Shown: positions 1-61,727 of the stretch, in pieces
Position numbering within the stretch: the stretch's first letter is position 1
How the letters are laid out: every line of letters starts with the position of its first letter
Program-made: the position numbers and the translations under genes
Source: a virus
Lineage: Duplodnaviria; Caudoviricetes
Strand: one strand, 5' to 3'
Virus record (IMG/VR): IMGVR_UViG_3300020061_000007
Span: 1 to 61,727 of that record
DNA: 61,727 nucleotides
The notes under the pieces: generated by a model
What the model was told of the DNA's origin: nothing
The model's database searches: none
What the model saw: only the letters and a program-made list of their open reading frames with translations

Positions 1-135
1 GCAAGATGAGAGTTGAATCTGATTTCGGGTATGAGCCGTCGCTGCTTTTCGAGATGGAGCGAGTACAGCCGGAAAAAGATCCTAAGAAAAAACGCGGTTC
101 GTTGTGGATGCACCGGGCAACGATACTGAAAGACC
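1..135. repeat. Terminal direct repeat, left copy (circular-assembly overlap)
   Basis: Identical to 61593-61727 except one base (127 T vs 61719 A). Confidence 0.97.
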
Positions 136-689
136 GCACTGATTTGATGAACGGCAAGGTGATCGATAACCCGAAATTTGAGGACTTCTTGCCGATCATC
201 TCATCGCTCAATCTCGGCGGCAAGCATTTCGTTGTAGATCCAACCCGCAACTCCGACTCACTCATTCACTCACCCGATTACTCCTACGAGGACCGTAAGA
301 AGGCACAGAAGATCGCCGCGGAAGAAATTGAGGGGGAGCTCATCAGCGCGTTTCCCGGCACGACGAAAGAGGAGAAGAAAATCAAGGCCGATATTCTCGA
401 CGCCGTTTTCGAGTCGCGTTCATGGACAAAGATCAGCGATCTGCGCGCGGAGAGGCTTCAGAACGGACTGTACGACATCAAGTATTTGCTTGAGCAGATA
501 AAGGCCACCGACGAACTACCACCGGGAGATGTTGTGCCGTGGCTGCGCCGGTTGTTGACCAGTCGGCCGACGACTGTCATGGACGATGCGCCGGCAGTTG
601 ATCAATCCGATGATATTCCAGATTTTTTGCCTCTGTCGGAAAGTGTACGCCAGTCGGAAGCGGCGGTAGCAGAAAAGAGCGCAAAGTGA
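6..689 (+). CDS. AAA-family ATPase, C-terminal part (continuation of 61064..)
   Basis: In-frame continuation across the terminal repeat. Confidence 0.85.
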   Translation: MRVESDFGYEPSLLFEMERVQPEKDPKKKRGSLWMHRATILKDRTDLMNGKVIDNPKFEDFLPIISSLNLGGKHFVVDPTRNSDSLIHSPDYSYEDRKKAQKIAAEEIEGELISAFPGTTKEEKKIKADILDAVFESRSWTKISDLRAERLQNGLYDIKYLLEQIKATDELPPGDVVPWLRRLLTSRPTTVMDDAPAVDQSDDIPDFLPLSESVRQSEAAVAEKSAK

Positions 690-1099
690 AATGGCGGATT
701 TGTGAGCACGGCAAAAGGCCGTCTTTTTGTAAAGATTGCCAACGGCAATACGATAAGGATCGAGCAAATTTGAGCCATCGGGTCACAGCGCGGGAGGTGT
801 ATCGACAAACTGCGGCCGGTAAGGACGCAGGGAGGCGTGCGCACCTAGCCTATGTTGAGAAAAACAAAGACCGTCGCGCTGCGCATGTTGCTGTTGGCAA
901 TGCCCTAAGAGATGGGCGGCTGTTTCGAAAACCTTGCGAAGTGTGCGGCGCAACCAAAGTTCACGCTCATCACGACGATTACGCAAAGCCATTAGAGGTT
1001 CGGTGGCTTTGCAGACGGCATCATGTCGCTCATCACAAGGAAGCGAGTGCGAAGCAGACGAGCGGACGCAAGGGGCAGCAGGCGGAGCAGGGTGCGTGA
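686..1099 (+). CDS. HNH endonuclease-like protein
   Basis: KPCEVCG...HAHHDDYAKPLEVRWLCRRHH motif; paralog of 59529..59951 and 13244..13681. Confidence 0.8.
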   Translation: MKWRICEHGKRPSFCKDCQRQYDKDRANLSHRVTAREVYRQTAAGKDAGRRAHLAYVEKNKDRRAAHVAVGNALRDGRLFRKPCEVCGATKVHAHHDDYAKPLEVRWLCRRHHVAHHKEASAKQTSGRKGQQAEQGA

Positions 1100-1413
1100 T
1101 GAAAGACGCCTGGGGCAAAGAAATGACGGTGCGGCCGTTCTCGAATGGGACACAGTACCTGGATTGGCAGGCATCAAATTGTGATCGATGTACCAAGGCG
1201 GCGACTGAAGCGGACTATTACGCTGGAAAGTTTCCCTGCGATATCGAGAAGGAATTGGCTTACGCGGCAGTTGGCGACGGCACCATCAACGATGAGATCG
1301 CCGCCCGATTGAAGCCGGACCCAGAAAGCTACGTTTGGCCGTGCGGGGAGTGGGAGCCAACCGAGGCGTGGAAGGCGGAGTACGCAGCCAAGCAGGGAAA
1401 AGCGCGGGAATGA
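1099..1413 (+). CDS. Hypothetical phage protein (Cys-containing)
   Basis: ATG overlaps upstream stop; FSNGTQYLDWQASNCDRC. Confidence 0.7.
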   Translation: MKDAWGKEMTVRPFSNGTQYLDWQASNCDRCTKAATEADYYAGKFPCDIEKELAYAAVGDGTINDEIAARLKPDPESYVWPCGEWEPTEAWKAEYAAKQGKARE

Positions 1414-1829
1414 CCGACCGCCACCGATGGGACCAGACCTGGGGCGGGCGCTTGTACCATGCTGAGTACAACGCACAGATCCGCAACACCGCCTTTGCGC
1501 CGCACCCGCCGGTGAAGGTGACTCACTGCGGGGCGTGCATGCGGTTTTTTAAGCGGGAGGGGATGCGGAGAAAGAGGAGAGAAGCCAATGAATCGAGAGG
1601 AGAGAAGCCAATGAATCGAGCGGAACATTTAGCGTGGTGCAAGCAGCGAGCCCTGGAATACTGCGATGCGAACGATCCGAATCAGGCGTGGGCGTCGATG
1701 GCGTCAGACCTGGGGAAGCATCCGGAGACGGAGAATCATTCAGCCATCGCGTTGGGCATGATGATGATGGTAGCGGGCTTGCTGCGAACGGAACCGGAGA
1801 TGCGGAAATTTATTGAAGGGTTCAACTGA
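1410..1829 (+). CDS. Hypothetical protein; second start at 1611 (MNRAEHLAWCK...)
   Basis: ATGA coupling at 1410; RBS GAGGAG before 1611. Confidence 0.6.
   Translation: MTDRHRWDQTWGGRLYHAEYNAQIRNTAFAPHPPVKVTHCGACMRFFKREGMRRKRREANESRGEKPMNRAEHLAWCKQRALEYCDANDPNQAWASMASDLGKHPETENHSAIALGMMMMVAGLLRTEPEMRKFIEGFN
1573..1618 (+). repeat. 23-bp tandem duplication containing RBS and ATG
   Basis: AGAGGAGAGAAGCCAATGAATCG twice. Confidence 0.95.
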
Positions 1830-1981
1830 TGGCAAATGATGATCTGGCAATGCTGACAATCCACATGGACCGCAAATGCACGAGCTGCGGACAAAAGGGC
1901 GCCACCGACGGCGGGCTGTGTCTTGAGTGCGTGTCAAAACTCGCGGCTCTAAAAAAACTGACAGGAGGTAGCAAAGCATGA
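1829..1981 (+). CDS. Small zinc-finger protein (50 aa)
   Basis: CTSC...CLEC; overlaps neighbours at both ends. Confidence 0.6.
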   Translation: MANDDLAMLTIHMDRKCTSCGQKGATDGGLCLECVSKLAALKKLTGGSKA

Positions 1982-2361
1982 CGGAAATATTACCGAACGA
2001 AACTGTGGTGAGTCTCACCACTCTAAACCAGGGAGCGGCGATCGATCTATTCGATGTCGAGCTCCGCAAGGTGCTCGCCGACATCGCCGATCCGAACGCC
2101 TCGGCGCGGACCAAGCGCGAGATTACCCTGAAGGTAGTCTTCGCGCCCGACGAGGACCGCGGCATGGCCATGGTCGGCATCGATTGCAAGTCGAAGATCG
2201 CCGGAAGGCGCGGCAGCGCAACGCGGATCTTCTTCGGCGTGATGGACGGACAGCCGGTCGCCGTTGAGGCGATCCCAAACCAGGGACGGTTATTCGACAA
2301 ACAACCCGGCAAGTTAAAAACCGTGCCCATGCGCACTAAGGAGAGTGGCAATGTCGATTGA
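1978..2361 (+). CDS. Conserved phage early protein
   Basis: RBS AGGAGG; ELRKVLADIADPNASARTKREITLKV resembles a common prophage family. Confidence 0.75.
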   Translation: MTEILPNETVVSLTTLNQGAAIDLFDVELRKVLADIADPNASARTKREITLKVVFAPDEDRGMAMVGIDCKSKIAGRRGSATRIFFGVMDGQPVAVEAIPNQGRLFDKQPGKLKTVPMRTKESGNVD

Positions 2362-3067
2362 CGGAGAATTTATCACAACCCTATTGGAGAACGTCACGCC
2401 AAAAACTTTCGAGGTAGCCGGCAAGACGTACTCCAGCGAGGCGCTTCACAACCTGCCCTTACCCACGGAGCCGCCGTTTCCCACGGTTAAGCTCGAAACC
2501 CTGGACAGCCTGGTCGACTACATCAAAAGCAACCGGGACGGACAATTTGAGGCGGATAGCTGTCAAATTCTTTGCGGTCACGCGGTGGTGCAACTCTTCG
2601 GCAAGCCACAAGGGGAGAACCGCCGGCGCGATATCCTCGTCGACGTGCACAGCGGCGCGCAGGGCTATTCGTTCGGGAGTTTCTTCGATCTGGAGCAGTT
2701 CCGGATCCAACTACTGACTCAGTTCGAGCCGACGCCCGACCGCGACAAGATTCTCCAGTTCATCGCCAAGGTCACCGACGAGCACGTCAAAACCTCGCAG
2801 GATGACGGTGTATCGCAAACCGTGAACGTGAGGGTGGGAATCGCCACGGTCGCCAGTCAAACCGTGCCCTCGCCGGTCCTGCTTCGCCCAATACGGACTT
2901 TTATCGAGGTCGAGCAGCCCGGCGGTCAATTCCTATTCAGGATGCAGAGCGGCAAGGAACTGCCCCAGGCTGCGCTGTTCGAGATTCATACCAACTGGAA
3001 GCGCGAGGCGGCGGTGCTGGTGAAGGATTATCTCGCGGCGAAGCTTGAGGCGACGATCCTGGCGTGA
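2351..3067 (+). CDS. Conserved phage protein (DUF2303-like)
   Basis: RBS AAGGAG; TLDSLVDY and LRPIRTFIEVEQP motifs; usual partner of the preceding gene. Confidence 0.7.
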   Translation: MSIDGEFITTLLENVTPKTFEVAGKTYSSEALHNLPLPTEPPFPTVKLETLDSLVDYIKSNRDGQFEADSCQILCGHAVVQLFGKPQGENRRRDILVDVHSGAQGYSFGSFFDLEQFRIQLLTQFEPTPDRDKILQFIAKVTDEHVKTSQDDGVSQTVNVRVGIATVASQTVPSPVLLRPIRTFIEVEQPGGQFLFRMQSGKELPQAALFEIHTNWKREAAVLVKDYLAAKLEATILA

Positions 3068-3137
3068 TCTGGGACGAGGTGCGCGGGTCACCGGATTAGA
3101 ACGCGAGATAAACGAAGAGGAAGCGGAGGGAGAAAGA

Positions 3138-3773
3138 ATGCAATACCCGAAAATTGAAACCCTGTATGAACGTAACATGGATACGTTCAAAGTCGATCCG
3201 TCTAAACTTAAAAATCGGACTTACTCCCTCCTGAAGTCGTGGCAATGGAGTGAAAAAATCGACGGCACAAATATCCGCTGCATCTGGCAAGGCGATACGC
3301 TCAGCTTTGGCGGCAAGTCTGACAATGCCCAAATTCATGCCGACTTGATCAGGTGGCTTTATGAGAACGTGACGCCGGACAATATGGCGAAAGTATTTCC
3401 CGAAACGAATGCGGTGATCTATGGCGAGGGTTACGGCGCGGGGATTCAAAAGAATGGTGGAGCATACAGTCCGGTAAAGAAACTCATCGTGTTCGACGTG
3501 TTGGTTGCCGGTCAATGGTGGCTGAGTTGGGAGAACACCGTTGATGTAGCGCAGAAGCTTGGTTTGGACACCGTGCCATTCATCGGAGCCATGACGCTTG
3601 AGGATGCAACAGAGATGGTGCGCGCCGGCTTTCAATCGCGTCTTGGCGACGGTTCGCACGTAGCGGAGGGAGTCGTTGGGCGACCCGCCGAGACTCTATT
3701 TGACAAGAAAGGTCATCGGCTAATCGTGAAGCTAAAGACCTCTGATTTTCCCCGAAAAGGAGAACAGCCATGA
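3138..3773 (+). CDS. RNA ligase (Rnl2-like nucleotidyltransferase domain)
   Basis: Motif I EKIDGTN, YGEGYG, FDV, EGVV, KLK; RBS GGAGG before ATG 3138. Confidence 0.85.
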   Translation: MQYPKIETLYERNMDTFKVDPSKLKNRTYSLLKSWQWSEKIDGTNIRCIWQGDTLSFGGKSDNAQIHADLIRWLYENVTPDNMAKVFPETNAVIYGEGYGAGIQKNGGAYSPVKKLIVFDVLVAGQWWLSWENTVDVAQKLGLDTVPFIGAMTLEDATEMVRAGFQSRLGDGSHVAEGVVGRPAETLFDKKGHRLIVKLKTSDFPRKGEQP

Positions 3774-4096
3774 ACGAAGAACTAAACCGGCTTTGGCAGC
3801 AGGCAGAGGAACAGGGCGAGGCCGATATCGGCGAGATCGTGGTGTGCGATTTTTGCGACCGGGAGTACACCAACAGCGAAGAAAAGGGCGGGCTGTTGTT
3901 TCAGTCGAGAGGGATCTGTCCGGTCTGTACGCCAAAAATGCTGAAGGACGCCGAGCTCTACGGCGAAGAGCGGTTTATTCGGGCGGTGGCCAACGACGGG
4001 GAGACCTTTAAGGCATTTATCCTCCGTATCCGCGGCGGGAATAACAAGATCAAGATTGGACCTATCAGTAAGAAGACTGTTTTTGAAAGAGAATAG
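3770..4096 (+). CDS. Zinc-finger hypothetical protein
   Basis: CDFC...CPVC; RBS AAGGAG. Confidence 0.7.
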   Translation: MNEELNRLWQQAEEQGEADIGEIVVCDFCDREYTNSEEKGGLLFQSRGICPVCTPKMLKDAELYGEERFIRAVANDGETFKAFILRIRGGNNKIKIGPISKKTVFERE

Positions 4097-4109
4097 CGCG
4101 GAGAGCAGG

Positions 4110-4946
4110 GTGCCTAGAATCCGTCATTGGTTTCACGTTACGCACGATATAAACGGCGATCCAGAAATGTGGGAGCTAAGGGACAAGTTTGGTGACCGCG
4201 CGGGGTTCGTTTGGATGGAGATTTTGAGCATATCAGACCGCAACGATGGGCTAGTTGGACACAACCTCGATCAGCTTCGGAATCAACTCGCGTCCAAGTG
4301 CCGCACCAGTCGGGTTAAGGTAGACGCGATAATTAACTGGTGTAGAGACAGGTCCTGGTTGCTTCCCGACCGCGTCCCGATGCCGTCCCAACCCCAACCC
4401 GATGCCAACCCGACTGCAACCCGGTTGGAACCCGGTTCAAGTCGGGATGACATTGAGTTGGTGTCGCGAGATGGCTTGAGAACACGTAGCCATGCGGAAT
4501 ATCACCCTTCTCGGGATGCTAAAAAGAATGGTGGAGCATCCCCTCCTCCCTCCCCTCCCATCCCATCCCTCCCAAAGAGTAAGAATAAGAGTAACCCGCC
4601 TCCTACGGAGGCTGTAATGTGTGCTCAACTTCTCTCAGATAAAATCTTTGAAAACTTCCCGAATCGGACAGCACCAACCGAAGCGCAGTTGATGTCTTGG
4701 GCCTGGGATGCCGAGAAGATCAACCGTTTGGACAACCATTCGTGGGCCGAGATATGCGAGCTGATCGAGTGGGCGCACGCTGACTCATTTTGGCGGGCGA
4801 ATATTTTATCGATGAGTAAGCTTCGAGAAAAATGGAATCAGCTAACGGCGAAAAAGGAGTCATCCGATGAGCGACATCGTGAAGCGGCAGAGCCGAAAGG
4901 AAATGCAGGTCTCAGGGATTTCCTCAGGCATCAGGACGAGCGCTGA
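4110..4946 (+). CDS. Replication initiator (lambda O-like)
   Basis: N-terminal winged-helix-like segment, low-complexity linker, C-terminal FWRANILSMSKLREKWNQL motif typical of O-like proteins. Confidence 0.8.
   Translation: MPRIRHWFHVTHDINGDPEMWELRDKFGDRAGFVWMEILSISDRNDGLVGHNLDQLRNQLASKCRTSRVKVDAIINWCRDRSWLLPDRVPMPSQPQPDANPTATRLEPGSSRDDIELVSRDGLRTRSHAEYHPSRDAKKNGGASPPPSPPIPSLPKSKNKSNPPPTEAVMCAQLLSDKIFENFPNRTAPTEAQLMSWAWDAEKINRLDNHSWAEICELIEWAHADSFWRANILSMSKLREKWNQLTAKKESSDERHREAAEPKGNAGLRDFLRHQDER
4363..4434 (+). promoter_or_regulatory. Putative replication origin iterons
   Basis: NNCCC(G/A) units at 4363, 4374, 4385, 4396, 4407, 4418 and 4429, an exact 11-bp period, inside the initiator gene. 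Confidence 0.65.
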
Positions 4947-5388
4947 AAGTTTCGCGTTGCCCTGGGCCAAGTTGTGCGCTGCTTACCCGCGATCCGAGAA
5001 TAGCAAAGCAACCGTGGCTATTTACCATGAGCGGCTAAAAAAGTTTGACGCGGAGCACTTGATGGCGGCGGTAAACATAGCGATCGACCGGTGTAAGTTT
5101 TTTCCAACCGTGGCCGAACTGATTGAAAACATCGCCTCTCTGACTGAGAGCCAGACGTTTTTAGATGAGCCGCGGCCGAGCAAGGAAGAAGCAGGGGCAA
5201 TTTTGGCAGCTCTCCACGAACAGATCCGTCAGTCTGAATCAGCGGACCTGAAGAGCACCGAGAAGCGCATAGCGGATCGAAAGGCGGAATTGAGCCAGCA
5301 GGCAAAACGCCTTGGAGTGACCACGGCTAAAATCAAAGCGGCAAAAGAGACGATGGTCGACGGGAAAGATGAAAGCGAAACCCACTAA
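4867..5388 (+). CDS. Helicase loader/inhibitor-like protein
   Basis: Follows the initiator; AVNIAIDRCKFFPTVAEL motif. Confidence 0.65.
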   Translation: MSDIVKRQSRKEMQVSGISSGIRTSAESFALPWAKLCAAYPRSENSKATVAIYHERLKKFDAEHLMAAVNIAIDRCKFFPTVAELIENIASLTESQTFLDEPRPSKEEAGAILAALHEQIRQSESADLKSTEKRIADRKAELSQQAKRLGVTTAKIKAAKETMVDGKDESETH

Positions 5389-5758
5389 CGATTTCCGCAA
5401 CATCGCCCGCGGCACCGAACAGATGCAGGACATGATCAAGGCATCGGAAAAAAAGGACGGCTGTGAGCCTAAAATCACCGTCCCTGAACCACTGGAGTCC
5501 GCTACCCTCGCCGTCCAAATCGACTCAACAGTCCTCGGCGCCCCGATCTGGTTCGCGCTGGTCGACGAAAACAGTCCTGAGTTAAAAGTCCTGAGTCCTG
5601 AGTTGGGGGCGGGGACTCAGGACTCATTACTCAGCACTCAGGACTGTTGCGTGTTCTATGCGTCCGAGCTGCCGGCGCTGCGCACCAAGAGCCCGGAGCA
5701 GTTGCGCGAGATATTCAAAGTTAAGACGGCGTTTTGTGGGGGGAGGGTGCGGAAGTGA
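5369..5758 (+). CDS. Hypothetical protein with in-frame heptamer-repeat hairpin
   Basis: Operon position; overlaps neighbours. Confidence 0.65.
   Translation: MKAKPTNDFRNIARGTEQMQDMIKASEKKDGCEPKITVPEPLESATLAVQIDSTVLGAPIWFALVDENSPELKVLSPELGAGTQDSLLSTQDCCVFYASELPALRTKSPEQLREIFKVKTAFCGGRVRK
5571..5647. repeat. Palindromic heptamer-repeat element
   Basis: (AGTCCTG)n followed by (ACTCAGG/C)n; ACAGTCCTGAGT...ACTCAGGACTGT inverted ends. Confidence 0.85.
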
Positions 5759-7410
5759 GCTTCCTGATTCTTCAAGCCGACGCGCGCGCGATACCGATGG
5801 GGGATAAGTCGGTGCAATGCTGTGTCACTTCGCCGCCGTATTGGGGGCTGAGGGACTATTCGATCAAGCCTTCGATCTGGCCTTCTGCGCGTAGCGCTAT
5901 GTGCGAAGGACCGCATTCGTGGGGTGGAGTAATTCCCGGCGACAACCGCGGTGGTAGCGGCACGCCAACAGACAAGAATAATCGAGGCGAAGGCTACGGA
6001 CGTGATCAGGAACGCGGCTCATTTTGCCGCTGGTGCGGCGCCTGGCTCGGTTGTCTCGGGCTCGAGCCGACGCCAGAGCTTTTCGTTGCTCACATCGTAG
6101 AAGTATTTAAAGAAATTTATCGCGTGCTGAAGGATGACGGGACTTGCTGGGTTAATTTGGGGGATAGCTACGCGAGCGCATGGGTATGCAATCGACGCAG
6201 CGAAATTGGCAGCGGATCTCTTGAGAACGGCAAACGCGCAGACCGTCCGAATCGGCTCGTCGGAGGATTAAAAGAAAAAGACCTCGTAGGCATCCCCTGG
6301 TCGGTAGCAAAGGCGCTTCAGGCTCCACAATACACAGGGAAAATTAAAAGCGAGTTAGAAAGGGTCTGGCTTGCCGCGATGATCGACGCGGAGGGAACTA
6401 TTTGCGGGTTTACGCACCTACGCAAAGACAACGGCGACATTCGCCAAGGGATTCACGTTACTATCACGAACAGCAATACGGCTATACTAGATCGATGCTT
6501 TGAGATTTGGGCAACCACGCGGGAAGAGCATAACCAGCACAGCAATGGACATTTAGGCGATCTACCGACTTGGCGCTGGATCGTTCACGGCATGGAACAG
6601 AAATCGAGGTTGCTCGCGGAACTCTACCCGTACTTTGTCGGCAAGAAAAAACAGGCGCTTCTAGCATGGAACTTTCTTGAGATCAGCAAGACGACGCGAG
6701 GCCGCAATAAAGGCGAGGAAGGCCGGGATAACCGCGAAAAGTATGCTTGGATCGTTACGGCGCTGTCGAAGCTGAATCACTTGGAGGCTGTTGATATTCC
6801 CTCGTGGTGTAAAGAGCCTCCGTCGCTTTACGAACCTGGATGGTATCTGCGCTCTGACATCATTTGGTCAAAGCCCAATCCCATGCCCGAGAGCGTCACG
6901 GATCGGCCAACCAAGGCGCACGAGTATATCTTTTTGCTGAGTAAGCAGGAGAGATATTTCTTCGATGCTGACGCTGTGCGCGAAGCACCTACGAGCGTTG
7001 ATAAACGGGCTGGTAGAAACTCAAGCTGTTTAGTCGATAAATCGCCCAATCCGCGTAAGGGCATGAGGTCTAGCGACCCTGAGCGGTTCGGGTTAACGCG
7101 CAATCATGGAGCGCCCAACGAATCATGCACGCATGAAGGCGGCCGCAACATCCGCTCAGTCTGGACCATCGCCACGCAACCCTATGCCGAGGCGCACTTC
7201 GCCACCTTCCCCCAAGAGTTAGCGCGGACCTGCATCAAGGCGGGTAGCCGCAAGGGTGACATCGTGCTCGACCCGTTTGGAGGCGCCGGCACAACTGCGC
7301 TGGTGGCCGACAAGCTCGGTCGCACCGGCATTTCCCTGGAACTCAAAAATGAATATTGCCAGATGGCGCGCAAACGATGCTTCGACGATGCGCCGCTGTT
7401 AACTTTCTAA
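5755..7410 (+). CDS. DNA methyltransferase (N6A/N4C, beta class) with inserted LAGLIDADG domain
   Basis: TSPPY catalytic motif, HFATFP, DPFGGAGTT SAM-binding motif; GTG start overlaps upstream TGA. Confidence 0.92.
   Translation: MSFLILQADARAIPMGDKSVQCCVTSPPYWGLRDYSIKPSIWPSARSAMCEGPHSWGGVIPGDNRGGSGTPTDKNNRGEGYGRDQERGSFCRWCGAWLGCLGLEPTPELFVAHIVEVFKEIYRVLKDDGTCWVNLGDSYASAWVCNRRSEIGSGSLENGKRADRPNRLVGGLKEKDLVGIPWSVAKALQAPQYTGKIKSELERVWLAAMIDAEGTICGFTHLRKDNGDIRQGIHVTITNSNTAILDRCFEIWATTREEHNQHSNGHLGDLPTWRWIVHGMEQKSRLLAELYPYFVGKKKQALLAWNFLEISKTTRGRNKGEEGRDNREKYAWIVTALSKLNHLEAVDIPSWCKEPPSLYEPGWYLRSDIIWSKPNPMPESVTDRPTKAHEYIFLLSKQERYFFDADAVREAPTSVDKRAGRNSSCLVDKSPNPRKGMRSSDPERFGLTRNHGAPNESCTHEGGRNIRSVWTIATQPYAEAHFATFPQELARTCIKAGSRKGDIVLDPFGGAGTTALVADKLGRTGISLELKNEYCQMARKRCFDDAPLLTF
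6325..6837 (+). mobile_element. In-frame LAGLIDADG homing-endonuclease-like insertion (approximate limits)
   Basis: WLAAMIDAEGTI motif; splits the normally contiguous KDLVGIPW..ALQA | GWYLRSDIIWSKPNPMPES segment. Confidence 0.82.
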
Positions 7411-7429
7411 GCCAACCCAAGGAGCCCGA

Positions 7430-7678
7430 ATGTCGACCAAAAAAAAGACTTTAACGATCACGAAAACCACCGCGGGAAAACGCTGGACGATTCAAGTGTC
7501 CGGAGCCTCCCCCGAGTTGCGAGTTCTGGTTCAGGGCGCGCTACGGACGATCGCCGAGGAGCATAACGTGGCGATACTTAACGGCGTCTCTCCATGGGAT
7601 GAGCCAAAAACCCGCAATGGCAACGCCGCGGCGCCCGATCCGCTGTTGCCGAATCTGGCGGTGGGGCAGCAGGGATAG
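7430..7678 (+). CDS. Hypothetical protein
   Basis: RBS AAGGAG. Confidence 0.65.
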   Translation: MSTKKKTLTITKTTAGKRWTIQVSGASPELRVLVQGALRTIAEEHNVAILNGVSPWDEPKTRNGNAAAPDPLLPNLAVGQQG

Positions 7679-7686
7679 GAGGCGCC

Positions 7687-8025
7687 ATGGCTAAGGAATA
7701 CAGCACCGGCGACGGCCTGCAGACTATCGAGCTGTTTAACGGCTCCCGAACTCAATGGCCGGATCCCGAGCGCAAGCTGATGGCGCATATCCTGTGGGAC
7801 GCAATCGAGGTTTTGAAGATGGATCCCGCCATCCGCCGGACTCGCGCGCGCAAGCAGAAAGTCTATGGCGATGCGGTGCGCTGGGTCATGAGCGATGACC
7901 AGAGCTGGATTTTTTCGTTCAGCAACATCTGTGAAACGCTCAATTTGGACGCTGGCGCAGCCAGGCTTGCCCTACAGCGCTCGTTTGGGCTGCGGGGGAC
8001 GTTCAGGATCAAGAGGGTGGCGTAA
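7687..8025 (+). CDS. Hypothetical protein
   Basis: RBS AGGAGG; operon position. Confidence 0.7.
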   Translation: MAKEYSTGDGLQTIELFNGSRTQWPDPERKLMAHILWDAIEVLKMDPAIRRTRARKQKVYGDAVRWVMSDDQSWIFSFSNICETLNLDAGAARLALQRSFGLRGTFRIKRVA

Positions 8026-8411
8026 TGGGCAGGGGGCGCGGAAGAACGTCATTTGCGGGGCGGTTGAGGCGCCCAAAGAACAAATACGGGGCGATCAAGG
8101 TCAAGGCGGATGGCTATACGTTCGATTCGAAGCTGGAGGCGCGGTGTTACGAGGAATTGAAACTCAGGCAAACGGCCGGCGAAATAAGAATAGAAAAAGT
8201 TCACCCGCGCTATCCGATCGAGATACGCGGAAAGCCGGTATGCGTGGTGGAGCTCGATTTTGCCTATCACGATCTGAAGCAGGACAAATGCCATTTCATC
8301 GACGTGAAGGGGATGGATAACGCGCTGTCTAGGCTGAAAAGAAAAATTGTGTGCGCCGAATATAACATAGAAGTTGAAGTAATTCCGTCCAATGAAAAGA
8401 AATCGCGTTAA
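8025..8411 (+). CDS. DUF1064-family PD-(D/E)xK endonuclease
   Basis: NKYGA..DGYTFDSKLEA, DFAY, DVKG motifs. Confidence 0.85.
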   Translation: MGRGRGRTSFAGRLRRPKNKYGAIKVKADGYTFDSKLEARCYEELKLRQTAGEIRIEKVHPRYPIEIRGKPVCVVELDFAYHDLKQDKCHFIDVKGMDNALSRLKRKIVCAEYNIEVEVIPSNEKKSR

Positions 8412-8433
8412 AACACAAGGAGGTGCCCAGAAA

Positions 8434-8514
8434 ATGAAGCTCTTATTAATCGCGGTGACCGTAATCGGGATCGTCGGCATGATTGTAATCCAGCAACTTA
8501 ATTGGGGATTTTGA
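8434..8514 (+). CDS. Small membrane peptide (26 aa)
   Basis: RBS AAGGAGG; MKLLLIAVTVIGIVGMIVIQQLNWGF. Confidence 0.55.
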   Translation: MKLLLIAVTVIGIVGMIVIQQLNWGF

Positions 8515-8547
8515 AAGGCGGTGAGCCGTGGTGGAGGAGAATTCACA

Positions 8548-8727
8548 ATGACCGAAAAAGAATATCTGGAGCGATGTTGGGCCAATAGGAGCAATTCAGG
8601 CACTGGCCCGTCGGAGCCGGAATTAACAAAGGAACAGGTTATTGACTATCTACGCCGGGCAGAGGAGGAAGAGCAGCAGGAAATTTACGAACTGCTGCAT
8701 CGAGAGCAGAACCGGAGGATTCGATGA
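8548..8727 (+). CDS. Hypothetical protein
   Basis: RBS GGAGGAG, ATG at 8548. Confidence 0.6.
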   Translation: MTEKEYLERCWANRSNSGTGPSEPELTKEQVIDYLRRAEEEEQQEIYELLHREQNRRIR

Positions 8728-8804
8728 TTCAACTTTTGACTACAATCGGGTTTTTGACTGGCATGGCGTTTCTAATTGGCCTGAGTATTGGCGTTAATTT
8801 GTGA
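8724..8804 (+). CDS. Small membrane peptide (26 aa)
   Basis: RBS GGAGG, ATGA coupling; MIQLLTTIGFLTGMAFLIGLSIGVNL. Confidence 0.55.
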   Translation: MIQLLTTIGFLTGMAFLIGLSIGVNL

Positions 8805-8819
8805 AAGGCGGGTGAGCCG

Positions 8820-8981
8820 ATGACAGACTTAGAAAAAGTAAGGGCCGCTCTGCAAGTGGTATTAGATGCGGTGGATTATACCTCCGGTGCGTGTAGCTTG
8901 ACTGAAAAAGTCGGCGCTGTGCTTTCAAGGGAAGTGCTTGTGCTGGCGAATAAAGCTTTAGCGGAGACGAAAGGCGGGTGA
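8820..8981 (+). CDS. Hypothetical protein (53 aa)
   Basis: Bounded by two junction repeats. Confidence 0.55.
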   Translation: MTDLEKVRAALQVVLDAVDYTSGACSLTEKVGAVLSREVLVLANKALAETKGG

Positions 8982-8984
8982 GCC

Positions 8985-9281
8985 GTGGCTAAACTTGAAC
9001 CGCTAAGCGAAGACGAAATTAGTGCATTGGTTGAGTTCCCGTTTGCGCTTGGTGATACCGGCAAGCGGCTAGTGTTGTCATGGGCAGTCGCCAAGGCGGA
9101 AGCGGAGCAGGTAGCGTTTAACGAGCACGAAGTCGTTCTGGAGGAGGACCGACATGGGCAATTGAACGTCAAGACATGCTTGTCTTGTCATGGAGGCGAT
9201 CCACGCCACTCGTGGACTAATGCCGACTGGCTCACTGCAGTCCTGCAACGAATCGGCTGGAAAGAGGTGAGCCGTGGCTGA
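8985..9281 (+). CDS. Hypothetical protein
   Basis: GTG start in the junction repeat; CLSC. Confidence 0.6.
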   Translation: MAKLEPLSEDEISALVEFPFALGDTGKRLVLSWAVAKAEAEQVAFNEHEVVLEEDRHGQLNVKTCLSCHGGDPRHSWTNADWLTAVLQRIGWKEVSRG

Positions 9282-9639
9282 TATCGAGGCGGAATTATTA
9301 AAGCGGATGCCGTGCCACCGATTTGGTGTTGTAGGGCATATATGCGATTCGCGCTATTCCGTGTGGTGCGTAATGTGCGAAGCCCGTCCCGCCGTGGCGG
9401 AGTTTTGCCGAGGGCTGGTGGCGAATCAGCATGACGAGGACTGTGACACGCGAGACGCCATGATTCAGGGCAAGCCGTGCAACTGCTATGTGCTCATTGG
9501 CAAAAAGTATCGATCAGCATTAGCCAAAGTTGCCGAGCTTGAGCAGGAAAACAAAATATTGCGGGAAGCCGTCAATCTCAACGCAGAGGAATCAAGGTTA
9601 TGGGCGATGAAATACGCGGAACTAAAAGATGACAAATAA
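9274..9639 (+). CDS. Cys-rich hypothetical protein with coiled-coil tail
   Basis: GTG start in the junction repeat. Confidence 0.6.
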   Translation: MADIEAELLKRMPCHRFGVVGHICDSRYSVWCVMCEARPAVAEFCRGLVANQHDEDCDTRDAMIQGKPCNCYVLIGKKYRSALAKVAELEQENKILREAVNLNAEESRLWAMKYAELKDDK

Positions 9640-9790
9640 GCGAAAGCGCAAACCGCCAAGCACGCTCAACCTATGCTGCAATGTCATTTATCACGTCCGC
9701 AAGATGGCGTCGATGGAATCGGGTAAAGCGGCGTTTAAGCATCATTTGGCGTTTGCCAAGAAGTATTTGAAGGAGGTGAGTCGTGGCTGA
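9629..9790 (+). CDS. Small basic protein (53 aa)
   Basis: MTNKRKRK...KEVSRG; ends in a junction repeat like 8985..9281. Confidence 0.5.
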   Translation: MTNKRKRKPPSTLNLCCNVIYHVRKMASMESGKAAFKHHLAFAKKYLKEVSRG

Positions 9791-10244
9791 GCATGGAAAA
9801 ACTTGTGAGAAAGCGCCGCATAAAGGCGATTATTGCGATCCAGCGGGGAAGCATCTAACCCGCGAAGAATTAAAGAAAATTCTGCGTCAACACTCAATTG
9901 CCGAGCTTGAGCAGCGTTGCTCGAATTACGAGAACGAAATAGGCGAGTCATGCCCAGAGGATTATAGCGTGAAAGAGACCGTTGATGCTTTGCGCAAGCG
10001 AGTTGCCGAGCTTGAGCAGGAACTAAAAGAGCTTTATGCGCTCAGCGTGCAAAGGGATCTCTACTATGCGAACCAGCTAGCCGCAGAGCGGGCCTCGCGG
10101 GAGAAGATTTTCGATGATGCGACGATGTTGAACGTGGCCGAGGCGGAAAAGGTGGGCATGCAATATGTCACGATGACATTTAGGACTGAGTTTATTCGGA
10201 AGATGCGCACCGCCGCCCAAGCCGAGAGCGAGCGCAAGGAATGA
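9783..10244 (+). CDS. Coiled-coil hypothetical protein
   Basis: RBS AAGGAGG; AELEQ repeats. Confidence 0.65.
   Translation: MAEHGKTCEKAPHKGDYCDPAGKHLTREELKKILRQHSIAELEQRCSNYENEIGESCPEDYSVKETVDALRKRVAELEQELKELYALSVQRDLYYANQLAAERASREKIFDDATMLNVAEAEKVGMQYVTMTFRTEFIRKMRTAAQAESERKE
9828..9896 (+). repeat. 69-bp direct repeat, copy 1 (copy 2 at 11136-11204)
   Basis: 67/69 identical; both copies encode DYCDPAGKHLTREELKKILRQHS. Confidence 0.95.
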
Positions 10245-10286
10245 TCAAGAAAAACTTGATCATTCGCCGTTATAGATAAAAAAATA

Positions 10287-10952
10287 TTAGTGGAATTGCC
10301 CGAGCCATTTGCCTTGTTCGCTCTTTGAGCAAAACCACAGATTACTACGAGCCCCATACTTAGTTTGGCCCGAGTTCCGCGTTAAAGGTTTACCGCAAAA
10401 TGAACAGGGTTTAGTGATCCATAGACACGGCCTGCAAATCTGCTCTTTTCGTTCTCTAGTAAATTCTTTGCCGCATCTTTTGCACATGCCGATTTTGGAA
10501 CATGAGGCGCAGAGGTTCCTATAATCCCGGTGGTTGCGTGGTTTTTCGGCCGCGCAGCGTGGACAACGGGCTAGTCGTCTGCGATTTAGAAGCATTTCGA
10601 TAAATTGACAGTTGCTTAGTTGGTAATTCCCGTCAGGGTCTATGCGGTCGATGGAAGGCTGCGTCATTGAGTCCGCGTTGTCGCGATTCCATAGGTGCTG
10701 TAAGTCGGTTAGGGTGAGCAGGTTTTTAATTCCCCTTCCGCCGTAATTTTCGTATCTATGTGTGCCGGGGTAGTTGCATCGAAGATTGATATTGCTTTGT
10801 ATCTTTTTGAGTTTTCTAAGTGTTGGAGTATTTAGCGAATGGGGTTTGATTTCGATTGTGCCGTTCCTTGCTGCCTGTTGGTAGTGTGATTGGCAGAAGC
10901 CGCGTGCAAAGGGAGGTTTGGAACATTGGGAGCAATGGATTTGCGCAATCAT
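10287..10952 (-). CDS. HNH homing endonuclease with zinc fingers
   Basis: YGGRGI, SIDRIDPDGNYQLSNCQF; multiple CxxC; opposite strand to neighbours. Confidence 0.85.
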   Translation of the reverse strand: MIAQIHCSQCSKPPFARGFCQSHYQQAARNGTIEIKPHSLNTPTLRKLKKIQSNINLRCNYPGTHRYENYGGRGIKNLLTLTDLQHLWNRDNADSMTQPSIDRIDPDGNYQLSNCQFIEMLLNRRRLARCPRCAAEKPRNHRDYRNLCASCSKIGMCKRCGKEFTRERKEQICRPCLWITKPCSFCGKPLTRNSGQTKYGARSNLWFCSKSEQGKWLGQFH

Positions 10953-11082
10953 TATGACCTCATCTTAGTGATAGTAGTATAATGATTTTATCTATATAGA
11001 GCAAGAAATGTGTAGACTTCCACCAGTAATAGGCGCAATGGCTTAAAGCTGATGAAGGCACCTCATTTCCTCGTCTGGCTGG

Positions 11083-11117
11083 CGGGACTCGCCATGTAGG
11101 TGGCGGGTTTCGTTTTT
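11083..11117 (+). terminator. Intrinsic terminator-like hairpin
   Basis: CGGGACTCGCCA/TGGCGGGTTTCG stem followed by TTTTT. Confidence 0.6.
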
Positions 11118-11123
11118 CTCTCC

Positions 11124-11315
11124 ATGAATGAAACAGATTATTGCGATCCGGCCGGGAAGCATCTAACCCGCGAAGAATTAAAGAAAATTCTGCGTCAACA
11201 CTCACACCCTCAGTTCAATTGGTGGAATCCAAAGAGTCGGCGGCTAATTCCCGCGGATGGTCAAGACCGGCCGCCGCCCGGGGTGAGGTCGGGCAGGGAC
11301 ATATCGAGGCTGTGA
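11124..11315 (+). CDS. Hypothetical protein sharing a 23-aa module with 9783..10244
   Basis: ATG at 11124; repeat differences are synonymous. Confidence 0.5.
   Translation: MNETDYCDPAGKHLTREELKKILRQHSHPQFNWWNPKSRRLIPADGQDRPPPGVRSGRDISRL
11136..11204 (+). repeat. 69-bp direct repeat, copy 2
   Basis: See 9828-9896. Confidence 0.95.
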
Positions 11316-11500
11316 CCACCCTCGCCGAAGCGCTCGCGCTATCCGTCCAGTGCGAACACTGCGGCGCGCGTATGTGGCCGGTCGAACAGTTAAAGCTGCA
11401 CATGGCGATTCACGAACTCAAGAAGATGGTCTATGACAGCCAACTGGCGGTGGTGCAACGGATGTTTCGCAGGATGCGGGACAGCGCGGGGTGGGGGTAA
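11312..11500 (+). CDS. Small C2H2-type zinc-finger protein
   Basis: GTGA coupling; CEHC...LKLHMAIH. Confidence 0.55.
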   Translation: MTTLAEALALSVQCEHCGARMWPVEQLKLHMAIHELKKMVYDSQLAVVQRMFRRMRDSAGWG

Positions 11501-11506
11501 GTCCCC

Positions 11507-11827
11507 ATGAACGAGTGGGACCAAATCAACAAAGTCCTGGCCAAGCTCGACAAGATCGAGCGGGTCCGCGAACAGCGCTGGCGCAAGATGGAATTCAGCG
11601 CGATGGCGGAAGGGCTCAGCGACGGTGAAGAGTCCGAAGAGCTGACCGAGCGGGAAGCTTGGGACGCCCGGCTGACGCCGATGCAGCAACGAATGAATGA
11701 GCGACGCGGATCGATTACCGAGTTGATGAAGCATGGTACCAACCATTCCCAGATCGCGCGGGTGCTCAGAATTTCCCGTGGGACCGTGGAAAAAGACATC
11801 AAGCGATATCATTTGGCGCGACGATAA
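11507..11827 (+). CDS. HTH transcription regulator (LuxR/sigma region 4-like), possible late regulator
   Basis: GTNHSQIARVLRISRGTVEKDI helix-turn-helix. Confidence 0.75.
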   Translation: MNEWDQINKVLAKLDKIERVREQRWRKMEFSAMAEGLSDGEESEELTEREAWDARLTPMQQRMNERRGSITELMKHGTNHSQIARVLRISRGTVEKDIKRYHLARR

Positions 11828-11829
11828 AG

Positions 11830-12177
11830 ATGGCCAAGCGGATTTTAATCAGTATGCTCTTCGTTGTGGCCCTGATGCCCATGGCGCACAGCGGGGAAGG
11901 TAAACGGTTGCAATTTTACCACGTTACTTTTGATTCGCGGATAAGTTCCGCGGCTATGCGCGTGAGAGCGGATGACCGCCTTGATGCCATCTCTAAGATT
12001 GGTTTAACCGCCTGGACAGAGAAAGAGTGGGAAGCATGCGGGGTTTGCAAGGATGTGAAAGTGATTGATTGGATGGCTTCATTCATTACTGAGCACGGTG
12101 GAACTTATCTGGAACCTGTCCCGTTTACCAAGGCACCTAAATTTGAAGTAAAACCCAAAACCAAGGAGAAAGACTAG
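11830..12177 (+). CDS. Hypothetical exported protein
   Basis: Signal-peptide-like MAKRILISMLFVVALMPMAHS. Confidence 0.65.
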   Translation: MAKRILISMLFVVALMPMAHSGEGKRLQFYHVTFDSRISSAAMRVRADDRLDAISKIGLTAWTEKEWEACGVCKDVKVIDWMASFITEHGGTYLEPVPFTKAPKFEVKPKTKEKD

Positions 12178-12444
12178 ATGAAAATCCGAACCGTCCTCGT
12201 CGTTCTAGCAATCATGCTACTCACGACATTTCCAGTATTCGCAGCCGATGCCCCGGCCAAAGCCCCGGCGGTGGATCCAAACGCGCCGATCAGTATAGAA
12301 ACGCTCGCCAACAGCCGGGCGGTGGTGACAGACCGGATTCAACAGTTGCAAGCAGCGCTGGCGCAATTGGAAGGCAACAAGAAGCAGTTGGATGCCGAGA
12401 TCGAGCGCCGGGTGGCTGCGGATAAGGCGAAGGCGAAGAAATAA
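12178..12444 (+). CDS. Exported coiled-coil protein
   Basis: RBS AAGGAG; signal peptide ending VFA-A; heptad region. Confidence 0.7.
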   Translation: MKIRTVLVVLAIMLLTTFPVFAADAPAKAPAVDPNAPISIETLANSRAVVTDRIQQLQAALAQLEGNKKQLDAEIERRVAADKAKAKK

Positions 12445-12695
12445 GCAGTGAGTACGAAACGGAAAACCTCGGCGGCTCTGCTTATGGCGCATCTGTGGGG
12501 TATGTATGGACGCGGGTCACCCATCGGCGACCGGATACTGACCGTCAGGCGCTCAATTAGATCCACTGTTGAGCTTGGGCGCTTTGTTCGAATGTGTCCG
12601 GGCGGTCATCACGCTTGGTTCGAAAGCAATGTTGGGCTGGTAAGAAAGCCGTACTATAGCGAAGGCTAAGGGTAAGTAAAATCAAATAAAACCAT

Positions 12696-12992
12696 ATGCC
12701 ATTCAAGAAGGGCCAGCGTCATCCCAATCAGGGAGGCCCGCAAAAAGGATCAGGCAGACCGACAAATGAGAAACGGGCAAAAGATTTAGCGGCTGCTGAG
12801 ATTGTTCAAAGAGAGCTCGAAAAAGATATTGGGGGATCGGCGCGTCATTATCTCAAGCGGTCACGGAAAAACGACAAGGTTTTAATGCACTTGATCGACA
12901 AATTTATGCCGGCCGCCAAGCAGGAGCTCCAGATAAGCGGCGGGCTAAAGATCGTGCGGGTGGATGCTTTCGATCCGAGTAAGGTTAAATGA
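12696..12992 (+). CDS. terS: Terminase small subunit
   Basis: MPFKKGQ...GRP N-terminus; upstream of TerL. Confidence 0.7.
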   Translation: MPFKKGQRHPNQGGPQKGSGRPTNEKRAKDLAAAEIVQRELEKDIGGSARHYLKRSRKNDKVLMHLIDKFMPAAKQELQISGGLKIVRVDAFDPSKVK

Positions 12993-12994
12993 TG

Positions 12995-13068
12995 GCCTGG
13001 GTAGCTCAATGGCAGAGCCCTCGACCCGTAATCGAGAGATAGAGGTTCGATCCCTCTCGCAGGCTCCA
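12995..13068 (+). tRNA. tRNA-Thr (anticodon CGT)
   Basis: Cloverleaf: acceptor GCCTGGG/CGCAGGC, D-arm AGCTCAATGGCAGAGC, anticodon stem CTCGA/TCGAG with loop CCCGTAA, T-loop TTCGATC, CCA end. Confidence 0.88.
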
Positions 13069-13243
13069 AAGAACTGAAAATGAAAACTAAGGTGATAGTC
13101 GTCCAGACAAAGCCGAGTCCTACCCATTGGGCGGCAAAAGCGCTGAAGACTCAGAAGGTGCAGAGAAAGCGCAAGCTGCGGGTGGTAAAGAGCAAATGAT
13201 TAGCCAAGCCGTCGAAAACGAAACGCTCATCCGCTATTGGCCG

Positions 13244-13681
13244 TTAATGCCGATGGAGGGCGGCGTGGCAGAAGGAGCAGAGCCAAATCACATCAAGGGC
13301 TTTAGTATAGTCATGATGATGGCCCTGGATCTTTGCTTTCGGAAGCTCTTTGTTGCAGCCGTCGCATTTGGTGGGCTTAATTACTTTGCCAGTTTTAACC
13401 GCATGCCAAAGCGCTTTTTTGGCTTTTCCTTTAAGTGTCTTATTTCGCTTTGCCTGTTCGAGTGCCTCTTTGGCGCGGACCCTGCGGTGGTATTCGGTTC
13501 TGTATCGGAGGCGTTTTTCTCTGAAAACTGGATCGTTGAGTCTTTTATTTCTCTCCCATTCGCTATGGTATTGTTTCCATTTTTCAAGATGGTTGAGTCT
13601 GTATTGTTTAGCGAGTTCGTTGATTCTAACTTTGTTCTTTGCGTAGTAAGCGCGGGACTCTTCAATAGTTCTATTAGGCAT
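13244..13681 (-). CDS. HNH endonuclease-like protein
   Basis: CDGC...GHHHDYTKALDVIWLCSFCH. Confidence 0.8.
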   Translation of the reverse strand: MPNRTIEESRAYYAKNKVRINELAKQYRLNHLEKWKQYHSEWERNKRLNDPVFREKRLRYRTEYHRRVRAKEALEQAKRNKTLKGKAKKALWHAVKTGKVIKPTKCDGCNKELPKAKIQGHHHDYTKALDVIWLCSFCHAALHRH

Positions 13682-13710
13682 TCACTAGTAGGGACATAGT
13701 AGACGCTAAA

Positions 13711-15159
13711 ATGCAAGCTACGGCGGAACAAACGATTTCTTACTGGCCCGGCCCCACGGCGCAGAGGGCGCATTGCGGCAATGTTCGGGTCCGTTACGCC
13801 TGGGGGCCGATCCGCACGGGTAAAAGTGTTTGGCTTTGCTGGCGTTTCTTCTACATGGCGGTGGAAGCGGCGAAGCTCGGCATCAGCCTGCGCGGGATTA
13901 TCCTAAGAGATACATACCGCAACTTGAAGGATACGACACTCAACACTTTCGATTCCTGGCTCGGCCCGCTGTGCGAGATCACCGAATCGACGCCGCGCAC
14001 TGTCAGATTGCACATCCCCGACACCGATATCACCGCGGAGCTGCTTTTCCGTCATGGTCAGACGGCCGCGGAAGCCAGCAACTTTCTATCATCCGGCTAC
14101 GGCTTCATCGGCCTCGAGGAAATCGCGCCGGCATTCACACCGAGCGGGATCATGTCGCCGGGTATCAGTGAAGAGATTTTTAACATCGCCTGTACCCGTC
14201 TTGAGCAGACCGGCATCGACAATCCCGAGCTCTGCATGACCTCGAACCCGCCTCCGATGCACCATTGGGCCTCGCGCCTGTTGATCGATGCCCCGGCGGC
14301 GAAGCTCAAAGACTTGAACTGGCGGCACTATTGGTTCCCGCCCGAGGAGAATGCGGAAAACATCCGTGCTGGGTTCTATGACGAACTCTTAAAGATCCTT
14401 CCCGCAGACATGGCCGATCGGTTCATTCGCGGTAAGCGGGTCGCGATGTATCCCGGCCTGCCCGTCTTTCAAAAGGATTTTTCAGAGAGAATGCACGTCG
14501 TCGAGGATTTGAAGCCGATTCACGGATTGCCCCTTACGCTATGCGTGGACAGCTCAGGATGGACGCCAGCAGCTTTGTTTACACAGGTCGACCATAAGGG
14601 CCGGTGGCTCTGGCTGCGCGAGCTGCAGGGCGGCTATGTCGACGGTAAGCTGGTCGAACAGGTCGGGCCGGTCAGATTTGCCGATGAGTGCAAGACCATG
14701 GCGAACGAGTATTTCCCTGGCTTTTCGTTCAAGGTCGGCTGGGGCGATCCGTTCGCGCTGACTGCTAAAGCGTCGACCGGTCCCAACAAGAGCGACGAGA
14801 AGTCTTGGCAGCAGATTTTCAAGGCGCAGGGATTCGAGCTGCAGCCGGGGATACCGGCGATCACCGATCGCATTGAAGGCGTCAGAGAGCGGTTGAATAA
14901 AGTCATTGAGGGCACGCCCGGCATTCAGATCGATAAGCTTGGCTGTCCGATCTCGATCGAGGCGTTGTCGGGCGGCTATCGTTGGGGGTTGGATACGCAC
15001 GCGAGCAAGATTACCGGGACGGAGCCGTTGAAAAATGAGTTTTCGCACGTTTGCGATGCCGCCGGCCACGCCGCCCGCAAGATATTCCCACTTGTGAAGC
15101 TTTACCAACCGGTGAATAAGCCGGCGATGAAACTCCCGCCGAGCGCGATGAGCGCCTAG
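13711..15159 (+). CDS. terL: Terminase large subunit
   Basis: Walker A GPIRTGKS, Walker B-like IGLEE, TSNPP coupling motif, C-terminal nuclease (GDP, SHVCDA). Confidence 0.92.
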   Translation: MQATAEQTISYWPGPTAQRAHCGNVRVRYAWGPIRTGKSVWLCWRFFYMAVEAAKLGISLRGIILRDTYRNLKDTTLNTFDSWLGPLCEITESTPRTVRLHIPDTDITAELLFRHGQTAAEASNFLSSGYGFIGLEEIAPAFTPSGIMSPGISEEIFNIACTRLEQTGIDNPELCMTSNPPPMHHWASRLLIDAPAAKLKDLNWRHYWFPPEENAENIRAGFYDELLKILPADMADRFIRGKRVAMYPGLPVFQKDFSERMHVVEDLKPIHGLPLTLCVDSSGWTPAALFTQVDHKGRWLWLRELQGGYVDGKLVEQVGPVRFADECKTMANEYFPGFSFKVGWGDPFALTAKASTGPNKSDEKSWQQIFKAQGFELQPGIPAITDRIEGVRERLNKVIEGTPGIQIDKLGCPISIEALSGGYRWGLDTHASKITGTEPLKNEFSHVCDAAGHAARKIFPLVKLYQPVNKPAMKLPPSAMSA

Positions 15160-15196
15160 TTGACGAACAATGGAAGCCTGCGCCATAGTTTCGCAC

Positions 15197-15562
15197 ATGG
15201 GAAAACGCAATTGGGAACGACCCGAAACAGCTGCCGGATTACGGGCGCAGGGTAAAACATTTAGGGAAGTCGGTTCCGTGCTTGGAGTCTCAAGTGCGCG
15301 CGCCGCGCAGTTGGTTGAATCCTGGCAACGAAGGCAAACGGAGCCGGATTTTGTATCTGTAAGGGCAATGAACGCTTTAGTGAATCTCGGGATAGAAATC
15401 ACCGATCAAACAGACCCTGACACAGTGCGGGATAAAGTTAGAGAGAAGTTTTTAGTGGACCTTTACCCGTTGCTTCACTGCAAGAATTGCGGGGACAAGA
15501 CAATCGTTGAGATATGCAATTGGGCGGGGATCGATCTTCCGGAGCGGCTGACTAACAAATGA
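15197..15562 (+). CDS. HTH + RNA polymerase alpha-CTD-like protein
   Basis: GKTFREVGSVLGVSSARAAQL HTH; SVRAMNALVNLGI...LLHCKNCGDKTIVEI resembles alpha-CTD (SVRSANCL...NLGKKSLTEI). Confidence 0.7.
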   Translation: MGKRNWERPETAAGLRAQGKTFREVGSVLGVSSARAAQLVESWQRRQTEPDFVSVRAMNALVNLGIEITDQTDPDTVRDKVREKFLVDLYPLLHCKNCGDKTIVEICNWAGIDLPERLTNK

Positions 15563-15742
15563 GATGGAAAGTCTACAAAACTACTTCGACGGTTCTTGCC
15601 GAAGCGGTCTGCGAGTACGAGAAGTTGGTGGAGGCGATTCAGGCCAGGGGCGGGGTGATCGTGCTGGTAAACTTTCTTGGTAGCCAGTGGGTGATTACGG
15701 CGCAGGAGCCGGACGTGGCTCAACTAGATTCGTGAGGAAGCC

Positions 15743-15994
15743 ATGAAGTTTAGAAAAAAGCCAGTGGTGATCGAGGCGATGCAATTTGTCGAAAACTCCG
15801 TGGACGGTTGGCCGGCCGGAGTTTTTAGGGATCGCGACTCACCTACGGGGTACGCGATCGATACGCTTGAAGGTCGAGCGCTAAACGTGGAACCCGGCGA
15901 TTGGATTATTACGGGAGTGAAAGGCGAGCAGTATCCGTGCAAGCCAGACATTTTTGAAGCCACTTATGAGCGCGTCGTAGGAGATTCCCAATGA
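15743..15994 (+). CDS. Conserved small phage protein (PGDYG-like family)
   Basis: KFRKKPVVIEA...TLEG...PGDWIITGVKGEQYPCKPDIF. Confidence 0.8.
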   Translation: MKFRKKPVVIEAMQFVENSVDGWPAGVFRDRDSPTGYAIDTLEGRALNVEPGDWIITGVKGEQYPCKPDIFEATYERVVGDSQ

Positions 15995-16293
15995 ACGAAA
16001 ACAATAAACTCTGCCTCGAAGGCGATCTCGCTAAACCTTTCATGGATCGAAAGGTCGGCGACACGGTGCCGATCACGATCGATGCGGTGGTAACCTCGGT
16101 CGGTGTGCCACCGGTTAACGGTGAGCCGGTGAACGGTGAGCCCCAGCAGCAGGGGGATTACATTGAGTTTGCCTTACAATCAGTTAACGGCAAAGGCGAA
16201 GGCGCTGGTGAGGATATGGACCAAGGGCCAGACTATAAAAACATGGAGAGCGCAGAATTCGAGAAGCACGTTGCGAAAAATCGTGGCTACTAA
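15991..16293 (+). CDS. Hypothetical protein with scaffold-like C-terminus
   Basis: RBS AGGAG; ATGA coupling. Confidence 0.7.
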   Translation: MNENNKLCLEGDLAKPFMDRKVGDTVPITIDAVVTSVGVPPVNGEPVNGEPQQQGDYIEFALQSVNGKGEGAGEDMDQGPDYKNMESAEFEKHVAKNRGY

Positions 16294-16312
16294 AAAGAAA
16301 AGGAGAAAGACA

Positions 16313-16888
16313 ATGGCAGACGCGAACAAAGACAAAGACATGCATAGTGACCCGCATGCACCGGCACCGAGGGCACCGATGAACGCTCCGGCAGTTCATA
16401 CGATGGCGCCGAAGGTAGAAGCGAAGCCCGCACCGGTCAAAGAAGCCCACGAAATGAGCTTCGAGGAGTTCAAGGCGAGCAAGCGGGGTCAGGCGGTTGT
16501 TAAGGCAACTCTTGACAGCCAATCGAAGGACGCAGGGCCGGAAAAGCTCGATCGTATGGCAAAGGCAGCGGTGAGGACGGAGCACCGGGATTCCGTCAGG
16601 GTCGCGTTTCAGCGCGGCGATGTCGTTGCACCGGCGATTTTGGCCGAGTATCCCGATGCCTTCGACGGGACGGTTGATTTGCCCGCGTCGTTTATCTTTG
16701 GGGATTTGCCCGTTACCGTCCGCAAGGCGTCGGTAGCCGAACAGCTCAAACGCCCCGATCCGGCCGGCGCCGAGCTCTATAGCTGGACCGCGACGATCAA
16801 GGGGAACCAGTGCGGAAGTTTTTCGCCGGTCACGGCTTCGGAGTTGGTGCCGGCGGTGTCGGAGTATTTGAAGAACGCGCACGGGTGA
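16313..16888 (+). CDS. Hypothetical protein
   Basis: RBS AAGGAG before ATG 16313. Confidence 0.75.
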   Translation: MADANKDKDMHSDPHAPAPRAPMNAPAVHTMAPKVEAKPAPVKEAHEMSFEEFKASKRGQAVVKATLDSQSKDAGPEKLDRMAKAAVRTEHRDSVRVAFQRGDVVAPAILAEYPDAFDGTVDLPASFIFGDLPVTVRKASVAEQLKRPDPAGAELYSWTATIKGNQCGSFSPVTASELVPAVSEYLKNAHG

Positions 16889-17110
16889 ATGAGCTTCGGA
16901 CTCCGACAGAGTTTCGGCCGGCTGTGCAAGCAAGAAGAGCTTGAATTGCCGGAGTGGGACGAAACGGAACTGAAGCCTAAGTCTAAAATGCCGGATTGCC
17001 CGCGTTGTGGCGAGGATGAGCTTGGAATGCTGCACGCTGAATTAACGATGTGCTATGCCTGCGGATTCAAAATTGGCTCGTGGATCAGCGTGAGCAAGTT
17101 GTTGTCATGA
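16889..17110 (+). CDS. Zinc-ribbon protein
   Basis: CPRC...CYAC. Confidence 0.6.
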   Translation: MSFGLRQSFGRLCKQEELELPEWDETELKPKSKMPDCPRCGEDELGMLHAELTMCYACGFKIGSWISVSKLLS

Positions 17111-17487
17111 GCAAAGCGATCCCCATCCGCCATCGCGTCCGCAGCCTGGTGAAGCCCAAGCGAGACCTCAACGCCGAGAGAGCGCAGACTCTCGTCGATA
17201 CCATGGAAGGTAAATTGAACCCCGCGCCGCGCGAGTTGCCGGTGATGGACTTGAAACAGGCCGTCCAGGCGATCGTTTCCGTCACCTCGAAAGAACCCTG
17301 TTATCTCTGCGAAGGGGCGCCGCACTGCGTTGAAACTTACGTCGTGCCGCACGGACTCGATCGGTTGGGCCAGCACATGATTTTATACACGCTGTGCTTC
17401 GCCTGTAAGGCCGATGTATCTAGTCCGGCGAGGATCGAGTATAAGCTAGTGAAGCACCTTCAATCGGAGAACTCGGTGCTAAATTGA
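17107..17487 (+). CDS. Zinc-finger hypothetical protein
   Basis: ATGA coupling; CYLC...CFAC. Confidence 0.65.
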   Translation: MSKAIPIRHRVRSLVKPKRDLNAERAQTLVDTMEGKLNPAPRELPVMDLKQAVQAIVSVTSKEPCYLCEGAPHCVETYVVPHGLDRLGQHMILYTLCFACKADVSSPARIEYKLVKHLQSENSVLN

Positions 17488-17691
17488 ATGAAGACCGAGC
17501 TTGAAATCATTGATGAGGTTTACGAGGCCGAGGTCTATGGGGCCGTTTTCACGTATTTCAACGAGATGCGAGGCATTGAACACGCAGATAGGTCTCGCAC
17601 GAATGCAGAGAGATTACAGTCCCGCGTAAAGAGTATGCGAGCGATTCGTGACCGCGCCAAGGCGTTGCTCAAAGAGGAATTGAAATCATGA
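17488..17691 (+). CDS. Hypothetical protein
   Basis: Directly abuts the upstream stop. Confidence 0.6.
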   Translation: MKTELEIIDEVYEAEVYGAVFTYFNEMRGIEHADRSRTNAERLQSRVKSMRAIRDRAKALLKEELKS

Positions 17692-17769
17692 AACCCCCCT
17701 TCAAGAAATCCCCCAAGGGCAAGAGCGCAAAGAAGAATCGCAAATCTAAAGCGACACTGAGCCCCGGCA

Positions 17770-18075
17770 GTGAATCGACCGGGAGCCCCAAAGGCTTCGC
17801 CATGGGCGGCGGGAAGAAAAAGGGACTCGAAGACTATTGATATGTCGCCCTTGATCGATGATCCCGAGACGGCGCGGTTGAAAAATCAGTGGTACAACCG
17901 GCAATTAATGTCAGTACAGCACGCTATGTCCAGCAATGTTTCAGTCTGTAGCAGCCCCGACCCGATACTCACGCTGGACATGATCGAACGAAAACAAAAC
18001 GACCCATGGCAACCCGATCCGCTCAAGGATTTGCAGCGCGAGTTGTCCCGGCGCGATGGATGGAAGCCGCGCTGA
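17770..18075 (+). CDS. Hypothetical protein (start uncertain)
   Basis: Operon position only. Confidence 0.45.
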   Translation: MNRPGAPKASPWAAGRKRDSKTIDMSPLIDDPETARLKNQWYNRQLMSVQHAMSSNVSVCSSPDPILTLDMIERKQNDPWQPDPLKDLQRELSRRDGWKPR

Positions 18076-18263
18076 TGCGCCGGGAAACCGTCATAGAGAT
18101 CCGCCGTCACGTGCGCGCCATCGACATCGCGCTGAAGAAGGATATCGATCAGTCGGGCGAGAAAGCGGAGATAGCTAACTGTGGGCATCTTAGCTGCGAC
18201 CCTAAAATGGGGTGTAAATATACACTTCCGCATGGTGTGGTGCTGACAGGAGCGGAGAAGTGA
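18075..18263 (+). CDS. Hypothetical protein
   Basis: TGATG coupling. Confidence 0.5.
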   Translation: MRRETVIEIRRHVRAIDIALKKDIDQSGEKAEIANCGHLSCDPKMGCKYTLPHGVVLTGAEK

Positions 18264-18514
18264 GCTTAACAAATAGGCGCGATATGATGCGCGAGTTTTT
18301 AGAGCGGGTCGAACCGCTGAATCGCATCAAGTTAAATGCGCTTAATCGGAGTATCCCTAAATATACGCTTTACCCTGATGGCAGATTTGTTGTTGTTCAT
18401 CCGGCGTGGATACAGGCAATTCTGGACCGTTGTGATGCGGAAATTGCGCAGATCGCCAATACATTTAAGGAGGACGCTTCCCCAGATAACGGGTCCGCTA
18501 TCAAAATGACTTAA
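18260..18514 (+). CDS. Hypothetical protein
   Basis: GTGA coupling; abuts portal. Confidence 0.55.
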   Translation: MSLTNRRDMMREFLERVEPLNRIKLNALNRSIPKYTLYPDGRFVVVHPAWIQAILDRCDAEIAQIANTFKEDASPDNGSAIKMT

Positions 18515-20431
18515 TTGCCGCTTAACATCGACCCCCGCGAACTCGCTTCCCTTCAGAAAGGCCGTCCCGCCTTCCGCGGTCGTGGCGCGCGTGAGAAGAA
18601 CGACGCGCTCCAAAGCAAGGGCTCCGATGTCCTTGACCAGATCACCAAGATCCGCACCTGTACCCAGACCAATTACAAAGCTACCCAGACCTGGCGCGAC
18701 TCCGGCGCCGAATCCTACGACTTCGTTGAGAACAAGCAGTGGGATAAAAAAGACGTTGAATTTCTAGCCTCGCCCGCGGGCGGCATGCGGCCGGCGATGA
18801 CTTTCAACAAAGTCTTGCCGCAGGTCCGCTTGCTCTCCGGCATGGAGCGCCAGAACCGCGAGGAACTGCGCGTCTTCCCCCGGGAGGGCTCCGACACCAA
18901 CGATTCCGACGTGATGACCGGGCTCATCAAGTATTGCCTCGACGAGAATCTCGCGCCTTGGCAGCTCACTCGAAAATCCAACGACGTTTATATTTGCGGC
19001 CGCGGCTGGGTCAAGACCGACATCAGCTATGACGAGAACATCAACGGCGACTGCACGCTGCAGCGGCGAAACCCGTTTCAAATCTTTTGGGACACGATGT
19101 CGGACGATTGGTCCGGCTCCGATATGCGCTGGGTGCAGGACTCGCCATGGATGACCGAGGACGAAGCGAAAGAATTGTGGCCGGAATTTGCCGATCAGAT
19201 CAAGCTGGGCGATTGGCTGTCGGGCTCCACGCCCTACCTAGTGAGCGGAGTCCAGACCGGCGATGTCCAGTGGGAGAATAAACTTTTCTTAGATCAAGAA
19301 ACCAAGCGCGTCCGTTGCTTAGAGCATTGGTACAAAGTGCGCGAGCCGATCCTCCTCGCCGTCAATGTCTCCACCGGCGATGTCCGCAACGCCGAGGAAG
19401 AGAGCTTCATAGAACAATTGGAAGGCATGGACGAGCAACAGCGCTCCGCCTTTCAGTTCGTACGACAAAATAAGACCGTCGTACGTGTGGCGACGGTGAT
19501 GGGCTGGCTCATCGTCCAAGACAAGCCGAGTCCGTTCAAGCACAACATGCTGCCCTTAATCCCTTACATCGGTTTGCAGTTTATGGGCGAACCGTTCGGC
19601 CTCGTTGAATATCTGAAGGATCCGCAGCGCCTCGGCAATAAATCCATCTCCCAGGTCATGGGGCATTTAAACCGCTCGGCCAATTCGGGCTGGCTGAACA
19701 AGGCCAGCGGCGGCGCGAATCAGGAGCAGCTAGAAAAGTTTGGATCGGTTCCCGGCATTGTCATCTCCTATGACGAGGTAGAGCCGCGGAAGATCCTCCC
19801 AACCAACCTCGACACCGCTCATATGACCCTGGCGCAAATGGGCGACGAGTCGATTCGGGAAATTTCCCTGCTCAACGCAGACTTATTGGGTACGGGTACG
19901 CAGAAAACTATCTCCGGCAAAGCCATTGAGGCGCGACAGCGCGGCGGCATGACCGGCAATGAAGACTTCTTCGACAATCAACTCTTGGGCGACAAGATTC
20001 TCGGCTATCAGCTCATCTCGAATATCCAGCAGACATACACGCAGTCAAGAATCATTCGCATCCTCGGTGCACAGAGTGTCAGAAACCCCGACGACATGGG
20101 GGCGAAGACGTTTTTGAGCATGCAGGCCGATCAGAACAAGTTATTTCAGGTCGTCGACCGCTGCTTGAAGGCTGAGTACGACTATGTGGTTGATCGCTCG
20201 CCGCAGTCGGTCACGGTGCGCATGGCGCAGTTCGAAACTCTGCTCAAGGCGGCCAAGGATTTCCCTGGCGCCATCCCGCCGGCCGTGCTGGTGGACATGA
20301 GCGACTTCCCCGAGAACGCCAAGGCGGCGATCAAAGAGCACTTGCAGAAGATGGAGCAGATGGAAGCGATGAAGAGGCAGCTAATAGGGCCGGGGCCGGG
20401 CGGGCCGATGCCGAATGGACCTGTGCAGTGA
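18515..20431 (+). CDS. Portal protein (P22 gp1-like)
   Basis: 638 aa; RPAMTFNKV, GRGW, LKDPQR..NK, SGKAIEARQ motifs; between TerL and scaffold. Confidence 0.9.
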   Translation: MPLNIDPRELASLQKGRPAFRGRGAREKNDALQSKGSDVLDQITKIRTCTQTNYKATQTWRDSGAESYDFVENKQWDKKDVEFLASPAGGMRPAMTFNKVLPQVRLLSGMERQNREELRVFPREGSDTNDSDVMTGLIKYCLDENLAPWQLTRKSNDVYICGRGWVKTDISYDENINGDCTLQRRNPFQIFWDTMSDDWSGSDMRWVQDSPWMTEDEAKELWPEFADQIKLGDWLSGSTPYLVSGVQTGDVQWENKLFLDQETKRVRCLEHWYKVREPILLAVNVSTGDVRNAEEESFIEQLEGMDEQQRSAFQFVRQNKTVVRVATVMGWLIVQDKPSPFKHNMLPLIPYIGLQFMGEPFGLVEYLKDPQRLGNKSISQVMGHLNRSANSGWLNKASGGANQEQLEKFGSVPGIVISYDEVEPRKILPTNLDTAHMTLAQMGDESIREISLLNADLLGTGTQKTISGKAIEARQRGGMTGNEDFFDNQLLGDKILGYQLISNIQQTYTQSRIIRILGAQSVRNPDDMGAKTFLSMQADQNKLFQVVDRCLKAEYDYVVDRSPQSVTVRMAQFETLLKAAKDFPGAIPPAVLVDMSDFPENAKAAIKEHLQKMEQMEAMKRQLIGPGPGGPMPNGPVQ

Positions 20432-20446
20432 AGACTGAGGTGATCT

Positions 20447-20674
20447 GTGAATCGTAAAAACCCAATGAGCTTTGAAACACTTCAGGAGGCTAAGAATTAC
20501 GCGGTAAGCCACTACACGGCGGTATGGGCCAGGCTAGGGACGCTCGCCGGCGTATTTCATGTTTATCCCGGTGGCAGAGTAGTTCGTTATCATCTTCTAA
20601 CCGAGCGGTGCTGGTGCGAGCCAACCCGCGACCAAAGGGAGCATCGTGTGCTCCTGCACAATGAAGTTCAGTAA
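20447..20674 (+). CDS. Hypothetical protein
   Basis: RBS GAGG; CWCEP...LHN motif. Confidence 0.55.
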   Translation: MNRKNPMSFETLQEAKNYAVSHYTAVWARLGTLAGVFHVYPGGRVVRYHLLTERCWCEPTRDQREHRVLLHNEVQ

Positions 20675-20685
20675 AGGGAGGCAAT

Positions 20686-21546
20686 ATGCCCGACGAAACA
20701 GACGAACAATTAGGAACTACGCAGACTGAGCAATCGACCGAGACCACCACGGAGGTCGAACAAGACCAATCGACCGACACGCAAACCGAGTCGACGCAGG
20801 CAAAGCCCGACTGGCGCGTTGAAAAATACGGTCCCGACTACGAGTCGAAGGCCGATTACTGGAAAGACACGGCCAGCTATTGGCGCGGCGAGACCGACAA
20901 GGAAAAGAAGAAGCGCCAGAATCGCGTACCGCTCGAAGACTTCCGGGCGAAGGATGAAGGCATTGCGGCCAAGCCCAACGCAAATGGCAACGCTAACGGT
21001 GCGAACGGTAACACCACCGACGCCGAGGGCAAGCCGAAGTTCGAAGATGTTGAACAACTGCTCGAGCATATCAACAAGCAGAATGCTCAATTCTTCGAGA
21101 AGAACTTCACGGAGAAGCTGACCGAGCGCGAACGCGAATCCAATTTTAAGAATTCGATGCAAAAAGCTCGAAGGGAAAACGTGGGAGATCCGGATAGCGG
21201 TATCCCGTCATTTGCGGAAGTGGAACAAGACGTTCTCATTCCGCTGGTAGAGAGTAACCCGAAGGTGCTGGCGTTGTTAAAGGAACTGCCCGGCGACCCC
21301 GCGGAAAACGCATACACGTTAGGAATCGTCGTTAAGAGCCGCAATATTAACGGCCTTCGCGAACTGTTCCAGCGTCAGGGGCGCGAGTCGTTCGCTAAGA
21401 AAATTGACGACGTAAGCAAACAGGCCGTGCGAGTCAAAGGGGGCCGATCCGGTCCTACGAGCGCGCAGCTCACTCCCGAGGACATATTGAATATGCCCAA
21501 AGCGGAGTACGAAAAACTCGTGGCCAAGAATACGGGTCGAATGTAA
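20686..21546 (+). CDS. Capsid scaffolding protein
   Basis: Acidic N-terminus, helical, between portal and capsid; RBS GGAGG. Confidence 0.8.
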   Translation: MPDETDEQLGTTQTEQSTETTTEVEQDQSTDTQTESTQAKPDWRVEKYGPDYESKADYWKDTASYWRGETDKEKKKRQNRVPLEDFRAKDEGIAAKPNANGNANGANGNTTDAEGKPKFEDVEQLLEHINKQNAQFFEKNFTEKLTERERESNFKNSMQKARRENVGDPDSGIPSFAEVEQDVLIPLVESNPKVLALLKELPGDPAENAYTLGIVVKSRNINGLRELFQRQGRESFAKKIDDVSKQAVRVKGGRSGPTSAQLTPEDILNMPKAEYEKLVAKNTGRM

Positions 21547-21751
21547 AACGCGGTGCGGGCGAAAGATTTTTCGCCCCTACGATTTGTCTTTGGCTCGGCG
21601 CAAGCCTTCCCCTAGACAAAACCCGGACTCGATTGTTTCGGCAATCCACTCCGGGAACGATTAACAGCATCCGTCATATAGCCAGCTCGCCTCGCCACGG
21701 CAAGGTTTCCTGGACGGTTGGGACCACGAGTCCCAGAAGGAAACTTTGCCA

Positions 21752-22759
21752 ATGCCTACTACTCTATTTGCGACCATGGAGGCCACAGACCAGGCCTACT
21801 ACGACAGAAAGTTGTTGGAGCGGGCACAGCCCCACCTCGTTCATGCTCAGTTCGGCGACGATCGGCCGCTCAAAGACCGCTCTACTAAATCAATCACGTT
21901 TCGGCGCTGGGAGGCTCTAAGCCCCAACACTACGGCGTTGATCGAGAGCATTACGCCGCTCGGCACCGTGCTCTCGAAGACCGATATCACCGCGACCGTG
22001 GTTCAGTACGGTTCGTTCGTAACTCTCTCGGACATCCTCGAATGGACCTCGCGCGACGAAGTGCTGAACGAAGCCAGCGATGTTTTGGGCGAGCAGGAAG
22101 GACAGTCGCTCGATCAGGTTTGCCGCGACATCATCGTCGCCGGCAGTTCGGTATTTTGTTGCACCGATGACGTGGGCGCCACCTCGGCCACCCGCACCGA
22201 GGTCGACGGGCTCATCAACGCCGTCGCCATCAATAAGGTTCTTCGATTCTTGCAGAACGGCAATGCCAAACCGTTCACCAAGCTGGTCAAGCCCTCGACC
22301 GGGATCGGCACGCAGGCCATCTTGCCCGCCTATTGGGCGATCATCCATCCGTTCACGTTCTATACGCTCCGCGGCGTCAGCGGGTTCGTGTCGGTGAAAG
22401 ATTACCCGGCGCAGCAAGAAGTTATGGATTCGGAAGTCGGTTCCTATCGTGAGGCGCGCTTCGTCATGACCACGTTCGCCAAAGCGTTCCCGAGCGCGGG
22501 CGCCACGGTAACCTCGACCCATTTGACCACGAACACTACTGAGGAAGACGTTTACGCCGACGTGTTCTTGGGGATGCACGCCTACGGCAAGATCCCGCTC
22601 ACGTCCCATGCCTCCGAGATGATCACCCAGCCGTTGGGCTCTGGCGGAACATCCGATCCGTTGAAGCAGCGCGCAACCGTCGGTTGGAAAGCGGCGCAGA
22701 CGTTCAAAATTTTGAACAACGCTTTCATGAGCAGGCTTGAGCACGGCGTTTTAGCTTGA
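21752..22759 (+). CDS. Major capsid protein (N4 gp56 family)
   Basis: YYDRKLLERA, QYGSFVTLSD, GTSDPLKQRATVGWK motifs. Confidence 0.92.
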   Translation: MPTTLFATMEATDQAYYDRKLLERAQPHLVHAQFGDDRPLKDRSTKSITFRRWEALSPNTTALIESITPLGTVLSKTDITATVVQYGSFVTLSDILEWTSRDEVLNEASDVLGEQEGQSLDQVCRDIIVAGSSVFCCTDDVGATSATRTEVDGLINAVAINKVLRFLQNGNAKPFTKLVKPSTGIGTQAILPAYWAIIHPFTFYTLRGVSGFVSVKDYPAQQEVMDSEVGSYREARFVMTTFAKAFPSAGATVTSTHLTTNTTEEDVYADVFLGMHAYGKIPLTSHASEMITQPLGSGGTSDPLKQRATVGWKAAQTFKILNNAFMSRLEHGVLA

Positions 22760-22824
22760 GTTTTCAATAACTTAGGCTTGTTTTGGGCGTTTATAACTAA
22801 AGTAAGTAACAAGGAGAATTTATC

Positions 22825-23154
22825 ATGGCAGGAACAGCGATTACCAAAAAAGGCGAGTGCAACATGGGCGGGGGACGCCAGGAATGGTGGCAGTGCTCCA
22901 TCGATCCGGCCTCCGTGGCCGCAGCGGCTCAGGGCATTGAGACCATCGCGATTCCCGGCGCACGCGCAGGCGATCCGGTCTTGGCATTGCCCGAAGCGAT
23001 CGAGACTCAGTTGCATCCGCAGGGCGCGAAAGTCACCGCGGATGATGTCGTGTCGGTCTATTTGTGCAACGGCATCAACGCGACCACCGCGATCAACGGC
23101 GGCGCCAAGATCTGGAACATTATCATTCTGAAGCTTTCCATTGGCGGGGCCTAA
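22825..23154 (+). CDS. Putative head decoration protein
   Basis: RBS AAGGAG; follows capsid; IPGARAGD motif. Confidence 0.65.
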   Translation: MAGTAITKKGECNMGGGRQEWWQCSIDPASVAAAAQGIETIAIPGARAGDPVLALPEAIETQLHPQGAKVTADDVVSVYLCNGINATTAINGGAKIWNIIILKLSIGGA

Positions 23155-23226
23155 GAAAATTAACCAGGCCTCGGGGGACTCCTGAAATATGGAGTCTCCC
23201 CTCGCCACTAACCAAGGAGCCGAACT

Positions 23227-23700
23227 ATGCCAAGAGCAGCAAAAAAAGCACCGGTTGAAGATATCACCGAGGAGCGCCATCAGGCGCAGCAATCATTTGC
23301 CAGTGCGCAGGCCGATCAGCGCAAAGAACAGCATTACTGGATCACGTTTCACCAAATGGGCGAGCAGGATCAGCAGGCGCAAGTGGATTTACACCCCAAC
23401 GGCGTCACATACGTCATCCGCAAAGGCGAGAAAGTCCCGTTGCCGCAGTCGGCGATCAACGCGCTCGAAATGGCCCAGCGCGTCGGCTTGGATCACGGCC
23501 ACCCGATCGAGCATAACGGCAAGAAGTTTCTGCGGAAGATAGTCCAGTCCGATTACGGCTACACGATTCACGGCCAATGCAGTCCGGAAGAGGCGGCGGA
23601 ATGGCGGGATGCGGCCAAGCGCGCCGCGGCGGCACACTCTGACATCGTACAGGTCGGCGGACCTCCGGATGAAGATATGGTCGAGGTCGGAAGCGCTTAA
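23227..23700 (+). CDS. Hypothetical virion-module protein
   Basis: RBS AAGGAG; NGVTYVIRKGEKVPLP. Confidence 0.7.
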   Translation: MPRAAKKAPVEDITEERHQAQQSFASAQADQRKEQHYWITFHQMGEQDQQAQVDLHPNGVTYVIRKGEKVPLPQSAINALEMAQRVGLDHGHPIEHNGKKFLRKIVQSDYGYTIHGQCSPEEAAEWRDAAKRAAAAHSDIVQVGGPPDEDMVEVGSA

Positions 23701-24372
23701 ATGCTGAAGAGCGCAATCACTCTAAGGGTTTTGGAGCTCATGCAGGACCAATCAACCGCGGCGCGGACGCTCGTTGGTCACTGGGTCGATATTGTTTTAG
23801 GGGATATCGCCAGCCGCGGTTATTTGCATTCGCTGCAGCGCGAGGAAATGACGGCGCTGCGCGAGGGCTCCGGCACCGACATGAACACGGGGCGCAACTA
23901 TGACCTGCAGCTGGACACTGACAAGGTTTTCAAAGTGTTCCTGCCGGCGGCCGGCTGCGACGGAATTCTAAAGAAGCTCAGCAACGACGAATACCTCGAG
24001 CAGATGCTGCAAGACGGCGTGCTCACCAAGGACCTGCCGCGCTACTACACCGTGTTCGGCGCGCTGACCCTGCGGGTTCATCCGGTGCCGTCGGCGGAAT
24101 GGGCGCCGGCAGAGCCGACCAATATTCAAAAGCTCCACGTCTGGAAATACCGCGACATCACCGCGCTGGCAGAGACCGACGATTTGACCGAGATCACGGT
24201 GAAGGCGACGAACATGCTGATGCTGGGGGCTTATGCCTTCGGCGCGCGGTTCGATTCGTTCGCGGATTATCCGGCGACCATGCAGGAGTACGAAAAGGCA
24301 GTCGGAAGATATTTCTTTCAGCAGAGCGTCGACTTCGATCGACCGGCGCAAGTGCAGTACCGGGATCTGTAA
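23701..24372 (+). CDS. Head-tail adaptor (tail tubular A-like)
   Basis: PRYY...LRVHPVP motif; synteny. Confidence 0.75.
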   Translation: MLKSAITLRVLELMQDQSTAARTLVGHWVDIVLGDIASRGYLHSLQREEMTALREGSGTDMNTGRNYDLQLDTDKVFKVFLPAAGCDGILKKLSNDEYLEQMLQDGVLTKDLPRYYTVFGALTLRVHPVPSAEWAPAEPTNIQKLHVWKYRDITALAETDDLTEITVKATNMLMLGAYAFGARFDSFADYPATMQEYEKAVGRYFFQQSVDFDRPAQVQYRDL

Positions 24373-24374
24373 CC

Positions 24375-25892
24375 TTGGGATTTTTCGCACCAGACGCAAT
24401 CATCGGCCCGTTCAGCGGCGGCGTGAATTCCAGGGATTCGCCGGTTGGCCTCGGTCAAGCCGATCTGACCTCCTGCGTCAACATGATGCCGATCGCCTCG
24501 GGCTCTGTAGTGGGCCGCGGCGGGCAGACCGAACTGTTTGGCACGCACATCGACAGCAGCCCCATTCGCAGCCTCTACCGCTTCTATAAAAACAACGGCG
24601 CGCGCATCACCATTGCAACGTCGGGCACCAAGGTTTACACGGTCACCAGCGCCGGCGCGGTGCAGATCGCTTCCGGTCTTAGCGCAGATAGAAAGTTCTC
24701 CATCGTCAATTGGTCGGTCAAGGATAAGATTTATCTGACCAACGGCGTCGAGCCGCTTAAAACCTACGACGGGACCACGTTCGCCAATGGCGCAGGAAGC
24801 CCGCCGATATTCTCACAAATCGAACTCCACGATGACCGGCTCTGGGGTTTGCAGGACAATCTTCTCTACTTCAGCAATCTAAACACCGACAACGTGTGGC
24901 CGGGCGCCAGCGCGTTGTCACTCTCGGACAAGTACGGCGGCACCGGATCGTTCATCAAATCGTTCGGCCGAGGTCTTCTCGTCGTCGCAAAAGATTCCGG
25001 TCTTTACCGCTTCGAGGGATCACCCCTGCTCGGCGGCAGGCTCACGCGCTTTAGTGACGTGAAATGTATCGCGCCATGGTCGGCAGCCATCATCACCTCG
25101 CAGAAGGGCACGCCGGATAGCGTCGTGTTCCTTGCCCAAGACGGCGTATATGCCACGGACGGCTATAACTGCGCGCCGATCTCGGGAAAGATCGATCCGT
25201 TGTTCAGCGGATTCTTCCGTAACGCGGTGGGCCGGTATTACCCCAAAAAACGCCAATATCTTTTGTCCTTCAATCCGGTCGGCGGGGCTAACGATCAACT
25301 CTGGGTAGGTACTTACGTCGACAGCCCCAACGGCGCGCTTATCTCATGGAGCCCCTATACCGGCTTTCGTGCGGAATCGTTCTCAATCTGGGACGGGCCG
25401 CAGGACCAAGGGGAGCTTTATTACGGCCGATCGGACGACGGCAAGATCCGCCGCGCCGATGTCGGCAACCTGGATCTTGGCGTGGATTACAAGTGCAGTT
25501 TTCAGACTCGCTGGGAGAACTTCGGGACGCTGACGCGGGTGAAACAGATTCGCTGGATGTTCCCGATCTTCGAAGCGCTCCGCCTCACCAGTTATCAAAT
25601 TGGCTACACCTTCGGCGATAAAACCGCCACCGGCCAGGTCGATCAACGAAGTCAGGAAAACATCGAGTGGGGGCCGGGTGTCGTCACTTGGGGACCGGGT
25701 ACGGTGACTTGGTTTCCCGGGAGCGCGATTCAAAGCACCGTCACCTCGGTCCTGAATTTTCACTACGGGCGCTACGCGAGCTTTTACTTCGAGAATACCG
25801 GAGACGGCCCGGATTTTAAATTTCATCAATTGGCAGTCCAGTTGAAACTTAAAGACGCGCGGGTGCGGGAGTTGTTCGCACTGTCGGCATGA
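24375..25892 (+). CDS. Tail nozzle / DNA stabilisation protein (P22 gp10 / tubular B-like)
   Basis: FSGGVNS N-terminus, beta-rich; TTG start inferred just after the adaptor stop. Confidence 0.78.
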   Translation: MGFFAPDAIIGPFSGGVNSRDSPVGLGQADLTSCVNMMPIASGSVVGRGGQTELFGTHIDSSPIRSLYRFYKNNGARITIATSGTKVYTVTSAGAVQIASGLSADRKFSIVNWSVKDKIYLTNGVEPLKTYDGTTFANGAGSPPIFSQIELHDDRLWGLQDNLLYFSNLNTDNVWPGASALSLSDKYGGTGSFIKSFGRGLLVVAKDSGLYRFEGSPLLGGRLTRFSDVKCIAPWSAAIITSQKGTPDSVVFLAQDGVYATDGYNCAPISGKIDPLFSGFFRNAVGRYYPKKRQYLLSFNPVGGANDQLWVGTYVDSPNGALISWSPYTGFRAESFSIWDGPQDQGELYYGRSDDGKIRRADVGNLDLGVDYKCSFQTRWENFGTLTRVKQIRWMFPIFEALRLTSYQIGYTFGDKTATGQVDQRSQENIEWGPGVVTWGPGTVTWFPGSAIQSTVTSVLNFHYGRYASFYFENTGDGPDFKFHQLAVQLKLKDARVRELFALSA

Positions 25893-25901
25893 AAGAGAAA
25901 C

Positions 25902-26816
25902 ATGGGAATTATTAACAAGCCAGTAGTTTTCACGGGGCAAACGACCCCTCAGTTGCCGATGCTCGATAACGTTGTCGACCCGCTCTACAACGAGATCAAC
26001 GGCAATCTGGACGACGATAATGTCAAGGCCAGCGCCAACATCGCGCAATCGAAGATCGCCGGCCTGTTGGCCAGTTTGGCCAGCAAGCTTACTAACATTG
26101 GCGACACGATCACCGGGGCACTCCTTTTAAAGTTCGTCAATCCATTTGTTCGGTTCATTGGCACTGAGGCAAATGCGGGCGATTGGCGTTTGATCGAGGA
26201 CGCCGGGCATATGTACTTCCAGGCCAATCTCGGCACCGAACTAGAGCCATTTTGGGTTACTCAGTACCTGATCGAGCGCGGCGGCGGCGGCGGGATTGGC
26301 TTTGGCGGCATTGGCCAAGGCGCCGCACTCACGCAAACATTTAGTCTTGCGCCTAAATTTTATGTCGATGATGCGGTCTTCAATCAGACTCGCAGGCTCA
26401 ACTTTAATCAACTCGTTAAAGTCGGCGGCCATTTTAGTACGGGTTCGCTTTCTTTTGTCGCCGTCTCTTTTCTGGGCACCAGCTTTTCAACGGGCGGGGT
26501 GGGCCTGCTCCCGCGGCGGATCAAGGTTTCGTTCACCGGTTCGGTGGAGAACGATACCGTCGATTGCGGCGTGGTGATCGCGGTGCTGGTCGATGGCACG
26601 ATTCTTTGTGGTGTCGATGGCACGTCTAAGTTTATCGCGGCTGCTCCATCGCATTCGGTGCCGCTTTCTCTGACGGTGGTATCGCCGCTTTTAGTGGCGG
26701 GAACGCATGAGGTTGCTATTCACATGCGCGCGGTCAATGGCGGAATCGCTACACTGTTGGCCGATAGCGGGACGGCGGCGGTCATGGTCATCGAAGAATT
26801 GCCTTACGCGATTTAA
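25902..26816 (+). CDS. Tail protein
   Basis: INGNLDDDNV..ANIAQSKI tail-fibre-like N-terminus; synteny. Confidence 0.65.
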   Translation: MGIINKPVVFTGQTTPQLPMLDNVVDPLYNEINGNLDDDNVKASANIAQSKIAGLLASLASKLTNIGDTITGALLLKFVNPFVRFIGTEANAGDWRLIEDAGHMYFQANLGTELEPFWVTQYLIERGGGGGIGFGGIGQGAALTQTFSLAPKFYVDDAVFNQTRRLNFNQLVKVGGHFSTGSLSFVAVSFLGTSFSTGGVGLLPRRIKVSFTGSVENDTVDCGVVIAVLVDGTILCGVDGTSKFIAAAPSHSVPLSLTVVSPLLVAGTHEVAIHMRAVNGGIATLLADSGTAAVMVIEELPYAI

Positions 26817-26822
26817 ATAAAA

Positions 26823-28655
26823 ATGCCTGTCGCACCCGTAAACGAACAGCCGTTTCTACCCGATCAATCGGTATCGGACCTGCATCATAGTTTGGTGCCG
26901 GTGCTCGGCAATCACGCCTATACGATCAATCAGCTGATTCAAGGGAATCAACCGATAAGCGAGAAGGGCGAAATCAATGGATATGCCGGGCTCGATAGCA
27001 ATGCCAAGGTTCCCCTCGCGCAACTGCCGGCGCAGTTCGCCAACGTCAAAAATGTTCTGGATTTTATCGAGCCAGGCGACGCCAATGACAGACCGGCCAT
27101 CGTTCGGGCAATTGCGGCGGCGGTCGCGGAAGGCGGGGGCTTGGTTCATCTACCAGGCCCGAGAGTTTATGAGATCGACGCGGAAATATTGGTCGATACT
27201 TCGCTGGTAAGGATTTACGGCGACGGCTTCGGCATAACCGTTGTAAAGGGCATAGGCAATGCCTCGCCGTTTACCGCTTTTCGTTTCGATGGGCCGGGAT
27301 TTGGCGCAAGCCTCGGGCCTCTCACTACCAATTTTCTGCTTGGAACGAGGGTCGCCGCACTCACTAGCGTGGCGGGTTTAGCGGCGGGTGACCTGTTGCG
27401 CATAAATTCGATTGTCACCGTCCCGCCTGGGCAATCGGCGGTTTGTAACCTTATCTCGGAAATTACTTCGATTGCATCGCTCAATGTCACGCTGGAAGCG
27501 CCGGCGCCGATTGATTTTTTGACGGCGGAAACCCCAACGGTGAACGAGTGGACACCGATCGCGGATGTCGGCCTGAGCGATATGACCATAGACATGGGCG
27601 CTGCCACCGGCACCACCCGGCGCGGGGTGTGGATCGAAGACGTGCGCGACGGGATATTTGAGAATCTGCAAATCTTGAATTGTTCGGAAGCGGGCCTCCA
27701 GACCTGGCGCGGCTATGAAAATACCTACGACAATATAAAAACACGCCAATGCGGCAGCGGTAACGAGTCGGACATTCAGTTCAGAGAAGAAACACTTGCT
27801 TCGTTCGGTGTTATCCATTCAACCAACGCGGCGGGCTTTGGGCCGCAGTTCATAGCATGCACCTACAGTGTCAGTGATGGCGTTATTGATTTCGGCGCAG
27901 CGGGGCGCGGTTTCAAAAGCGCAGGCTGTCTGTCCTGCAGCTTCGACAAGATCACCAGCGGCAACTCCGGCTCCACGGGCATAGCGATTACCTTGCGGAC
28001 TCAGCGGTGCCTATTCACCAATCTAACATCGATCGGCAATGTCGCCGGTTCTGGAAATGACGACGGGCTATGGTTCTCGGGCCAATCCAACATCGGCAAC
28101 CGTGTGCACGGCCTGGTGACCTACAACAACACTGACTTCGATATCGCGTTCTTTGCGACCGACTCCGACAACCTGGTATCTGGCGTGCTGTCTCCAGGGG
28201 GACCGATAAAACTGTTCAACAATGGGGGCAATACCAACGCGGTCCTATCGAACAACAGCAGCAATGGCTTTTACGGGCTGATGACTCAGGACGACGGGGC
28301 CAACGGGGAGCCGATTTCGGGATTGATGAAACATTCCGTTAGTCCGGCAGTCTCTGACTTCCTTGGTCGTTACCAGTGGCGCGGGCGCAGTTTGGCGGGA
28401 GCCGAGCGAATCTATGCGGAGCTAGCCGGCGCGATCGCCGACCCAACAGACGCGGCCGAATTAGGATCTCTTGCCATAAACATCAGGGAATTGGGTGTGC
28501 TGGTAAACCATGCCGTGTTTCAGACTCCGGGGACTGGTCAAGTCGGGATGCTGATTCGCTGCAACGACTCCGGGGTAATTACTCTAAAGCAGGTTAAAGA
28601 GGGACCGGCAGACGGCACAGTGGCAGGTCATAAGATTTTGATGGTGGAAAATTAA
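26823..28655 (+). CDS. Tailspike with pectate-lyase-like beta-helix
   Basis: NGYAGLD..KVP, NVLDF...DRPAIVRAI...GGLVHLPG motifs; no signal peptide. Confidence 0.82.
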   Translation: MPVAPVNEQPFLPDQSVSDLHHSLVPVLGNHAYTINQLIQGNQPISEKGEINGYAGLDSNAKVPLAQLPAQFANVKNVLDFIEPGDANDRPAIVRAIAAAVAEGGGLVHLPGPRVYEIDAEILVDTSLVRIYGDGFGITVVKGIGNASPFTAFRFDGPGFGASLGPLTTNFLLGTRVAALTSVAGLAAGDLLRINSIVTVPPGQSAVCNLISEITSIASLNVTLEAPAPIDFLTAETPTVNEWTPIADVGLSDMTIDMGAATGTTRRGVWIEDVRDGIFENLQILNCSEAGLQTWRGYENTYDNIKTRQCGSGNESDIQFREETLASFGVIHSTNAAGFGPQFIACTYSVSDGVIDFGAAGRGFKSAGCLSCSFDKITSGNSGSTGIAITLRTQRCLFTNLTSIGNVAGSGNDDGLWFSGQSNIGNRVHGLVTYNNTDFDIAFFATDSDNLVSGVLSPGGPIKLFNNGGNTNAVLSNNSSNGFYGLMTQDDGANGEPISGLMKHSVSPAVSDFLGRYQWRGRSLAGAERIYAELAGAIADPTDAAELGSLAINIRELGVLVNHAVFQTPGTGQVGMLIRCNDSGVITLKQVKEGPADGTVAGHKILMVEN

Positions 28656-29108
28656 ATGGAAGCCGCAGAGCCCTATCTAGATGAACAGCAGGCGCGAACG
28701 CTGTTGGATGCCTACCGGATCATCCGCAAGGCGTTCCCGGACGAGTCGGCGGAAAGCCTGCTCGAACTGCTCGAGCTCTGCCGGCGCAACGACGGGCTTT
28801 TGGTGGCGCCGGCGAGCGAGGTCGTCTTAGGAGTTATCAGGTACAACCCCGGATCTAAGATTGGCGACCGCAGGATGATCGATGTTGTGAAGGACTACGA
28901 CGTGGAAATTTTGAAGATGCTCGATCTTCGTGAGGGGATCGTCGTGCACATTATTGGCTTCGCTTCCCCGTTGGGTGGCGGTTTTCGCGCTATGCGGCCG
29001 ATCCTGCACGCTTTGAATCCACGCGCTGTATCAACCCACAGAATCAAGAATGGCGAGCGCTACTTCGCGCTGAGAAAAAATGTCCGCTTTCGGGAGAATC
29101 CTCTATGA
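28656..29108 (+). CDS. Hypothetical protein, possibly GNAT-fold (P22 gp14 position)
   Basis: Synteny before the ejection genes; function is inference only. Confidence 0.55.
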   Translation: MEAAEPYLDEQQARTLLDAYRIIRKAFPDESAESLLELLELCRRNDGLLVAPASEVVLGVIRYNPGSKIGDRRMIDVVKDYDVEILKMLDLREGIVVHIIGFASPLGGGFRAMRPILHALNPRAVSTHRIKNGERYFALRKNVRFRENPL

Positions 29109-29851
29109 AATCAGTTGATCTTTTTGGCAACCCAATCCTCGGTCGCTCGCACCGCCAAAACGTTTCACGTGATGTGCTCGACGGCATCCAAGGCCCACGG
29201 GTGCGCTGGGTCAGCCTTGGTGGTGGCGGCAGTAGCAGCAAGCAGAAGAGCAAGAGCGAGTCTGAATCCGGTGTGAGATACAACGCGGATTTCATGAAGG
29301 AGCTGCAGGACAATGCCCCAAACTTGAAATATTCCGACACGCAAGACGGCGCAAGCGTGAGTGATTGGGAGGGAAAGCAGTCGTTTATGGTTGGCGTGCC
29401 CAAGTTTCAGGGGCTCGAAGACATGGACTTCGCCAAGTTGGAAAAGGGACTGTATAACCGCCAGTTGCAAAACATCGAGCCGGAGTATCAGAAAGCGCGT
29501 TTGCAGACCCGCGAAGAACTGTCGCAGTCGGGCTTGCTCAATTCGCCGGTACAGTACGGCCAGGGCGGCGTGATGGATAACCTGCACCGGAACTATTTTG
29601 ATCAGACACAGAAATCCGCTGCCGACGCTTCGAACAAGACTATCGATTTGAAGCGCCAGGAACTCGCGCGCAAGACCGGTTTCGATATGGATATGGTTAA
29701 GTTGTTTCAAGCCATCCTTGGTCAGTATGCAGATATTGCTTTGCAGGCGGGCCGATACGGGGAGCAATCGAGTTCGGGCAGCGGTAGCAGTAGCGGCGCC
29801 AACGCCAATGCGTCGATATTCACGACCGGCGGCAGCAGTACGTCAAGTTAG
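29105..29851 (+). CDS. Ejection/pilot protein (P22 gp7-like)
   Basis: Leader followed by GGGGSSSK; Gly/Ser-rich ends; synteny. Confidence 0.65.
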   Translation: MKSVDLFGNPILGRSHRQNVSRDVLDGIQGPRVRWVSLGGGGSSSKQKSKSESESGVRYNADFMKELQDNAPNLKYSDTQDGASVSDWEGKQSFMVGVPKFQGLEDMDFAKLEKGLYNRQLQNIEPEYQKARLQTREELSQSGLLNSPVQYGQGGVMDNLHRNYFDQTQKSAADASNKTIDLKRQELARKTGFDMDMVKLFQAILGQYADIALQAGRYGEQSSSGSGSSSGANANASIFTTGGSSTSS

Positions 29852-29865
29852 CAGGTGAAAATTTT

Positions 29866-31164
29866 ATGCCTCCTTTCCAAATGAACGATTTTACGCAGCT
29901 CGGTAGCCGGTTAACCGGCGACAGCGCAGAGAAGTATGTCGCGTCTGACGATTTCAAGAACCAAATCATCGAGGGGTTTAGTCAGATGAGCAGCGGCAAC
30001 AACCCCACTGCTCTGATTCAGGCTCAAGGCGAGCTGATGAAACGCGGATGGGGTCCGGAAACTTCAGAGAAATTCTTAAAGAACGCTCTCGGCCATCTCG
30101 AAAAGGCGGCACAACAGAAAAACTTTAACGCAGTACAACAGGAAAATGCGCCAGTTCCCGCCTTCATGCAATCCGTCACCCCCGATCCGCGGGAGCGGGA
30201 TTCGATGGAGCAGGGCGGGTTTGATCCAGCGTTAAACCCGTCCCTGAGCAAGATGATGCCGGCGACTCCGGAAAAGCCGCTCAGTCAGAATCAGGCGATG
30301 CGGATCGCGGGGCCGGGGAAGCATTGGGATAATCTCTCGCAGGTCGGGAGCTTCATGCAGGTGCCACAGCACCAGGAATTATTGCAGGCGCAAGCCGCCG
30401 ACCAAATAGCGCAGACCAGCGAGCGAAAAACCTTGGAGGGTATCAACGCAATCAGGAAACGCGAGCTCGAAGGCATGAACGGGCAAGCACCGGCCGGCGA
30501 GCCGAGCGATCGAGGCTTGGCGCTGTTTCCGTCGCTGGCAAATCGCTTGCCGCAACGGGACAAGGCGGAAGATCCGTTACTTGAGCAGCGGCGCCAACTT
30601 TTGGAAGCGCAAGCGCGGGGCGAAGGTGCAAGGGCAGGTTATTACGATCAGCGCGACCGGTCATCGGGTGGTGGCCGCGATTCGAACGTAACCACGGAGC
30701 AGGAGAAGGCCGACCCGGCCGTCATGACGGGAACTTTTGCGCTAGAGCCAAAGACGGGGGCACTTGGGGCGCTTTGGGGACTGGTCGGGCTTGGTCCAGA
30801 AGCTCCTAAACCACAGGGCAAATTAATCGCTGAGCGTACCATAGCCAGGGCTGCAGAGGATCGCGGCGTTGCAGACTTACCGCTGGAGCAACAAGGGGCG
30901 GCGCTTGCGGATATTGCTGATGAGTTTGGCTTCAAGCTATCCGGCAAGCCGACATTGAGGCCGTCCAGCTCTGCAAGAACGACTAAGACCACGACACGCG
31001 GAAATCAGGGGGGGGTGCCATCTGCGCGTAACACGAAACCGGCAGCGGGCGGGAAACCGCTGGTGCAAAACTCCATGATCAGGGTCAAGGAAAAGGCGTC
31101 CGGCCGCACCGGCTCACTACCGGCCAACGAATTCGATCCGAACGTGTACGAGAAGATTCAATAA
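29866..31164 (+). CDS. Putative internal virion/ejection protein
   Basis: Gln/Ala-rich helical protein; synteny. Confidence 0.65.
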   Translation: MPPFQMNDFTQLGSRLTGDSAEKYVASDDFKNQIIEGFSQMSSGNNPTALIQAQGELMKRGWGPETSEKFLKNALGHLEKAAQQKNFNAVQQENAPVPAFMQSVTPDPRERDSMEQGGFDPALNPSLSKMMPATPEKPLSQNQAMRIAGPGKHWDNLSQVGSFMQVPQHQELLQAQAADQIAQTSERKTLEGINAIRKRELEGMNGQAPAGEPSDRGLALFPSLANRLPQRDKAEDPLLEQRRQLLEAQARGEGARAGYYDQRDRSSGGGRDSNVTTEQEKADPAVMTGTFALEPKTGALGALWGLVGLGPEAPKPQGKLIAERTIARAAEDRGVADLPLEQQGAALADIADEFGFKLSGKPTLRPSSSARTTKTTTRGNQGGVPSARNTKPAAGGKPLVQNSMIRVKEKASGRTGSLPANEFDPNVYEKIQ

Positions 31165-34100
31165 ATGCCGTTCGTTGCAGACACACAGGAAGAATTGCCG
31201 CGCAGGTCGTCGGGGTTTGTTCCCGATCCGCCGGCGCCGAAGAACTGGTTCGACCAGTTGAAGAGCACAGCATCGGACGTCGGTCAAAGCGTGTCGGACA
31301 CAGCGCAGACACTTCGCCCGGTCGCCGAAGCGGTGAAGAACTTTCTATCAGCCGAACCGGCGCGCGAATTCTCGCCATCGGGGGAGGATGTTGCCAGGGT
31401 TATGGGCGGGGTCGCCAAAGACCCGACCGTGCGCGCCGTCGCGCAATCGTTTCCGGATGCGGCTCGTCTCGTGCCCGAAGTTGCCCATAGGATTTTTAAG
31501 CCAGCGATGCCCTTCATGGGCGGCCAGCCACTTCCCGACGTTGTTAGGGTTCCTTTGGAGGTTGCGGCTACCGAACTCAGAAAGATCGATCCTCGCGCAG
31601 CCAACCTATTGGAAGCGGGGCTAATGACCGCAGGTGCCATGCACGGGCAAGTGGGCGCAGCGGTCAAGCAAGCTGCGAATATCCCCAGATATGGACGGTT
31701 CGCCGGTGAGCCGGAAGCCGCCCGGTTTGCCAATGCGCGCGATGTGACACCGGAAGCGCCAAGAGCATTGCCAGCGCCCGGGGAGCCGATAGCCGCTGGA
31801 CCACCGAGGCCAGCCAGGGCGCAACCGATAGCGGAAATCATCAAGCCGAAGGCAGCGGAGCCGGTTAAGAGCGGATTTGTGCCGGATGAGGCGGTGAAGC
31901 CGGGGTTCACGCTGGAACCGGTCGCCAATGCGCCCACGGCAAAAGTTAATACATTCTATGATGATGCAGTAAAAGCTTACACATCTACGACGTTTGATGA
32001 GCGATTCGGAAACATGCACGGAACGGGAGCAACACCGAAAAGTGCCGAGGCATCGTTAAATAAGAATCTAACCGCTGCCAAGGAACAAGGAACATGGCGA
32101 AGCGTGGAACATCCGACGCCAGCGCCCAAAGCAAAGCCTGAAAGGCCAGCGCCCTACGGCATACAGCCAAGGGGATTCGTTCCGGATGAGGCACCGAAAG
32201 GCTTTACGCGCTTTTATCGCGCCGATGTTGAAGGCGCGACCAAACCGGGCGGCACGCATTGGGTTAAGGCTTCGGACGCTGAGCGTAGCGGGTACTTCAG
32301 AGAAGGCGGTGAGTACGGTAAAGCAAATTTATATGTGGATGTGCCTAATTCATATCCTGAAATCGCCAATACTTTAGACCTTAACAATTATATTCCTACG
32401 CGGATCACTATTCCAAAGGATTCAGAACTGGCTCGTCAGGTAAAACCGATAGCGCCACCGCCAGAAACGCCAGCGGTCACGAAACCGCTTGAAGCGCGCA
32501 TAGCCAAGCTCGAAGCCGAAGTGGAGAGGGGGAATGCCGAATTGCGGGGGAAGCCAGCGGCAGCGCCGGAAACTCCACGCGCCGAAGTACCCGTCCCCGA
32601 GCGTTTCCAGCAAACCGCGCCAGCCGAACCGCTCAAAACCAAGCCGCTCCGCACCATTCAAGGCGAGATCGGCGATGCGGTCGAGCGCAATGTCGAGCAG
32701 GTCACGCAGAGCGAAGGCAATCTCGAATACAAGGGCAAAGAGTACGAGGGCGCGGTACGCGAAGGAAAGAAGCTAAGGCTCAAGGATAGCCCGGATAAGG
32801 TCATCGGCAATCCGGCAGAGATGCTGAAGGTCGAGGAGAAGGTGCCGTTTGATATTGCACCGGAAATCGCGCCTGACGCTCCGCAAACAGTGACTTCCGG
32901 CCCAATTGGATCAAAGCCGCCAGAATTAATGACACCGGGAGAAGCAGCCCAAGGACTCCATTTATCAGGCTCTCCTGTGTCGGCTCGTGACGCTCATCGT
33001 TTCACCATTTCCAAGGCCCTTGATGACGGTAAGCCGGTGAACGCTGATGCCATGGTCGTTTACGAAGATCTTCGCGCTAAGGCTGAGGAATTGGGATATA
33101 AGCGCAGCGGCGACCGCTATGTTCTAGGTGAAAAAGCTTCTCCATCCTTCGAGCAAACCCCCGCAGGCCAGCAAGCCGTCATTCCCGGCGCCGAAGCGCG
33201 CAGCGTGCCCGACGCGCCGTTACGTGCCAAGCGTGCGCAGACCGAAAAGCCGTTGGAGTTGGAGCAGCCGGGGATTGCGGCTAAGGAGCCGGGGCTGTTT
33301 GAGCCCAAGCCCATCCCCTCAAAAAACCTCGCCCCCGAAGAGATCGCCGCAGCCGATGAAATGCGCGGGGAGCTGGGGACTCCCAAACTCAGCACTCAGG
33401 ACTCAGCACTCAGCACTGAGAAGCCCCTCGACCCCGTAGCCGAGCGCATTGCGCAACTGGAAAAAGAAAACGCCGAGCTGAGGGAGCGCAAGGCACAAAA
33501 GGAAGTTAGCCAGAAATCCGCGGTGGCAAGCAAGGCACCGGCACTGCGCCGACTTGCTGACGGCATGGATGCGCAGATTGAAGCGAAGATGAATCCGGCG
33601 AGCGCGAACCAGAATCCGACGCATCGACGCGCCGGTATCATTGACTCCATGATGCGTGACGGCGACCGGCTAAAAGCGATTCAAACCCAACTACGCGCCA
33701 TTGCCGACGCATCCGAGGCCGGAACATTGCCGGATAGTTTGCGCGAGGTGTCGAGCCGGGCGGACCTGGAAACAATGAGCGGCAAGTTTTACCGGCCGTC
33801 GGTCCATAACAGCAATCTCAATTCAATTCTTGAAGTGACCAAAAGTAAGCGCGGACTCACCGAGGACAGAGCGCAGGTTGCGCGCGCCAACGGCCGGCTG
33901 ACAAGCCCTGGATCCAGCGCCACGATACTCTACCCGAACGATTTAGACGCTATCTCACGGGTCGCCAAAGCAGCGCAGGACGCCAAACCCTACGACGCCA
34001 AGGGAGTTTTAGAGGACGTAGCCAAGGCGCGCCGAATGGCGAAGCTCGGCATCGAGACCGAGGAAAAATTCAACAAGGCCAAAGCCGATCTTGAGCAACT

Positions 34101-37100
34101 CACCGGACCAAAAACCCAAGCCGATCCAACAGCGCGCCGAATCAGAGAACTCGAATCGCAATTGATCGGCACCCGGGAAGCGGGACGATTCTTTACGCCT
34201 AAAGCCGTTGCCGAGCAAGTCGTCGACGCCGCGGATATTCGACCCGGCATGAAAGTGCTGGAACCGTCCGCCGGTAAGGGCGATCTCGCCGACGCGATCA
34301 AGGCGGCGGAACCCGAGGCCGATCTTTCCACCATCGAAATCAGATCGAACCTGCGCGAGATTTTGGAACTCAAGGGCCACAAGAGCGCCGGGAACGATTT
34401 TCTCGAACTCAAAGACGGCGATTATGACCGTATCGTGATGAATCCGCCTTTCGAGAACGGCGCCGAGATGGATCACGTCCGGCACGCCTACGAGCTACTG
34501 AAGCCCGGCGGCAAGCTGGTCTCGATCATGTCGGAGGGGCCGTTTGGCAGGACGGACAAAAAGGCCACGGAATTCAGGGAATTTTTATCGGAAGTCGGCG
34601 GTGAATCGGAGAAATTGCCGGACAAGAGCTTCACCGGCGCGGGCACGATCACCCAGACCGGTGTCAGCACGCGGCTGGTGACGATCGAGAAGCCCAAAGA
34701 CGCACCCGGCGCCCCCAACGAAGTCGCGGCACTGCTGAGTAAAGAGTCTGCAAAGCCGCAAACACCAACCGAAATCGAAACCTTGCTTCGGTCTGTTTAT
34801 CACGGCTCGCCGCATACCTTCGATAAGTTCGATATCAGCAAGGTCGGCACGGGCGAAGGGGCGCAGACTTACGGGCACGGACTGTATTTTGCCGAAAATC
34901 CAAAGGTGGCCGAGACCTATGCCAAAAAAGACCCTTGGAAAATGGCCGGTCCTGGGCCTCATTTGTTGAAGGGCGAAACCTATTCCGCCAAAATTTCCGA
35001 CGCCACGGTTTCTAAGATGCTCGATTGGGATAAGCCGCTGAGCGAGCAACCGAAAGTCTTGGAGATCGTTAAATCGGTAGCTGGGCCGGGTGGACAACCG
35101 GAGAAGTGGACAGGCGAGGAAGCCTATCACGCGCTGGAAAACATGGTGCACAAGCCCGGCGATGGTGCAGGTGACCGTCAAAGGGTATCGGAACTTCTTG
35201 CTCAACATGGCATCCCCGGAATCAGATACCTTGACCAAGGCTCGCGCAGCGCCGACATGGGCTATCGCATTATTTTTCCTGATGGCAAACCTTCTAATAC
35301 GCGATGGAAAACCAAGGCGGAAGCCGAGACAGCGCTTGGCAACGCAGGGAAACAGGGACGCGATACCAAAGACGCAAAGATCGAATTCATCGACGATGAC
35401 ACGCGCAGCACGCGCAACTATGTCGTCTTCGATCCTGACATCCTCACCGAAGTTAAGCGCAACGGTGGCGAAGTCGCGGCACTGCTGAGCGCGGAGAAGC
35501 CGAAGGCGCAACCGGCGCAACCGTTGACGGACATTCTTGAAAAGCCGACAGACACGACCACAACCGAATATTCCCGACAACTCAGAAAACAAGCGGACGC
35601 ACTTTCTAAAGAATCCATGAAAATGATGGATCGCGTCCCGCCAGGGCAACCCGTATCGTCTACGGCCGACAGGAATCTGCGAGAACGCGCAGCGGATAAG
35701 ATGCGCAAGGCTGGCAATCTAATTAAGCAGGCAGAGAAGCTGGAACAGGATATTTCGGAACCGACCAAGGGCCGGAACCCCATCGACATCCTAAAATCCG
35801 AAAGGGGCTCAATCCGCTTCGGTCCCGTCCGCATGCGCGACGGTAAACCAGTCGAGGCTCCAACCGTGGACGAGGTAAAAGCGGCCGTCGACGAGCTCAC
35901 CAAGCCGGTTTCCTCGAAACGACTCATTGCCGGCGGCCTGTTCGAAGAATCCACCAAGACGCTTTCCAAGACCATGGGCGCGGAAGGTACGGAGTTAGGG
36001 AAATTATCCAAGGCCGTGCGCAACGACTCGGAACTCGAAGCCAGCGCCGCCTATCAGCCGATCAAGGCGCAGTTAAAAAAGATGGACGCCAAGCAGCGCG
36101 CCAACCTGGTCGAGGTGCTCGAAGGCAAATCGGCTCCATTGGATGAAAAGGTCAAAACGCTCGCCACCACAACCCGTATAGCATTGAACAAAGTCGCCGA
36201 CCGCGCGGCACAAGTCGGTCTCGAGATCAAAAACCCGGTGACCGGCGAGAAATATCCGTTTCAGCCGCGCGAGAACTTCTTCCCGCATATGTTCGGCAAG
36301 GAGATGGGCCAGATTGCCCGTGATCCCAAGGGCCGGGCCATGCTCAAAGAGAAGATCAAGGCCAGTCTGGAGCGCGCCGGCAAGGAAGTCGATGATGTGG
36401 CGGTCGAAAAAGCGCTTCAAGGTGCGATCAAGACCTCGCGCACTCGCTACGGTCATTTGGAAATGGCGCGCATCGCCGACCTTGGCGATTATTCCAAGGA
36501 CGCCGGCGCGGTTCTATCGAGATATTTCGCCGACGCTTACCGCCGGGTGAACATTGCCGAGAAGTTCGGGCCGGATCTGGCGAAGGGTGAAAAACTTCTT
36601 AGTGAAATCGGTCTCAACAAGGGCGACAAGGCGGAAAGCTTCGCGCGCAGCTATTTTCAAAAAGTCACTTCCACCGAGCCGGAAGGAAACCTAGCCGTCA
36701 AGGACGCCGTGCGGTTCGCGACTAACTTTCAGGCGGCGACCAAGTTGGGCCAGGCGGTCATTTCGAATCTGTCGCAGCCTGCTTACACGGCGATCGTGGC
36801 GGGAGCGAAGAATGCGGCCAAGGGTTACGGCGCGGCCATGACCAAAGAGGGCCGGACCTTCGCCGACAAGATTATTCTAAGCGACACGATGACGGACTTT
36901 TTGAAAGACACCGGCGAGCATATCGACCGCAGCAAAATGGGCAAGGCGGCGGATACGGTGCTCCGGCGAACCGGTTTTACTGCGGTGGAGCGCATGAATC
37001 GAACGGTCTCGGCCAATGCGGGTAAGTTCTTTGCCGAGGATACTTTCGAGAAGCTTTTAAAGAAGCCCGACAGCGCGCGCCTACGCTATCACCTGGAAAA

Positions 37101-37797
37101 AATGAACGTCGATGTCGAGGCGGCATTGGAACGCGGCGAGCTTTCGGAAAAGGATTTGCTCCGCGCCGGGCAGAACATCGTCAATCGCACGCAGTATAAG
37201 ACCGATGTCACCGAGATTCCGCTATTCTGGTCCAGCGATGCCGGGCGGCTCTTAACGCAGTTCAAGAAGTTTCAGTTCAAGGCCGGGCAAATGATGAAGG
37301 ACGAAGTTTTGGCCGAGATGAAGCGCGGCAATGCCAAGCCGTTTATCAGAGCCGCTTTGATTCTGCCGATCGCTGGTCTTTTGACGGTTACCTTAAAGGA
37401 CTCAGTGCGGTTTGGCGATCAGACGGAACGGGACCGAAACATTGCGGACTATCTTGCCGCGGTCGGCACCTTCGGAGCGTTCACCGACGCCTTTGCAGGC
37501 TCGGGACGCCAGCCGGTCAAGGGACTGCCGTATTTGGCTGGTCCTACGCTCGGCGATGCCGGTTCGTTATGGGAAGCGGCGTTTATCGAAGCTCCGAAGG
37601 GTAATCTTAGACCGGGAGCCAAGTTTGTTGCGCGTCAAGTCCCGGTAGTGGGTCCGTCGATTCGCCAGTTGTTCAATGAGCCGAAGGAACCGAAGTCGAG
37701 CGCGGAGAACAGCCAGCTTTTAAAGGAGCTTGGGATTGATTCGCCGCTGCAAAAAGAGGCGAACCGCAGAATGTTGAAAGATCTTGGGCTCCAATAG
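31165..37797 (+). CDS. Large polyvalent internal virion protein with adenine methyltransferase and ADP-ribosyltransferase-like domains
   Basis: 2210 aa; FFTP, VLEPSAGKG and NPPF (MTase); YHGS..FDKFD..KVGTGEGAQTYGHGLYF; helical C-terminal region. Confidence 0.85.
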   Translation: MPFVADTQEELPRRSSGFVPDPPAPKNWFDQLKSTASDVGQSVSDTAQTLRPVAEAVKNFLSAEPAREFSPSGEDVARVMGGVAKDPTVRAVAQSFPDAARLVPEVAHRIFKPAMPFMGGQPLPDVVRVPLEVAATELRKIDPRAANLLEAGLMTAGAMHGQVGAAVKQAANIPRYGRFAGEPEAARFANARDVTPEAPRALPAPGEPIAAGPPRPARAQPIAEIIKPKAAEPVKSGFVPDEAVKPGFTLEPVANAPTAKVNTFYDDAVKAYTSTTFDERFGNMHGTGATPKSAEASLNKNLTAAKEQGTWRSVEHPTPAPKAKPERPAPYGIQPRGFVPDEAPKGFTRFYRADVEGATKPGGTHWVKASDAERSGYFREGGEYGKANLYVDVPNSYPEIANTLDLNNYIPTRITIPKDSELARQVKPIAPPPETPAVTKPLEARIAKLEAEVERGNAELRGKPAAAPETPRAEVPVPERFQQTAPAEPLKTKPLRTIQGEIGDAVERNVEQVTQSEGNLEYKGKEYEGAVREGKKLRLKDSPDKVIGNPAEMLKVEEKVPFDIAPEIAPDAPQTVTSGPIGSKPPELMTPGEAAQGLHLSGSPVSARDAHRFTISKALDDGKPVNADAMVVYEDLRAKAEELGYKRSGDRYVLGEKASPSFEQTPAGQQAVIPGAEARSVPDAPLRAKRAQTEKPLELEQPGIAAKEPGLFEPKPIPSKNLAPEEIAAADEMRGELGTPKLSTQDSALSTEKPLDPVAERIAQLEKENAELRERKAQKEVSQKSAVASKAPALRRLADGMDAQIEAKMNPASANQNPTHRRAGIIDSMMRDGDRLKAIQTQLRAIADASEAGTLPDSLREVSSRADLETMSGKFYRPSVHNSNLNSILEVTKSKRGLTEDRAQVARANGRLTSPGSSATILYPNDLDAISRVAKAAQDAKPYDAKGVLEDVAKARRMAKLGIETEEKFNKAKADLEQLTGPKTQADPTARRIRELESQLIGTREAGRFFTPKAVAEQVVDAADIRPGMKVLEPSAGKGDLADAIKAAEPEADLSTIEIRSNLREILELKGHKSAGNDFLELKDGDYDRIVMNPPFENGAEMDHVRHAYELLKPGGKLVSIMSEGPFGRTDKKATEFREFLSEVGGESEKLPDKSFTGAGTITQTGVSTRLVTIEKPKDAPGAPNEVAALLSKESAKPQTPTEIETLLRSVYHGSPHTFDKFDISKVGTGEGAQTYGHGLYFAENPKVAETYAKKDPWKMAGPGPHLLKGETYSAKISDATVSKMLDWDKPLSEQPKVLEIVKSVAGPGGQPEKWTGEEAYHALENMVHKPGDGAGDRQRVSELLAQHGIPGIRYLDQGSRSADMGYRIIFPDGKPSNTRWKTKAEAETALGNAGKQGRDTKDAKIEFIDDDTRSTRNYVVFDPDILTEVKRNGGEVAALLSAEKPKAQPAQPLTDILEKPTDTTTTEYSRQLRKQADALSKESMKMMDRVPPGQPVSSTADRNLRERAADKMRKAGNLIKQAEKLEQDISEPTKGRNPIDILKSERGSIRFGPVRMRDGKPVEAPTVDEVKAAVDELTKPVSSKRLIAGGLFEESTKTLSKTMGAEGTELGKLSKAVRNDSELEASAAYQPIKAQLKKMDAKQRANLVEVLEGKSAPLDEKVKTLATTTRIALNKVADRAAQVGLEIKNPVTGEKYPFQPRENFFPHMFGKEMGQIARDPKGRAMLKEKIKASLERAGKEVDDVAVEKALQGAIKTSRTRYGHLEMARIADLGDYSKDAGAVLSRYFADAYRRVNIAEKFGPDLAKGEKLLSEIGLNKGDKAESFARSYFQKVTSTEPEGNLAVKDAVRFATNFQAATKLGQAVISNLSQPAYTAIVAGAKNAAKGYGAAMTKEGRTFADKIILSDTMTDFLKDTGEHIDRSKMGKAADTVLRRTGFTAVERMNRTVSANAGKFFAEDTFEKLLKKPDSARLRYHLEKMNVDVEAALERGELSEKDLLRAGQNIVNRTQYKTDVTEIPLFWSSDAGRLLTQFKKFQFKAGQMMKDEVLAEMKRGNAKPFIRAALILPIAGLLTVTLKDSVRFGDQTERDRNIADYLAAVGTFGAFTDAFAGSGRQPVKGLPYLAGPTLGDAGSLWEAAFIEAPKGNLRPGAKFVARQVPVVGPSIRQLFNEPKEPKSSAENSQLLKELGIDSPLQKEANRRMLKDLGLQ
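33387..33420 (+). repeat. Heptamer repeat (ACTCAG[C/G]) x~5, in frame
   Basis: ACTCAGC ACTCAGG ACTCAGC ACTCAGC ACTGAG. Confidence 0.9.
34719..35489 (+). repeat. 21-bp direct repeats (34719-34739 and 35469-35489) flanking the YHGS domain
   Basis: CGAAGTCGCGGCACTGCTGAG twice, 750 bp apart. Confidence 0.92.
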
Positions 37798-37879
37798 GGC
37801 GAAACAAGATAGAGTAAATTAACACCAAATAATTTGACGCGGTTTGGATTGATCATCTGGACCGTCGCCGAATCCAACG

Positions 37880-37925
37880 AAAAGGCTCTGCTCACTGTCG
37901 ACAGCAGGAGGGTAGGGCCTTTTTT
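37880..37925 (+). terminator. Intrinsic terminator-like hairpin
   Basis: AAAAGGCTCTGCTC / GGGTAGGGCCTTTT stem with T-run. Confidence 0.65.
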
Positions 37926-37951
37926 CGTTGGAGCACGAGGAGAAGCAAGCG

Positions 37952-38173
37952 ATGGCGACGGATTGGAAGTCAACGTGGCTTCATAAGGTCGATCAATTCG
38001 GGGGTCAAGAGCCCATGGGCTCGGGGCCGTTCGGCGCGACCGCATGGGACGACACGAACCTCGCTGCGCCCACGTGGAAATCAACCTGGCTCCACAAAGT
38101 GAACGAATTTGGCGGGCAAGAACCGATGGGAAGCGGGCCGTTCGGGGCCACGATTTGGACTGAGGAAATATGA
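37952..38173 (+). CDS. 73-aa two-repeat Trp/Gly-rich protein
   Basis: RBS GAGGAG; WKSTWLHKV..FGGQEPMGSGPFGAT.W twice with mostly synonymous differences; ATGA-coupled to the next gene. Confidence 0.8.
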   Translation: MATDWKSTWLHKVDQFGGQEPMGSGPFGATAWDDTNLAAPTWKSTWLHKVNEFGGQEPMGSGPFGATIWTEEI

Positions 38174-41100
38174 AATCACGAATTGTCGCTCTGCTTGTTT
38201 TGTTGCTCGCGTTCGCTGTGCCGCTCCATGCCGCCGATACCCAGACGCCGCTGTTGGGGCTCACCAAGCCGGACGCACCGGCGAATACATGGGGCTCAAA
38301 ACTCAACACCAATTTTGACATTTTAGACAAAGCCGTCGGCGTCTCGCTCGGCACCGGCACCACCGGCACCGGCGCACTCGTCTTCAACAACTCGCCGACC
38401 TTCGTCACCCAGATCACCTTGCCGAAAATCATCTGGAGCGGCGGGCCGATCGACTTGACCGGCTCCGGCTCGCCCGAAGGCGTCATCACCGCGGCGCGCG
38501 GATCTACTTACCGGCGCACCGACGGCGGCGCCACCACCAGTTTTTACGTTAAAGAATCGGGCGTCTCGAATACTGGTTGGGTCGCCTACGGCAATCCGGC
38601 CGGCACGGGTGCGCCCGCGGAAGCAACCTATATTACTCAGACTCCGCAAGGCGGACTCACCAGCGAGCAGGCGCTATCCTCGCTTGGAACCGGGCTGTTA
38701 AAAAACACCACCTCCACCGGTGTCTTGTCGATCGCCGTAGCGGGTACGGATTATTGGGGCACGGCCACGGCGATTCCGGTGACCGGCGGCGGCACCGGCG
38801 GCATCAACGCGCCGACCGCGCGCGCCAACCTGGGACTTACCATCGGCTCCGATATTCAGGCGCACAGCAACCAATTGGACGCGCTCGCCAGCACGGTTTC
38901 AAGCGCGGATCGCATCCCCTATTACACCGGCGTCGGTACGGCCACGGTCACGGATTTGACCGCGTTCGGGCGAAATCTCATCGGCACCGCCAACTCGACC
39001 ACGGCCGGGGCGCTTCTTGGCCTGGGCACGATGGCGGGTCAGTCGGCGTCGTCCTACCTGGCGCTTTCCGGCGGCACGCTTACCGGTCAATTGATCGCCA
39101 GCAATTTGGGCGTCTACTTTACCGCATCCGATACCAACCCGGCTTGTACGGCGGGGCTGTACGGTATTTACGCCGATCTCTCCGAAACCAAGCTCAAGCA
39201 GTGTCAAAACGGCGTAGCCAGCGACGTTGGTTCGGGCGGCGGCGGTGGGTCCGGCGACATCGAAGGCGTGACGGCGGGAACGGGCCTCACCGGCGGCGGT
39301 GCTTCAGGATCGGTCACTCTCGATGTGGCGGTCACGGCGCCGATCGAAATCATCACTGATACGGTGGGCTGTTCCGATTGCGCGCTGCTCTCCGGCCACC
39401 TCGGACAGTTCGCGGCGACCACCTCGGCACAGTTGGCGGCCAATCTCACCAACGAGACCGGGACGGGAGTCGCGGTCTTTGGCACCAGTCCAACGTTTAC
39501 CACGGGGATTACCACTCCGGCAGTCATCTGGACCGGCACCGTCCGGGACTTGAGCGGCGCGGGAGATCCGGAAAGCGTCGTCACGGCGCCCGTGGGCTCG
39601 GTCTATCGAAGGACCGACGGCGGGGCGACGAGCACGCTTTACGTTAAAGAAAGCGGCGCCGGCAACACCGGATGGGTGCCCTACGGCAATCCTTCGGGAA
39701 CCGGGGCGCCGACCGATGCAACCTATATTTTAGCCACCGCGAACGGCTCGCTTTCAGCGGAATTCGCGCTCGGCTCGCTCGCTACCGGCCTACTTAGAAA
39801 CACCACCACGACCGGCATTCCGACCATCGCGGTCGAAGGAACGCATTACTACGCGCCCGGGGGAACCGATGTCGCGTTAGGGGATGGCGGAACGGGCTCG
39901 AGCACGGCGGCCGGGGCACGCACCAATCTCGGGCTGGGCACCATGGCCACGCAGGCCTCCAGCTCGGTGACGATCACCGGCGGAAGCATTACGGGCATCA
40001 CTGACCTTTTAGTCGCCGACGGCGGCACCGGTCTATCCGCAGGCACCAGCGGCGGCATTCCTTATTTTTCCAGCACAACCACGATGGCATCGTCCGCGGC
40101 GCTCACGGCCAACCGGCTTTTGCTCGGCGGTGGCGCGGGCGTGGCTCCTACGGTTGTCGGGTCATTGGGCACAACGACCACGGTTCTCCATGGCAATGCG
40201 GCGGGAGCGCCCACATTCGGCGCCGTGTCATTGACCGCGGACGTTTCGGGAATTCTGCCCTTTGCCAGCGGCGGCACCGGGCTCGGATCGGGCACGAGCG
40301 GCGGGCTGCTCTACTTCAGCGGTACAACGACTTTGGCGTCCTCTGCAGCGCTCACCGTAAACGAACCGGTCATCGGCGGCGGTGCCGGTTCTCCCCCCTC
40401 GGTGGGAACCCGCTCCGGCAACACCACTCAGTTCGTTACCACGACCGGCGCGCAGACCTCGGGGAATTGCGTCGAGATCGACGGCTTGGGCAATCATATC
40501 GCGAGCTCGGGCGCATGCGCGGAGGGGCTCAATAACGTCACCGCGGCGTCCACCTTTGCGACCGACAACCGGCTACTCAGATCGGACGGCACCGGACGCG
40601 GCGCACAAGCTTCGAGCGCTTCTCTCACCGATGGCGGCGACTTGACCGTCACGTCTCTTTCAGTGGCCGGCGCGCCGACCAGCACTTGCGGCACCGCGGG
40701 CTGCTTTCAGTTGGGCGAAGGCACCGCGCCAAGCTCATTTCCGCCGACCTCCGTCACGGTCTATGTCCCGGCGAGCGTACCGACCTCTTACGGCGTCGTC
40801 ATGCCAAGCGCAGCGGCGACCGGCTTTGTCAAATGGACGAATAGCTCCAACACGGTCACCGAATCGATCGTCCCGGTGAGCGGGGCAGGCGCCAGCGTCC
40901 TGACATCGGACGGCACCATAAATATTGCCAGCGGCAAGACTTTAACCATCAGCAACACGATGACGCAGGTGGCAACCGACGGCAGCACCATTGCTTTCGG
41001 GACCGGTGGAACCGTCGCCTACACCGGAAATAATTTGAGCGTCTTTGCGGCCACGACCTCGGCGCAGCTCGCAACCGTTCTTAGCGACGAGACCGGCTCG

Positions 41101-43299
41101 GGCGGGGGATTTGTCAGAGCCACCGCGCCGGTCATCACGGGCGGAACTCTTACCGCTCTAACGACCTTTGCTCTGCGCGACACCTCGGCGCCGTTCGATG
41201 TGACCATCGCGGCGGTCAGCTCACCGGCGCTTACGGCAGGACGAATTCTAACCCTCGACATGGCCAACGCGGCGCGCTCGATCACGCTCGGCGGAAACCT
41301 GAGTCTTGCGGCGAACTTTTCCACGAGCGGGGCCAATGCCTTAACTCTGACCACCACGGGGACCACCAACGTCACCCTGCCGACTTCGGGAACCCTGGTA
41401 AGCACCTCGACCACTTCGCTGCCCTCGCTCGCTACGGTTGGCACGGTCACGGGCGGAACATGGGGAACCGGCGCGGTCATTGCCGGAGCAACCATGACGC
41501 TCGGCTCTGATGCCACCGGCGATACTTACTATCGAAACGCCGGCGGCGTGCTCACCCGGCTTGCGGCCGGCAGCAACGGCCAGGTCTTGACGCTCGCTTC
41601 CGGCTTGCCTTCGTGGGCGACCGCATCAGGCGGCGGCACGGTCACGGTGGTCAGCTCCGGCAGCTTGACCTCCACGGCGCTGGTCACCGGCGGCGGCACC
41701 ACGACCCTACAAACGCCATCGGCAACTTCGACTCTAAGCTCAGGCGGCGCCTTGAGTTTGGCGGGTGCGGCTTCGGCTTTAACCTCGCTGACCTTGCGCG
41801 GCTCGACTTCGGGAACAGCGGTCATCTCCGTATCGGCAACGGCGGGAACACCGAACACTATCGTACTACCGACCGCCACCGCAGGCGCGGGAACCTATCT
41901 CAAGAGCGACGGCGGCAGTCCGCAAATCCTCTCCTGGGACTCACCGGCAGGCGCGGGCACCGTGACCAACACGGGAGGCAACTTAACCGCGAACGCGGTC
42001 GTGCTCGGCGCCGGCACCGCGGACACCAAAGTCATCGCGGGTCTGACCTCCGACGGAACTTCGAAGATCGTGCTCGGCGTGGCCGGCGCCTCGGTCGGCG
42101 GGGTCGATTTTAAAAACGCTACCTCGGGAACCATTACGGTTTCTCCGACCACGGGCGCGCTCGGAACCATCGCAATCGTTCTACCGGCGGCGGCGGGAAC
42201 CGTCGCAGTAGCGTCGACCAGCGCCACGGCAACCCAAGCCCTGTTCGCCACGACCACCGCGGGGGCGCCGGCTTATCGCGCGATTGCCACCGGAGATCTT
42301 CCGACTGCGCTCGCCAACCAGACCTCAATCAACGGCTTGGCGATCACCGCATCGACCGGAACCCTGGCAGTTGCCAACAGCAAAACTCTAACGGCTAGCA
42401 ATACCCTGACCTTCACCGGCACCGATGCGTCTTCGATCGCCTTTGGCGCCGGCGGGACCGTTGTCTACACCGGCAGCACTTTGGCGGTGTTTTCCGCGAC
42501 CACTTCGGCGCAGCTCGCCAGCGTGCTCTCCGATGAATCAGGCAGCGCCGGCGGATTTGTCCGGGGCACCGGCGCAACTCTGACCGCTCTGGCAGGGCTC
42601 GGCATTCGGTCATCGGGCGGCGGCGCTTTCGATCTGACGATTGTCAACAGTGAAACTTTAAGCGCCGACCGCGCCCTCACCATTACGCTCAACAATGCGG
42701 CGCGGACGATCAACCTTGGCGGCAACTTGACCACGGCCGGGGCGCTCATCACTTCGGGCGCGAACTCTCTGACGCTCACCACGACCGGCACGACCAACGT
42801 CACTCTTCCAACGACCGGAACCCTCGTGGCTGGCCCTGTAGCCACCGCTGACATCGCCGCCAACGCGGTCACATCCGCCAAGCAGCCCGTGTCACTTACC
42901 CGGCGCGCTTGCACGATGGTGATCGGCGCGGATAACGGCGCGGTGCTGGTCAACGGCGATCTCGCTTTAAACCGCCAGTGTTTCATCCCCGCCACTGGCA
43001 CCGTGGTGGAGTTGATCGTCGCAGCCGACGACGGCACGCCCAACGTCGTTGTGCGAAGGAGCCGGGGCGGGTCGACCGCCAACTTGACCGCCTCCGCCTT
43101 TGCGACGGCGGCGGCCGGCGCGCTCGCCTGCGCCAACACGGCGGGATCGGGAACCGCCATCGATGCGGCGACGACTTGCGCAGTGGCGCTGACGAACACG
43201 GGCCTGGTCGCCGGCGACTGGATCGAGCTTGCCAGCGGGACCGCAGGCGGCACGGCAAAGAGAATGTCAATCGCAGTGGTCTACGTCACCACCGACTAA
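38170..43299 (+). CDS. Giant tail-fibre-like protein with signal peptide (1709 aa)
   Basis: MKSRIVALLVLLLAFAVPLHA-A; then LGLTKP...WGSKLNTNFDILD; GSPEG..TA..GS.YRRTDGG..YVKESG..NTGW x2; TSAQLA..L..ETG x3; GGTG repeats. Confidence 0.88.
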   Translation: MKSRIVALLVLLLAFAVPLHAADTQTPLLGLTKPDAPANTWGSKLNTNFDILDKAVGVSLGTGTTGTGALVFNNSPTFVTQITLPKIIWSGGPIDLTGSGSPEGVITAARGSTYRRTDGGATTSFYVKESGVSNTGWVAYGNPAGTGAPAEATYITQTPQGGLTSEQALSSLGTGLLKNTTSTGVLSIAVAGTDYWGTATAIPVTGGGTGGINAPTARANLGLTIGSDIQAHSNQLDALASTVSSADRIPYYTGVGTATVTDLTAFGRNLIGTANSTTAGALLGLGTMAGQSASSYLALSGGTLTGQLIASNLGVYFTASDTNPACTAGLYGIYADLSETKLKQCQNGVASDVGSGGGGGSGDIEGVTAGTGLTGGGASGSVTLDVAVTAPIEIITDTVGCSDCALLSGHLGQFAATTSAQLAANLTNETGTGVAVFGTSPTFTTGITTPAVIWTGTVRDLSGAGDPESVVTAPVGSVYRRTDGGATSTLYVKESGAGNTGWVPYGNPSGTGAPTDATYILATANGSLSAEFALGSLATGLLRNTTTTGIPTIAVEGTHYYAPGGTDVALGDGGTGSSTAAGARTNLGLGTMATQASSSVTITGGSITGITDLLVADGGTGLSAGTSGGIPYFSSTTTMASSAALTANRLLLGGGAGVAPTVVGSLGTTTTVLHGNAAGAPTFGAVSLTADVSGILPFASGGTGLGSGTSGGLLYFSGTTTLASSAALTVNEPVIGGGAGSPPSVGTRSGNTTQFVTTTGAQTSGNCVEIDGLGNHIASSGACAEGLNNVTAASTFATDNRLLRSDGTGRGAQASSASLTDGGDLTVTSLSVAGAPTSTCGTAGCFQLGEGTAPSSFPPTSVTVYVPASVPTSYGVVMPSAAATGFVKWTNSSNTVTESIVPVSGAGASVLTSDGTINIASGKTLTISNTMTQVATDGSTIAFGTGGTVAYTGNNLSVFAATTSAQLATVLSDETGSGGGFVRATAPVITGGTLTALTTFALRDTSAPFDVTIAAVSSPALTAGRILTLDMANAARSITLGGNLSLAANFSTSGANALTLTTTGTTNVTLPTSGTLVSTSTTSLPSLATVGTVTGGTWGTGAVIAGATMTLGSDATGDTYYRNAGGVLTRLAAGSNGQVLTLASGLPSWATASGGGTVTVVSSGSLTSTALVTGGGTTTLQTPSATSTLSSGGALSLAGAASALTSLTLRGSTSGTAVISVSATAGTPNTIVLPTATAGAGTYLKSDGGSPQILSWDSPAGAGTVTNTGGNLTANAVVLGAGTADTKVIAGLTSDGTSKIVLGVAGASVGGVDFKNATSGTITVSPTTGALGTIAIVLPAAAGTVAVASTSATATQALFATTTAGAPAYRAIATGDLPTALANQTSINGLAITASTGTLAVANSKTLTASNTLTFTGTDASSIAFGAGGTVVYTGSTLAVFSATTSAQLASVLSDESGSAGGFVRGTGATLTALAGLGIRSSGGGAFDLTIVNSETLSADRALTITLNNAARTINLGGNLTTAGALITSGANSLTLTTTGTTNVTLPTTGTLVAGPVATADIAANAVTSAKQPVSLTRRACTMVIGADNGAVLVNGDLALNRQCFIPATGTVVELIVAADDGTPNVVVRRSRGGSTANLTASAFATAAAGALACANTAGSGTAIDAATTCAVALTNTGLVAGDWIELASGTAGGTAKRMSIAVVYVTTD

Positions 43300-43308
43300 A
43301 GGAGAAAA

Positions 43309-43995
43309 ATGACAAGAGGCATCCGGATCTTACTTTTATACTTTTGTACTTTTGTGCCCTTTCACTTCTTGTCGCCTGCCTGGGGCGCGAGCATCCGCAC
43401 GCCGGTGCAGACCGACAACTTCGCCGACAATAACCTGGGTTCGGGAACGGTCACGTGGACCCAGATCAACAACTGTTGCTCGCACATTCAGAACACCAGC
43501 GGAACCGCCAGCAGTGCGCACAGCAGTGAGTCGGTGGTTCAGGCCGACGGCACTTACAGCGCGGATCAGTACGCGAAGTTCAAGATCATCACCCTGCCGA
43601 GTGTTTCCCAAGCCAACGGCGGAATCGGAGTAATCGTCCGCTCCTCCGGCCAACAAGACTCGGCCCGCGACTATTACAAATATTGGGTCGACGGCGCCGG
43701 CAATCCCCTGGCGACAAAGCTCACCAAAGTCATCAACGGCACTCCAACCGATCTCGATTCAACGACTTCTGTTTCGTGGAGCGTCAACGACACCATCGAG
43801 ATCGAAGTCGAAGGAACGACCATCCGAGGTTATCAAAACGGCACTTTGAGAACGACGATAACGGATGCGGCTCTGGCCACCGGCAAGGCCGGGCTCGTGA
43901 TCGGGAACAACGTCGGCGTGGGCGACGATTGGGAAGGCGGCGATGTAACGGCGGGCGCGACGACTCCCATCCGCCATAGGGTGACCAACCAATGA
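43309..43995 (+). CDS. Exported beta-sandwich (concanavalin-like) protein
   Basis: RBS AAGGAG; signal peptide ending AWG-A; beta-rich. Confidence 0.8.
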   Translation: MTRGIRILLLYFCTFVPFHFLSPAWGASIRTPVQTDNFADNNLGSGTVTWTQINNCCSHIQNTSGTASSAHSSESVVQADGTYSADQYAKFKIITLPSVSQANGGIGVIVRSSGQQDSARDYYKYWVDGAGNPLATKLTKVINGTPTDLDSTTSVSWSVNDTIEIEVEGTTIRGYQNGTLRTTITDAALATGKAGLVIGNNVGVGDDWEGGDVTAGATTPIRHRVTNQ

Positions 43996-46667
43996 AAAAA
44001 ATCTTATCGGCTCTTGTTCTACTCACCTTACTATTGCCGAGAGTGGTTTGGGCAACGACGCTTTCCACGCTCGCCGCTTCCTTGAGTCCCGGCCAGTTTG
44101 CCCAGATTCCCGAAGCTCAAATGAGCGGGTTTGGCAACGGTCTGATCATGACGCCGCAGGGCGCAGGCTGCGCCAATTTTCAAGACACCATCACTCAGTT
44201 CGCCAACAAAGCGGTTTGGAACACGATCTTAAATCAGTTCATGTTTGTCGGCTCGCCGCACGGCAGTTGCAACACCTGGCGCCTGGTCATCTACGACGAC
44301 GCCACCAACACCTGGTCCATCGGACCTTCACCGTCGGCAGGCAATCAGCCGCAACACTCCTACGATCACAACACGATCAACCCGGCCAACGGTACGATGT
44401 ACTGGCGGGATTTTAATTCGCTGAGTTTCCGCACGTTGCCCAACGGCGCTGGTTCGTGGTCGAGCATCGCGTCTTTCAGTTCATCCAATCAATGCTGCGG
44501 CGCGCTGGAATATTTTCCCGATCAAAACCGGCTCATCTTTATCGACGGCGACAACGGCGGGCGGTCGTACAATCCGGCGACCAACGCCTGGACGCAGTTG
44601 TGGTTCGGTTTCAACGGCGGCGGGTCGCCGATCTTGGACGTCGGTCATCACAGCAATTGGGCCGAATACAGCAACCTTGGCCTTCTGGTCTTTGGCGGTA
44701 GCGGCGGCAATTACAAAATGAACGCGGCCGGCACGATCACCACGATGTCGTCGCCGCCGTTTGGCAATTTCACGATCGGCAACGAAGGGTCGTGCTGTTC
44801 GGTCGCAGCCGACCCGGTGACCGGGCATCTCGTCGTTATCTCCGGATCGAATGTCTGGAACTTAAATCCGACAACGGGAACCTGGACTAGCACCGGCACC
44901 ACGGCACCGTCCTATTTCGGCAACGCCGCTCAAGATTTGATCTCCGCGCCGATCTCCGATTACGGCGTCATCATGTACGTCAAGTGCAACCGTTCGTCCT
45001 CCTGCCAGGCTTATCTTTACAAGCATGGGGCGGGCACGCCGGACACCACGCCACCGACCGCGCCGAGCGCTCTGGTTGTAACCCCGATTAGTTTTACTCG
45101 ACTCGATCTGTCCTGGACCGCTTCATCGGATGCGGTCGGAGTGAGCAGTTACTTAATCGAACGCAGTCCGGCCGGCTGCGGCGCGTTCGCACAGGTCGGC
45201 ACGTCGGCGACCAATTCGTTTAGCAACACCGGGCTGACAGCCTCGACGACTTATTGCTACCGAGTTCGCGCCTCGGATGCGGCGAATAATTTAAGCGGAT
45301 ATTCAACGCCCAACGTCTCAGCCACCACGACAGCAGCGGACACCACCGCGCCAACCGTGCCGGCTAACTTGACCGCCACGGCCATCAGTGCGAGCCAGGT
45401 CAACTTGTCTTGGTCGGCTTCTACCGATGCGGTGGGCGTCACGGCCTATTTGCTGGAGCGCTGCGCTGGTGCTGCGTGTGTGAATTTTTCTCAGATCATC
45501 TCTCAGACGGGCATCATTTACAGCGATACGACAGGGCTCTTGGCTTCCACGTTGTATCGCTATCGCGTGCGCGCCACGGACGCGGCGACCAATCTAAGCA
45601 GTTATTCCTCGATCGCTCAGGCCACCACGCCGGCGGGCAGCGGCTCTGATTTTACTGCACGCTGCGCTGCGGCGGGGGTGCTTCGCTGTTTTAGCTTCGA
45701 CACCGATACCGATTTCGCGTTCGGCAGCGGCGGCGCTGAAGGGGGGCGAGGGCTCAACTACGGATATCTCCCGCCAAGCTCGAACGGTGACTTCACGAAA
45801 ATCACCAGGGACACCGCAACAAAAACTTCCGGAGCATCATCTCTTAGGCTGAATATCCCTGGCAGCGGCGGCGCTGATGTAGCGGGAGCCTGGTTTGCCA
45901 ATTTCTCCGCCGATTTATCGCAGCAACTCCAACCTGGTCAGGACATCTGGATACAGGTCCGCTATCGGGTCGATTCTAATTTTCTCAATCAAAATTACGG
46001 CGGGCACGGGTTCAAGATAATGGACATCAGCGGCGGCGACCTGCCGGGATGCGCTCCTGGCCAAGGCTCTGCACTATGTCCGACTACCTGTTGGGCTGGC
46101 GAGAACGTCTTTACTACCGAGAAAACCTCCTCGGGTCACTTGATAATCGCCTACTCAAACTGCACTGGAAACAACGGCTTTAACACGGCCTATGGATTCA
46201 CGAGCAATTTTTCTCCGCAGAACGTCAACAATTGTTTGTATCCAAGTTACGTCGCGCCACCCTGCATTTACATGACCGCGAATGAATGGTGGACGATGAA
46301 AATCCACATTCGCGTCGGCACCTATAACTCATACTCATCGACGTACCAGGTCTGGGTTGGCAGGGAAGGGCAACCGACCAGCTTGATAATAGACTGCGGG
46401 CCAGCTCCTGGCCGTACTTGCCTCAATCGGCAGGGCACAGCGCAGCCTGGGGGATGGTGGATCGAGAAAGATACCGCCTCGCCGATTGTCGTGGGCAAGG
46501 TCTGGCTTCTTCCGTATCAAACGGACGCGACTTTTACCGGCCTTCAACCCGCGCAAATCTGGTACGACGACCTGATTATTTCCCGTTCAGATATCGCCGA
46601 TCCGGGCGGCTCAATCACCCCGCCCGTCGCTCTAGCCGCACCGAGCGTGTCGGTGACAACGCCATGA
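43992..46667 (+). CDS. Exported protein: beta-propeller + 2 FN3 + lectin/lyase-like domain
   Basis: MKKILSALVLLTLLLPRVVWA; Kelch-like Y....N.W repeats; DTT.PT.P...LSW.AS.D..GV..Y...Y.YRVRA FN3 repeats. Confidence 0.85.
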   Translation: MKKILSALVLLTLLLPRVVWATTLSTLAASLSPGQFAQIPEAQMSGFGNGLIMTPQGAGCANFQDTITQFANKAVWNTILNQFMFVGSPHGSCNTWRLVIYDDATNTWSIGPSPSAGNQPQHSYDHNTINPANGTMYWRDFNSLSFRTLPNGAGSWSSIASFSSSNQCCGALEYFPDQNRLIFIDGDNGGRSYNPATNAWTQLWFGFNGGGSPILDVGHHSNWAEYSNLGLLVFGGSGGNYKMNAAGTITTMSSPPFGNFTIGNEGSCCSVAADPVTGHLVVISGSNVWNLNPTTGTWTSTGTTAPSYFGNAAQDLISAPISDYGVIMYVKCNRSSSCQAYLYKHGAGTPDTTPPTAPSALVVTPISFTRLDLSWTASSDAVGVSSYLIERSPAGCGAFAQVGTSATNSFSNTGLTASTTYCYRVRASDAANNLSGYSTPNVSATTTAADTTAPTVPANLTATAISASQVNLSWSASTDAVGVTAYLLERCAGAACVNFSQIISQTGIIYSDTTGLLASTLYRYRVRATDAATNLSSYSSIAQATTPAGSGSDFTARCAAAGVLRCFSFDTDTDFAFGSGGAEGGRGLNYGYLPPSSNGDFTKITRDTATKTSGASSLRLNIPGSGGADVAGAWFANFSADLSQQLQPGQDIWIQVRYRVDSNFLNQNYGGHGFKIMDISGGDLPGCAPGQGSALCPTTCWAGENVFTTEKTSSGHLIIAYSNCTGNNGFNTAYGFTSNFSPQNVNNCLYPSYVAPPCIYMTANEWWTMKIHIRVGTYNSYSSTYQVWVGREGQPTSLIIDCGPAPGRTCLNRQGTAQPGGWWIEKDTASPIVVGKVWLLPYQTDATFTGLQPAQIWYDDLIISRSDIADPGGSITPPVALAAPSVSVTTP

Positions 46668-49600
46668 CCAAAACCCGTGGCTCGTGGCTCGTGGCTCGTG
46701 GCTTCATCGTCAGGCTCCTTCTCGCTCTATTGCCTATTGCCTATTGCCTATTGCCTTCTCCCGCCTGGGGCGCGGCGAACACCATTGCGCAGGCTCCGGC
46801 CGTGGCGACGGCCACCGGCACGACGATCAATAAAGTTTTTGCCGGCGCCACGGTGGTCGGCAGCCGGTTGATTGCGGTCCTTACGGTAGAGGGCGTGGTG
46901 ACATCGCTCACCGTGGCCGACAACGGCAACGCCGGGAATTACACTCAGGACGTGACCGGCAATAGCGGCGGCGGCTCGGTCGGCGCGCGGGCGAGTTACA
47001 TTTTTTCCAAGGTCAACACGGTTACTTCGGCGGTTACGATTACGGCCACCTGGACCGGGGCGTCGGCCGCGCAAATCCAGATCTACGAGCTGAGAAATAT
47101 TGGCGGTACGCCGATTATAGATGTCACCGCCAATGGCGGCGGCACCAGCGGCGCGCCCGTTGTGAATCCCAGCGTGTCGATCACCACCACCACGGCCAGC
47201 GACACGATCATCGTCGGGGCGACGAGTTACCCCCCACCGGCCACGCCGGACACCGGGTTTGTCTTTCGCGGCGGTCCTACTGCGCTCACCAATGCCGTCC
47301 ATACGGTTGAGGATCGCGTCGATGCCGCAGCCGCAGGGGCAACCACGTTGACCCTTAGCGGCCTGGTTCTCGGCGGCGGCAATTCGTACAGCATGGCTGT
47401 GGCGGCGTACAAACCGCCCGCCGTGGCGGACGTGACCCCGCCAACCGTGCCGGGCAGCTTGTCCGTGACTCCGTTCAGCACCACGCAAAATAATCTGAGC
47501 TGGACCGCTTCGACCGATGATGTTGCCATCGCCTGGTACAGCCTGGAGCATTGCACGGGCGCCGGTTGCGTGAACTTCGTTGAGTTCAATACGTCGGGCA
47601 CAACAGCGGGTTCCGATACCGGGCTGCAGCCATCCACCCTTTATCGGTATCGAATCCGCGCTTTCGACGGCACCAACTATTCCGCCTATTCAACCATCGT
47701 CGAAGCGACCACGCTGACACCGGATGCCACGGCGCCGACCGTGCCGACCAATGTGCTCGCAACCGTCGTCAGCACGACGCAGATCAATCTTGCCTGGACC
47801 GCTTCGACGGACAACATCGCGGTCACCAATTACCGGGTCGAGCGTTGTACCGGGGCGGCTTGCGTAAACTTTTCCGAGGTCGGTGCGCCGACCGCAATCA
47901 CGTTTCCCAATACCGCACTGACGGCCGGGACGGTTTACCGCTTCCGGGTGCGCGCCTTCGATGGCGTCAACTTCTCCGCATATTCAACCATCATTCAGGC
48001 GACCACGCTCTTAGCGCGCCAGGCAACTATCAGGTGGACCGATACGGTCAACACGGATCACACCGGGTACACCGTGCAGCGAAAAACCGGCGTCGGCGGC
48101 ACGTTCGCCGATCTCGGCAGCGTCGGGCCAAGCCTGCGCCAACTTATCGATCCGGACTCGCCATCACCGATCGCATGCTATCGCGTGCGCGCGGTGCGCG
48201 CGGGAGAAGACGGGCCACAATCGGGAGAGGCCTGCACGACGACCTCGACACCGACGCCGCCGATCAATTTAGTGCTCGGTGGCAAAATCGCTTTCGGCGG
48301 CGCCAACACTACACGGATCGAGTCGCGCGACAATACCGCGCCGTCAGTTCCTACCAATCTGGTCGCCAACGTCGTCAGCTCGACCGAGATCGATCTTGCC
48401 TGGACAGCGAGCACGGACAACCTTGCGGTGATCAATTACCGGGTCGAGCGCTGCGCCGGCAACACCTGCATCAATTTCGTGGAGATCGCCACGCCGAGCG
48501 GACTGACGCTGGCCGATACCGGGCTGCAATCGAACACGTTTTATAACTATCGCGTGCGCGCATGGGACGGGACGTTGTTTTCCACGTACTCGGCGATCGC
48601 GCCGGCCAGGACCGATACCCAGGCGGCGACCACTTTGGTCAAAAAGAGCGGTGCGGACACCGTTCCCAACTGCACCAACTCCACGGGCGTCCTCACCGTA
48701 CTCTACGCTTTGGAGAACTGCGTCGGCGGCGGCGTAGGAACCGGGGCGGCCAAGGTCGTCGAGGTCGAATCCGGCACTTATGATGCGAGAATTGATGAAG
48801 CGACCGGGTTTACTTATCCCAGCGGCACGAGCAACAGCCGGTTCATCCTAAGAGCGAAGGCGGGTCATGCTGTAGTTCTGAAAGCCACCGGGCACGACAA
48901 CATTATTCGGGTCTGCGGCCGGCGGAGTTACTTCGCAGACATCGGGCCTGGGTTCACCTTCGACGGCACGGGGCACACGGGCAACGGCCAATCGATGATT
49001 TCCCCCGGGTGCGCCGACGATAGTCCAAGCGACATCAAAATCGTCGGCAACAACATCATCAACGGCGGGGTTAATACGGGCGTGGCCGCCGGGCAGTGGA
49101 GTTCACGTATCGATGTCATCGGCAACACCTTTTCAGGCTGGACCGTGGCGTTGGGATGTTTCGCCGGCAATCCGCCCAACTGCGGCTATCCGATGTATTT
49201 CACAGCTTCGGACAGCGAGATCAGCGGCAACACGTTCACGGACTTTGCCGCTTACGGAATCCACATTTATTTGGAATCGATCCACCCAGGCGGCGGCGGT
49301 GCATTCCCGTCACGCAATTTGGTTAAAAACAACGTGTTCAGCGGTCCATGGGGATCGCTCCAGGGCGCGGCGGCGATACTGATTGCGCGCGGCGACTCGA
49401 ACGTGGTCGCAAACAACACGATCCGGGACGGCTACCGCGGCAACTGCGCGGGCGCGGCGACCGGCGGTGTCGTCGTCGATTTCGGCGCGACCAATACCAA
49501 GGCCCTGAACAACTCGGTTTTCAATAGCTGCACCGGCATGTCGTCCTACAATGCCCAGAACAGCACATTTAGTAACAACGCTCTGTACGGGAACAACTTG

Positions 49601-50536
49601 GACTTCGAAGTTGATCCGGTGGGCCGCGACAGCGGACGAATCACCTCTAACAATGGTTGCTCGCAACTGCTGACCGGCTGCAACGCGCTACTGAACGAGG
49701 CATCCGCGGCGGTGTGGACCGACGCGCCGGGCGGCGTGCTTACGCTTAAATCCACGGCTAAAGCGACGACCATTGGCGGCGGCATTGAGTTGTCCGCGCT
49801 TTCCCCATCGATCACCACGGATATCGTGTCCACCTCGCGCAGCGCTCCCTATTCCGTCGGTGCGTACCAGTTCAGCAGCGGCACCTGCCCGGCCACGCCG
49901 ATCCAAATGATCAAGCTGGGCTTTGACGAGGGGACCGGGACCACCGCGGCAGACAGCAGCGGCAACGGCAACAATGTCGTTTCGATCGGCTCGGGAAATA
50001 GTTGGAACGCGACCGGCAAATATGGCAAGGCGCTCACGTTTGGCGGAACGGCGGCGGCGACGGTTGCCGACTCAATATCGCTCTTCCCGTGTACGGCCTG
50101 GACCTACATGGCTTGGGTCAAACCGACGAACACGCCGACCGACTTCGCCGGCATCATCAACAAGGGCGTCAAGCAAAGAATGTACTCGGCTTCGCACCCC
50201 TTCTACGTGATGAACTCCGGGCAATTGGCCGGCTGGAGCCAGGGCGCGGACGTGTTTGCAACTTGGCCGGTGGCGTTCACGGCAGGAACTTATGTCCACT
50301 ACACCGTCACCTACAACAGCGCGCTACCGAGCGCCAACGTAAAAATCAGGATCAACGGCGCCATCGTCGCATCGGCCGACGGCACGACGATACTCGGCAG
50401 CACCACGGACCCGCTGCTGATCGGCGGAAGTTTATTCGGCGAATATTTTGTCGGTGACATTGACGAAGTGAAGGGCTGGAATTCCGAACTCACCGGCGCG
50501 CAAATCATTACCGAGATGAACACGCCGATTAATTGA
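46664..50536 (+). CDS. Exported adhesin-like protein: 4 FN3, beta-helix, LamG-like domain (1290 aa)
   Basis: ATGA-coupled start at 46664; signal peptide ending AWG-A; FN3 repeats; FDEGTGTTAADSSGNGN...WVKP...FVGDIDEV LamG motif. Confidence 0.87.
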   Translation: MTKTRGSWLVARGFIVRLLLALLPIAYCLLPSPAWGAANTIAQAPAVATATGTTINKVFAGATVVGSRLIAVLTVEGVVTSLTVADNGNAGNYTQDVTGNSGGGSVGARASYIFSKVNTVTSAVTITATWTGASAAQIQIYELRNIGGTPIIDVTANGGGTSGAPVVNPSVSITTTTASDTIIVGATSYPPPATPDTGFVFRGGPTALTNAVHTVEDRVDAAAAGATTLTLSGLVLGGGNSYSMAVAAYKPPAVADVTPPTVPGSLSVTPFSTTQNNLSWTASTDDVAIAWYSLEHCTGAGCVNFVEFNTSGTTAGSDTGLQPSTLYRYRIRAFDGTNYSAYSTIVEATTLTPDATAPTVPTNVLATVVSTTQINLAWTASTDNIAVTNYRVERCTGAACVNFSEVGAPTAITFPNTALTAGTVYRFRVRAFDGVNFSAYSTIIQATTLLARQATIRWTDTVNTDHTGYTVQRKTGVGGTFADLGSVGPSLRQLIDPDSPSPIACYRVRAVRAGEDGPQSGEACTTTSTPTPPINLVLGGKIAFGGANTTRIESRDNTAPSVPTNLVANVVSSTEIDLAWTASTDNLAVINYRVERCAGNTCINFVEIATPSGLTLADTGLQSNTFYNYRVRAWDGTLFSTYSAIAPARTDTQAATTLVKKSGADTVPNCTNSTGVLTVLYALENCVGGGVGTGAAKVVEVESGTYDARIDEATGFTYPSGTSNSRFILRAKAGHAVVLKATGHDNIIRVCGRRSYFADIGPGFTFDGTGHTGNGQSMISPGCADDSPSDIKIVGNNIINGGVNTGVAAGQWSSRIDVIGNTFSGWTVALGCFAGNPPNCGYPMYFTASDSEISGNTFTDFAAYGIHIYLESIHPGGGGAFPSRNLVKNNVFSGPWGSLQGAAAILIARGDSNVVANNTIRDGYRGNCAGAATGGVVVDFGATNTKALNNSVFNSCTGMSSYNAQNSTFSNNALYGNNLDFEVDPVGRDSGRITSNNGCSQLLTGCNALLNEASAAVWTDAPGGVLTLKSTAKATTIGGGIELSALSPSITTDIVSTSRSAPYSVGAYQFSSGTCPATPIQMIKLGFDEGTGTTAADSSGNGNNVVSIGSGNSWNATGKYGKALTFGGTAAATVADSISLFPCTAWTYMAWVKPTNTPTDFAGIINKGVKQRMYSASHPFYVMNSGQLAGWSQGADVFATWPVAFTAGTYVHYTVTYNSALPSANVKIRINGAIVASADGTTILGSTTDPLLIGGSLFGEYFVGDIDEVKGWNSELTGAQIITEMNTPIN
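46676..46754 (+). repeat. Two perfect heptamer arrays: (CGTGGCT)4 at 46676-46703 and (CTATTGC)4 at 46727-46754
   Basis: Read directly from sequence. Confidence 0.95.
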
Positions 50537-50539
50537 GGA

Positions 50540-50570
50540 AGGCACTAGGCATTAGGCACCAGGCAATAGG
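50540..50570 (+). repeat. Degenerate heptamer array (AGGCA[C/T/A][T/C]) x4
   Basis: AGGCACT AGGCATT AGGCACC AGGCAAT AGG; reverse-complement family of (CTATTGC)n. Confidence 0.8.
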
Positions 50571-50586
50571 AAGATTAAGGAGATTC

Positions 50587-50982
50587 ATGAAAGTATTATC
50601 GATCATCGTTTTAACACTTCTGCTCGCAGGGGCAGCGCATGCAGTGGACCGTCAAGCGAGCTGGACGGATACATCCAATAACGAAACGGGTTTTATCTTT
50701 CAGAAGTGCTCCGGCGTTTGCACCGCGGCAAGCACCGGATGGGCACAGATCGGCGCAACGCTGCCGGTCAATACAACCTCGTTCCTGATTACCGGGATGC
50801 TCCCCGGCTCTACGACCAGCTACCGGGTTGGCGCCACCAACGCAGGCGGGACGGGATGGAGCTTGATTGTCGTGGATGTTTTGCCGCCTATTCCACCGAC
50901 ATCACCGGGTACGTTTACACTTCCGCCGTGTAAAGTTTTGACCGAGACCGCGCCGGGTAGCGGACTTTATCAGTGCTCGTAA
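50587..50982 (+). CDS. Exported single-FN3 protein
   Basis: RBS AAGGAG; MKVLSIIVLTLLLAGAAHA; WTDTSNNETGF...YRVGATNAGG. Confidence 0.85.
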   Translation: MKVLSIIVLTLLLAGAAHAVDRQASWTDTSNNETGFIFQKCSGVCTAASTGWAQIGATLPVNTTSFLITGMLPGSTTSYRVGATNAGGTGWSLIVVDVLPPIPPTSPGTFTLPPCKVLTETAPGSGLYQCS

Positions 50983-50988
50983 GAAACT

Positions 50989-51246
50989 ATGTTTAACGCC
51001 TTGGTAAAAAGGGCTACCCGCAACGTATCGAATCTTGTGATTGCCCGAGTCTCGATTTCCCTTCGGAATCTCTTGGCAATTCACAGCTTTGTCCGTCTGG
51101 CCGCAGCGTTTTACCAAGCGGATCCTAACCCCTGGGCCTTTTCGACATCGACGTGTTTCTTCCTGGTCGGCTTGGGGATGAGTGGCATTGCCAGGGCCGT
51201 TCAGCGGCTCGAAAATAGATACCAGGAGACTAAAAAATTGGAATGA
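50989..51246 (+). CDS. Membrane protein
   Basis: Hydrophobic segment; ATGA-coupled to the next gene. Confidence 0.5.
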   Translation: MFNALVKRATRNVSNLVIARVSISLRNLLAIHSFVRLAAAFYQADPNPWAFSTSTCFFLVGLGMSGIARAVQRLENRYQETKKLE

Positions 51247-51725
51247 CAGAACAAGGCGTACTCGCTCTCGTTGGTCTGATCGTGACCCTACTGACGGGCG
51301 CCAATGGTTTATTTACGTACCTCTCCAACCGTAAACTAACCAAACAGAACGAAGATCTAGCGAAGCAGAATACCGAGCTCGATAAGCGCGCCAGTGCTGA
51401 CGCGAAAGTGATTCAAAAGCAAAACGCCGAGCAGACCAAGGCGATCACCAAGGTGCAAGAGGCGCAGGAACAGTCCCACGACATGCAGAACAGCCGGTTG
51501 GACGAATGGAAGAAAGAGCACATGCTGCGGGAAAAAGAGGCCATCGAGGCGGCGGTGCTCAGGGGATTGGCGCAGGGCATGGAACTTGAACGGGCGCGCA
51601 GCGAGAAGGCCGCGGCCGAGACCTTAGCGGAGGCCAAGAGGATCGCCGACGACGTGATCGCCACGGCCAAACTGGCGGCGGACAAACTGGTGGCAGTCGC
51701 CGCATCCTTGGGGAAAAGGAAATAA
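51243..51725 (+). CDS. Membrane-anchored coiled-coil protein (possible lysis protein)
   Basis: N-terminal TM plus long coiled coil; RBS AGGAG. Confidence 0.7.
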   Translation: MTEQGVLALVGLIVTLLTGANGLFTYLSNRKLTKQNEDLAKQNTELDKRASADAKVIQKQNAEQTKAITKVQEAQEQSHDMQNSRLDEWKKEHMLREKEAIEAAVLRGLAQGMELERARSEKAAAETLAEAKRIADDVIATAKLAADKLVAVAASLGKRK

Positions 51726-51728
51726 AAA

Positions 51729-51998
51729 ATGAAAAGCGAATGGACAGTTTTACTCGTATCGGCTTTCACCGACTTGCTTCTCGCCGTTGGCGCGACTCTG
51801 ACCGCGGCGATGATGGGCGCGGAAGTTGTTGCCGTGCCGAGCACGGGCGTTATGATTCTCGCCGCGATCTCCGGGATAACGGCGGCGGCGCGCACGGTCC
51901 AGCAAGCGTTGAAAATGACGCCGTCGGCAGCGGCCAATCTGCGCGGCTCGCCGTCGATGACTGTGACCGCCGACGTTTCACCGACCACTAAACCGTAA
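51729..51998 (+). CDS. Putative holin
   Basis: 89 aa with two hydrophobic helices; late-region position. Confidence 0.55.
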   Translation: MKSEWTVLLVSAFTDLLLAVGATLTAAMMGAEVVAVPSTGVMILAAISGITAAARTVQQALKMTPSAAANLRGSPSMTVTADVSPTTKP

Positions 51999-52007
51999 AG
52001 GAGAGAC

Positions 52008-52673
52008 ATGGCTCAACTACAAAGTTTATCCGACCGGGTACGGGCGATTGAAAACAAGATTCCAATGCTCGAGGCCAAAGACGCTGTATTGCGCGATGAA
52101 TTCAGCCAGGCAGACACCGCGTTGCGCAATGCCGACAGCTCGATCCTCGATCGTATCACCAAGCTGGAACAGATGAGCGAGAGCCTGCGCTTGGGGCAGA
52201 TCGAGCGCGACTTGCGCGATATCCAGGGAACGCAGATTGCGATCCTCGAAGTCAATAAAGAGATTCTCGAAGAAGTGGTCAGGCGTCACAACGTCGCGGC
52301 TATATTATTTACGTGCGTAACACTCGATCCCACAAAATGGGAGAAAGGGATAAAAGCCATGCAGTTAAAAAGCAATCAGCAAGCCGTTGCGAGCCTGTCC
52401 GCAGTCGATGCCGAGGGCAACCCGGCGCCGCTCAATTTCGACGCTCCTCCGGTGTGGACAAGCGACACTCCCGGAACGGTGACCGTCGAGGCGTCTCCCG
52501 ATGGGATGACCGCGGTGATCGGATCTCCGAATCCCGGCCCTTTGGGTTCGGCGGTCGTCACGCTTGACGCGATGGCCGGCGGCAAGGCGCTCCAAGCGAC
52601 CCTTGCAGTGGATATCATCGCCGGTGACGCGGTGGCGATCCAGATCACGACCGCAGAACCGACCGACGTTTAG
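52008..52673 (+). CDS. Coiled-coil + Ig-like domain protein
   Basis: RBS AAGGAG; C-terminal half DAEGNPA...PVWTSD...VEASPDG; possible internal start at 52359. Confidence 0.75.
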   Translation: MAQLQSLSDRVRAIENKIPMLEAKDAVLRDEFSQADTALRNADSSILDRITKLEQMSESLRLGQIERDLRDIQGTQIAILEVNKEILEEVVRRHNVAAILFTCVTLDPTKWEKGIKAMQLKSNQQAVASLSAVDAEGNPAPLNFDAPPVWTSDTPGTVTVEASPDGMTAVIGSPNPGPLGSAVVTLDAMAGGKALQATLAVDIIAGDAVAIQITTAEPTDV

Positions 52674-52757
52674 CGAAAGCGCATAGTGAATCATCGTCCC
52701 CGGCCCGGTGTGTGGAACGCCCCGGCCGGGGCTCGGTGAGCTGATGGAGGGGGTTTT

Positions 52758-52919
52758 ATGAGCATAGGAATGATTCTGCTTATCCTGGTGGTGGTTCTGC
52801 TCGTCGGTGGCGGCGGATACCGCTGGGGCGGGCCGGAATACGGCCATTACTACGGTGGCGGCGGAGTCGGATTAATTTTGATCATCCTCTTGGTCTTATT
52901 CTTACTTGGCAGGATTTGA
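52758..52919 (+). CDS. Small membrane protein (DUF3309-like)
   Basis: RBS GGAGG; MSIGMILLILVVVLLVGG...GGGVGLILIILLVLFLLGRI. Confidence 0.75.
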   Translation: MSIGMILLILVVVLLVGGGGYRWGGPEYGHYYGGGGVGLILIILLVLFLLGRI

Positions 52920-52925
52920 TGTGAG

Positions 52926-53036
52926 ATGAGAAGCTGGGGCGAAATATTAATCCTTGTAGCCGTTACGGTAGGGCTTGCCTATCTAGTGGTCTGCGGGCTC
53001 ATCGTAACAGTCTTTCTAGTTACGATATGGAACTGA
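52926..53036 (+). CDS. Small membrane peptide (36 aa)
   Basis: Single hydrophobic helix. Confidence 0.45.
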   Translation: MRSWGEILILVAVTVGLAYLVVCGLIVTVFLVTIWN

Positions 53037-53049
53037 CACCGGACGAGGA

Positions 53050-53235
53050 ATGGGCCACTTAACCGAACTTCAGGACCGCGCACGCGCCAAGGTGGACAAT
53101 TTGCCGCGGAGCGAACAACTGATCATTCTTAAATACGTGAGAACGATCACCGGCATGGAAGGGCGCTGCGAGGATTTGGACCACGAGATCAACAAAGCCA
53201 TGAAAGTGGAAAAAGCCAATGAAGGAAAGTCTTAG
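53050..53235 (+). CDS. Hypothetical protein
   Basis: RBS GAGG. Confidence 0.55.
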   Translation: MGHLTELQDRARAKVDNLPRSEQLIILKYVRTITGMEGRCEDLDHEINKAMKVEKANEGKS

Positions 53236-53503
53236 AGCGATTGCGCTTTCCGCGATGATTTTTTTTCTCTTGAGCATTTCAGGCTGCGCACCTGGAGGTT
53301 TACTTTTGACCGACTCTTCCAACATGACACCCGAACAAATGGAGGCGTACCAGAAGCTCGGCTATGACGCGATTCGCTGCGCCACGGTGCAAGGTCCGCC
53401 GGGCGGCGGGACTGTTACGTCGGTCACGATTCCAAAAAACAGAAAAGCTCTAGTTAAGTTTGTAGGCTGTTTGCCGCAGAGCGTGGAAGTCGGCGGCGAT
53501 TGA
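53219..53503 (+). CDS. Lipoprotein
   Basis: Signal peptide with lipobox ISGC. Confidence 0.75.
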   Translation: MKESLRAIALSAMIFFLLSISGCAPGGLLLTDSSNMTPEQMEAYQKLGYDAIRCATVQGPPGGGTVTSVTIPKNRKALVKFVGCLPQSVEVGGD

Positions 53504-53981
53504 GATTCTGATCGTGGACACTGGCCCATCTACAATTGCCCGGTTCATAGTTCCCGTTGTTGTTCGGATAGCGATCCAGCGTTAATCTCGGCGGACACTC
53601 GCCCATGTAGGAAAGAAAGGCGCTAAAGCTTTCTCGCCATTCTTTGCACATCGTAATCCCGCGGCCACCGTAATCTTTCCACTTTTTATCGTTTGGATTG
53701 GAGCACCGAGTCTTGGCATGAGCCCATGCCGTGTATTCTCTTGATGCTTGCCCGTCTTTGGCGTGACCGTGTTTATGAATGCTGAAGCGTCTACTTCGTC
53801 GGTGGCAACCACAACTCACCGTGTTTCCACATTTGAGGTTGTGCGCCATGACGGTCTTTTCAATTCCGCAATCACATCGGCACAGCCACCTAGTTCCAAA
53901 TCTTGTTGTTTTATCAACTTTGCTAAGTGCCGTAAGCATGTGAAATTTTTGACCGCTCAAGTTTTCTGGTTTTGGTCCCAT
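53454..53981 (-). CDS. HNH homing endonuclease
   Basis: WLCRCDCG, SCGC, YGGRGI, TLDR...NGNYEPGNCRWA. Confidence 0.88.
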   Translation of the reverse strand: MGPKPENLSGQKFHMLTALSKVDKTTRFGTRWLCRCDCGIEKTVMAHNLKCGNTVSCGCHRRSRRFSIHKHGHAKDGQASREYTAWAHAKTRCSNPNDKKWKDYGGRGITMCKEWRESFSAFLSYMGECPPRLTLDRYPNNNGNYEPGNCRWASVHDQNLNRRRLPRSAANSLQT

Positions 53982-53993
53982 CGGCGGTGATCC

Positions 53994-54191
53994 TCATTTC
54001 TGTTTCCCGCACTCCCATAGCTCAAATTCTTCCTTAGTCAGTCCGTCGCTCATAGGACGCCCGTTATTTATCAGCGGCGCCGGGACGCGCACGCAACCCA
54101 TACAGGCGCAAGGCCCCTCACACCACCGGCGATGTTCGGGCGGGTATAACTCTACGATCTTGGTTATTTCATCGAGAGTGCGCACTGTCAC
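53994..54191 (-). CDS. Small Cys-rich protein
   Basis: WCEGPCACMGC; RBS GAGG. Confidence 0.55.
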   Translation of the reverse strand: MTVRTLDEITKIVELYPPEHRRWCEGPCACMGCVRVPAPLINNGRPMSDGLTKEEFELWECGKQK

Positions 54192-54197
54192 CTCATA

Positions 54198-54482
54198 TCA
54201 CTTCCCCTGCCTGATCGTAATGTCCTGCTCAACTCTCTGCGCCGTCGGCTTGGATACCGCCTCCTTTTGCACGGCCGTCAGGTTCTCGGCGCGGACAAAC
54301 CCCAAAGCTTCATATTGGCCGGCGCAGTCCGACGCCTGCCGGCCGTCGATCACGGGATGACCGGTCCTTCCCCGGCAGGTGATCCGCTCACCGGTTTTAG
54401 GGTCAACTAAAAGCAGCGTGGTGCTTCCTAGACAGCCGGAGATCAACCCGGCGAAACTGATGACTGCAAATATTTTCTTCGT
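54198..54482 (-). CDS. Lipoprotein whose signal peptide starts at an ACG codon (alternative TTG start at 54446)
   Basis: AGGAGA + 5 nt + ACG AAG AAA ATA... = (M)KKIFAVISFAGLISGC lipobox. Confidence 0.6.
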   Translation of the reverse strand, partial: TKKIFAVISFAGLISGCLGSTTLLLVDPKTGERITCRGRTGHPVIDGRQASDCAGQYEALGFVRAENLTAVQKEAVSKPTAQRVEQDITIRQGK

Positions 54483-54958
54483 AAAACTTCTCCTATCAAC
54501 CCCAACAGCAAAAGCGCCAATAAAAAATTAAAGATGCCGGCACCTTGGTGAAACCACCCGTCTATCGCGACCGGCCCGACGTGGTACGCCATCACCGCCG
54601 TGATGACGATTCGAACGACATTGGCGAACACCGCGATCGGCACCGCGCTGGCGATGATCGCCAATCTTAGGACGGGTGACAGCGGCAGCATGTAGGCGTA
54701 GATCAAACTCAAAACTAAAAGCGCGCGAATCGACTCCGTGCCGGCGCATGAGTCGGCAACCTCCAAAGCCATATTCGGCAGATAGATAAAGGTGCCATCG
54801 AGAACGGCCGGCACGCCGAACCAACCGACGATCTTGACGGTCTGCGCCGCGTCAAAGGCTTTGAGCCACTCGATAGCCGGCGCCTGGACGAGATTCCAGG
54901 GAATCGGAATCATCCAGACGATACAGCACACCAGCAAGGTTGTGACTCTGCCGCTCAT
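54443..54958 (-). CDS. Exosortase/archaeosortase-family protein (short form)
   Basis: MIPIP, EVADSCAG (catalytic Cys), ANVVRI (Arg), WFH (His); multi-TM. Confidence 0.9.
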   Translation of the reverse strand: MSGRVTTLLVCCIVWMIPIPWNLVQAPAIEWLKAFDAAQTVKIVGWFGVPAVLDGTFIYLPNMALEVADSCAGTESIRALLVLSLIYAYMLPLSPVLRLAIIASAVPIAVFANVVRIVITAVMAYHVGPVAIDGWFHQGAGIFNFLLALLLLGLIGEVLRRKYLQSSVSPG

Positions 54959-55617
54959 CGAAGCTTTTTTCTGAACCGCACCACCAAAGCCAGCAGACCG
55001 ACCCCGAAGAGAATCAGAGTAGAGGGCTCGGGCACCTGGCGGATAGTGTAGGTGCCGAACTCAAAACTACGAAAGCCGTTGTCGGCGGAACGGTGAACAA
55101 ATTCGTTTGGGCCGATACTGGTTTTTAACTCAGCCGGAAGGGGCGGTAAATATGGATCGTCCCAAATGTTATTCGTGCTGGCCCTGGTGAACCAACCGTC
55201 AAACGAGAGCTCTTCGAGGATGGGGTGGAAGATACCGCCAAAGACTAATCCGACGATGTGCGGGGTATTACCGAGAAACAGGCCCGCGGCGTCCAGAAGG
55301 TCGAAACAATTCCCCGCGCCGCATAGCGAATGAAAGCCGTTACCGGACTCAACTTGGCTTATGTTACTCAAGGAAGTGGCGGCGCCGAAATCCGAGTCCA
55401 AGAAAAATCGCCCGGTGGTGGTTTGCGACGTTGGACCAAATACCGTGGTGCCGGGGAAATACGGACTCCCGGGCAGATGTACTTGTGTAAAAGTTGTCGT
55501 GTACCTGAACGTCTCGTGGAGCTGAATTTCCCACAAAGTCGGCATCGCCTGCGCACTGTAAGGAATCGCTACAAGTAAACTCAGCACAAAAATTAAAACT
55601 GTCAGCATTCTTTTCAT
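54955..55617 (-). CDS. PEP-CTERM sorting-domain protein
   Basis: Signal peptide; C-terminus VPEPSTLILFGVGLLALVVRFRKKLR; RBS AGGAGG. Confidence 0.93.
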   Translation of the reverse strand: MKRMLTVLIFVLSLLVAIPYSAQAMPTLWEIQLHETFRYTTTFTQVHLPGSPYFPGTTVFGPTSQTTTGRFFLDSDFGAATSLSNISQVESGNGFHSLCGAGNCFDLLDAAGLFLGNTPHIVGLVFGGIFHPILEELSFDGWFTRASTNNIWDDPYLPPLPAELKTSIGPNEFVHRSADNGFRSFEFGTYTIRQVPEPSTLILFGVGLLALVVRFRKKLR

Positions 55618-55678
55618 TCTCGGCCTCCTAATTGGTTGTTGTGTGCAGTGCTTGGCAAAAGAGGGGCCGAACCCATGA

Positions 55679-55904
55679 TTGCAATTTCAGTTGCAATTGG
55701 GTGTCATTCAATGCGTTTCTGTGTCCATCCATGTCCATCAGTTTCATAGGTAAAATCGACTTTTGAGATTGCCCAGAAAAGGCGAAACCGGTTTTGAAGA
55801 CCAGCGGCACCACCGGGCACCTTCCTTCTCCGTGTAATAAAATCAGACACTTAAACGCTAGTACGAAGGCGGCGCGCTTTCTTCAGTTGCAATGCGCTTG
55901 CAAT
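55679..55904. other. Putative attP: tRNA-derived core flanked by arm-type repeats
   Basis: TTGCAAT pairs at 55679/55691 and 55887/55898 (TTCAGTTGCAAT shared); TGTCCATC x2 near 55722-55739; adjacent to the integrase 3' end. Confidence 0.75.
55787..55831 (-). pseudogene. selC: 5' half of tRNA-Sec (anticodon TCA), attP identity block
   Basis: GGAGAAGG-AA-GGTGCC(CGGT)GGTGCC-GCTGGT(CTTCAAA)ACCGGT: 8-nt acceptor strand, 6-bp D-stem with 4-nt loop, UCA anticodon; no T-arm or 3' acceptor strand. Confidence 0.85.
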
Positions 55905-56924
55905 ACGCCGTTTCGGAGGCCGGATAAACGCCCTGAGATCCTCGATTGTGGGCCGGGTGTAGCGCGAGAATGCTTTTGCCGTCTTGTGGCCGAGGAACTC
56001 CATGATTATTTTGTCGGGCCATCCAAGGCGCTGTTTCTCGGTTGCGAATGTGGCCTTCAAATCGTAGAGCCATAAATCGTTGATGCCGAGGGCTTTAGCC
56101 GTTCGCATGAATGCGGTGCGAATTCGATGCCGGCTGAACGGAAACAACAGCGCGTGCGGATCTAACCCGTTGGACCGGCGCGATAGGATCGCCCAGGCGC
56201 GAGCGGAGAGCGGCAGCGGGCGCTTGTGGCCGAACTTGCTGCGGATGCGCTTCATGTTGATGGCCTCATTTGCAAAGTCGATATCGGCCGGCGTGATGGC
56301 GTGAATGTCTTTCGGTCGAAATCCCATCTCTCTGATGATCTCGGCAAAGTCCCGATCATCCGGCTTGAGCGCGCGCAAGATTTTGCGGTATTCGATATCG
56401 CTCGCGGTGCGGACCCTCTCGTTGTGCTCTTCTTCAAAAGGGATCGCAGGGATCGCGCCGATCGCGTTATCGGCTTTCGCCAGGTTGAAAATTGACCGGA
56501 GCAAAGCGAGCTCGCGGTTGACCGTGGCGACCGACGCTTTTCGCTGGGCGCGGTATTCGAGCATGCGGCTGTTCATGATGTCTGTTAATGCGCAGTCACC
56601 GAAGAACGCCTTTAATCGCTTGGCGCTGTGAGCATGGCGCTCGGCGATCGGCTTGCCTGCTTTGATTGCCAGCAGTTTGTCGATCCAGGTAAAGAGCGCG
56701 AGCGGCGGCGCCACGGTTACGGCGTCGAAGTCGTGCTTTCGTCGGTTTTGCCCCATGAGCTCATGGTAGCGATCGAGCGCCTCAGCATAATCGTCGCCCA
56801 GCGGAAAGAACCGCCGCTTGTGCGTCCAGTCGGTGAACTGCGCATGATAGAGCGTCCTCTTATACCCGCCGCGGGTTTTATACTGGCGCTGATATAAATT
56901 CGGCGGCAATTTCCGATTAGACAT
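55851..56924 (-). CDS. int: Tyrosine integrase
   Basis: ATVNRELALL; catalytic MGFR, YDLK (variant of HxLR), LGH, RY. Confidence 0.92.
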   Translation of the reverse strand: MSNRKLPPNLYQRQYKTRGGYKRTLYHAQFTDWTHKRRFFPLGDDYAEALDRYHELMGQNRRKHDFDAVTVAPPLALFTWIDKLLAIKAGKPIAERHAHSAKRLKAFFGDCALTDIMNSRMLEYRAQRKASVATVNRELALLRSIFNLAKADNAIGAIPAIPFEEEHNERVRTASDIEYRKILRALKPDDRDFAEIIREMGFRPKDIHAITPADIDFANEAINMKRIRSKFGHKRPLPLSARAWAILSRRSNGLDPHALLFPFSRHRIRTAFMRTAKALGINDLWLYDLKATFATEKQRLGWPDKIIMEFLGHKTAKAFSRYTRPTIEDLRAFIRPPKRRIASALQLKKARRLRTSV

Positions 56925-57012
56925 TTAACTCCGACAGCACCAGGACGAGGAAGCCCGCCCACGCCAGCGCCAGAATCAACAGAATGGTTTCTTTGACCGC
57001 GTGCCAGCTCAT
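56917..57012 (-). CDS. Small membrane peptide (31 aa)
   Basis: MSWHAVKETILLILALAWAGFLVLVLSELNV; overlaps both neighbours. Confidence 0.45.
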   Translation of the reverse strand: MSWHAVKETILLILALAWAGFLVLVLSELNV

Positions 57013-57398
57013 GTCTTCCACGGCGCCTTGATGTAATCGCGGTGGCACGGGCCGCTCCTGCGCCAGGTGCGCCGCTCGGTGGGGGACCACTGCGGCCCTT
57101 GGATTAAGCCCTGGAGCTCGGAAAATGCTGGCTCGTGGCGGTGATCGTCGTCGACATCACCAATCGTCGGCATGAGCATGAACAGGGCGACCGCCGCCGT
57201 CGAGGCGAAGGCCGATATTTTGAACGTCGGCGAGTGGCGCTTTTTGAGGATCGGCTCGGGGAGCTCATCCTCGTCGGGTGTTATCAGGTGGATATTTTGC
57301 CGTCGGCTAGCGCCCTCCAGCAGCCTTTTTACGGTTTTCTTTTGGTCGAGGCTGAGTCTTTTTAGAAGGATCTTTAAAGTCGTCAGGTCGTGTAACAT
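57009..57398 (-). CDS. Hypothetical membrane protein (start uncertain)
   Basis: Between repressor and integrase; one hydrophobic segment. Confidence 0.45.
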   Translation of the reverse strand: MLHDLTTLKILLKRLSLDQKKTVKRLLEGASRRQNIHLITPDEDELPEPILKKRHSPTFKISAFASTAAVALFMLMPTIGDVDDDHRHEPAFSELQGLIQGPQWSPTERRTWRRSGPCHRDYIKAPWKT

Positions 57399-57735
57399 CG
57401 GGAAATAGCTCCAAGAACAGATTGATATAGTGCTCCTGCACATCATCGGGCAAGGCGTCGAAAAGTTTTTGGATGTTGCGCGAGAGCTCATCGCTAATTT
57501 CGTCCAACCGCACATGCCCGCGGCCGAACAGAAGCCAGGTGGGGGACACGTTCAAAGCGTGGCAAAGCTTCACTGTGCTTTCGACCGATAAGCCCTGCCT
57601 TCCGTCCTCCATCGCACGCCATTTGAGTCCCAAAAGATCGTGATTGGCTAAAAATTTTTCAACTTGTTGTCCTCCTCTAAGTTCCTTAAATCTGGGAGCA
57701 ATTTCCGCCCAGATTGCTTTATCGAAGTGCGCCAT
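57307..57735 (-). CDS. Phage repressor (XRE HTH)
   Basis: LSVESTVKLCHALNVSPTWLLFG; divergent from the cro-like gene. Confidence 0.8.
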   Translation of the reverse strand: MAHFDKAIWAEIAPRFKELRGGQQVEKFLANHDLLGLKWRAMEDGRQGLSVESTVKLCHALNVSPTWLLFGRGHVRLDEISDELSRNIQKLFDALPDDVQEHYINLFLELFPDVTRPDDFKDPSKKTQPRPKENRKKAAGGR

Positions 57736-57758
57736 TCAGAACCCCTTCTTTTTTTCTC

Positions 57759-57800
57759 TTGACTTCGTACTACGTAGTAAGTATGTTGCGTACATAGTAA
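57759..57800 (+). promoter_or_regulatory. Rightward early promoter with operators
   Basis: TTGACT-17bp-TATGTT; palindrome TACTACGTAGTA (57768-57779) in the spacer; related TACATAGTAA at 57791-57800. Confidence 0.75.
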
Positions 57801-57835
57801 ACAGCTAACTACCTAACTACCGAGGAGACTAGAGC

Positions 57836-58042
57836 ATGACCGGGAGAGAAATCAAGCGAAAACTGACGGAAAAAAACATCAGGCAAGTGGACCTCGCCAA
57901 GAAGTGGCGGCTGAAACGGGCTGTGGTTTCCCAGTTTATCAACGGCGATTTCACGAGCCGACGACTCGACCAGCGCCTCGCCAAAGAGTTGGGCCTCACG
58001 GTTAAACAACTGCGCGGCGAGCAGGAGGTTTCCAATGGATAA
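57836..58042 (+). CDS. Cro/Ner-like HTH protein
   Basis: RQVDLAKKWRLKRAVVSQFING; RBS GAGGAG. Confidence 0.82.
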   Translation: MTGREIKRKLTEKNIRQVDLAKKWRLKRAVVSQFINGDFTSRRLDQRLAKELGLTVKQLRGEQEVSNG

Positions 58043-58250
58043 TCTCCCTGACGCCATGACGATCAACGAGGCGGCCGCGTTCTTAAAGATCCACCCGCGC
58101 ACGGTGGCCCGGCTGGTGCGGGATCGCCAGTTGCGGTTTTCCAAGATCGGCGGCTCATTGCGGTTCTCGCGGCGGTATCTCACAGAAATTTTGGATTCCG
58201 GCATCGATACAAACCACAAGCCTCGCGCTGTGAGAAAGTTTGTCGGCTAA
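58035..58250 (+). CDS. Excisionase-like HTH protein
   Basis: MTINEAAAFLKIHPRTV...KIGGSLRF. Confidence 0.82.
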   Translation: MDNLPDAMTINEAAAFLKIHPRTVARLVRDRQLRFSKIGGSLRFSRRYLTEILDSGIDTNHKPRAVRKFVG

Positions 58251-58261
58251 AGGAGGGAGCC

Positions 58262-58462
58262 ATGCCGCTACCGAAGTACATGCAATACACAGCCGCCCTA
58301 AGACCCCTTTCTGCATACGTTGCGCTACTCCGTGAAGCCATCGCTCATAACGACGACAACGCGATCCACGATCTGCTTACTTACTACTCCGTCTGTGACC
58401 ACGCAGCCTATCGGATTCAACATGCCAACGAGATCAACACCTGGAGGAATCATCATGGCTAG
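58262..58462 (+). CDS. Hypothetical protein
   Basis: RBS AAGGAGG. Confidence 0.6.
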   Translation: MPLPKYMQYTAALRPLSAYVALLREAIAHNDDNAIHDLLTYYSVCDHAAYRIQHANEINTWRNHHG

Positions 58463-58844
58463 AGTAACCGTGCCAATAGATAAGAGTAAGTGCCTGGACC
58501 AAACTATTTCGTCACGCACCCCTACTACAATCGGACACGCCCCCCGTGTCGAATACGACGGCTTTTGGGATGTCACGATGAAGGCAACGGGGTTTACCAA
58601 TAAGGAAGCTGCCTACGATCTGCACGTCTCGGAAAGCCTCTATAAAATGTGGCGCAGCGGGGAGCGATTCGACCCGTTCTTTAGATCGCGGCTCGCCGTT
58701 GAAATGCTTCGGTGTCGCGGGCGCGCGGACTTAATTCCGTCCGTGTTGATCTATATCGCCGGCGGGTACGACGGCCTGGTACTTACTCGCGAACAATTCG
58801 AGGCGCTCAAAATTCTGCTCGGGGCGGTGAAGGTGAACCCATGA
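58455..58844 (+). CDS. HTH regulator (CII-like position)
   Basis: RBS GGAGG; TNKEAAYDLHVSESLYKMW. Confidence 0.65.
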   Translation: MARVTVPIDKSKCLDQTISSRTPTTIGHAPRVEYDGFWDVTMKATGFTNKEAAYDLHVSESLYKMWRSGERFDPFFRSRLAVEMLRCRGRADLIPSVLIYIAGGYDGLVLTREQFEALKILLGAVKVNP

Positions 58845-59005
58845 GTCGCAAAGCAACGATCCTATTTTTCTGGTGGTTCATGGTCGCATCCGGCGACGGC
58901 GTGAAGGCGGTGGGTCCGTTCAAGGAGCAGATCGATTGCGACTACGCTCGGCTGTCCACGCTCAAAGGTACGGCGACTTCTACTTGCTGGAACGACGGAA
59001 AGTAA
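58841..59005 (+). CDS. Small hypothetical protein
   Basis: ATGA coupling; GPF....C motif. Confidence 0.5.
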   Translation: MSRKATILFFWWFMVASGDGVKAVGPFKEQIDCDYARLSTLKGTATSTCWNDGK

Positions 59006-59006
59006 C

Positions 59007-59207
59007 ATGACTCCCCCCTGCAAGTTTCATGAATACTTGAACGGCTCGCTGAAGTGCTTTTTTTGCGGATCGCTGAAGCCGATGTTGCCGGGGTGTTGGC
59101 CCGAAAATACCTGGCTTCGTAACAGGATGCGCTACTTACGAGAACAGGAACTCAAGACGGTAATGGCGCAGGTACAGGAAGCGAAAGCGAGGAATGCAAT
59201 CCAATGA
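59007..59207 (+). CDS. Hypothetical protein
   Basis: Operon position; CFFC. Confidence 0.55.
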   Translation: MTPPCKFHEYLNGSLKCFFCGSLKPMLPGCWPENTWLRNRMRYLREQELKTVMAQVQEAKARNAIQ

Positions 59208-59528
59208 CCACCGACGAAGACGGCATTACAAAATATTACGACGACAAGCGCCGAGAGGCCAAGGCGTTGATGGTCGAGCTGGAGCTGCACAAGCAGACCT
59301 GCCACGCGGAATACTGGAACTGCCGGACGTGCAGGATACTAGGGAAGCGCTTAGAGATGGCGAGGTACGTAGGCGATTGACCATGAAAGTACTCCGCGAC
59401 TACCGCCCGACGCCGGACCAATGGCAATGGATCGAGATCTTCGCCGCGGCCGTGGGCTTCCTCCTGTACATGCTCGTACAGAATCTGCGGGGGGATTTTT
59501 ACCTGCGCTGGCTGGAGCTGCTGAAGTA

Positions 59529-59951
59529 ATGAAAAAAACTCATTGCCAGCGCGGCCATAAGTTTAGTGGCGATAATATTTCCTTGATCCACAAAAAAAAT
59601 GGGGAAGTTATTCGTGCGTGTCGGACTTGCGCAAGGGCCAGAGGCCGCAAGTATTATAAAGCCCATTCCAAAAGACTGATGTTGAATCAGAAGTCTCGGA
59701 TGCTTCTAAATTTGAAACAGCGCCGCGCGATACGTCGCCGTTATAGGGCGCGTTACCCAGAAAAGGCCTATGCCTACGGCGCTGTGTCGAACGCCGTTAA
59801 GAGGGGGAAGCTTATTCGCAAACCGTGCGAAGTATGCGGCGATCCGAAGGTCCACGGCCATCACCACAAAGGGTACGACAAGCCTCTTGATGTGAAATGG
59901 CTCTGTGTAAAACACCACCAAGCTATTCATAAAGAGGGGCACCCTCGATGA
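59529..59951 (+). CDS. HNH endonuclease-like protein
   Basis: KTHCQRGH, CRTC, KPCEVCG..HGHHHKGYDKPLDVKWLC. Confidence 0.82.
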   Translation: MKKTHCQRGHKFSGDNISLIHKKNGEVIRACRTCARARGRKYYKAHSKRLMLNQKSRMLLNLKQRRAIRRRYRARYPEKAYAYGAVSNAVKRGKLIRKPCEVCGDPKVHGHHHKGYDKPLDVKWLCVKHHQAIHKEGHPR

Positions 59952-60137
59952 GCGCTAAATCAACTGAAATTACCGATGAGCAATTGGCGAAGGCAGAGCA
60001 GGAACTCAAGATAGAACGAAAGATTCTGGTGATACTGCGCAAGGTGGCCGACCCGGTAAAGCGCGCGAGAATCATGCGTGCAGTGGCGGCGTTTTATGGT
60101 CTCGATGAACACTAGACTCAGCAACCAAGAGGAACCC

Positions 60138-60521
60138 ATGAATCAAACAATCATCGATCAACTCCGCGCCCTAGCAAACTTTTTGGAAGCTAACCCCGAT
60201 TTACCTACGCCGAGCTTGCCGGATTTAATAGTCGCGTCCAAAGAACACATGATCGAAGCAGTCCGACTAACCGGCGCGAAAAAACGTTACGACGAAACCT
60301 ATTTCTATGTGGATGTCCCGGTTGGCGATTTCACGCTGCAGTTTTTCTGTAGCCGCGAAACCGTCTGTACTCCCACAAAAACCGTTGAGGAAGTAATCCC
60401 TGCCCAACCCGAGTTCATCAGGCGCAAGGTGGTCGAATGGGAGTGTCATCCGTTGCTCAAGCCGGAAGATTTCGTTGAAACCATCGTCCCCGTGTTCGGC
60501 GAGGAGGGCGCCCATGGGTAG
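60138..60521 (+). CDS. Hypothetical protein
   Basis: RBS GAGGA before ATG 60138. Confidence 0.65.
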   Translation: MNQTIIDQLRALANFLEANPDLPTPSLPDLIVASKEHMIEAVRLTGAKKRYDETYFYVDVPVGDFTLQFFCSRETVCTPTKTVEEVIPAQPEFIRRKVVEWECHPLLKPEDFVETIVPVFGEEGAHG

Positions 60522-60690
60522 GTGGTACGAGGACAAAGAAGAACGCTTCGAGCGGATCACCTCGGACAACGAGGAGGCGGCGAGGGATGAGTATTACGAG
60601 AAGCTTGAGGCCGAGCACGAGCGCGGCGAGCATGACGATAGGCGGGTAAAGGATTGCGATCTTTGCGAGGTCCAGGTCGATGACGCCTGA
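60514..60690 (+). CDS. Small acidic protein
   Basis: RBS GAGGAGG; CDLC. Confidence 0.55.
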   Translation: MGRWYEDKEERFERITSDNEEAARDEYYEKLEAEHERGEHDDRRVKDCDLCEVQVDDA

Positions 60691-61021
60691 ATTCAAAACC
60701 CATACAGTCGCGCCCGACGCCGCATGTCCGCATTGCCACCACACGCTCGATGCAGCCACGGGTGTCGAATCGGAATCGGCGCCATCCGAGGGCGATATCT
60801 CCATCTGTTGGTACTGCGGGAACTGGCTGGTCTTTGACCGGGTGTTGAAACCGCTCGCCAGGACTCAAGACGGCGTGGTTTTCGATCCTCAGTTAACAGT
60901 CCGTCCGATCACCGAGGAAGAGATCGCCGCCTTGCCGCAAGAGACGTTTCTTATGCTGTCGCGCGTCAGTCGCTCGTTTGCGCAGTTCAAAAAGGAAACC
61001 AAAGAAACCGGGGAAGCCTGA
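60680..61021 (+). CDS. Zinc-ribbon protein
   Basis: CPHC...GDISICWYCG. Confidence 0.7.
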   Translation: MTPEFKTHTVAPDAACPHCHHTLDAATGVESESAPSEGDISICWYCGNWLVFDRVLKPLARTQDGVVFDPQLTVRPITEEEIAALPQETFLMLSRVSRSFAQFKKETKETGEA

Positions 61022-61063
61022 GTCAAACCAACCAGCCAAGCCAACAAGGATAGGAGCGTAAAT

Positions 61064-61727
61064 ATGTCTCTCTTGAAACCAGCCGAAAACCAATCGGCAT
61101 ATTTGAAAGCTGGCGTACTAGGTTTCGCCGGCAGTGGAAAAACTTTTACCGCGAGCTTACTCGCGCAGGGACTTGCTGTGATTGAAGAAAAGGCCGGAAG
61201 ACCCAAACGGCCGGTTGCGTTCTTCGATACGGAAACTGGCAGCGATTACGTGATCGGATCATTCAGGGAGGCGGGACTTGAGATGGTAGTCGCCAAGACT
61301 CGCGCCTTTGCAGACCTAATAACGGTCGTTAATGAAGCGGAGAAGGACTGCTCTGTATTGATCATCGATTCGATCTCGCACGTATGGGCCGAACTGGTGG
61401 AATCCTACATGCGGAAGAAGAACAAGGACCGGTTGGCAGTGTGGGATTGGAACCCGATCAAGACGGAGTGGCGCCAGTTTACCGACGCTTACCTGTGCTC
61501 GAAAATTCATATCATTCTTTGCGGCCGGGCTGCGAACACCTACGACGAGTGGATGAACGAGCGCGGCGAGAAAGAAATCATCAAGACGGGCAGCAAGATG
61601 AGAGTTGAATCTGATTTCGGGTATGAGCCGTCGCTGCTTTTCGAGATGGAGCGAGTACAGCCGGAAAAAGATCCTAAGAAAAAACGCGGTTCGTTGTGGA
61701 TGCACCGGGCAACGATACAGAAAGACC
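61064..61727 (+). CDS. AAA-family ATPase (Sak4/AAA_24-like recombination protein), N-terminal part; continues across the junction to 689 (~405 aa total)
   Basis: RBS AGGAG, ATG at 61064, Walker A GFAGSGKT, Walker B-like LIIDSISH; in frame with ORF 6..689 through the terminal repeat. Confidence 0.85.
   Translation, partial: MSLLKPAENQSAYLKAGVLGFAGSGKTFTASLLAQGLAVIEEKAGRPKRPVAFFDTETGSDYVIGSFREAGLEMVVAKTRAFADLITVVNEAEKDCSVLIIDSISHVWAELVESYMRKKNKDRLAVWDWNPIKTEWRQFTDAYLCSKIHIILCGRAANTYDEWMNERGEKEIIKTGSKMRVESDFGYEPSLLFEMERVQPEKDPKKKRGSLWMHRATIQKD
61593..61727. repeat. Terminal direct repeat, right copy
   Basis: Matches 1-135. Confidence 0.97.

Follow-up and report, generated by a model that had tools for sequence, protein, structure and literature searches.

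A conserved phage gene cassette with predicted export leaders, resembling tail fibres and secreted carbohydrate-active proteins, between structural and lysis-like genes

Textbook assembly of tailed phages is entirely cytoplasmic, and to our knowledge no tailed-phage particle is built outside the cytoplasm. In T7-like phages, the tail fibre gene is located after the internal protein genes and before the holin gene. Free phage depolymerases and tailspikes with a beta-helix act on host polysaccharide and some are soluble at lysis; those known to us are leaderless and undergo folding in the cytoplasm. Leader-bearing fibres of another kind are described in the available sections of PMC10769870: the mosaic adhesive trimer (MAT) fibres of the predator Bdellovibrio bacteriovorus are encoded by chromosomal genes, all show a beta-rich domain, conserved and ~130 aa long, right after the signal peptide, and 13 of 21 contain an S74 chaperone-protease. 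According to the available text of PMC6834076, XepA of PBSX is a late, exported lysis-cassette protein, absent from particles and encoded next to the holin and lysin genes, and Sec- or SAR-exported endolysins belong to fOg44 and phage P1. The accessible part of PMC12309495 names lambda Lom among the leader-bearing proteins of tail-fibre regions, and in that of the phiCbK paper (PMC3556154) the term "signal peptide" stands in the reference list only. A literature search at the level of titles and abstract openings found no description of an exported tail-fibre family such as the one presented here.

The window (the whole stretch of phage DNA analysed, 61,727 nucleotides) contains at 38170-50982 a block of five tightly packed genes, encoding proteins of 1709, 228, 891, 1290 and 131 aa (P1 to P5). 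Re-derived coordinates and sizes agree with the preliminary description, which had reported five consecutive genes of these lengths occupying about a fifth of the genome (12,813 of 61,727 bases, 20.8%); the 1290 aa of P4 are counted from the ATG that overlaps the stop of the preceding gene. The block and its neighbours are distributed as follows:

25902..28655, + strand: virion-module fibre and tailspike, a leaderless short fibre (304 aa) and a tailspike (610 aa)
31165..37797, + strand: polyvalent protein, 2210 aa, with methyltransferase, ART-PolyVal and DUF3560, no Cys; last gene ahead of the cassette
37873..37932, + strand: hairpin and T-run between the polyvalent-protein gene and the cassette (-36.5 kcal/mol, z -4.2)
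37952..38173, + strand: p73, 73 aa, leaderless, with a ~30-residue unit present twice; stop codon overlapping the P1 ATG (ATGA)
38170..43299, + strand: P1, 1709 aa, putative exported tail-fibre-like protein (PHROG virion structural protein, E 1e-18); leader residues 1-21 (38170-38232), fibre N-terminal motif residues 22-55, then a repeat-module shaft
42832..43296, + strand: distal head (tip) of P1, residues 1555-1709, jelly-roll, two conserved Cys pairs
43309..43995, + strand: P2, 228 aa; leader residues 1-26; vicinal Cys56-Cys57
43992..46667, + strand: P3, 891 aa; leader residues 1-21; weak Kelch-like N-terminal part, two FN3, jelly-roll residues 549-891
46664..50536, + strand: P4, 1290 aa; leader residues 1-36; FN3 repeats, beta-helix ~848-990, Laminin_G_3 1127-1281
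50587..50982, + strand: P5, 131 aa; leader residues 1-19; single FN3-like domain; 4 Cys
50989..52673, + strand: lysis-like genes directly 3' of the block, small membrane proteins and an Rz-like coiled-coil protein

The tailspike at 26823, previously noted as unsignalled, matches a PHROG tail spike (E 1e-13) and a pectate-lyase-like Pfam family, and the Rz-like spanin match in the region 50989..52673 is weak (E 3e-4). None of 200 shuffles of the hairpin at 37873..37932 was equally stable; it looks like an intrinsic terminator or attenuator and is missing from the output of the consensus scan. The phage is temperate (an integrase is present) and has further cargo for the surface, a PEP-CTERM protein and an exosortase, the latter a membrane protein. 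The cassette shares its strand with the late and lysis genes, whereas the lysogeny cargo, near the integrase, is encoded on the other one. Exosortase systems mark diderm, EPS-making hosts, and the phage-borne pair points to a host of this type; a portal-alignment profile search of genome contigs gave no relative. The phage is uncultured, and the runs that contain the stretch are all soil DNA: three metagenome runs from two studies, one run being possibly the source sample, and contigs in these runs bridge the junction between the polyvalent-protein gene, p73 and P1. No RNA run containing the stretch was found in the sequencing-run listing.

Read from the translations, P1-P5 show leaders with a K/R-bearing n-region, a hydrophobic core of 10-15 residues and a small-x-small site, and the predicted cuts, from P1 to P5, are between LHA and AD, AWG and AS, VWA and TT, AWG and AA, and AHA and VD. 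By eye, neither a twin-arginine motif nor a lipobox is present in these leaders. Leaders were called with a custom Kyte-Doolittle/-3,-1 heuristic, not SignalP, to which comparative evidence was added. The heuristic flags the five block genes, so that the predicted leaders appear canonical in all of them, as had been claimed for Sec signal peptides. It also flags eight other window ORFs of at least 100 aa: a small protein at 11830, the PEP-CTERM protein, the exosortase, and five which overlap longer genes or start internally. The nearest P1 homolog (P0006), 72% identical overall, agrees with P1 at only four of the 21 leader residues, yet this leader too is hydrophobic and looks cleavable. Leaders are present in 10 of 14 fetched P1 homologs and absent in four (14 fetched out of 66 non-self matches), and in 10 of 11 homologs of the P1 tip; the leader properties are thus kept while the leader sequence drifts. 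In metagenome loci of the tip family, all 11 assessable members have a leader.

The P1 fibre motif is that of leaderless podophage fibres (M-ADT-x-TP-x-LGLTKP...W-x-x-KLN-x-NFD-x-LD; L001 and L053). The spacing between mature N-terminus and motif is the same in both types, and both have a shaft of repeat modules and a jelly-roll head. However, the leaderless fibres start directly with the motif, are Cys-poor and sit inside podophage tail modules, whereas P1 has a 21-residue leader and six Cys pairs and is encoded just before the lysis genes. The motifs reported beforehand are found in P1, LGLTKP..WGSKLNTNFDILD as well as GSPEG..NTGW, the latter twice. A motif directly at the translated N-terminus would imply cytoplasmic assembly, but in P1 it starts at residue 22, and the predicted cut yields the same N-terminus as Met removal does in leaderless phage fibres. 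The motif occurs in viral loci and has 81 relatives at E<=1e-3: it starts at residue 2-3 in 57 and is behind a leader in 18, where the cut always falls right before D/AD-T-x-T. A profile search of genome contigs with the N-terminal alignment gave five loci, of which L052 and L053 were examined and are both leaderless fibres. Whether homologs begin downstream of the hydrophobic leader, raised in the preliminary description as a point against export, has a divided answer: the 57 motif relatives do, as does a P2 homolog in the related phage G001, but this holds neither for the closest homolog of the fibre nor for 10 of the 11 tip relatives.

The close Cys pairs first noticed (CAGAAC, CTGAGC, CSGVC) are present, and mature P1-P5 contain 12, 2, 22, 20 and 4 Cys, all even numbers and in neighbouring pairs, six of them in P1. 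The fibres of the related phages G002 and G005 show 10 and 24 mature Cys, likewise paired. Among the motif relatives, Cys content is 0.92% in leader-bearing and 0.34% in leaderless proteins (Mann-Whitney p 0.0012), the former being 2.7 times richer. Conserved leaders, a canonical fibre N-terminus after the cut, paired Cys and Cys enrichment in leader-bearing relatives support, though indirectly, export with oxidative folding of the block proteins, as the earlier interpretation had it.

The P1 tip appears to be exchangeable: the last ~150 residues of P1 and P0006 are unrelated despite their overall identity, which indicates swapped tips. The tip model (pLDDT 84.8) has 72 matches in BFVD at E<=0.001, where it resembles heads of phage collagen-repeat, Mtd-N and tail-fibre proteins, and a Foldseek search of PDB gave no match at E<=0.001; weak PDB rows above E 0.001 correspond to phage cement proteins, C1q/TNF heads and the phage 7-7-1 tail fibre. 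In the Protein Atlas, only unnamed viral clusters were found (0.90-0.92). Leader-bearing tip-family members are also found in large non-phage contigs (L063, L065 and L075), adjoining polysaccharide-synthesis genes and with no phage genes within 10 kb, which indicates that the family functions without a virion. P1 shows nothing in PDB sequences at E<=1 and P1-P5 show no Pfam match to Peptidase_S74. As stated before, no TM anchor, PEP-CTERM or beta-barrel family matched any of the five proteins in Pfam or NCBIfam; the single later hydrophobic stretch of P1 (residues 1330-1348) contains Pro, Gly and Thr and is part of a repeat module. P1 and the MAT fibres have in common, as far as the available sections of PMC10769870 show, a signal peptide, a phage-fibre-like trimeric shaft, swappable C-terminal tips and action outside the cytoplasm. 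They differ in that P1 has the phage fibre motif where MATs have the beta-rich domain, and P1 has neither an S74 match nor a PDB sequence match.

No family match was found for P2 or p73 in Pfam, PHROGs and NCBIfam; we read P2, from its sequence, as lectin-like, and for p73 the Protein Atlas gave nothing usable (model pLDDT 0.37). A complex prediction with three copies of P1 residues 22-150 and p73 scored 0.00, which is evidence neither for nor against binding. The domains proposed at first stand for FN3 (E 2e-13 and 5e-23), Beta_helix (E 1e-9) and Laminin_G_3 (E 4e-18); the propeller has as its sole basis a Kelch match below the Pfam cut-off (E 0.001, 19 bits, cut-off 20.1). In PDB sequences, P3 and P4 match FN3 only. 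The C-terminal jelly-roll of P3 (residues 549-891, model pLDDT 81.7) has as best PDB structure match the alginate lyase Aly36B (E 2e-9, TM 0.44/0.58), and other best matches of the model are PL14, glucuronan lyase and heparinase I. Against solved lyases, E ranges from 2e-9 to 3e-7 with TM of only 0.39-0.44 by query length and 8-14% identity, so that the modelled domain shows no more than a resemblance to jelly-roll polysaccharide lyases (families such as PL36, PL14, PL20 and PL13). Many P3 homologs are leader-bearing and some are named chitodextrinase by JGI. With FN3, beta-helix, LamG and a lyase-like jelly-roll, the block resembles secreted carbohydrate-active proteins in content.

Leader-bearing genes are at the same place in five of the six assessable related records, so that the block is not a recent insertion, an origin against which the preliminary description had asked for a check. 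Leader-bearing proteins are encoded by G003 as well as by G001, G002 and G005; G009, a distant relative, has no leader-bearing gene at the site. About 10-13 kb is retained across the diverged clade (portal 47-80% identical), and the blocks of the relatives contain beta-helix, LamG, Big and weak GH39 matches. The cassette is joined to the structural operon in this phage, in G002 and in G005, with lysis-like genes behind it, whose order is the same in G002. The gap after the structural genes is 0-17 bases in G002 and G005, and a hairpin-bearing gap such as that at 37873..37932 is absent from both. Homologs of p73 in these two phages (40-42% identity) are directly upstream of the leader-bearing fibre gene with the same ATGA overlap; p73 has no match in G007-G011. 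The complete genome of G002 shows five leader-bearing genes in a row, each with a small-x-small site by the heuristic; 9.8 kb encode leader-bearing proteins and the only leaderless fibre candidate has 241 aa. This candidate is the counterpart of the 304-aa short fibre; the N-terminal part of the latter (~125 residues) is conserved in G001, G004 and G005. G001 has no match to P1 or p73 and keeps other leader-bearing genes at the same site: its P2 homolog (27% identity) has no leader, and its P5 homolog (119 aa, 35-39% identity) has kept it. A 469-aa leader-bearing protein behind the giant protein of G007, taken by eye for a carrier of the fibre motif, received no support from BLASTP. GC3 is 0.61-0.75 in the block and 0.63-0.75 in other phage genes; a foreign origin, considered on account of the higher GC of the block, was rejected, the excess being in GC2 (Ala/Gly/Thr-rich proteins). 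A consensus scan found no promoter-like site at the block start.

Our leading reading, held tentatively and at somewhat less than an even chance, is a late-operon cassette whose products would be exported to the periplasm, folded with disulfides, freed at lysis and then directed, as unattached fibre, lectins and lyase-like enzymes, at the surface polysaccharide of the host; a derivation of the cassette from phage adsorption hardware is part of this best explanation. It builds on observed leaders and their conservation, the Cys pattern, domain content, synteny and clade-wide occurrence, from which we infer that the proteins are in fact exported, cleaved and disulfide-bonded, that they are made late and released by lysis, and what their targets are. 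During lytic growth, the five proteins would cross the inner membrane and signal peptidase I would remove the leaders, leaving P1 with the N-terminus common to leaderless fibres. They would fold in the oxidising periplasm with local disulfides and, since the host is probably diderm, be held there up to the opening of the envelope by the lysis genes that directly follow the block. After release, they would be free agents on host surface or matrix polysaccharide: P1 would be a long fibre, trimeric and with an exchangeable binding head; lectin roles would fall to P2 and the LamG modules, and depolymerase roles to P3's lyase-like jelly-roll and P4's beta-helix. The likely benefit would be exopolysaccharide loosened so that progeny leave the soil aggregate, receptors on debris and neighbouring cells masked or destroyed, or both. 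The available text of PMC6834076 provides a precedent in XepA, also late and exported beyond the cytoplasmic membrane, although that protein, from a Gram-positive defective prophage, is small and pentameric, not fibre-like and with no multi-gene cassette. The exported endolysins and lambda Lom, as the accessible parts of their sources present them, likewise use host Sec during infection, but are lysis enzymes or outer-membrane proteins and not homologs of virion fibres. Free depolymerases and tailspikes share with the block the beta-helix and lyase-like modules for host polysaccharide; the block differs from them by its leaders. Action as free proteins is favoured by the secreted-CAZyme-like content, the tip family without a virion, the leader-bearing genes of G001 without P1 and p73, and the virion's own leaderless fibre and spike, and late timing by the fusion to the structural operon and the lysis-like genes downstream in the three phages. 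Against it, a 1709-aa fibre has no obvious use if unattached, P1 occupies a T7-like tail-fibre position and keeps a canonical fibre N-terminus, p73 (conserved, translationally coupled and leaderless) is more easily read as a partner in the cytoplasm or on the virion side than as a free exoprotein, and retention of 10-13 kb across a diverged clade suggests an essential role such as adsorption.

The main rival is a periplasm-matured adsorption apparatus, in which P1, and perhaps P2-P5, would be true virion parts, exported for their disulfides and docked on cytoplasm-built particles after holin lesions or in the lysate; the processed N-terminus of P1 would bind the short leaderless fibre or adaptor, or p73. 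We consider it unlikely, even though P1 is in the fibre position, behind internal/polyvalent proteins and before lysis genes, the order of p73 and leader-bearing fibre is conserved with its overlap in three phages, the N-terminus left by the cut is that of bona fide virion fibres, tips are swapped as in receptor-binding proteins, the modelled tip fold matches phage fibre heads, and G002 sets only 241 aa of leaderless fibre candidate against its 9.8 kb. The virion, however, already has a leaderless fibre and spike of its own, the tip family occurs in chromosomal polysaccharide loci, G001 lacks P1 and p73, the distant G009 has no leader-bearing gene at the site, and the literature, searched to the same depth as above, yielded no precedent for a tailed-phage virion protein that first crosses a membrane. 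In its general form, a two-compartment virion assembly completed by lysis, with a fibre exported, disulfide-stapled, processed and mounted on finished particles when the holin joins the compartments, and p73 as virion-side or pre-export partner, is for this clade and other phages with leader-bearing fibres an equally doubtful proposal. Expression of the cassette by the lysogen, with fibre and lectins as surface or matrix adhesins beside the exosortase/PEP-CTERM pair, is improbable. It would suit a temperate phage with other surface cargo, a terminator-like hairpin parting cassette and structural genes (in this phage only) and chromosomal relatives in polysaccharide loci, and the MAT fibres in the available sections of PMC10769870 are an example of phage-like fibres with leaders that serve as adhesins on the cell surface. 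But the block start has no promoter-like site, GC3 is that of other phage genes, the lysogeny cargo is on the other strand, and no outer-membrane anchor or secretion tag was found in Pfam and NCBIfam; the prophage-encoded adhesin of the earlier interpretation is weakened, as relatives have the cassette joined to the late structural operon with no gap. Least probable are leaders that serve no export: they would be hydrophobic N-termini arisen by chance, or uncleaved tethers that keep the fibres on the inner membrane up to lysis. The calls come from a heuristic instead of a dedicated predictor, and the P2 homolog of G001 and 57 of the 81 motif relatives function without a leader; yet there are five leaders in a row with small-x-small sites both here and in G002, their properties outlast sequence divergence, Cys is enriched specifically in leader-bearing relatives, leaders recur throughout the tip homologs and metagenome loci, and the hydrophobic cores are Leu-rich. 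Signal-anchor-release domains are not known to have Leu-rich cores of this kind. The free proteins released at lysis are thus a third reading beside the virion add-on and the extracellular filament proposed initially, and we rank it first, still as a cautious choice.

A fifth of this genome seems to mature outside the cytoplasm, and its conserved tail-fibre and depolymerase parts with export signals depart from the cytoplasm-only picture of phage assembly. The family is large: of the clusters related to the fibre N-terminus, about one in five has leaders, and nearly all tip relatives do. Should the fibre join the virion, particles would be assembled by a new route. Should the proteins act free, soil matrices would receive from phages a load of disulfide-hardened fibres, lectins and lyases, with bearing on host range, on the turnover of biofilms and aggregates, and on receptor prediction from "tail fibre" annotations. 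Under both readings, the tips are candidate binding modules stable outside the cell.

The five-gene block of the window (P1 to P5) shows the coordinates and lengths given in the preliminary description when the ORFs are re-read, and its genes are tightly packed, with ATGA overlaps or short gaps. The signal peptides claimed for all five products were recovered: each begins with a basic n-region, which leads into a core rich in Leu and then a small-x-small site. These leaders were called with our own hydropathy and -3/-1 heuristic, which is not a trained predictor and which flags 5/5 block proteins. All Cys residues of the mature proteins are located as neighbouring pairs.

Genes of the block, with predicted leader length and number of Cys residues in the mature protein
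38170-43299, + strand: P1, 1709 aa, leader of 21 residues, 12 Cys
43309-43995, + strand: P2, 228 aa, leader of 26 residues, 2 Cys
43992-46667, + strand: P3, 891 aa, leader of 21 residues, 22 Cys
46664-50536, + strand: P4, 1290 aa, leader of 36 residues, 20 Cys
50587-50982, + strand: P5, 131 aa, leader of 19 residues, 4 Cys

P1 shows no alternative start codon behind the leader that would keep its conserved fibre N-terminal motif (residues 22-55). Among 14 P1 homologs examined, out of 66 non-self matches, ten have a leader and four have none; the nearest, P0006, is 72% identical to P1 overall, matches it in only 4/21 leader positions and still has a good leader. P1 residues 22-70 were compared by HMMER, in a full scan, with 1.84 billion representatives, giving 81 non-self matches (E<=0.001). 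Of these, 57 have the motif from residue 2-3 onward, and 18 have it behind a hydrophobic leader (in 17 it begins at residues 19-26, in the last at residue 51); of the remaining six, four match in internal repeats, one has its start at residue 8, and one has an extension that is not hydrophobic. In every leader-bearing relative the predicted cut is just before D/AD-T-x-T, which is what follows the initiator Met in leaderless fibres, and processing would therefore restore the canonical fibre N-terminus. Cys content among the motif relatives is 0.92% in leader-bearing vs 0.34% in leaderless proteins (p 0.0012), and in the fibres of two related phages the mature Cys, likewise paired, number 10 (G002) and 24 (G005). 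The P1 distal head (tip, residues 1555-1709) contains two conserved Cys pairs, and leaders are present in 10/11 tip homologs from a 5.8-billion-protein search. Scanning metagenomes with the tip retrieved 32 loci, of which the 12 longest were inspected: in 11 the tip ORF is flagged leader-bearing, and the remaining one is truncated where its contig stops. Five lines of evidence agree in indicating that the P1-P5 leaders are real.

With respect to the proposed domains, Pfam places FN3 in both P3 and P4, with Beta_helix and Laminin_G_3 also present in P4; for the propeller it gives only a sub-threshold Kelch match, in P3. P1, P2 and P5 show no Pfam domain match. P1 matches the PHROGs 'virion structural protein' family, and by tblastn many cultured phages have tail fibre and spike proteins that match two of its short modules, with a third module matching virion structural proteins of cyanophages. 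The tip is modelled confidently as a jelly-roll (pLDDT 84.8), with 72 BFVD matches at E<=0.001, to heads of phage collagen-repeat, Mtd-N and tail-fibre proteins, and no solved structure matched at this threshold. This tip is common to the G002 and G005 fibres (28-40% identity), and P0006, otherwise close to P1, has an unrelated one, a pattern of exchanged tips that is characteristic of receptor-binding proteins. The C-terminal domain of P3 is also modelled as a jelly-roll (pLDDT 81.7), which in the PDB comes closest to lyases of alginate, glucuronan, heparin and ulvan (E down to 2e-9, with TM of just ~0.4-0.6), and its homologs are mostly leader-bearing multidomain proteins.

The window phage is a temperate tailed phage, and the 61,727 bases are the entire IMG/VR virus record, of linear class, with a CheckV completeness estimate of 100%. 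In a sequencing-run search, the stretch is present in soil metagenome DNA runs only.

Features of the phage genome outside the block
13711-15159, + strand: large terminase
18515-20431, + strand: portal
21746-22759, + strand: major head protein
25902-26816, + strand: leaderless fibre, 304 aa
26823-28655, + strand: tailspike, pectate-lyase-like
between the tailspike and the polyvalent protein, + strand: three smaller proteins
31165-37797, + strand: polyvalent protein, 2210 aa (methyltransferase, ART-PolyVal, DUF3560)
opposite strand to the structural genes: HNH nuclease and integrase

The polyvalent gene is followed by the block and then by a lysis-like cassette of small membrane and coiled-coil proteins. 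The polyvalent protein has zero Cys, in sharp contrast to the Cys-paired proteins directly after it. A tRNA-Thr (CGT) gene (12995-13068) is directly upstream of the packaging genes, and in a 558-aa protein encoded at 5734-7410 an HNH-endonuclease-like part (residues 206-345) is fused to a DNA methyltransferase (residues 364-549). An exosortase/PEP-CTERM gene pair (54443-55617, - strand) is located between the HNH gene and the integrase, and is therefore likely lysogeny-side surface cargo. The exosortase is short (171 aa): of the 254 positions in the Exosortase_EpsH profile it covers 106-253 only (E 6e-36), and it scores under every NCBIfam subtype cut-off; the 220-aa protein upstream, with a 4-base overlap, has a leader, a PEP-CTERM tail (E 1e-8) and a weak partial match to the flocculation protein PepA. 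Two small predicted exported proteins outside the block show no NCBIfam family match: one of 115 aa with a predicted leader (11830-12177) and one of 94 aa (53219-53503) that has a lipobox-like LSISGC and could be an o-spanin-like lipoprotein.

The preliminary description had considered a recent host-derived insertion absent from relatives; this does not hold, and the block is not a recent insertion. GC3 spans 0.61-0.75 in the block genes, the same range as elsewhere in the phage (0.63-0.75), the excess in overall GC sits in GC2 because of amino-acid composition, and relatives have leader-bearing genes at the site. An IMG/VR portal-alignment scan gave 22 loci, and nine records (G001-G009) were taken, whole or as far as they reach: six include the region behind the internal or giant proteins, and G004, G006 and G008 end before it. 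G001 (portal 80% identical) shows three leader-bearing genes at the site, a P5 homolog among them, and a leaderless P2 homolog, with no P1 and no p73, the 73-aa tandem-repeat protein encoded before P1. G002 (portal 49%, complete) has five leader-bearing genes in a row over 9.8 kb, the first encoding an 897-aa fibre; G003 has a truncated P1-like fibre and then three leader-bearing genes; G005 has a leader-bearing fibre of 1251 aa; G007 (portal 31%) has a single leader-bearing protein, whose kinship to P1 is not supported; and G009 shows no leader-bearing gene at the site. Block proteins of the relatives show beta-helix, LamG, Big and weak GH39 matches. A P2-like domain (32% identity over 114 residues) is encoded on the - strand in G003 (5155-5478) and G005 (20749-21072), within ~6-7 kb between the scaffold and major-head genes, which are adjacent in the window. 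The distant relative G009 (L092, portal ~30% identical) has a gene (9123-9572, - strand) for a lipoprotein of 149 aa that contains a WCSPC motif of thioredoxin type and would be a phage-borne exported redox protein.

The product of the p73 gene (37952-38173, + strand), which immediately precedes P1, contains a ~30-residue unit in two copies and has no leader. In G002 and G005, homologs of p73 (40-42% identity) are encoded immediately ahead of the leader-bearing fibre, and in 3/3 genomes the p73 stop overlaps the fibre ATG. In G005 the polyvalent protein, p73 and the fibre follow without gaps; a strong hairpin with a T-run separates the polyvalent gene from p73 in the window only. p73 matches no named family in any protein-family library searched, and it appears to be a new conserved partner of the leader-bearing fibre.

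The cassette would be expressed together with the late genes, and its proteins would be exported by Sec, processed and folded with disulfides in the periplasm of a host taken as diderm because the phage has its own exosortase and PEP-CTERM protein, plus a weak Rz-like match; the downstream lysis genes would then release them. We tentatively rank first, at somewhat short of even chances, that the released proteins are free agents acting on surface or matrix polysaccharide, because the content resembles secreted carbohydrate-active proteins, the family functions without virions in chromosomes, and the virion owns a leaderless fibre and spike. PBSX XepA, as outlined in PMC6834076, is a precedent for an exported late non-virion protein.

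The main rival, rather unlikely in our estimate, is that P1 is a genuine virion fibre mounted after export; the position of its gene, its canonical fibre N-terminus, the tip swapping, the coupling to leaderless p73 and the small size (241 aa) of the sole leaderless fibre of G002 favour it. Holin lesions would permit such mounting if they connect the cytoplasm with the periplasm ahead of envelope rupture. That the cassette is an adhesin on the lysogen surface is improbable, weakened by the gap-free joining of the relatives' cassette to the structural operon, and non-functional leaders are highly improbable given the comparative evidence. Ahead of these, release as free agents remains the preferred explanation.

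Among known systems, the mosaic adhesive trimer fibres (MATs) of Bdellovibrio, as described in PMC10769870, come closest in function to a leader-bearing phage-like fibre. P1 is not classed with them, because it is without the MAT-defining S74 domain and shows the phage fibre motif where MATs have a conserved anchor domain. P1 is related to leaderless podophage fibres, but without their implicit cytoplasmic N-terminus. A full-text literature search, at the level of titles and abstract openings, found no description of signal peptides on tail fibres of tailed phages.

Five of the tip-bearing metagenome loci have phage neighbours: a major head protein (L059), an integrase (L067), an endolysin (L068), a terminase (L083) and a transglycosylase-like protein (L088). 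Other tip-bearing loci are on long contigs (257-381 kb). Among the non-phage loci, three show more large leader-bearing proteins after the tip protein, with polysaccharide-synthesis genes flanking:
L063, 6614-15535: Polysacc_synt_3 flippase; the gene after the tip gene encodes a LamG protein
L065, 9200-14443: GT2 and DegT
L075, 7173-12614: GT4

These three look like a cellular counterpart of the cassette within polysaccharide loci, and with the LamG protein of L063 the arrangement of fibre, lectin and giant protein also exists without a phage. The preliminary observation is confirmed and strengthened: the predicted exported fibre proteins are a trait at the level of the clade, and they belong to a large family for which the literature search gave no description.
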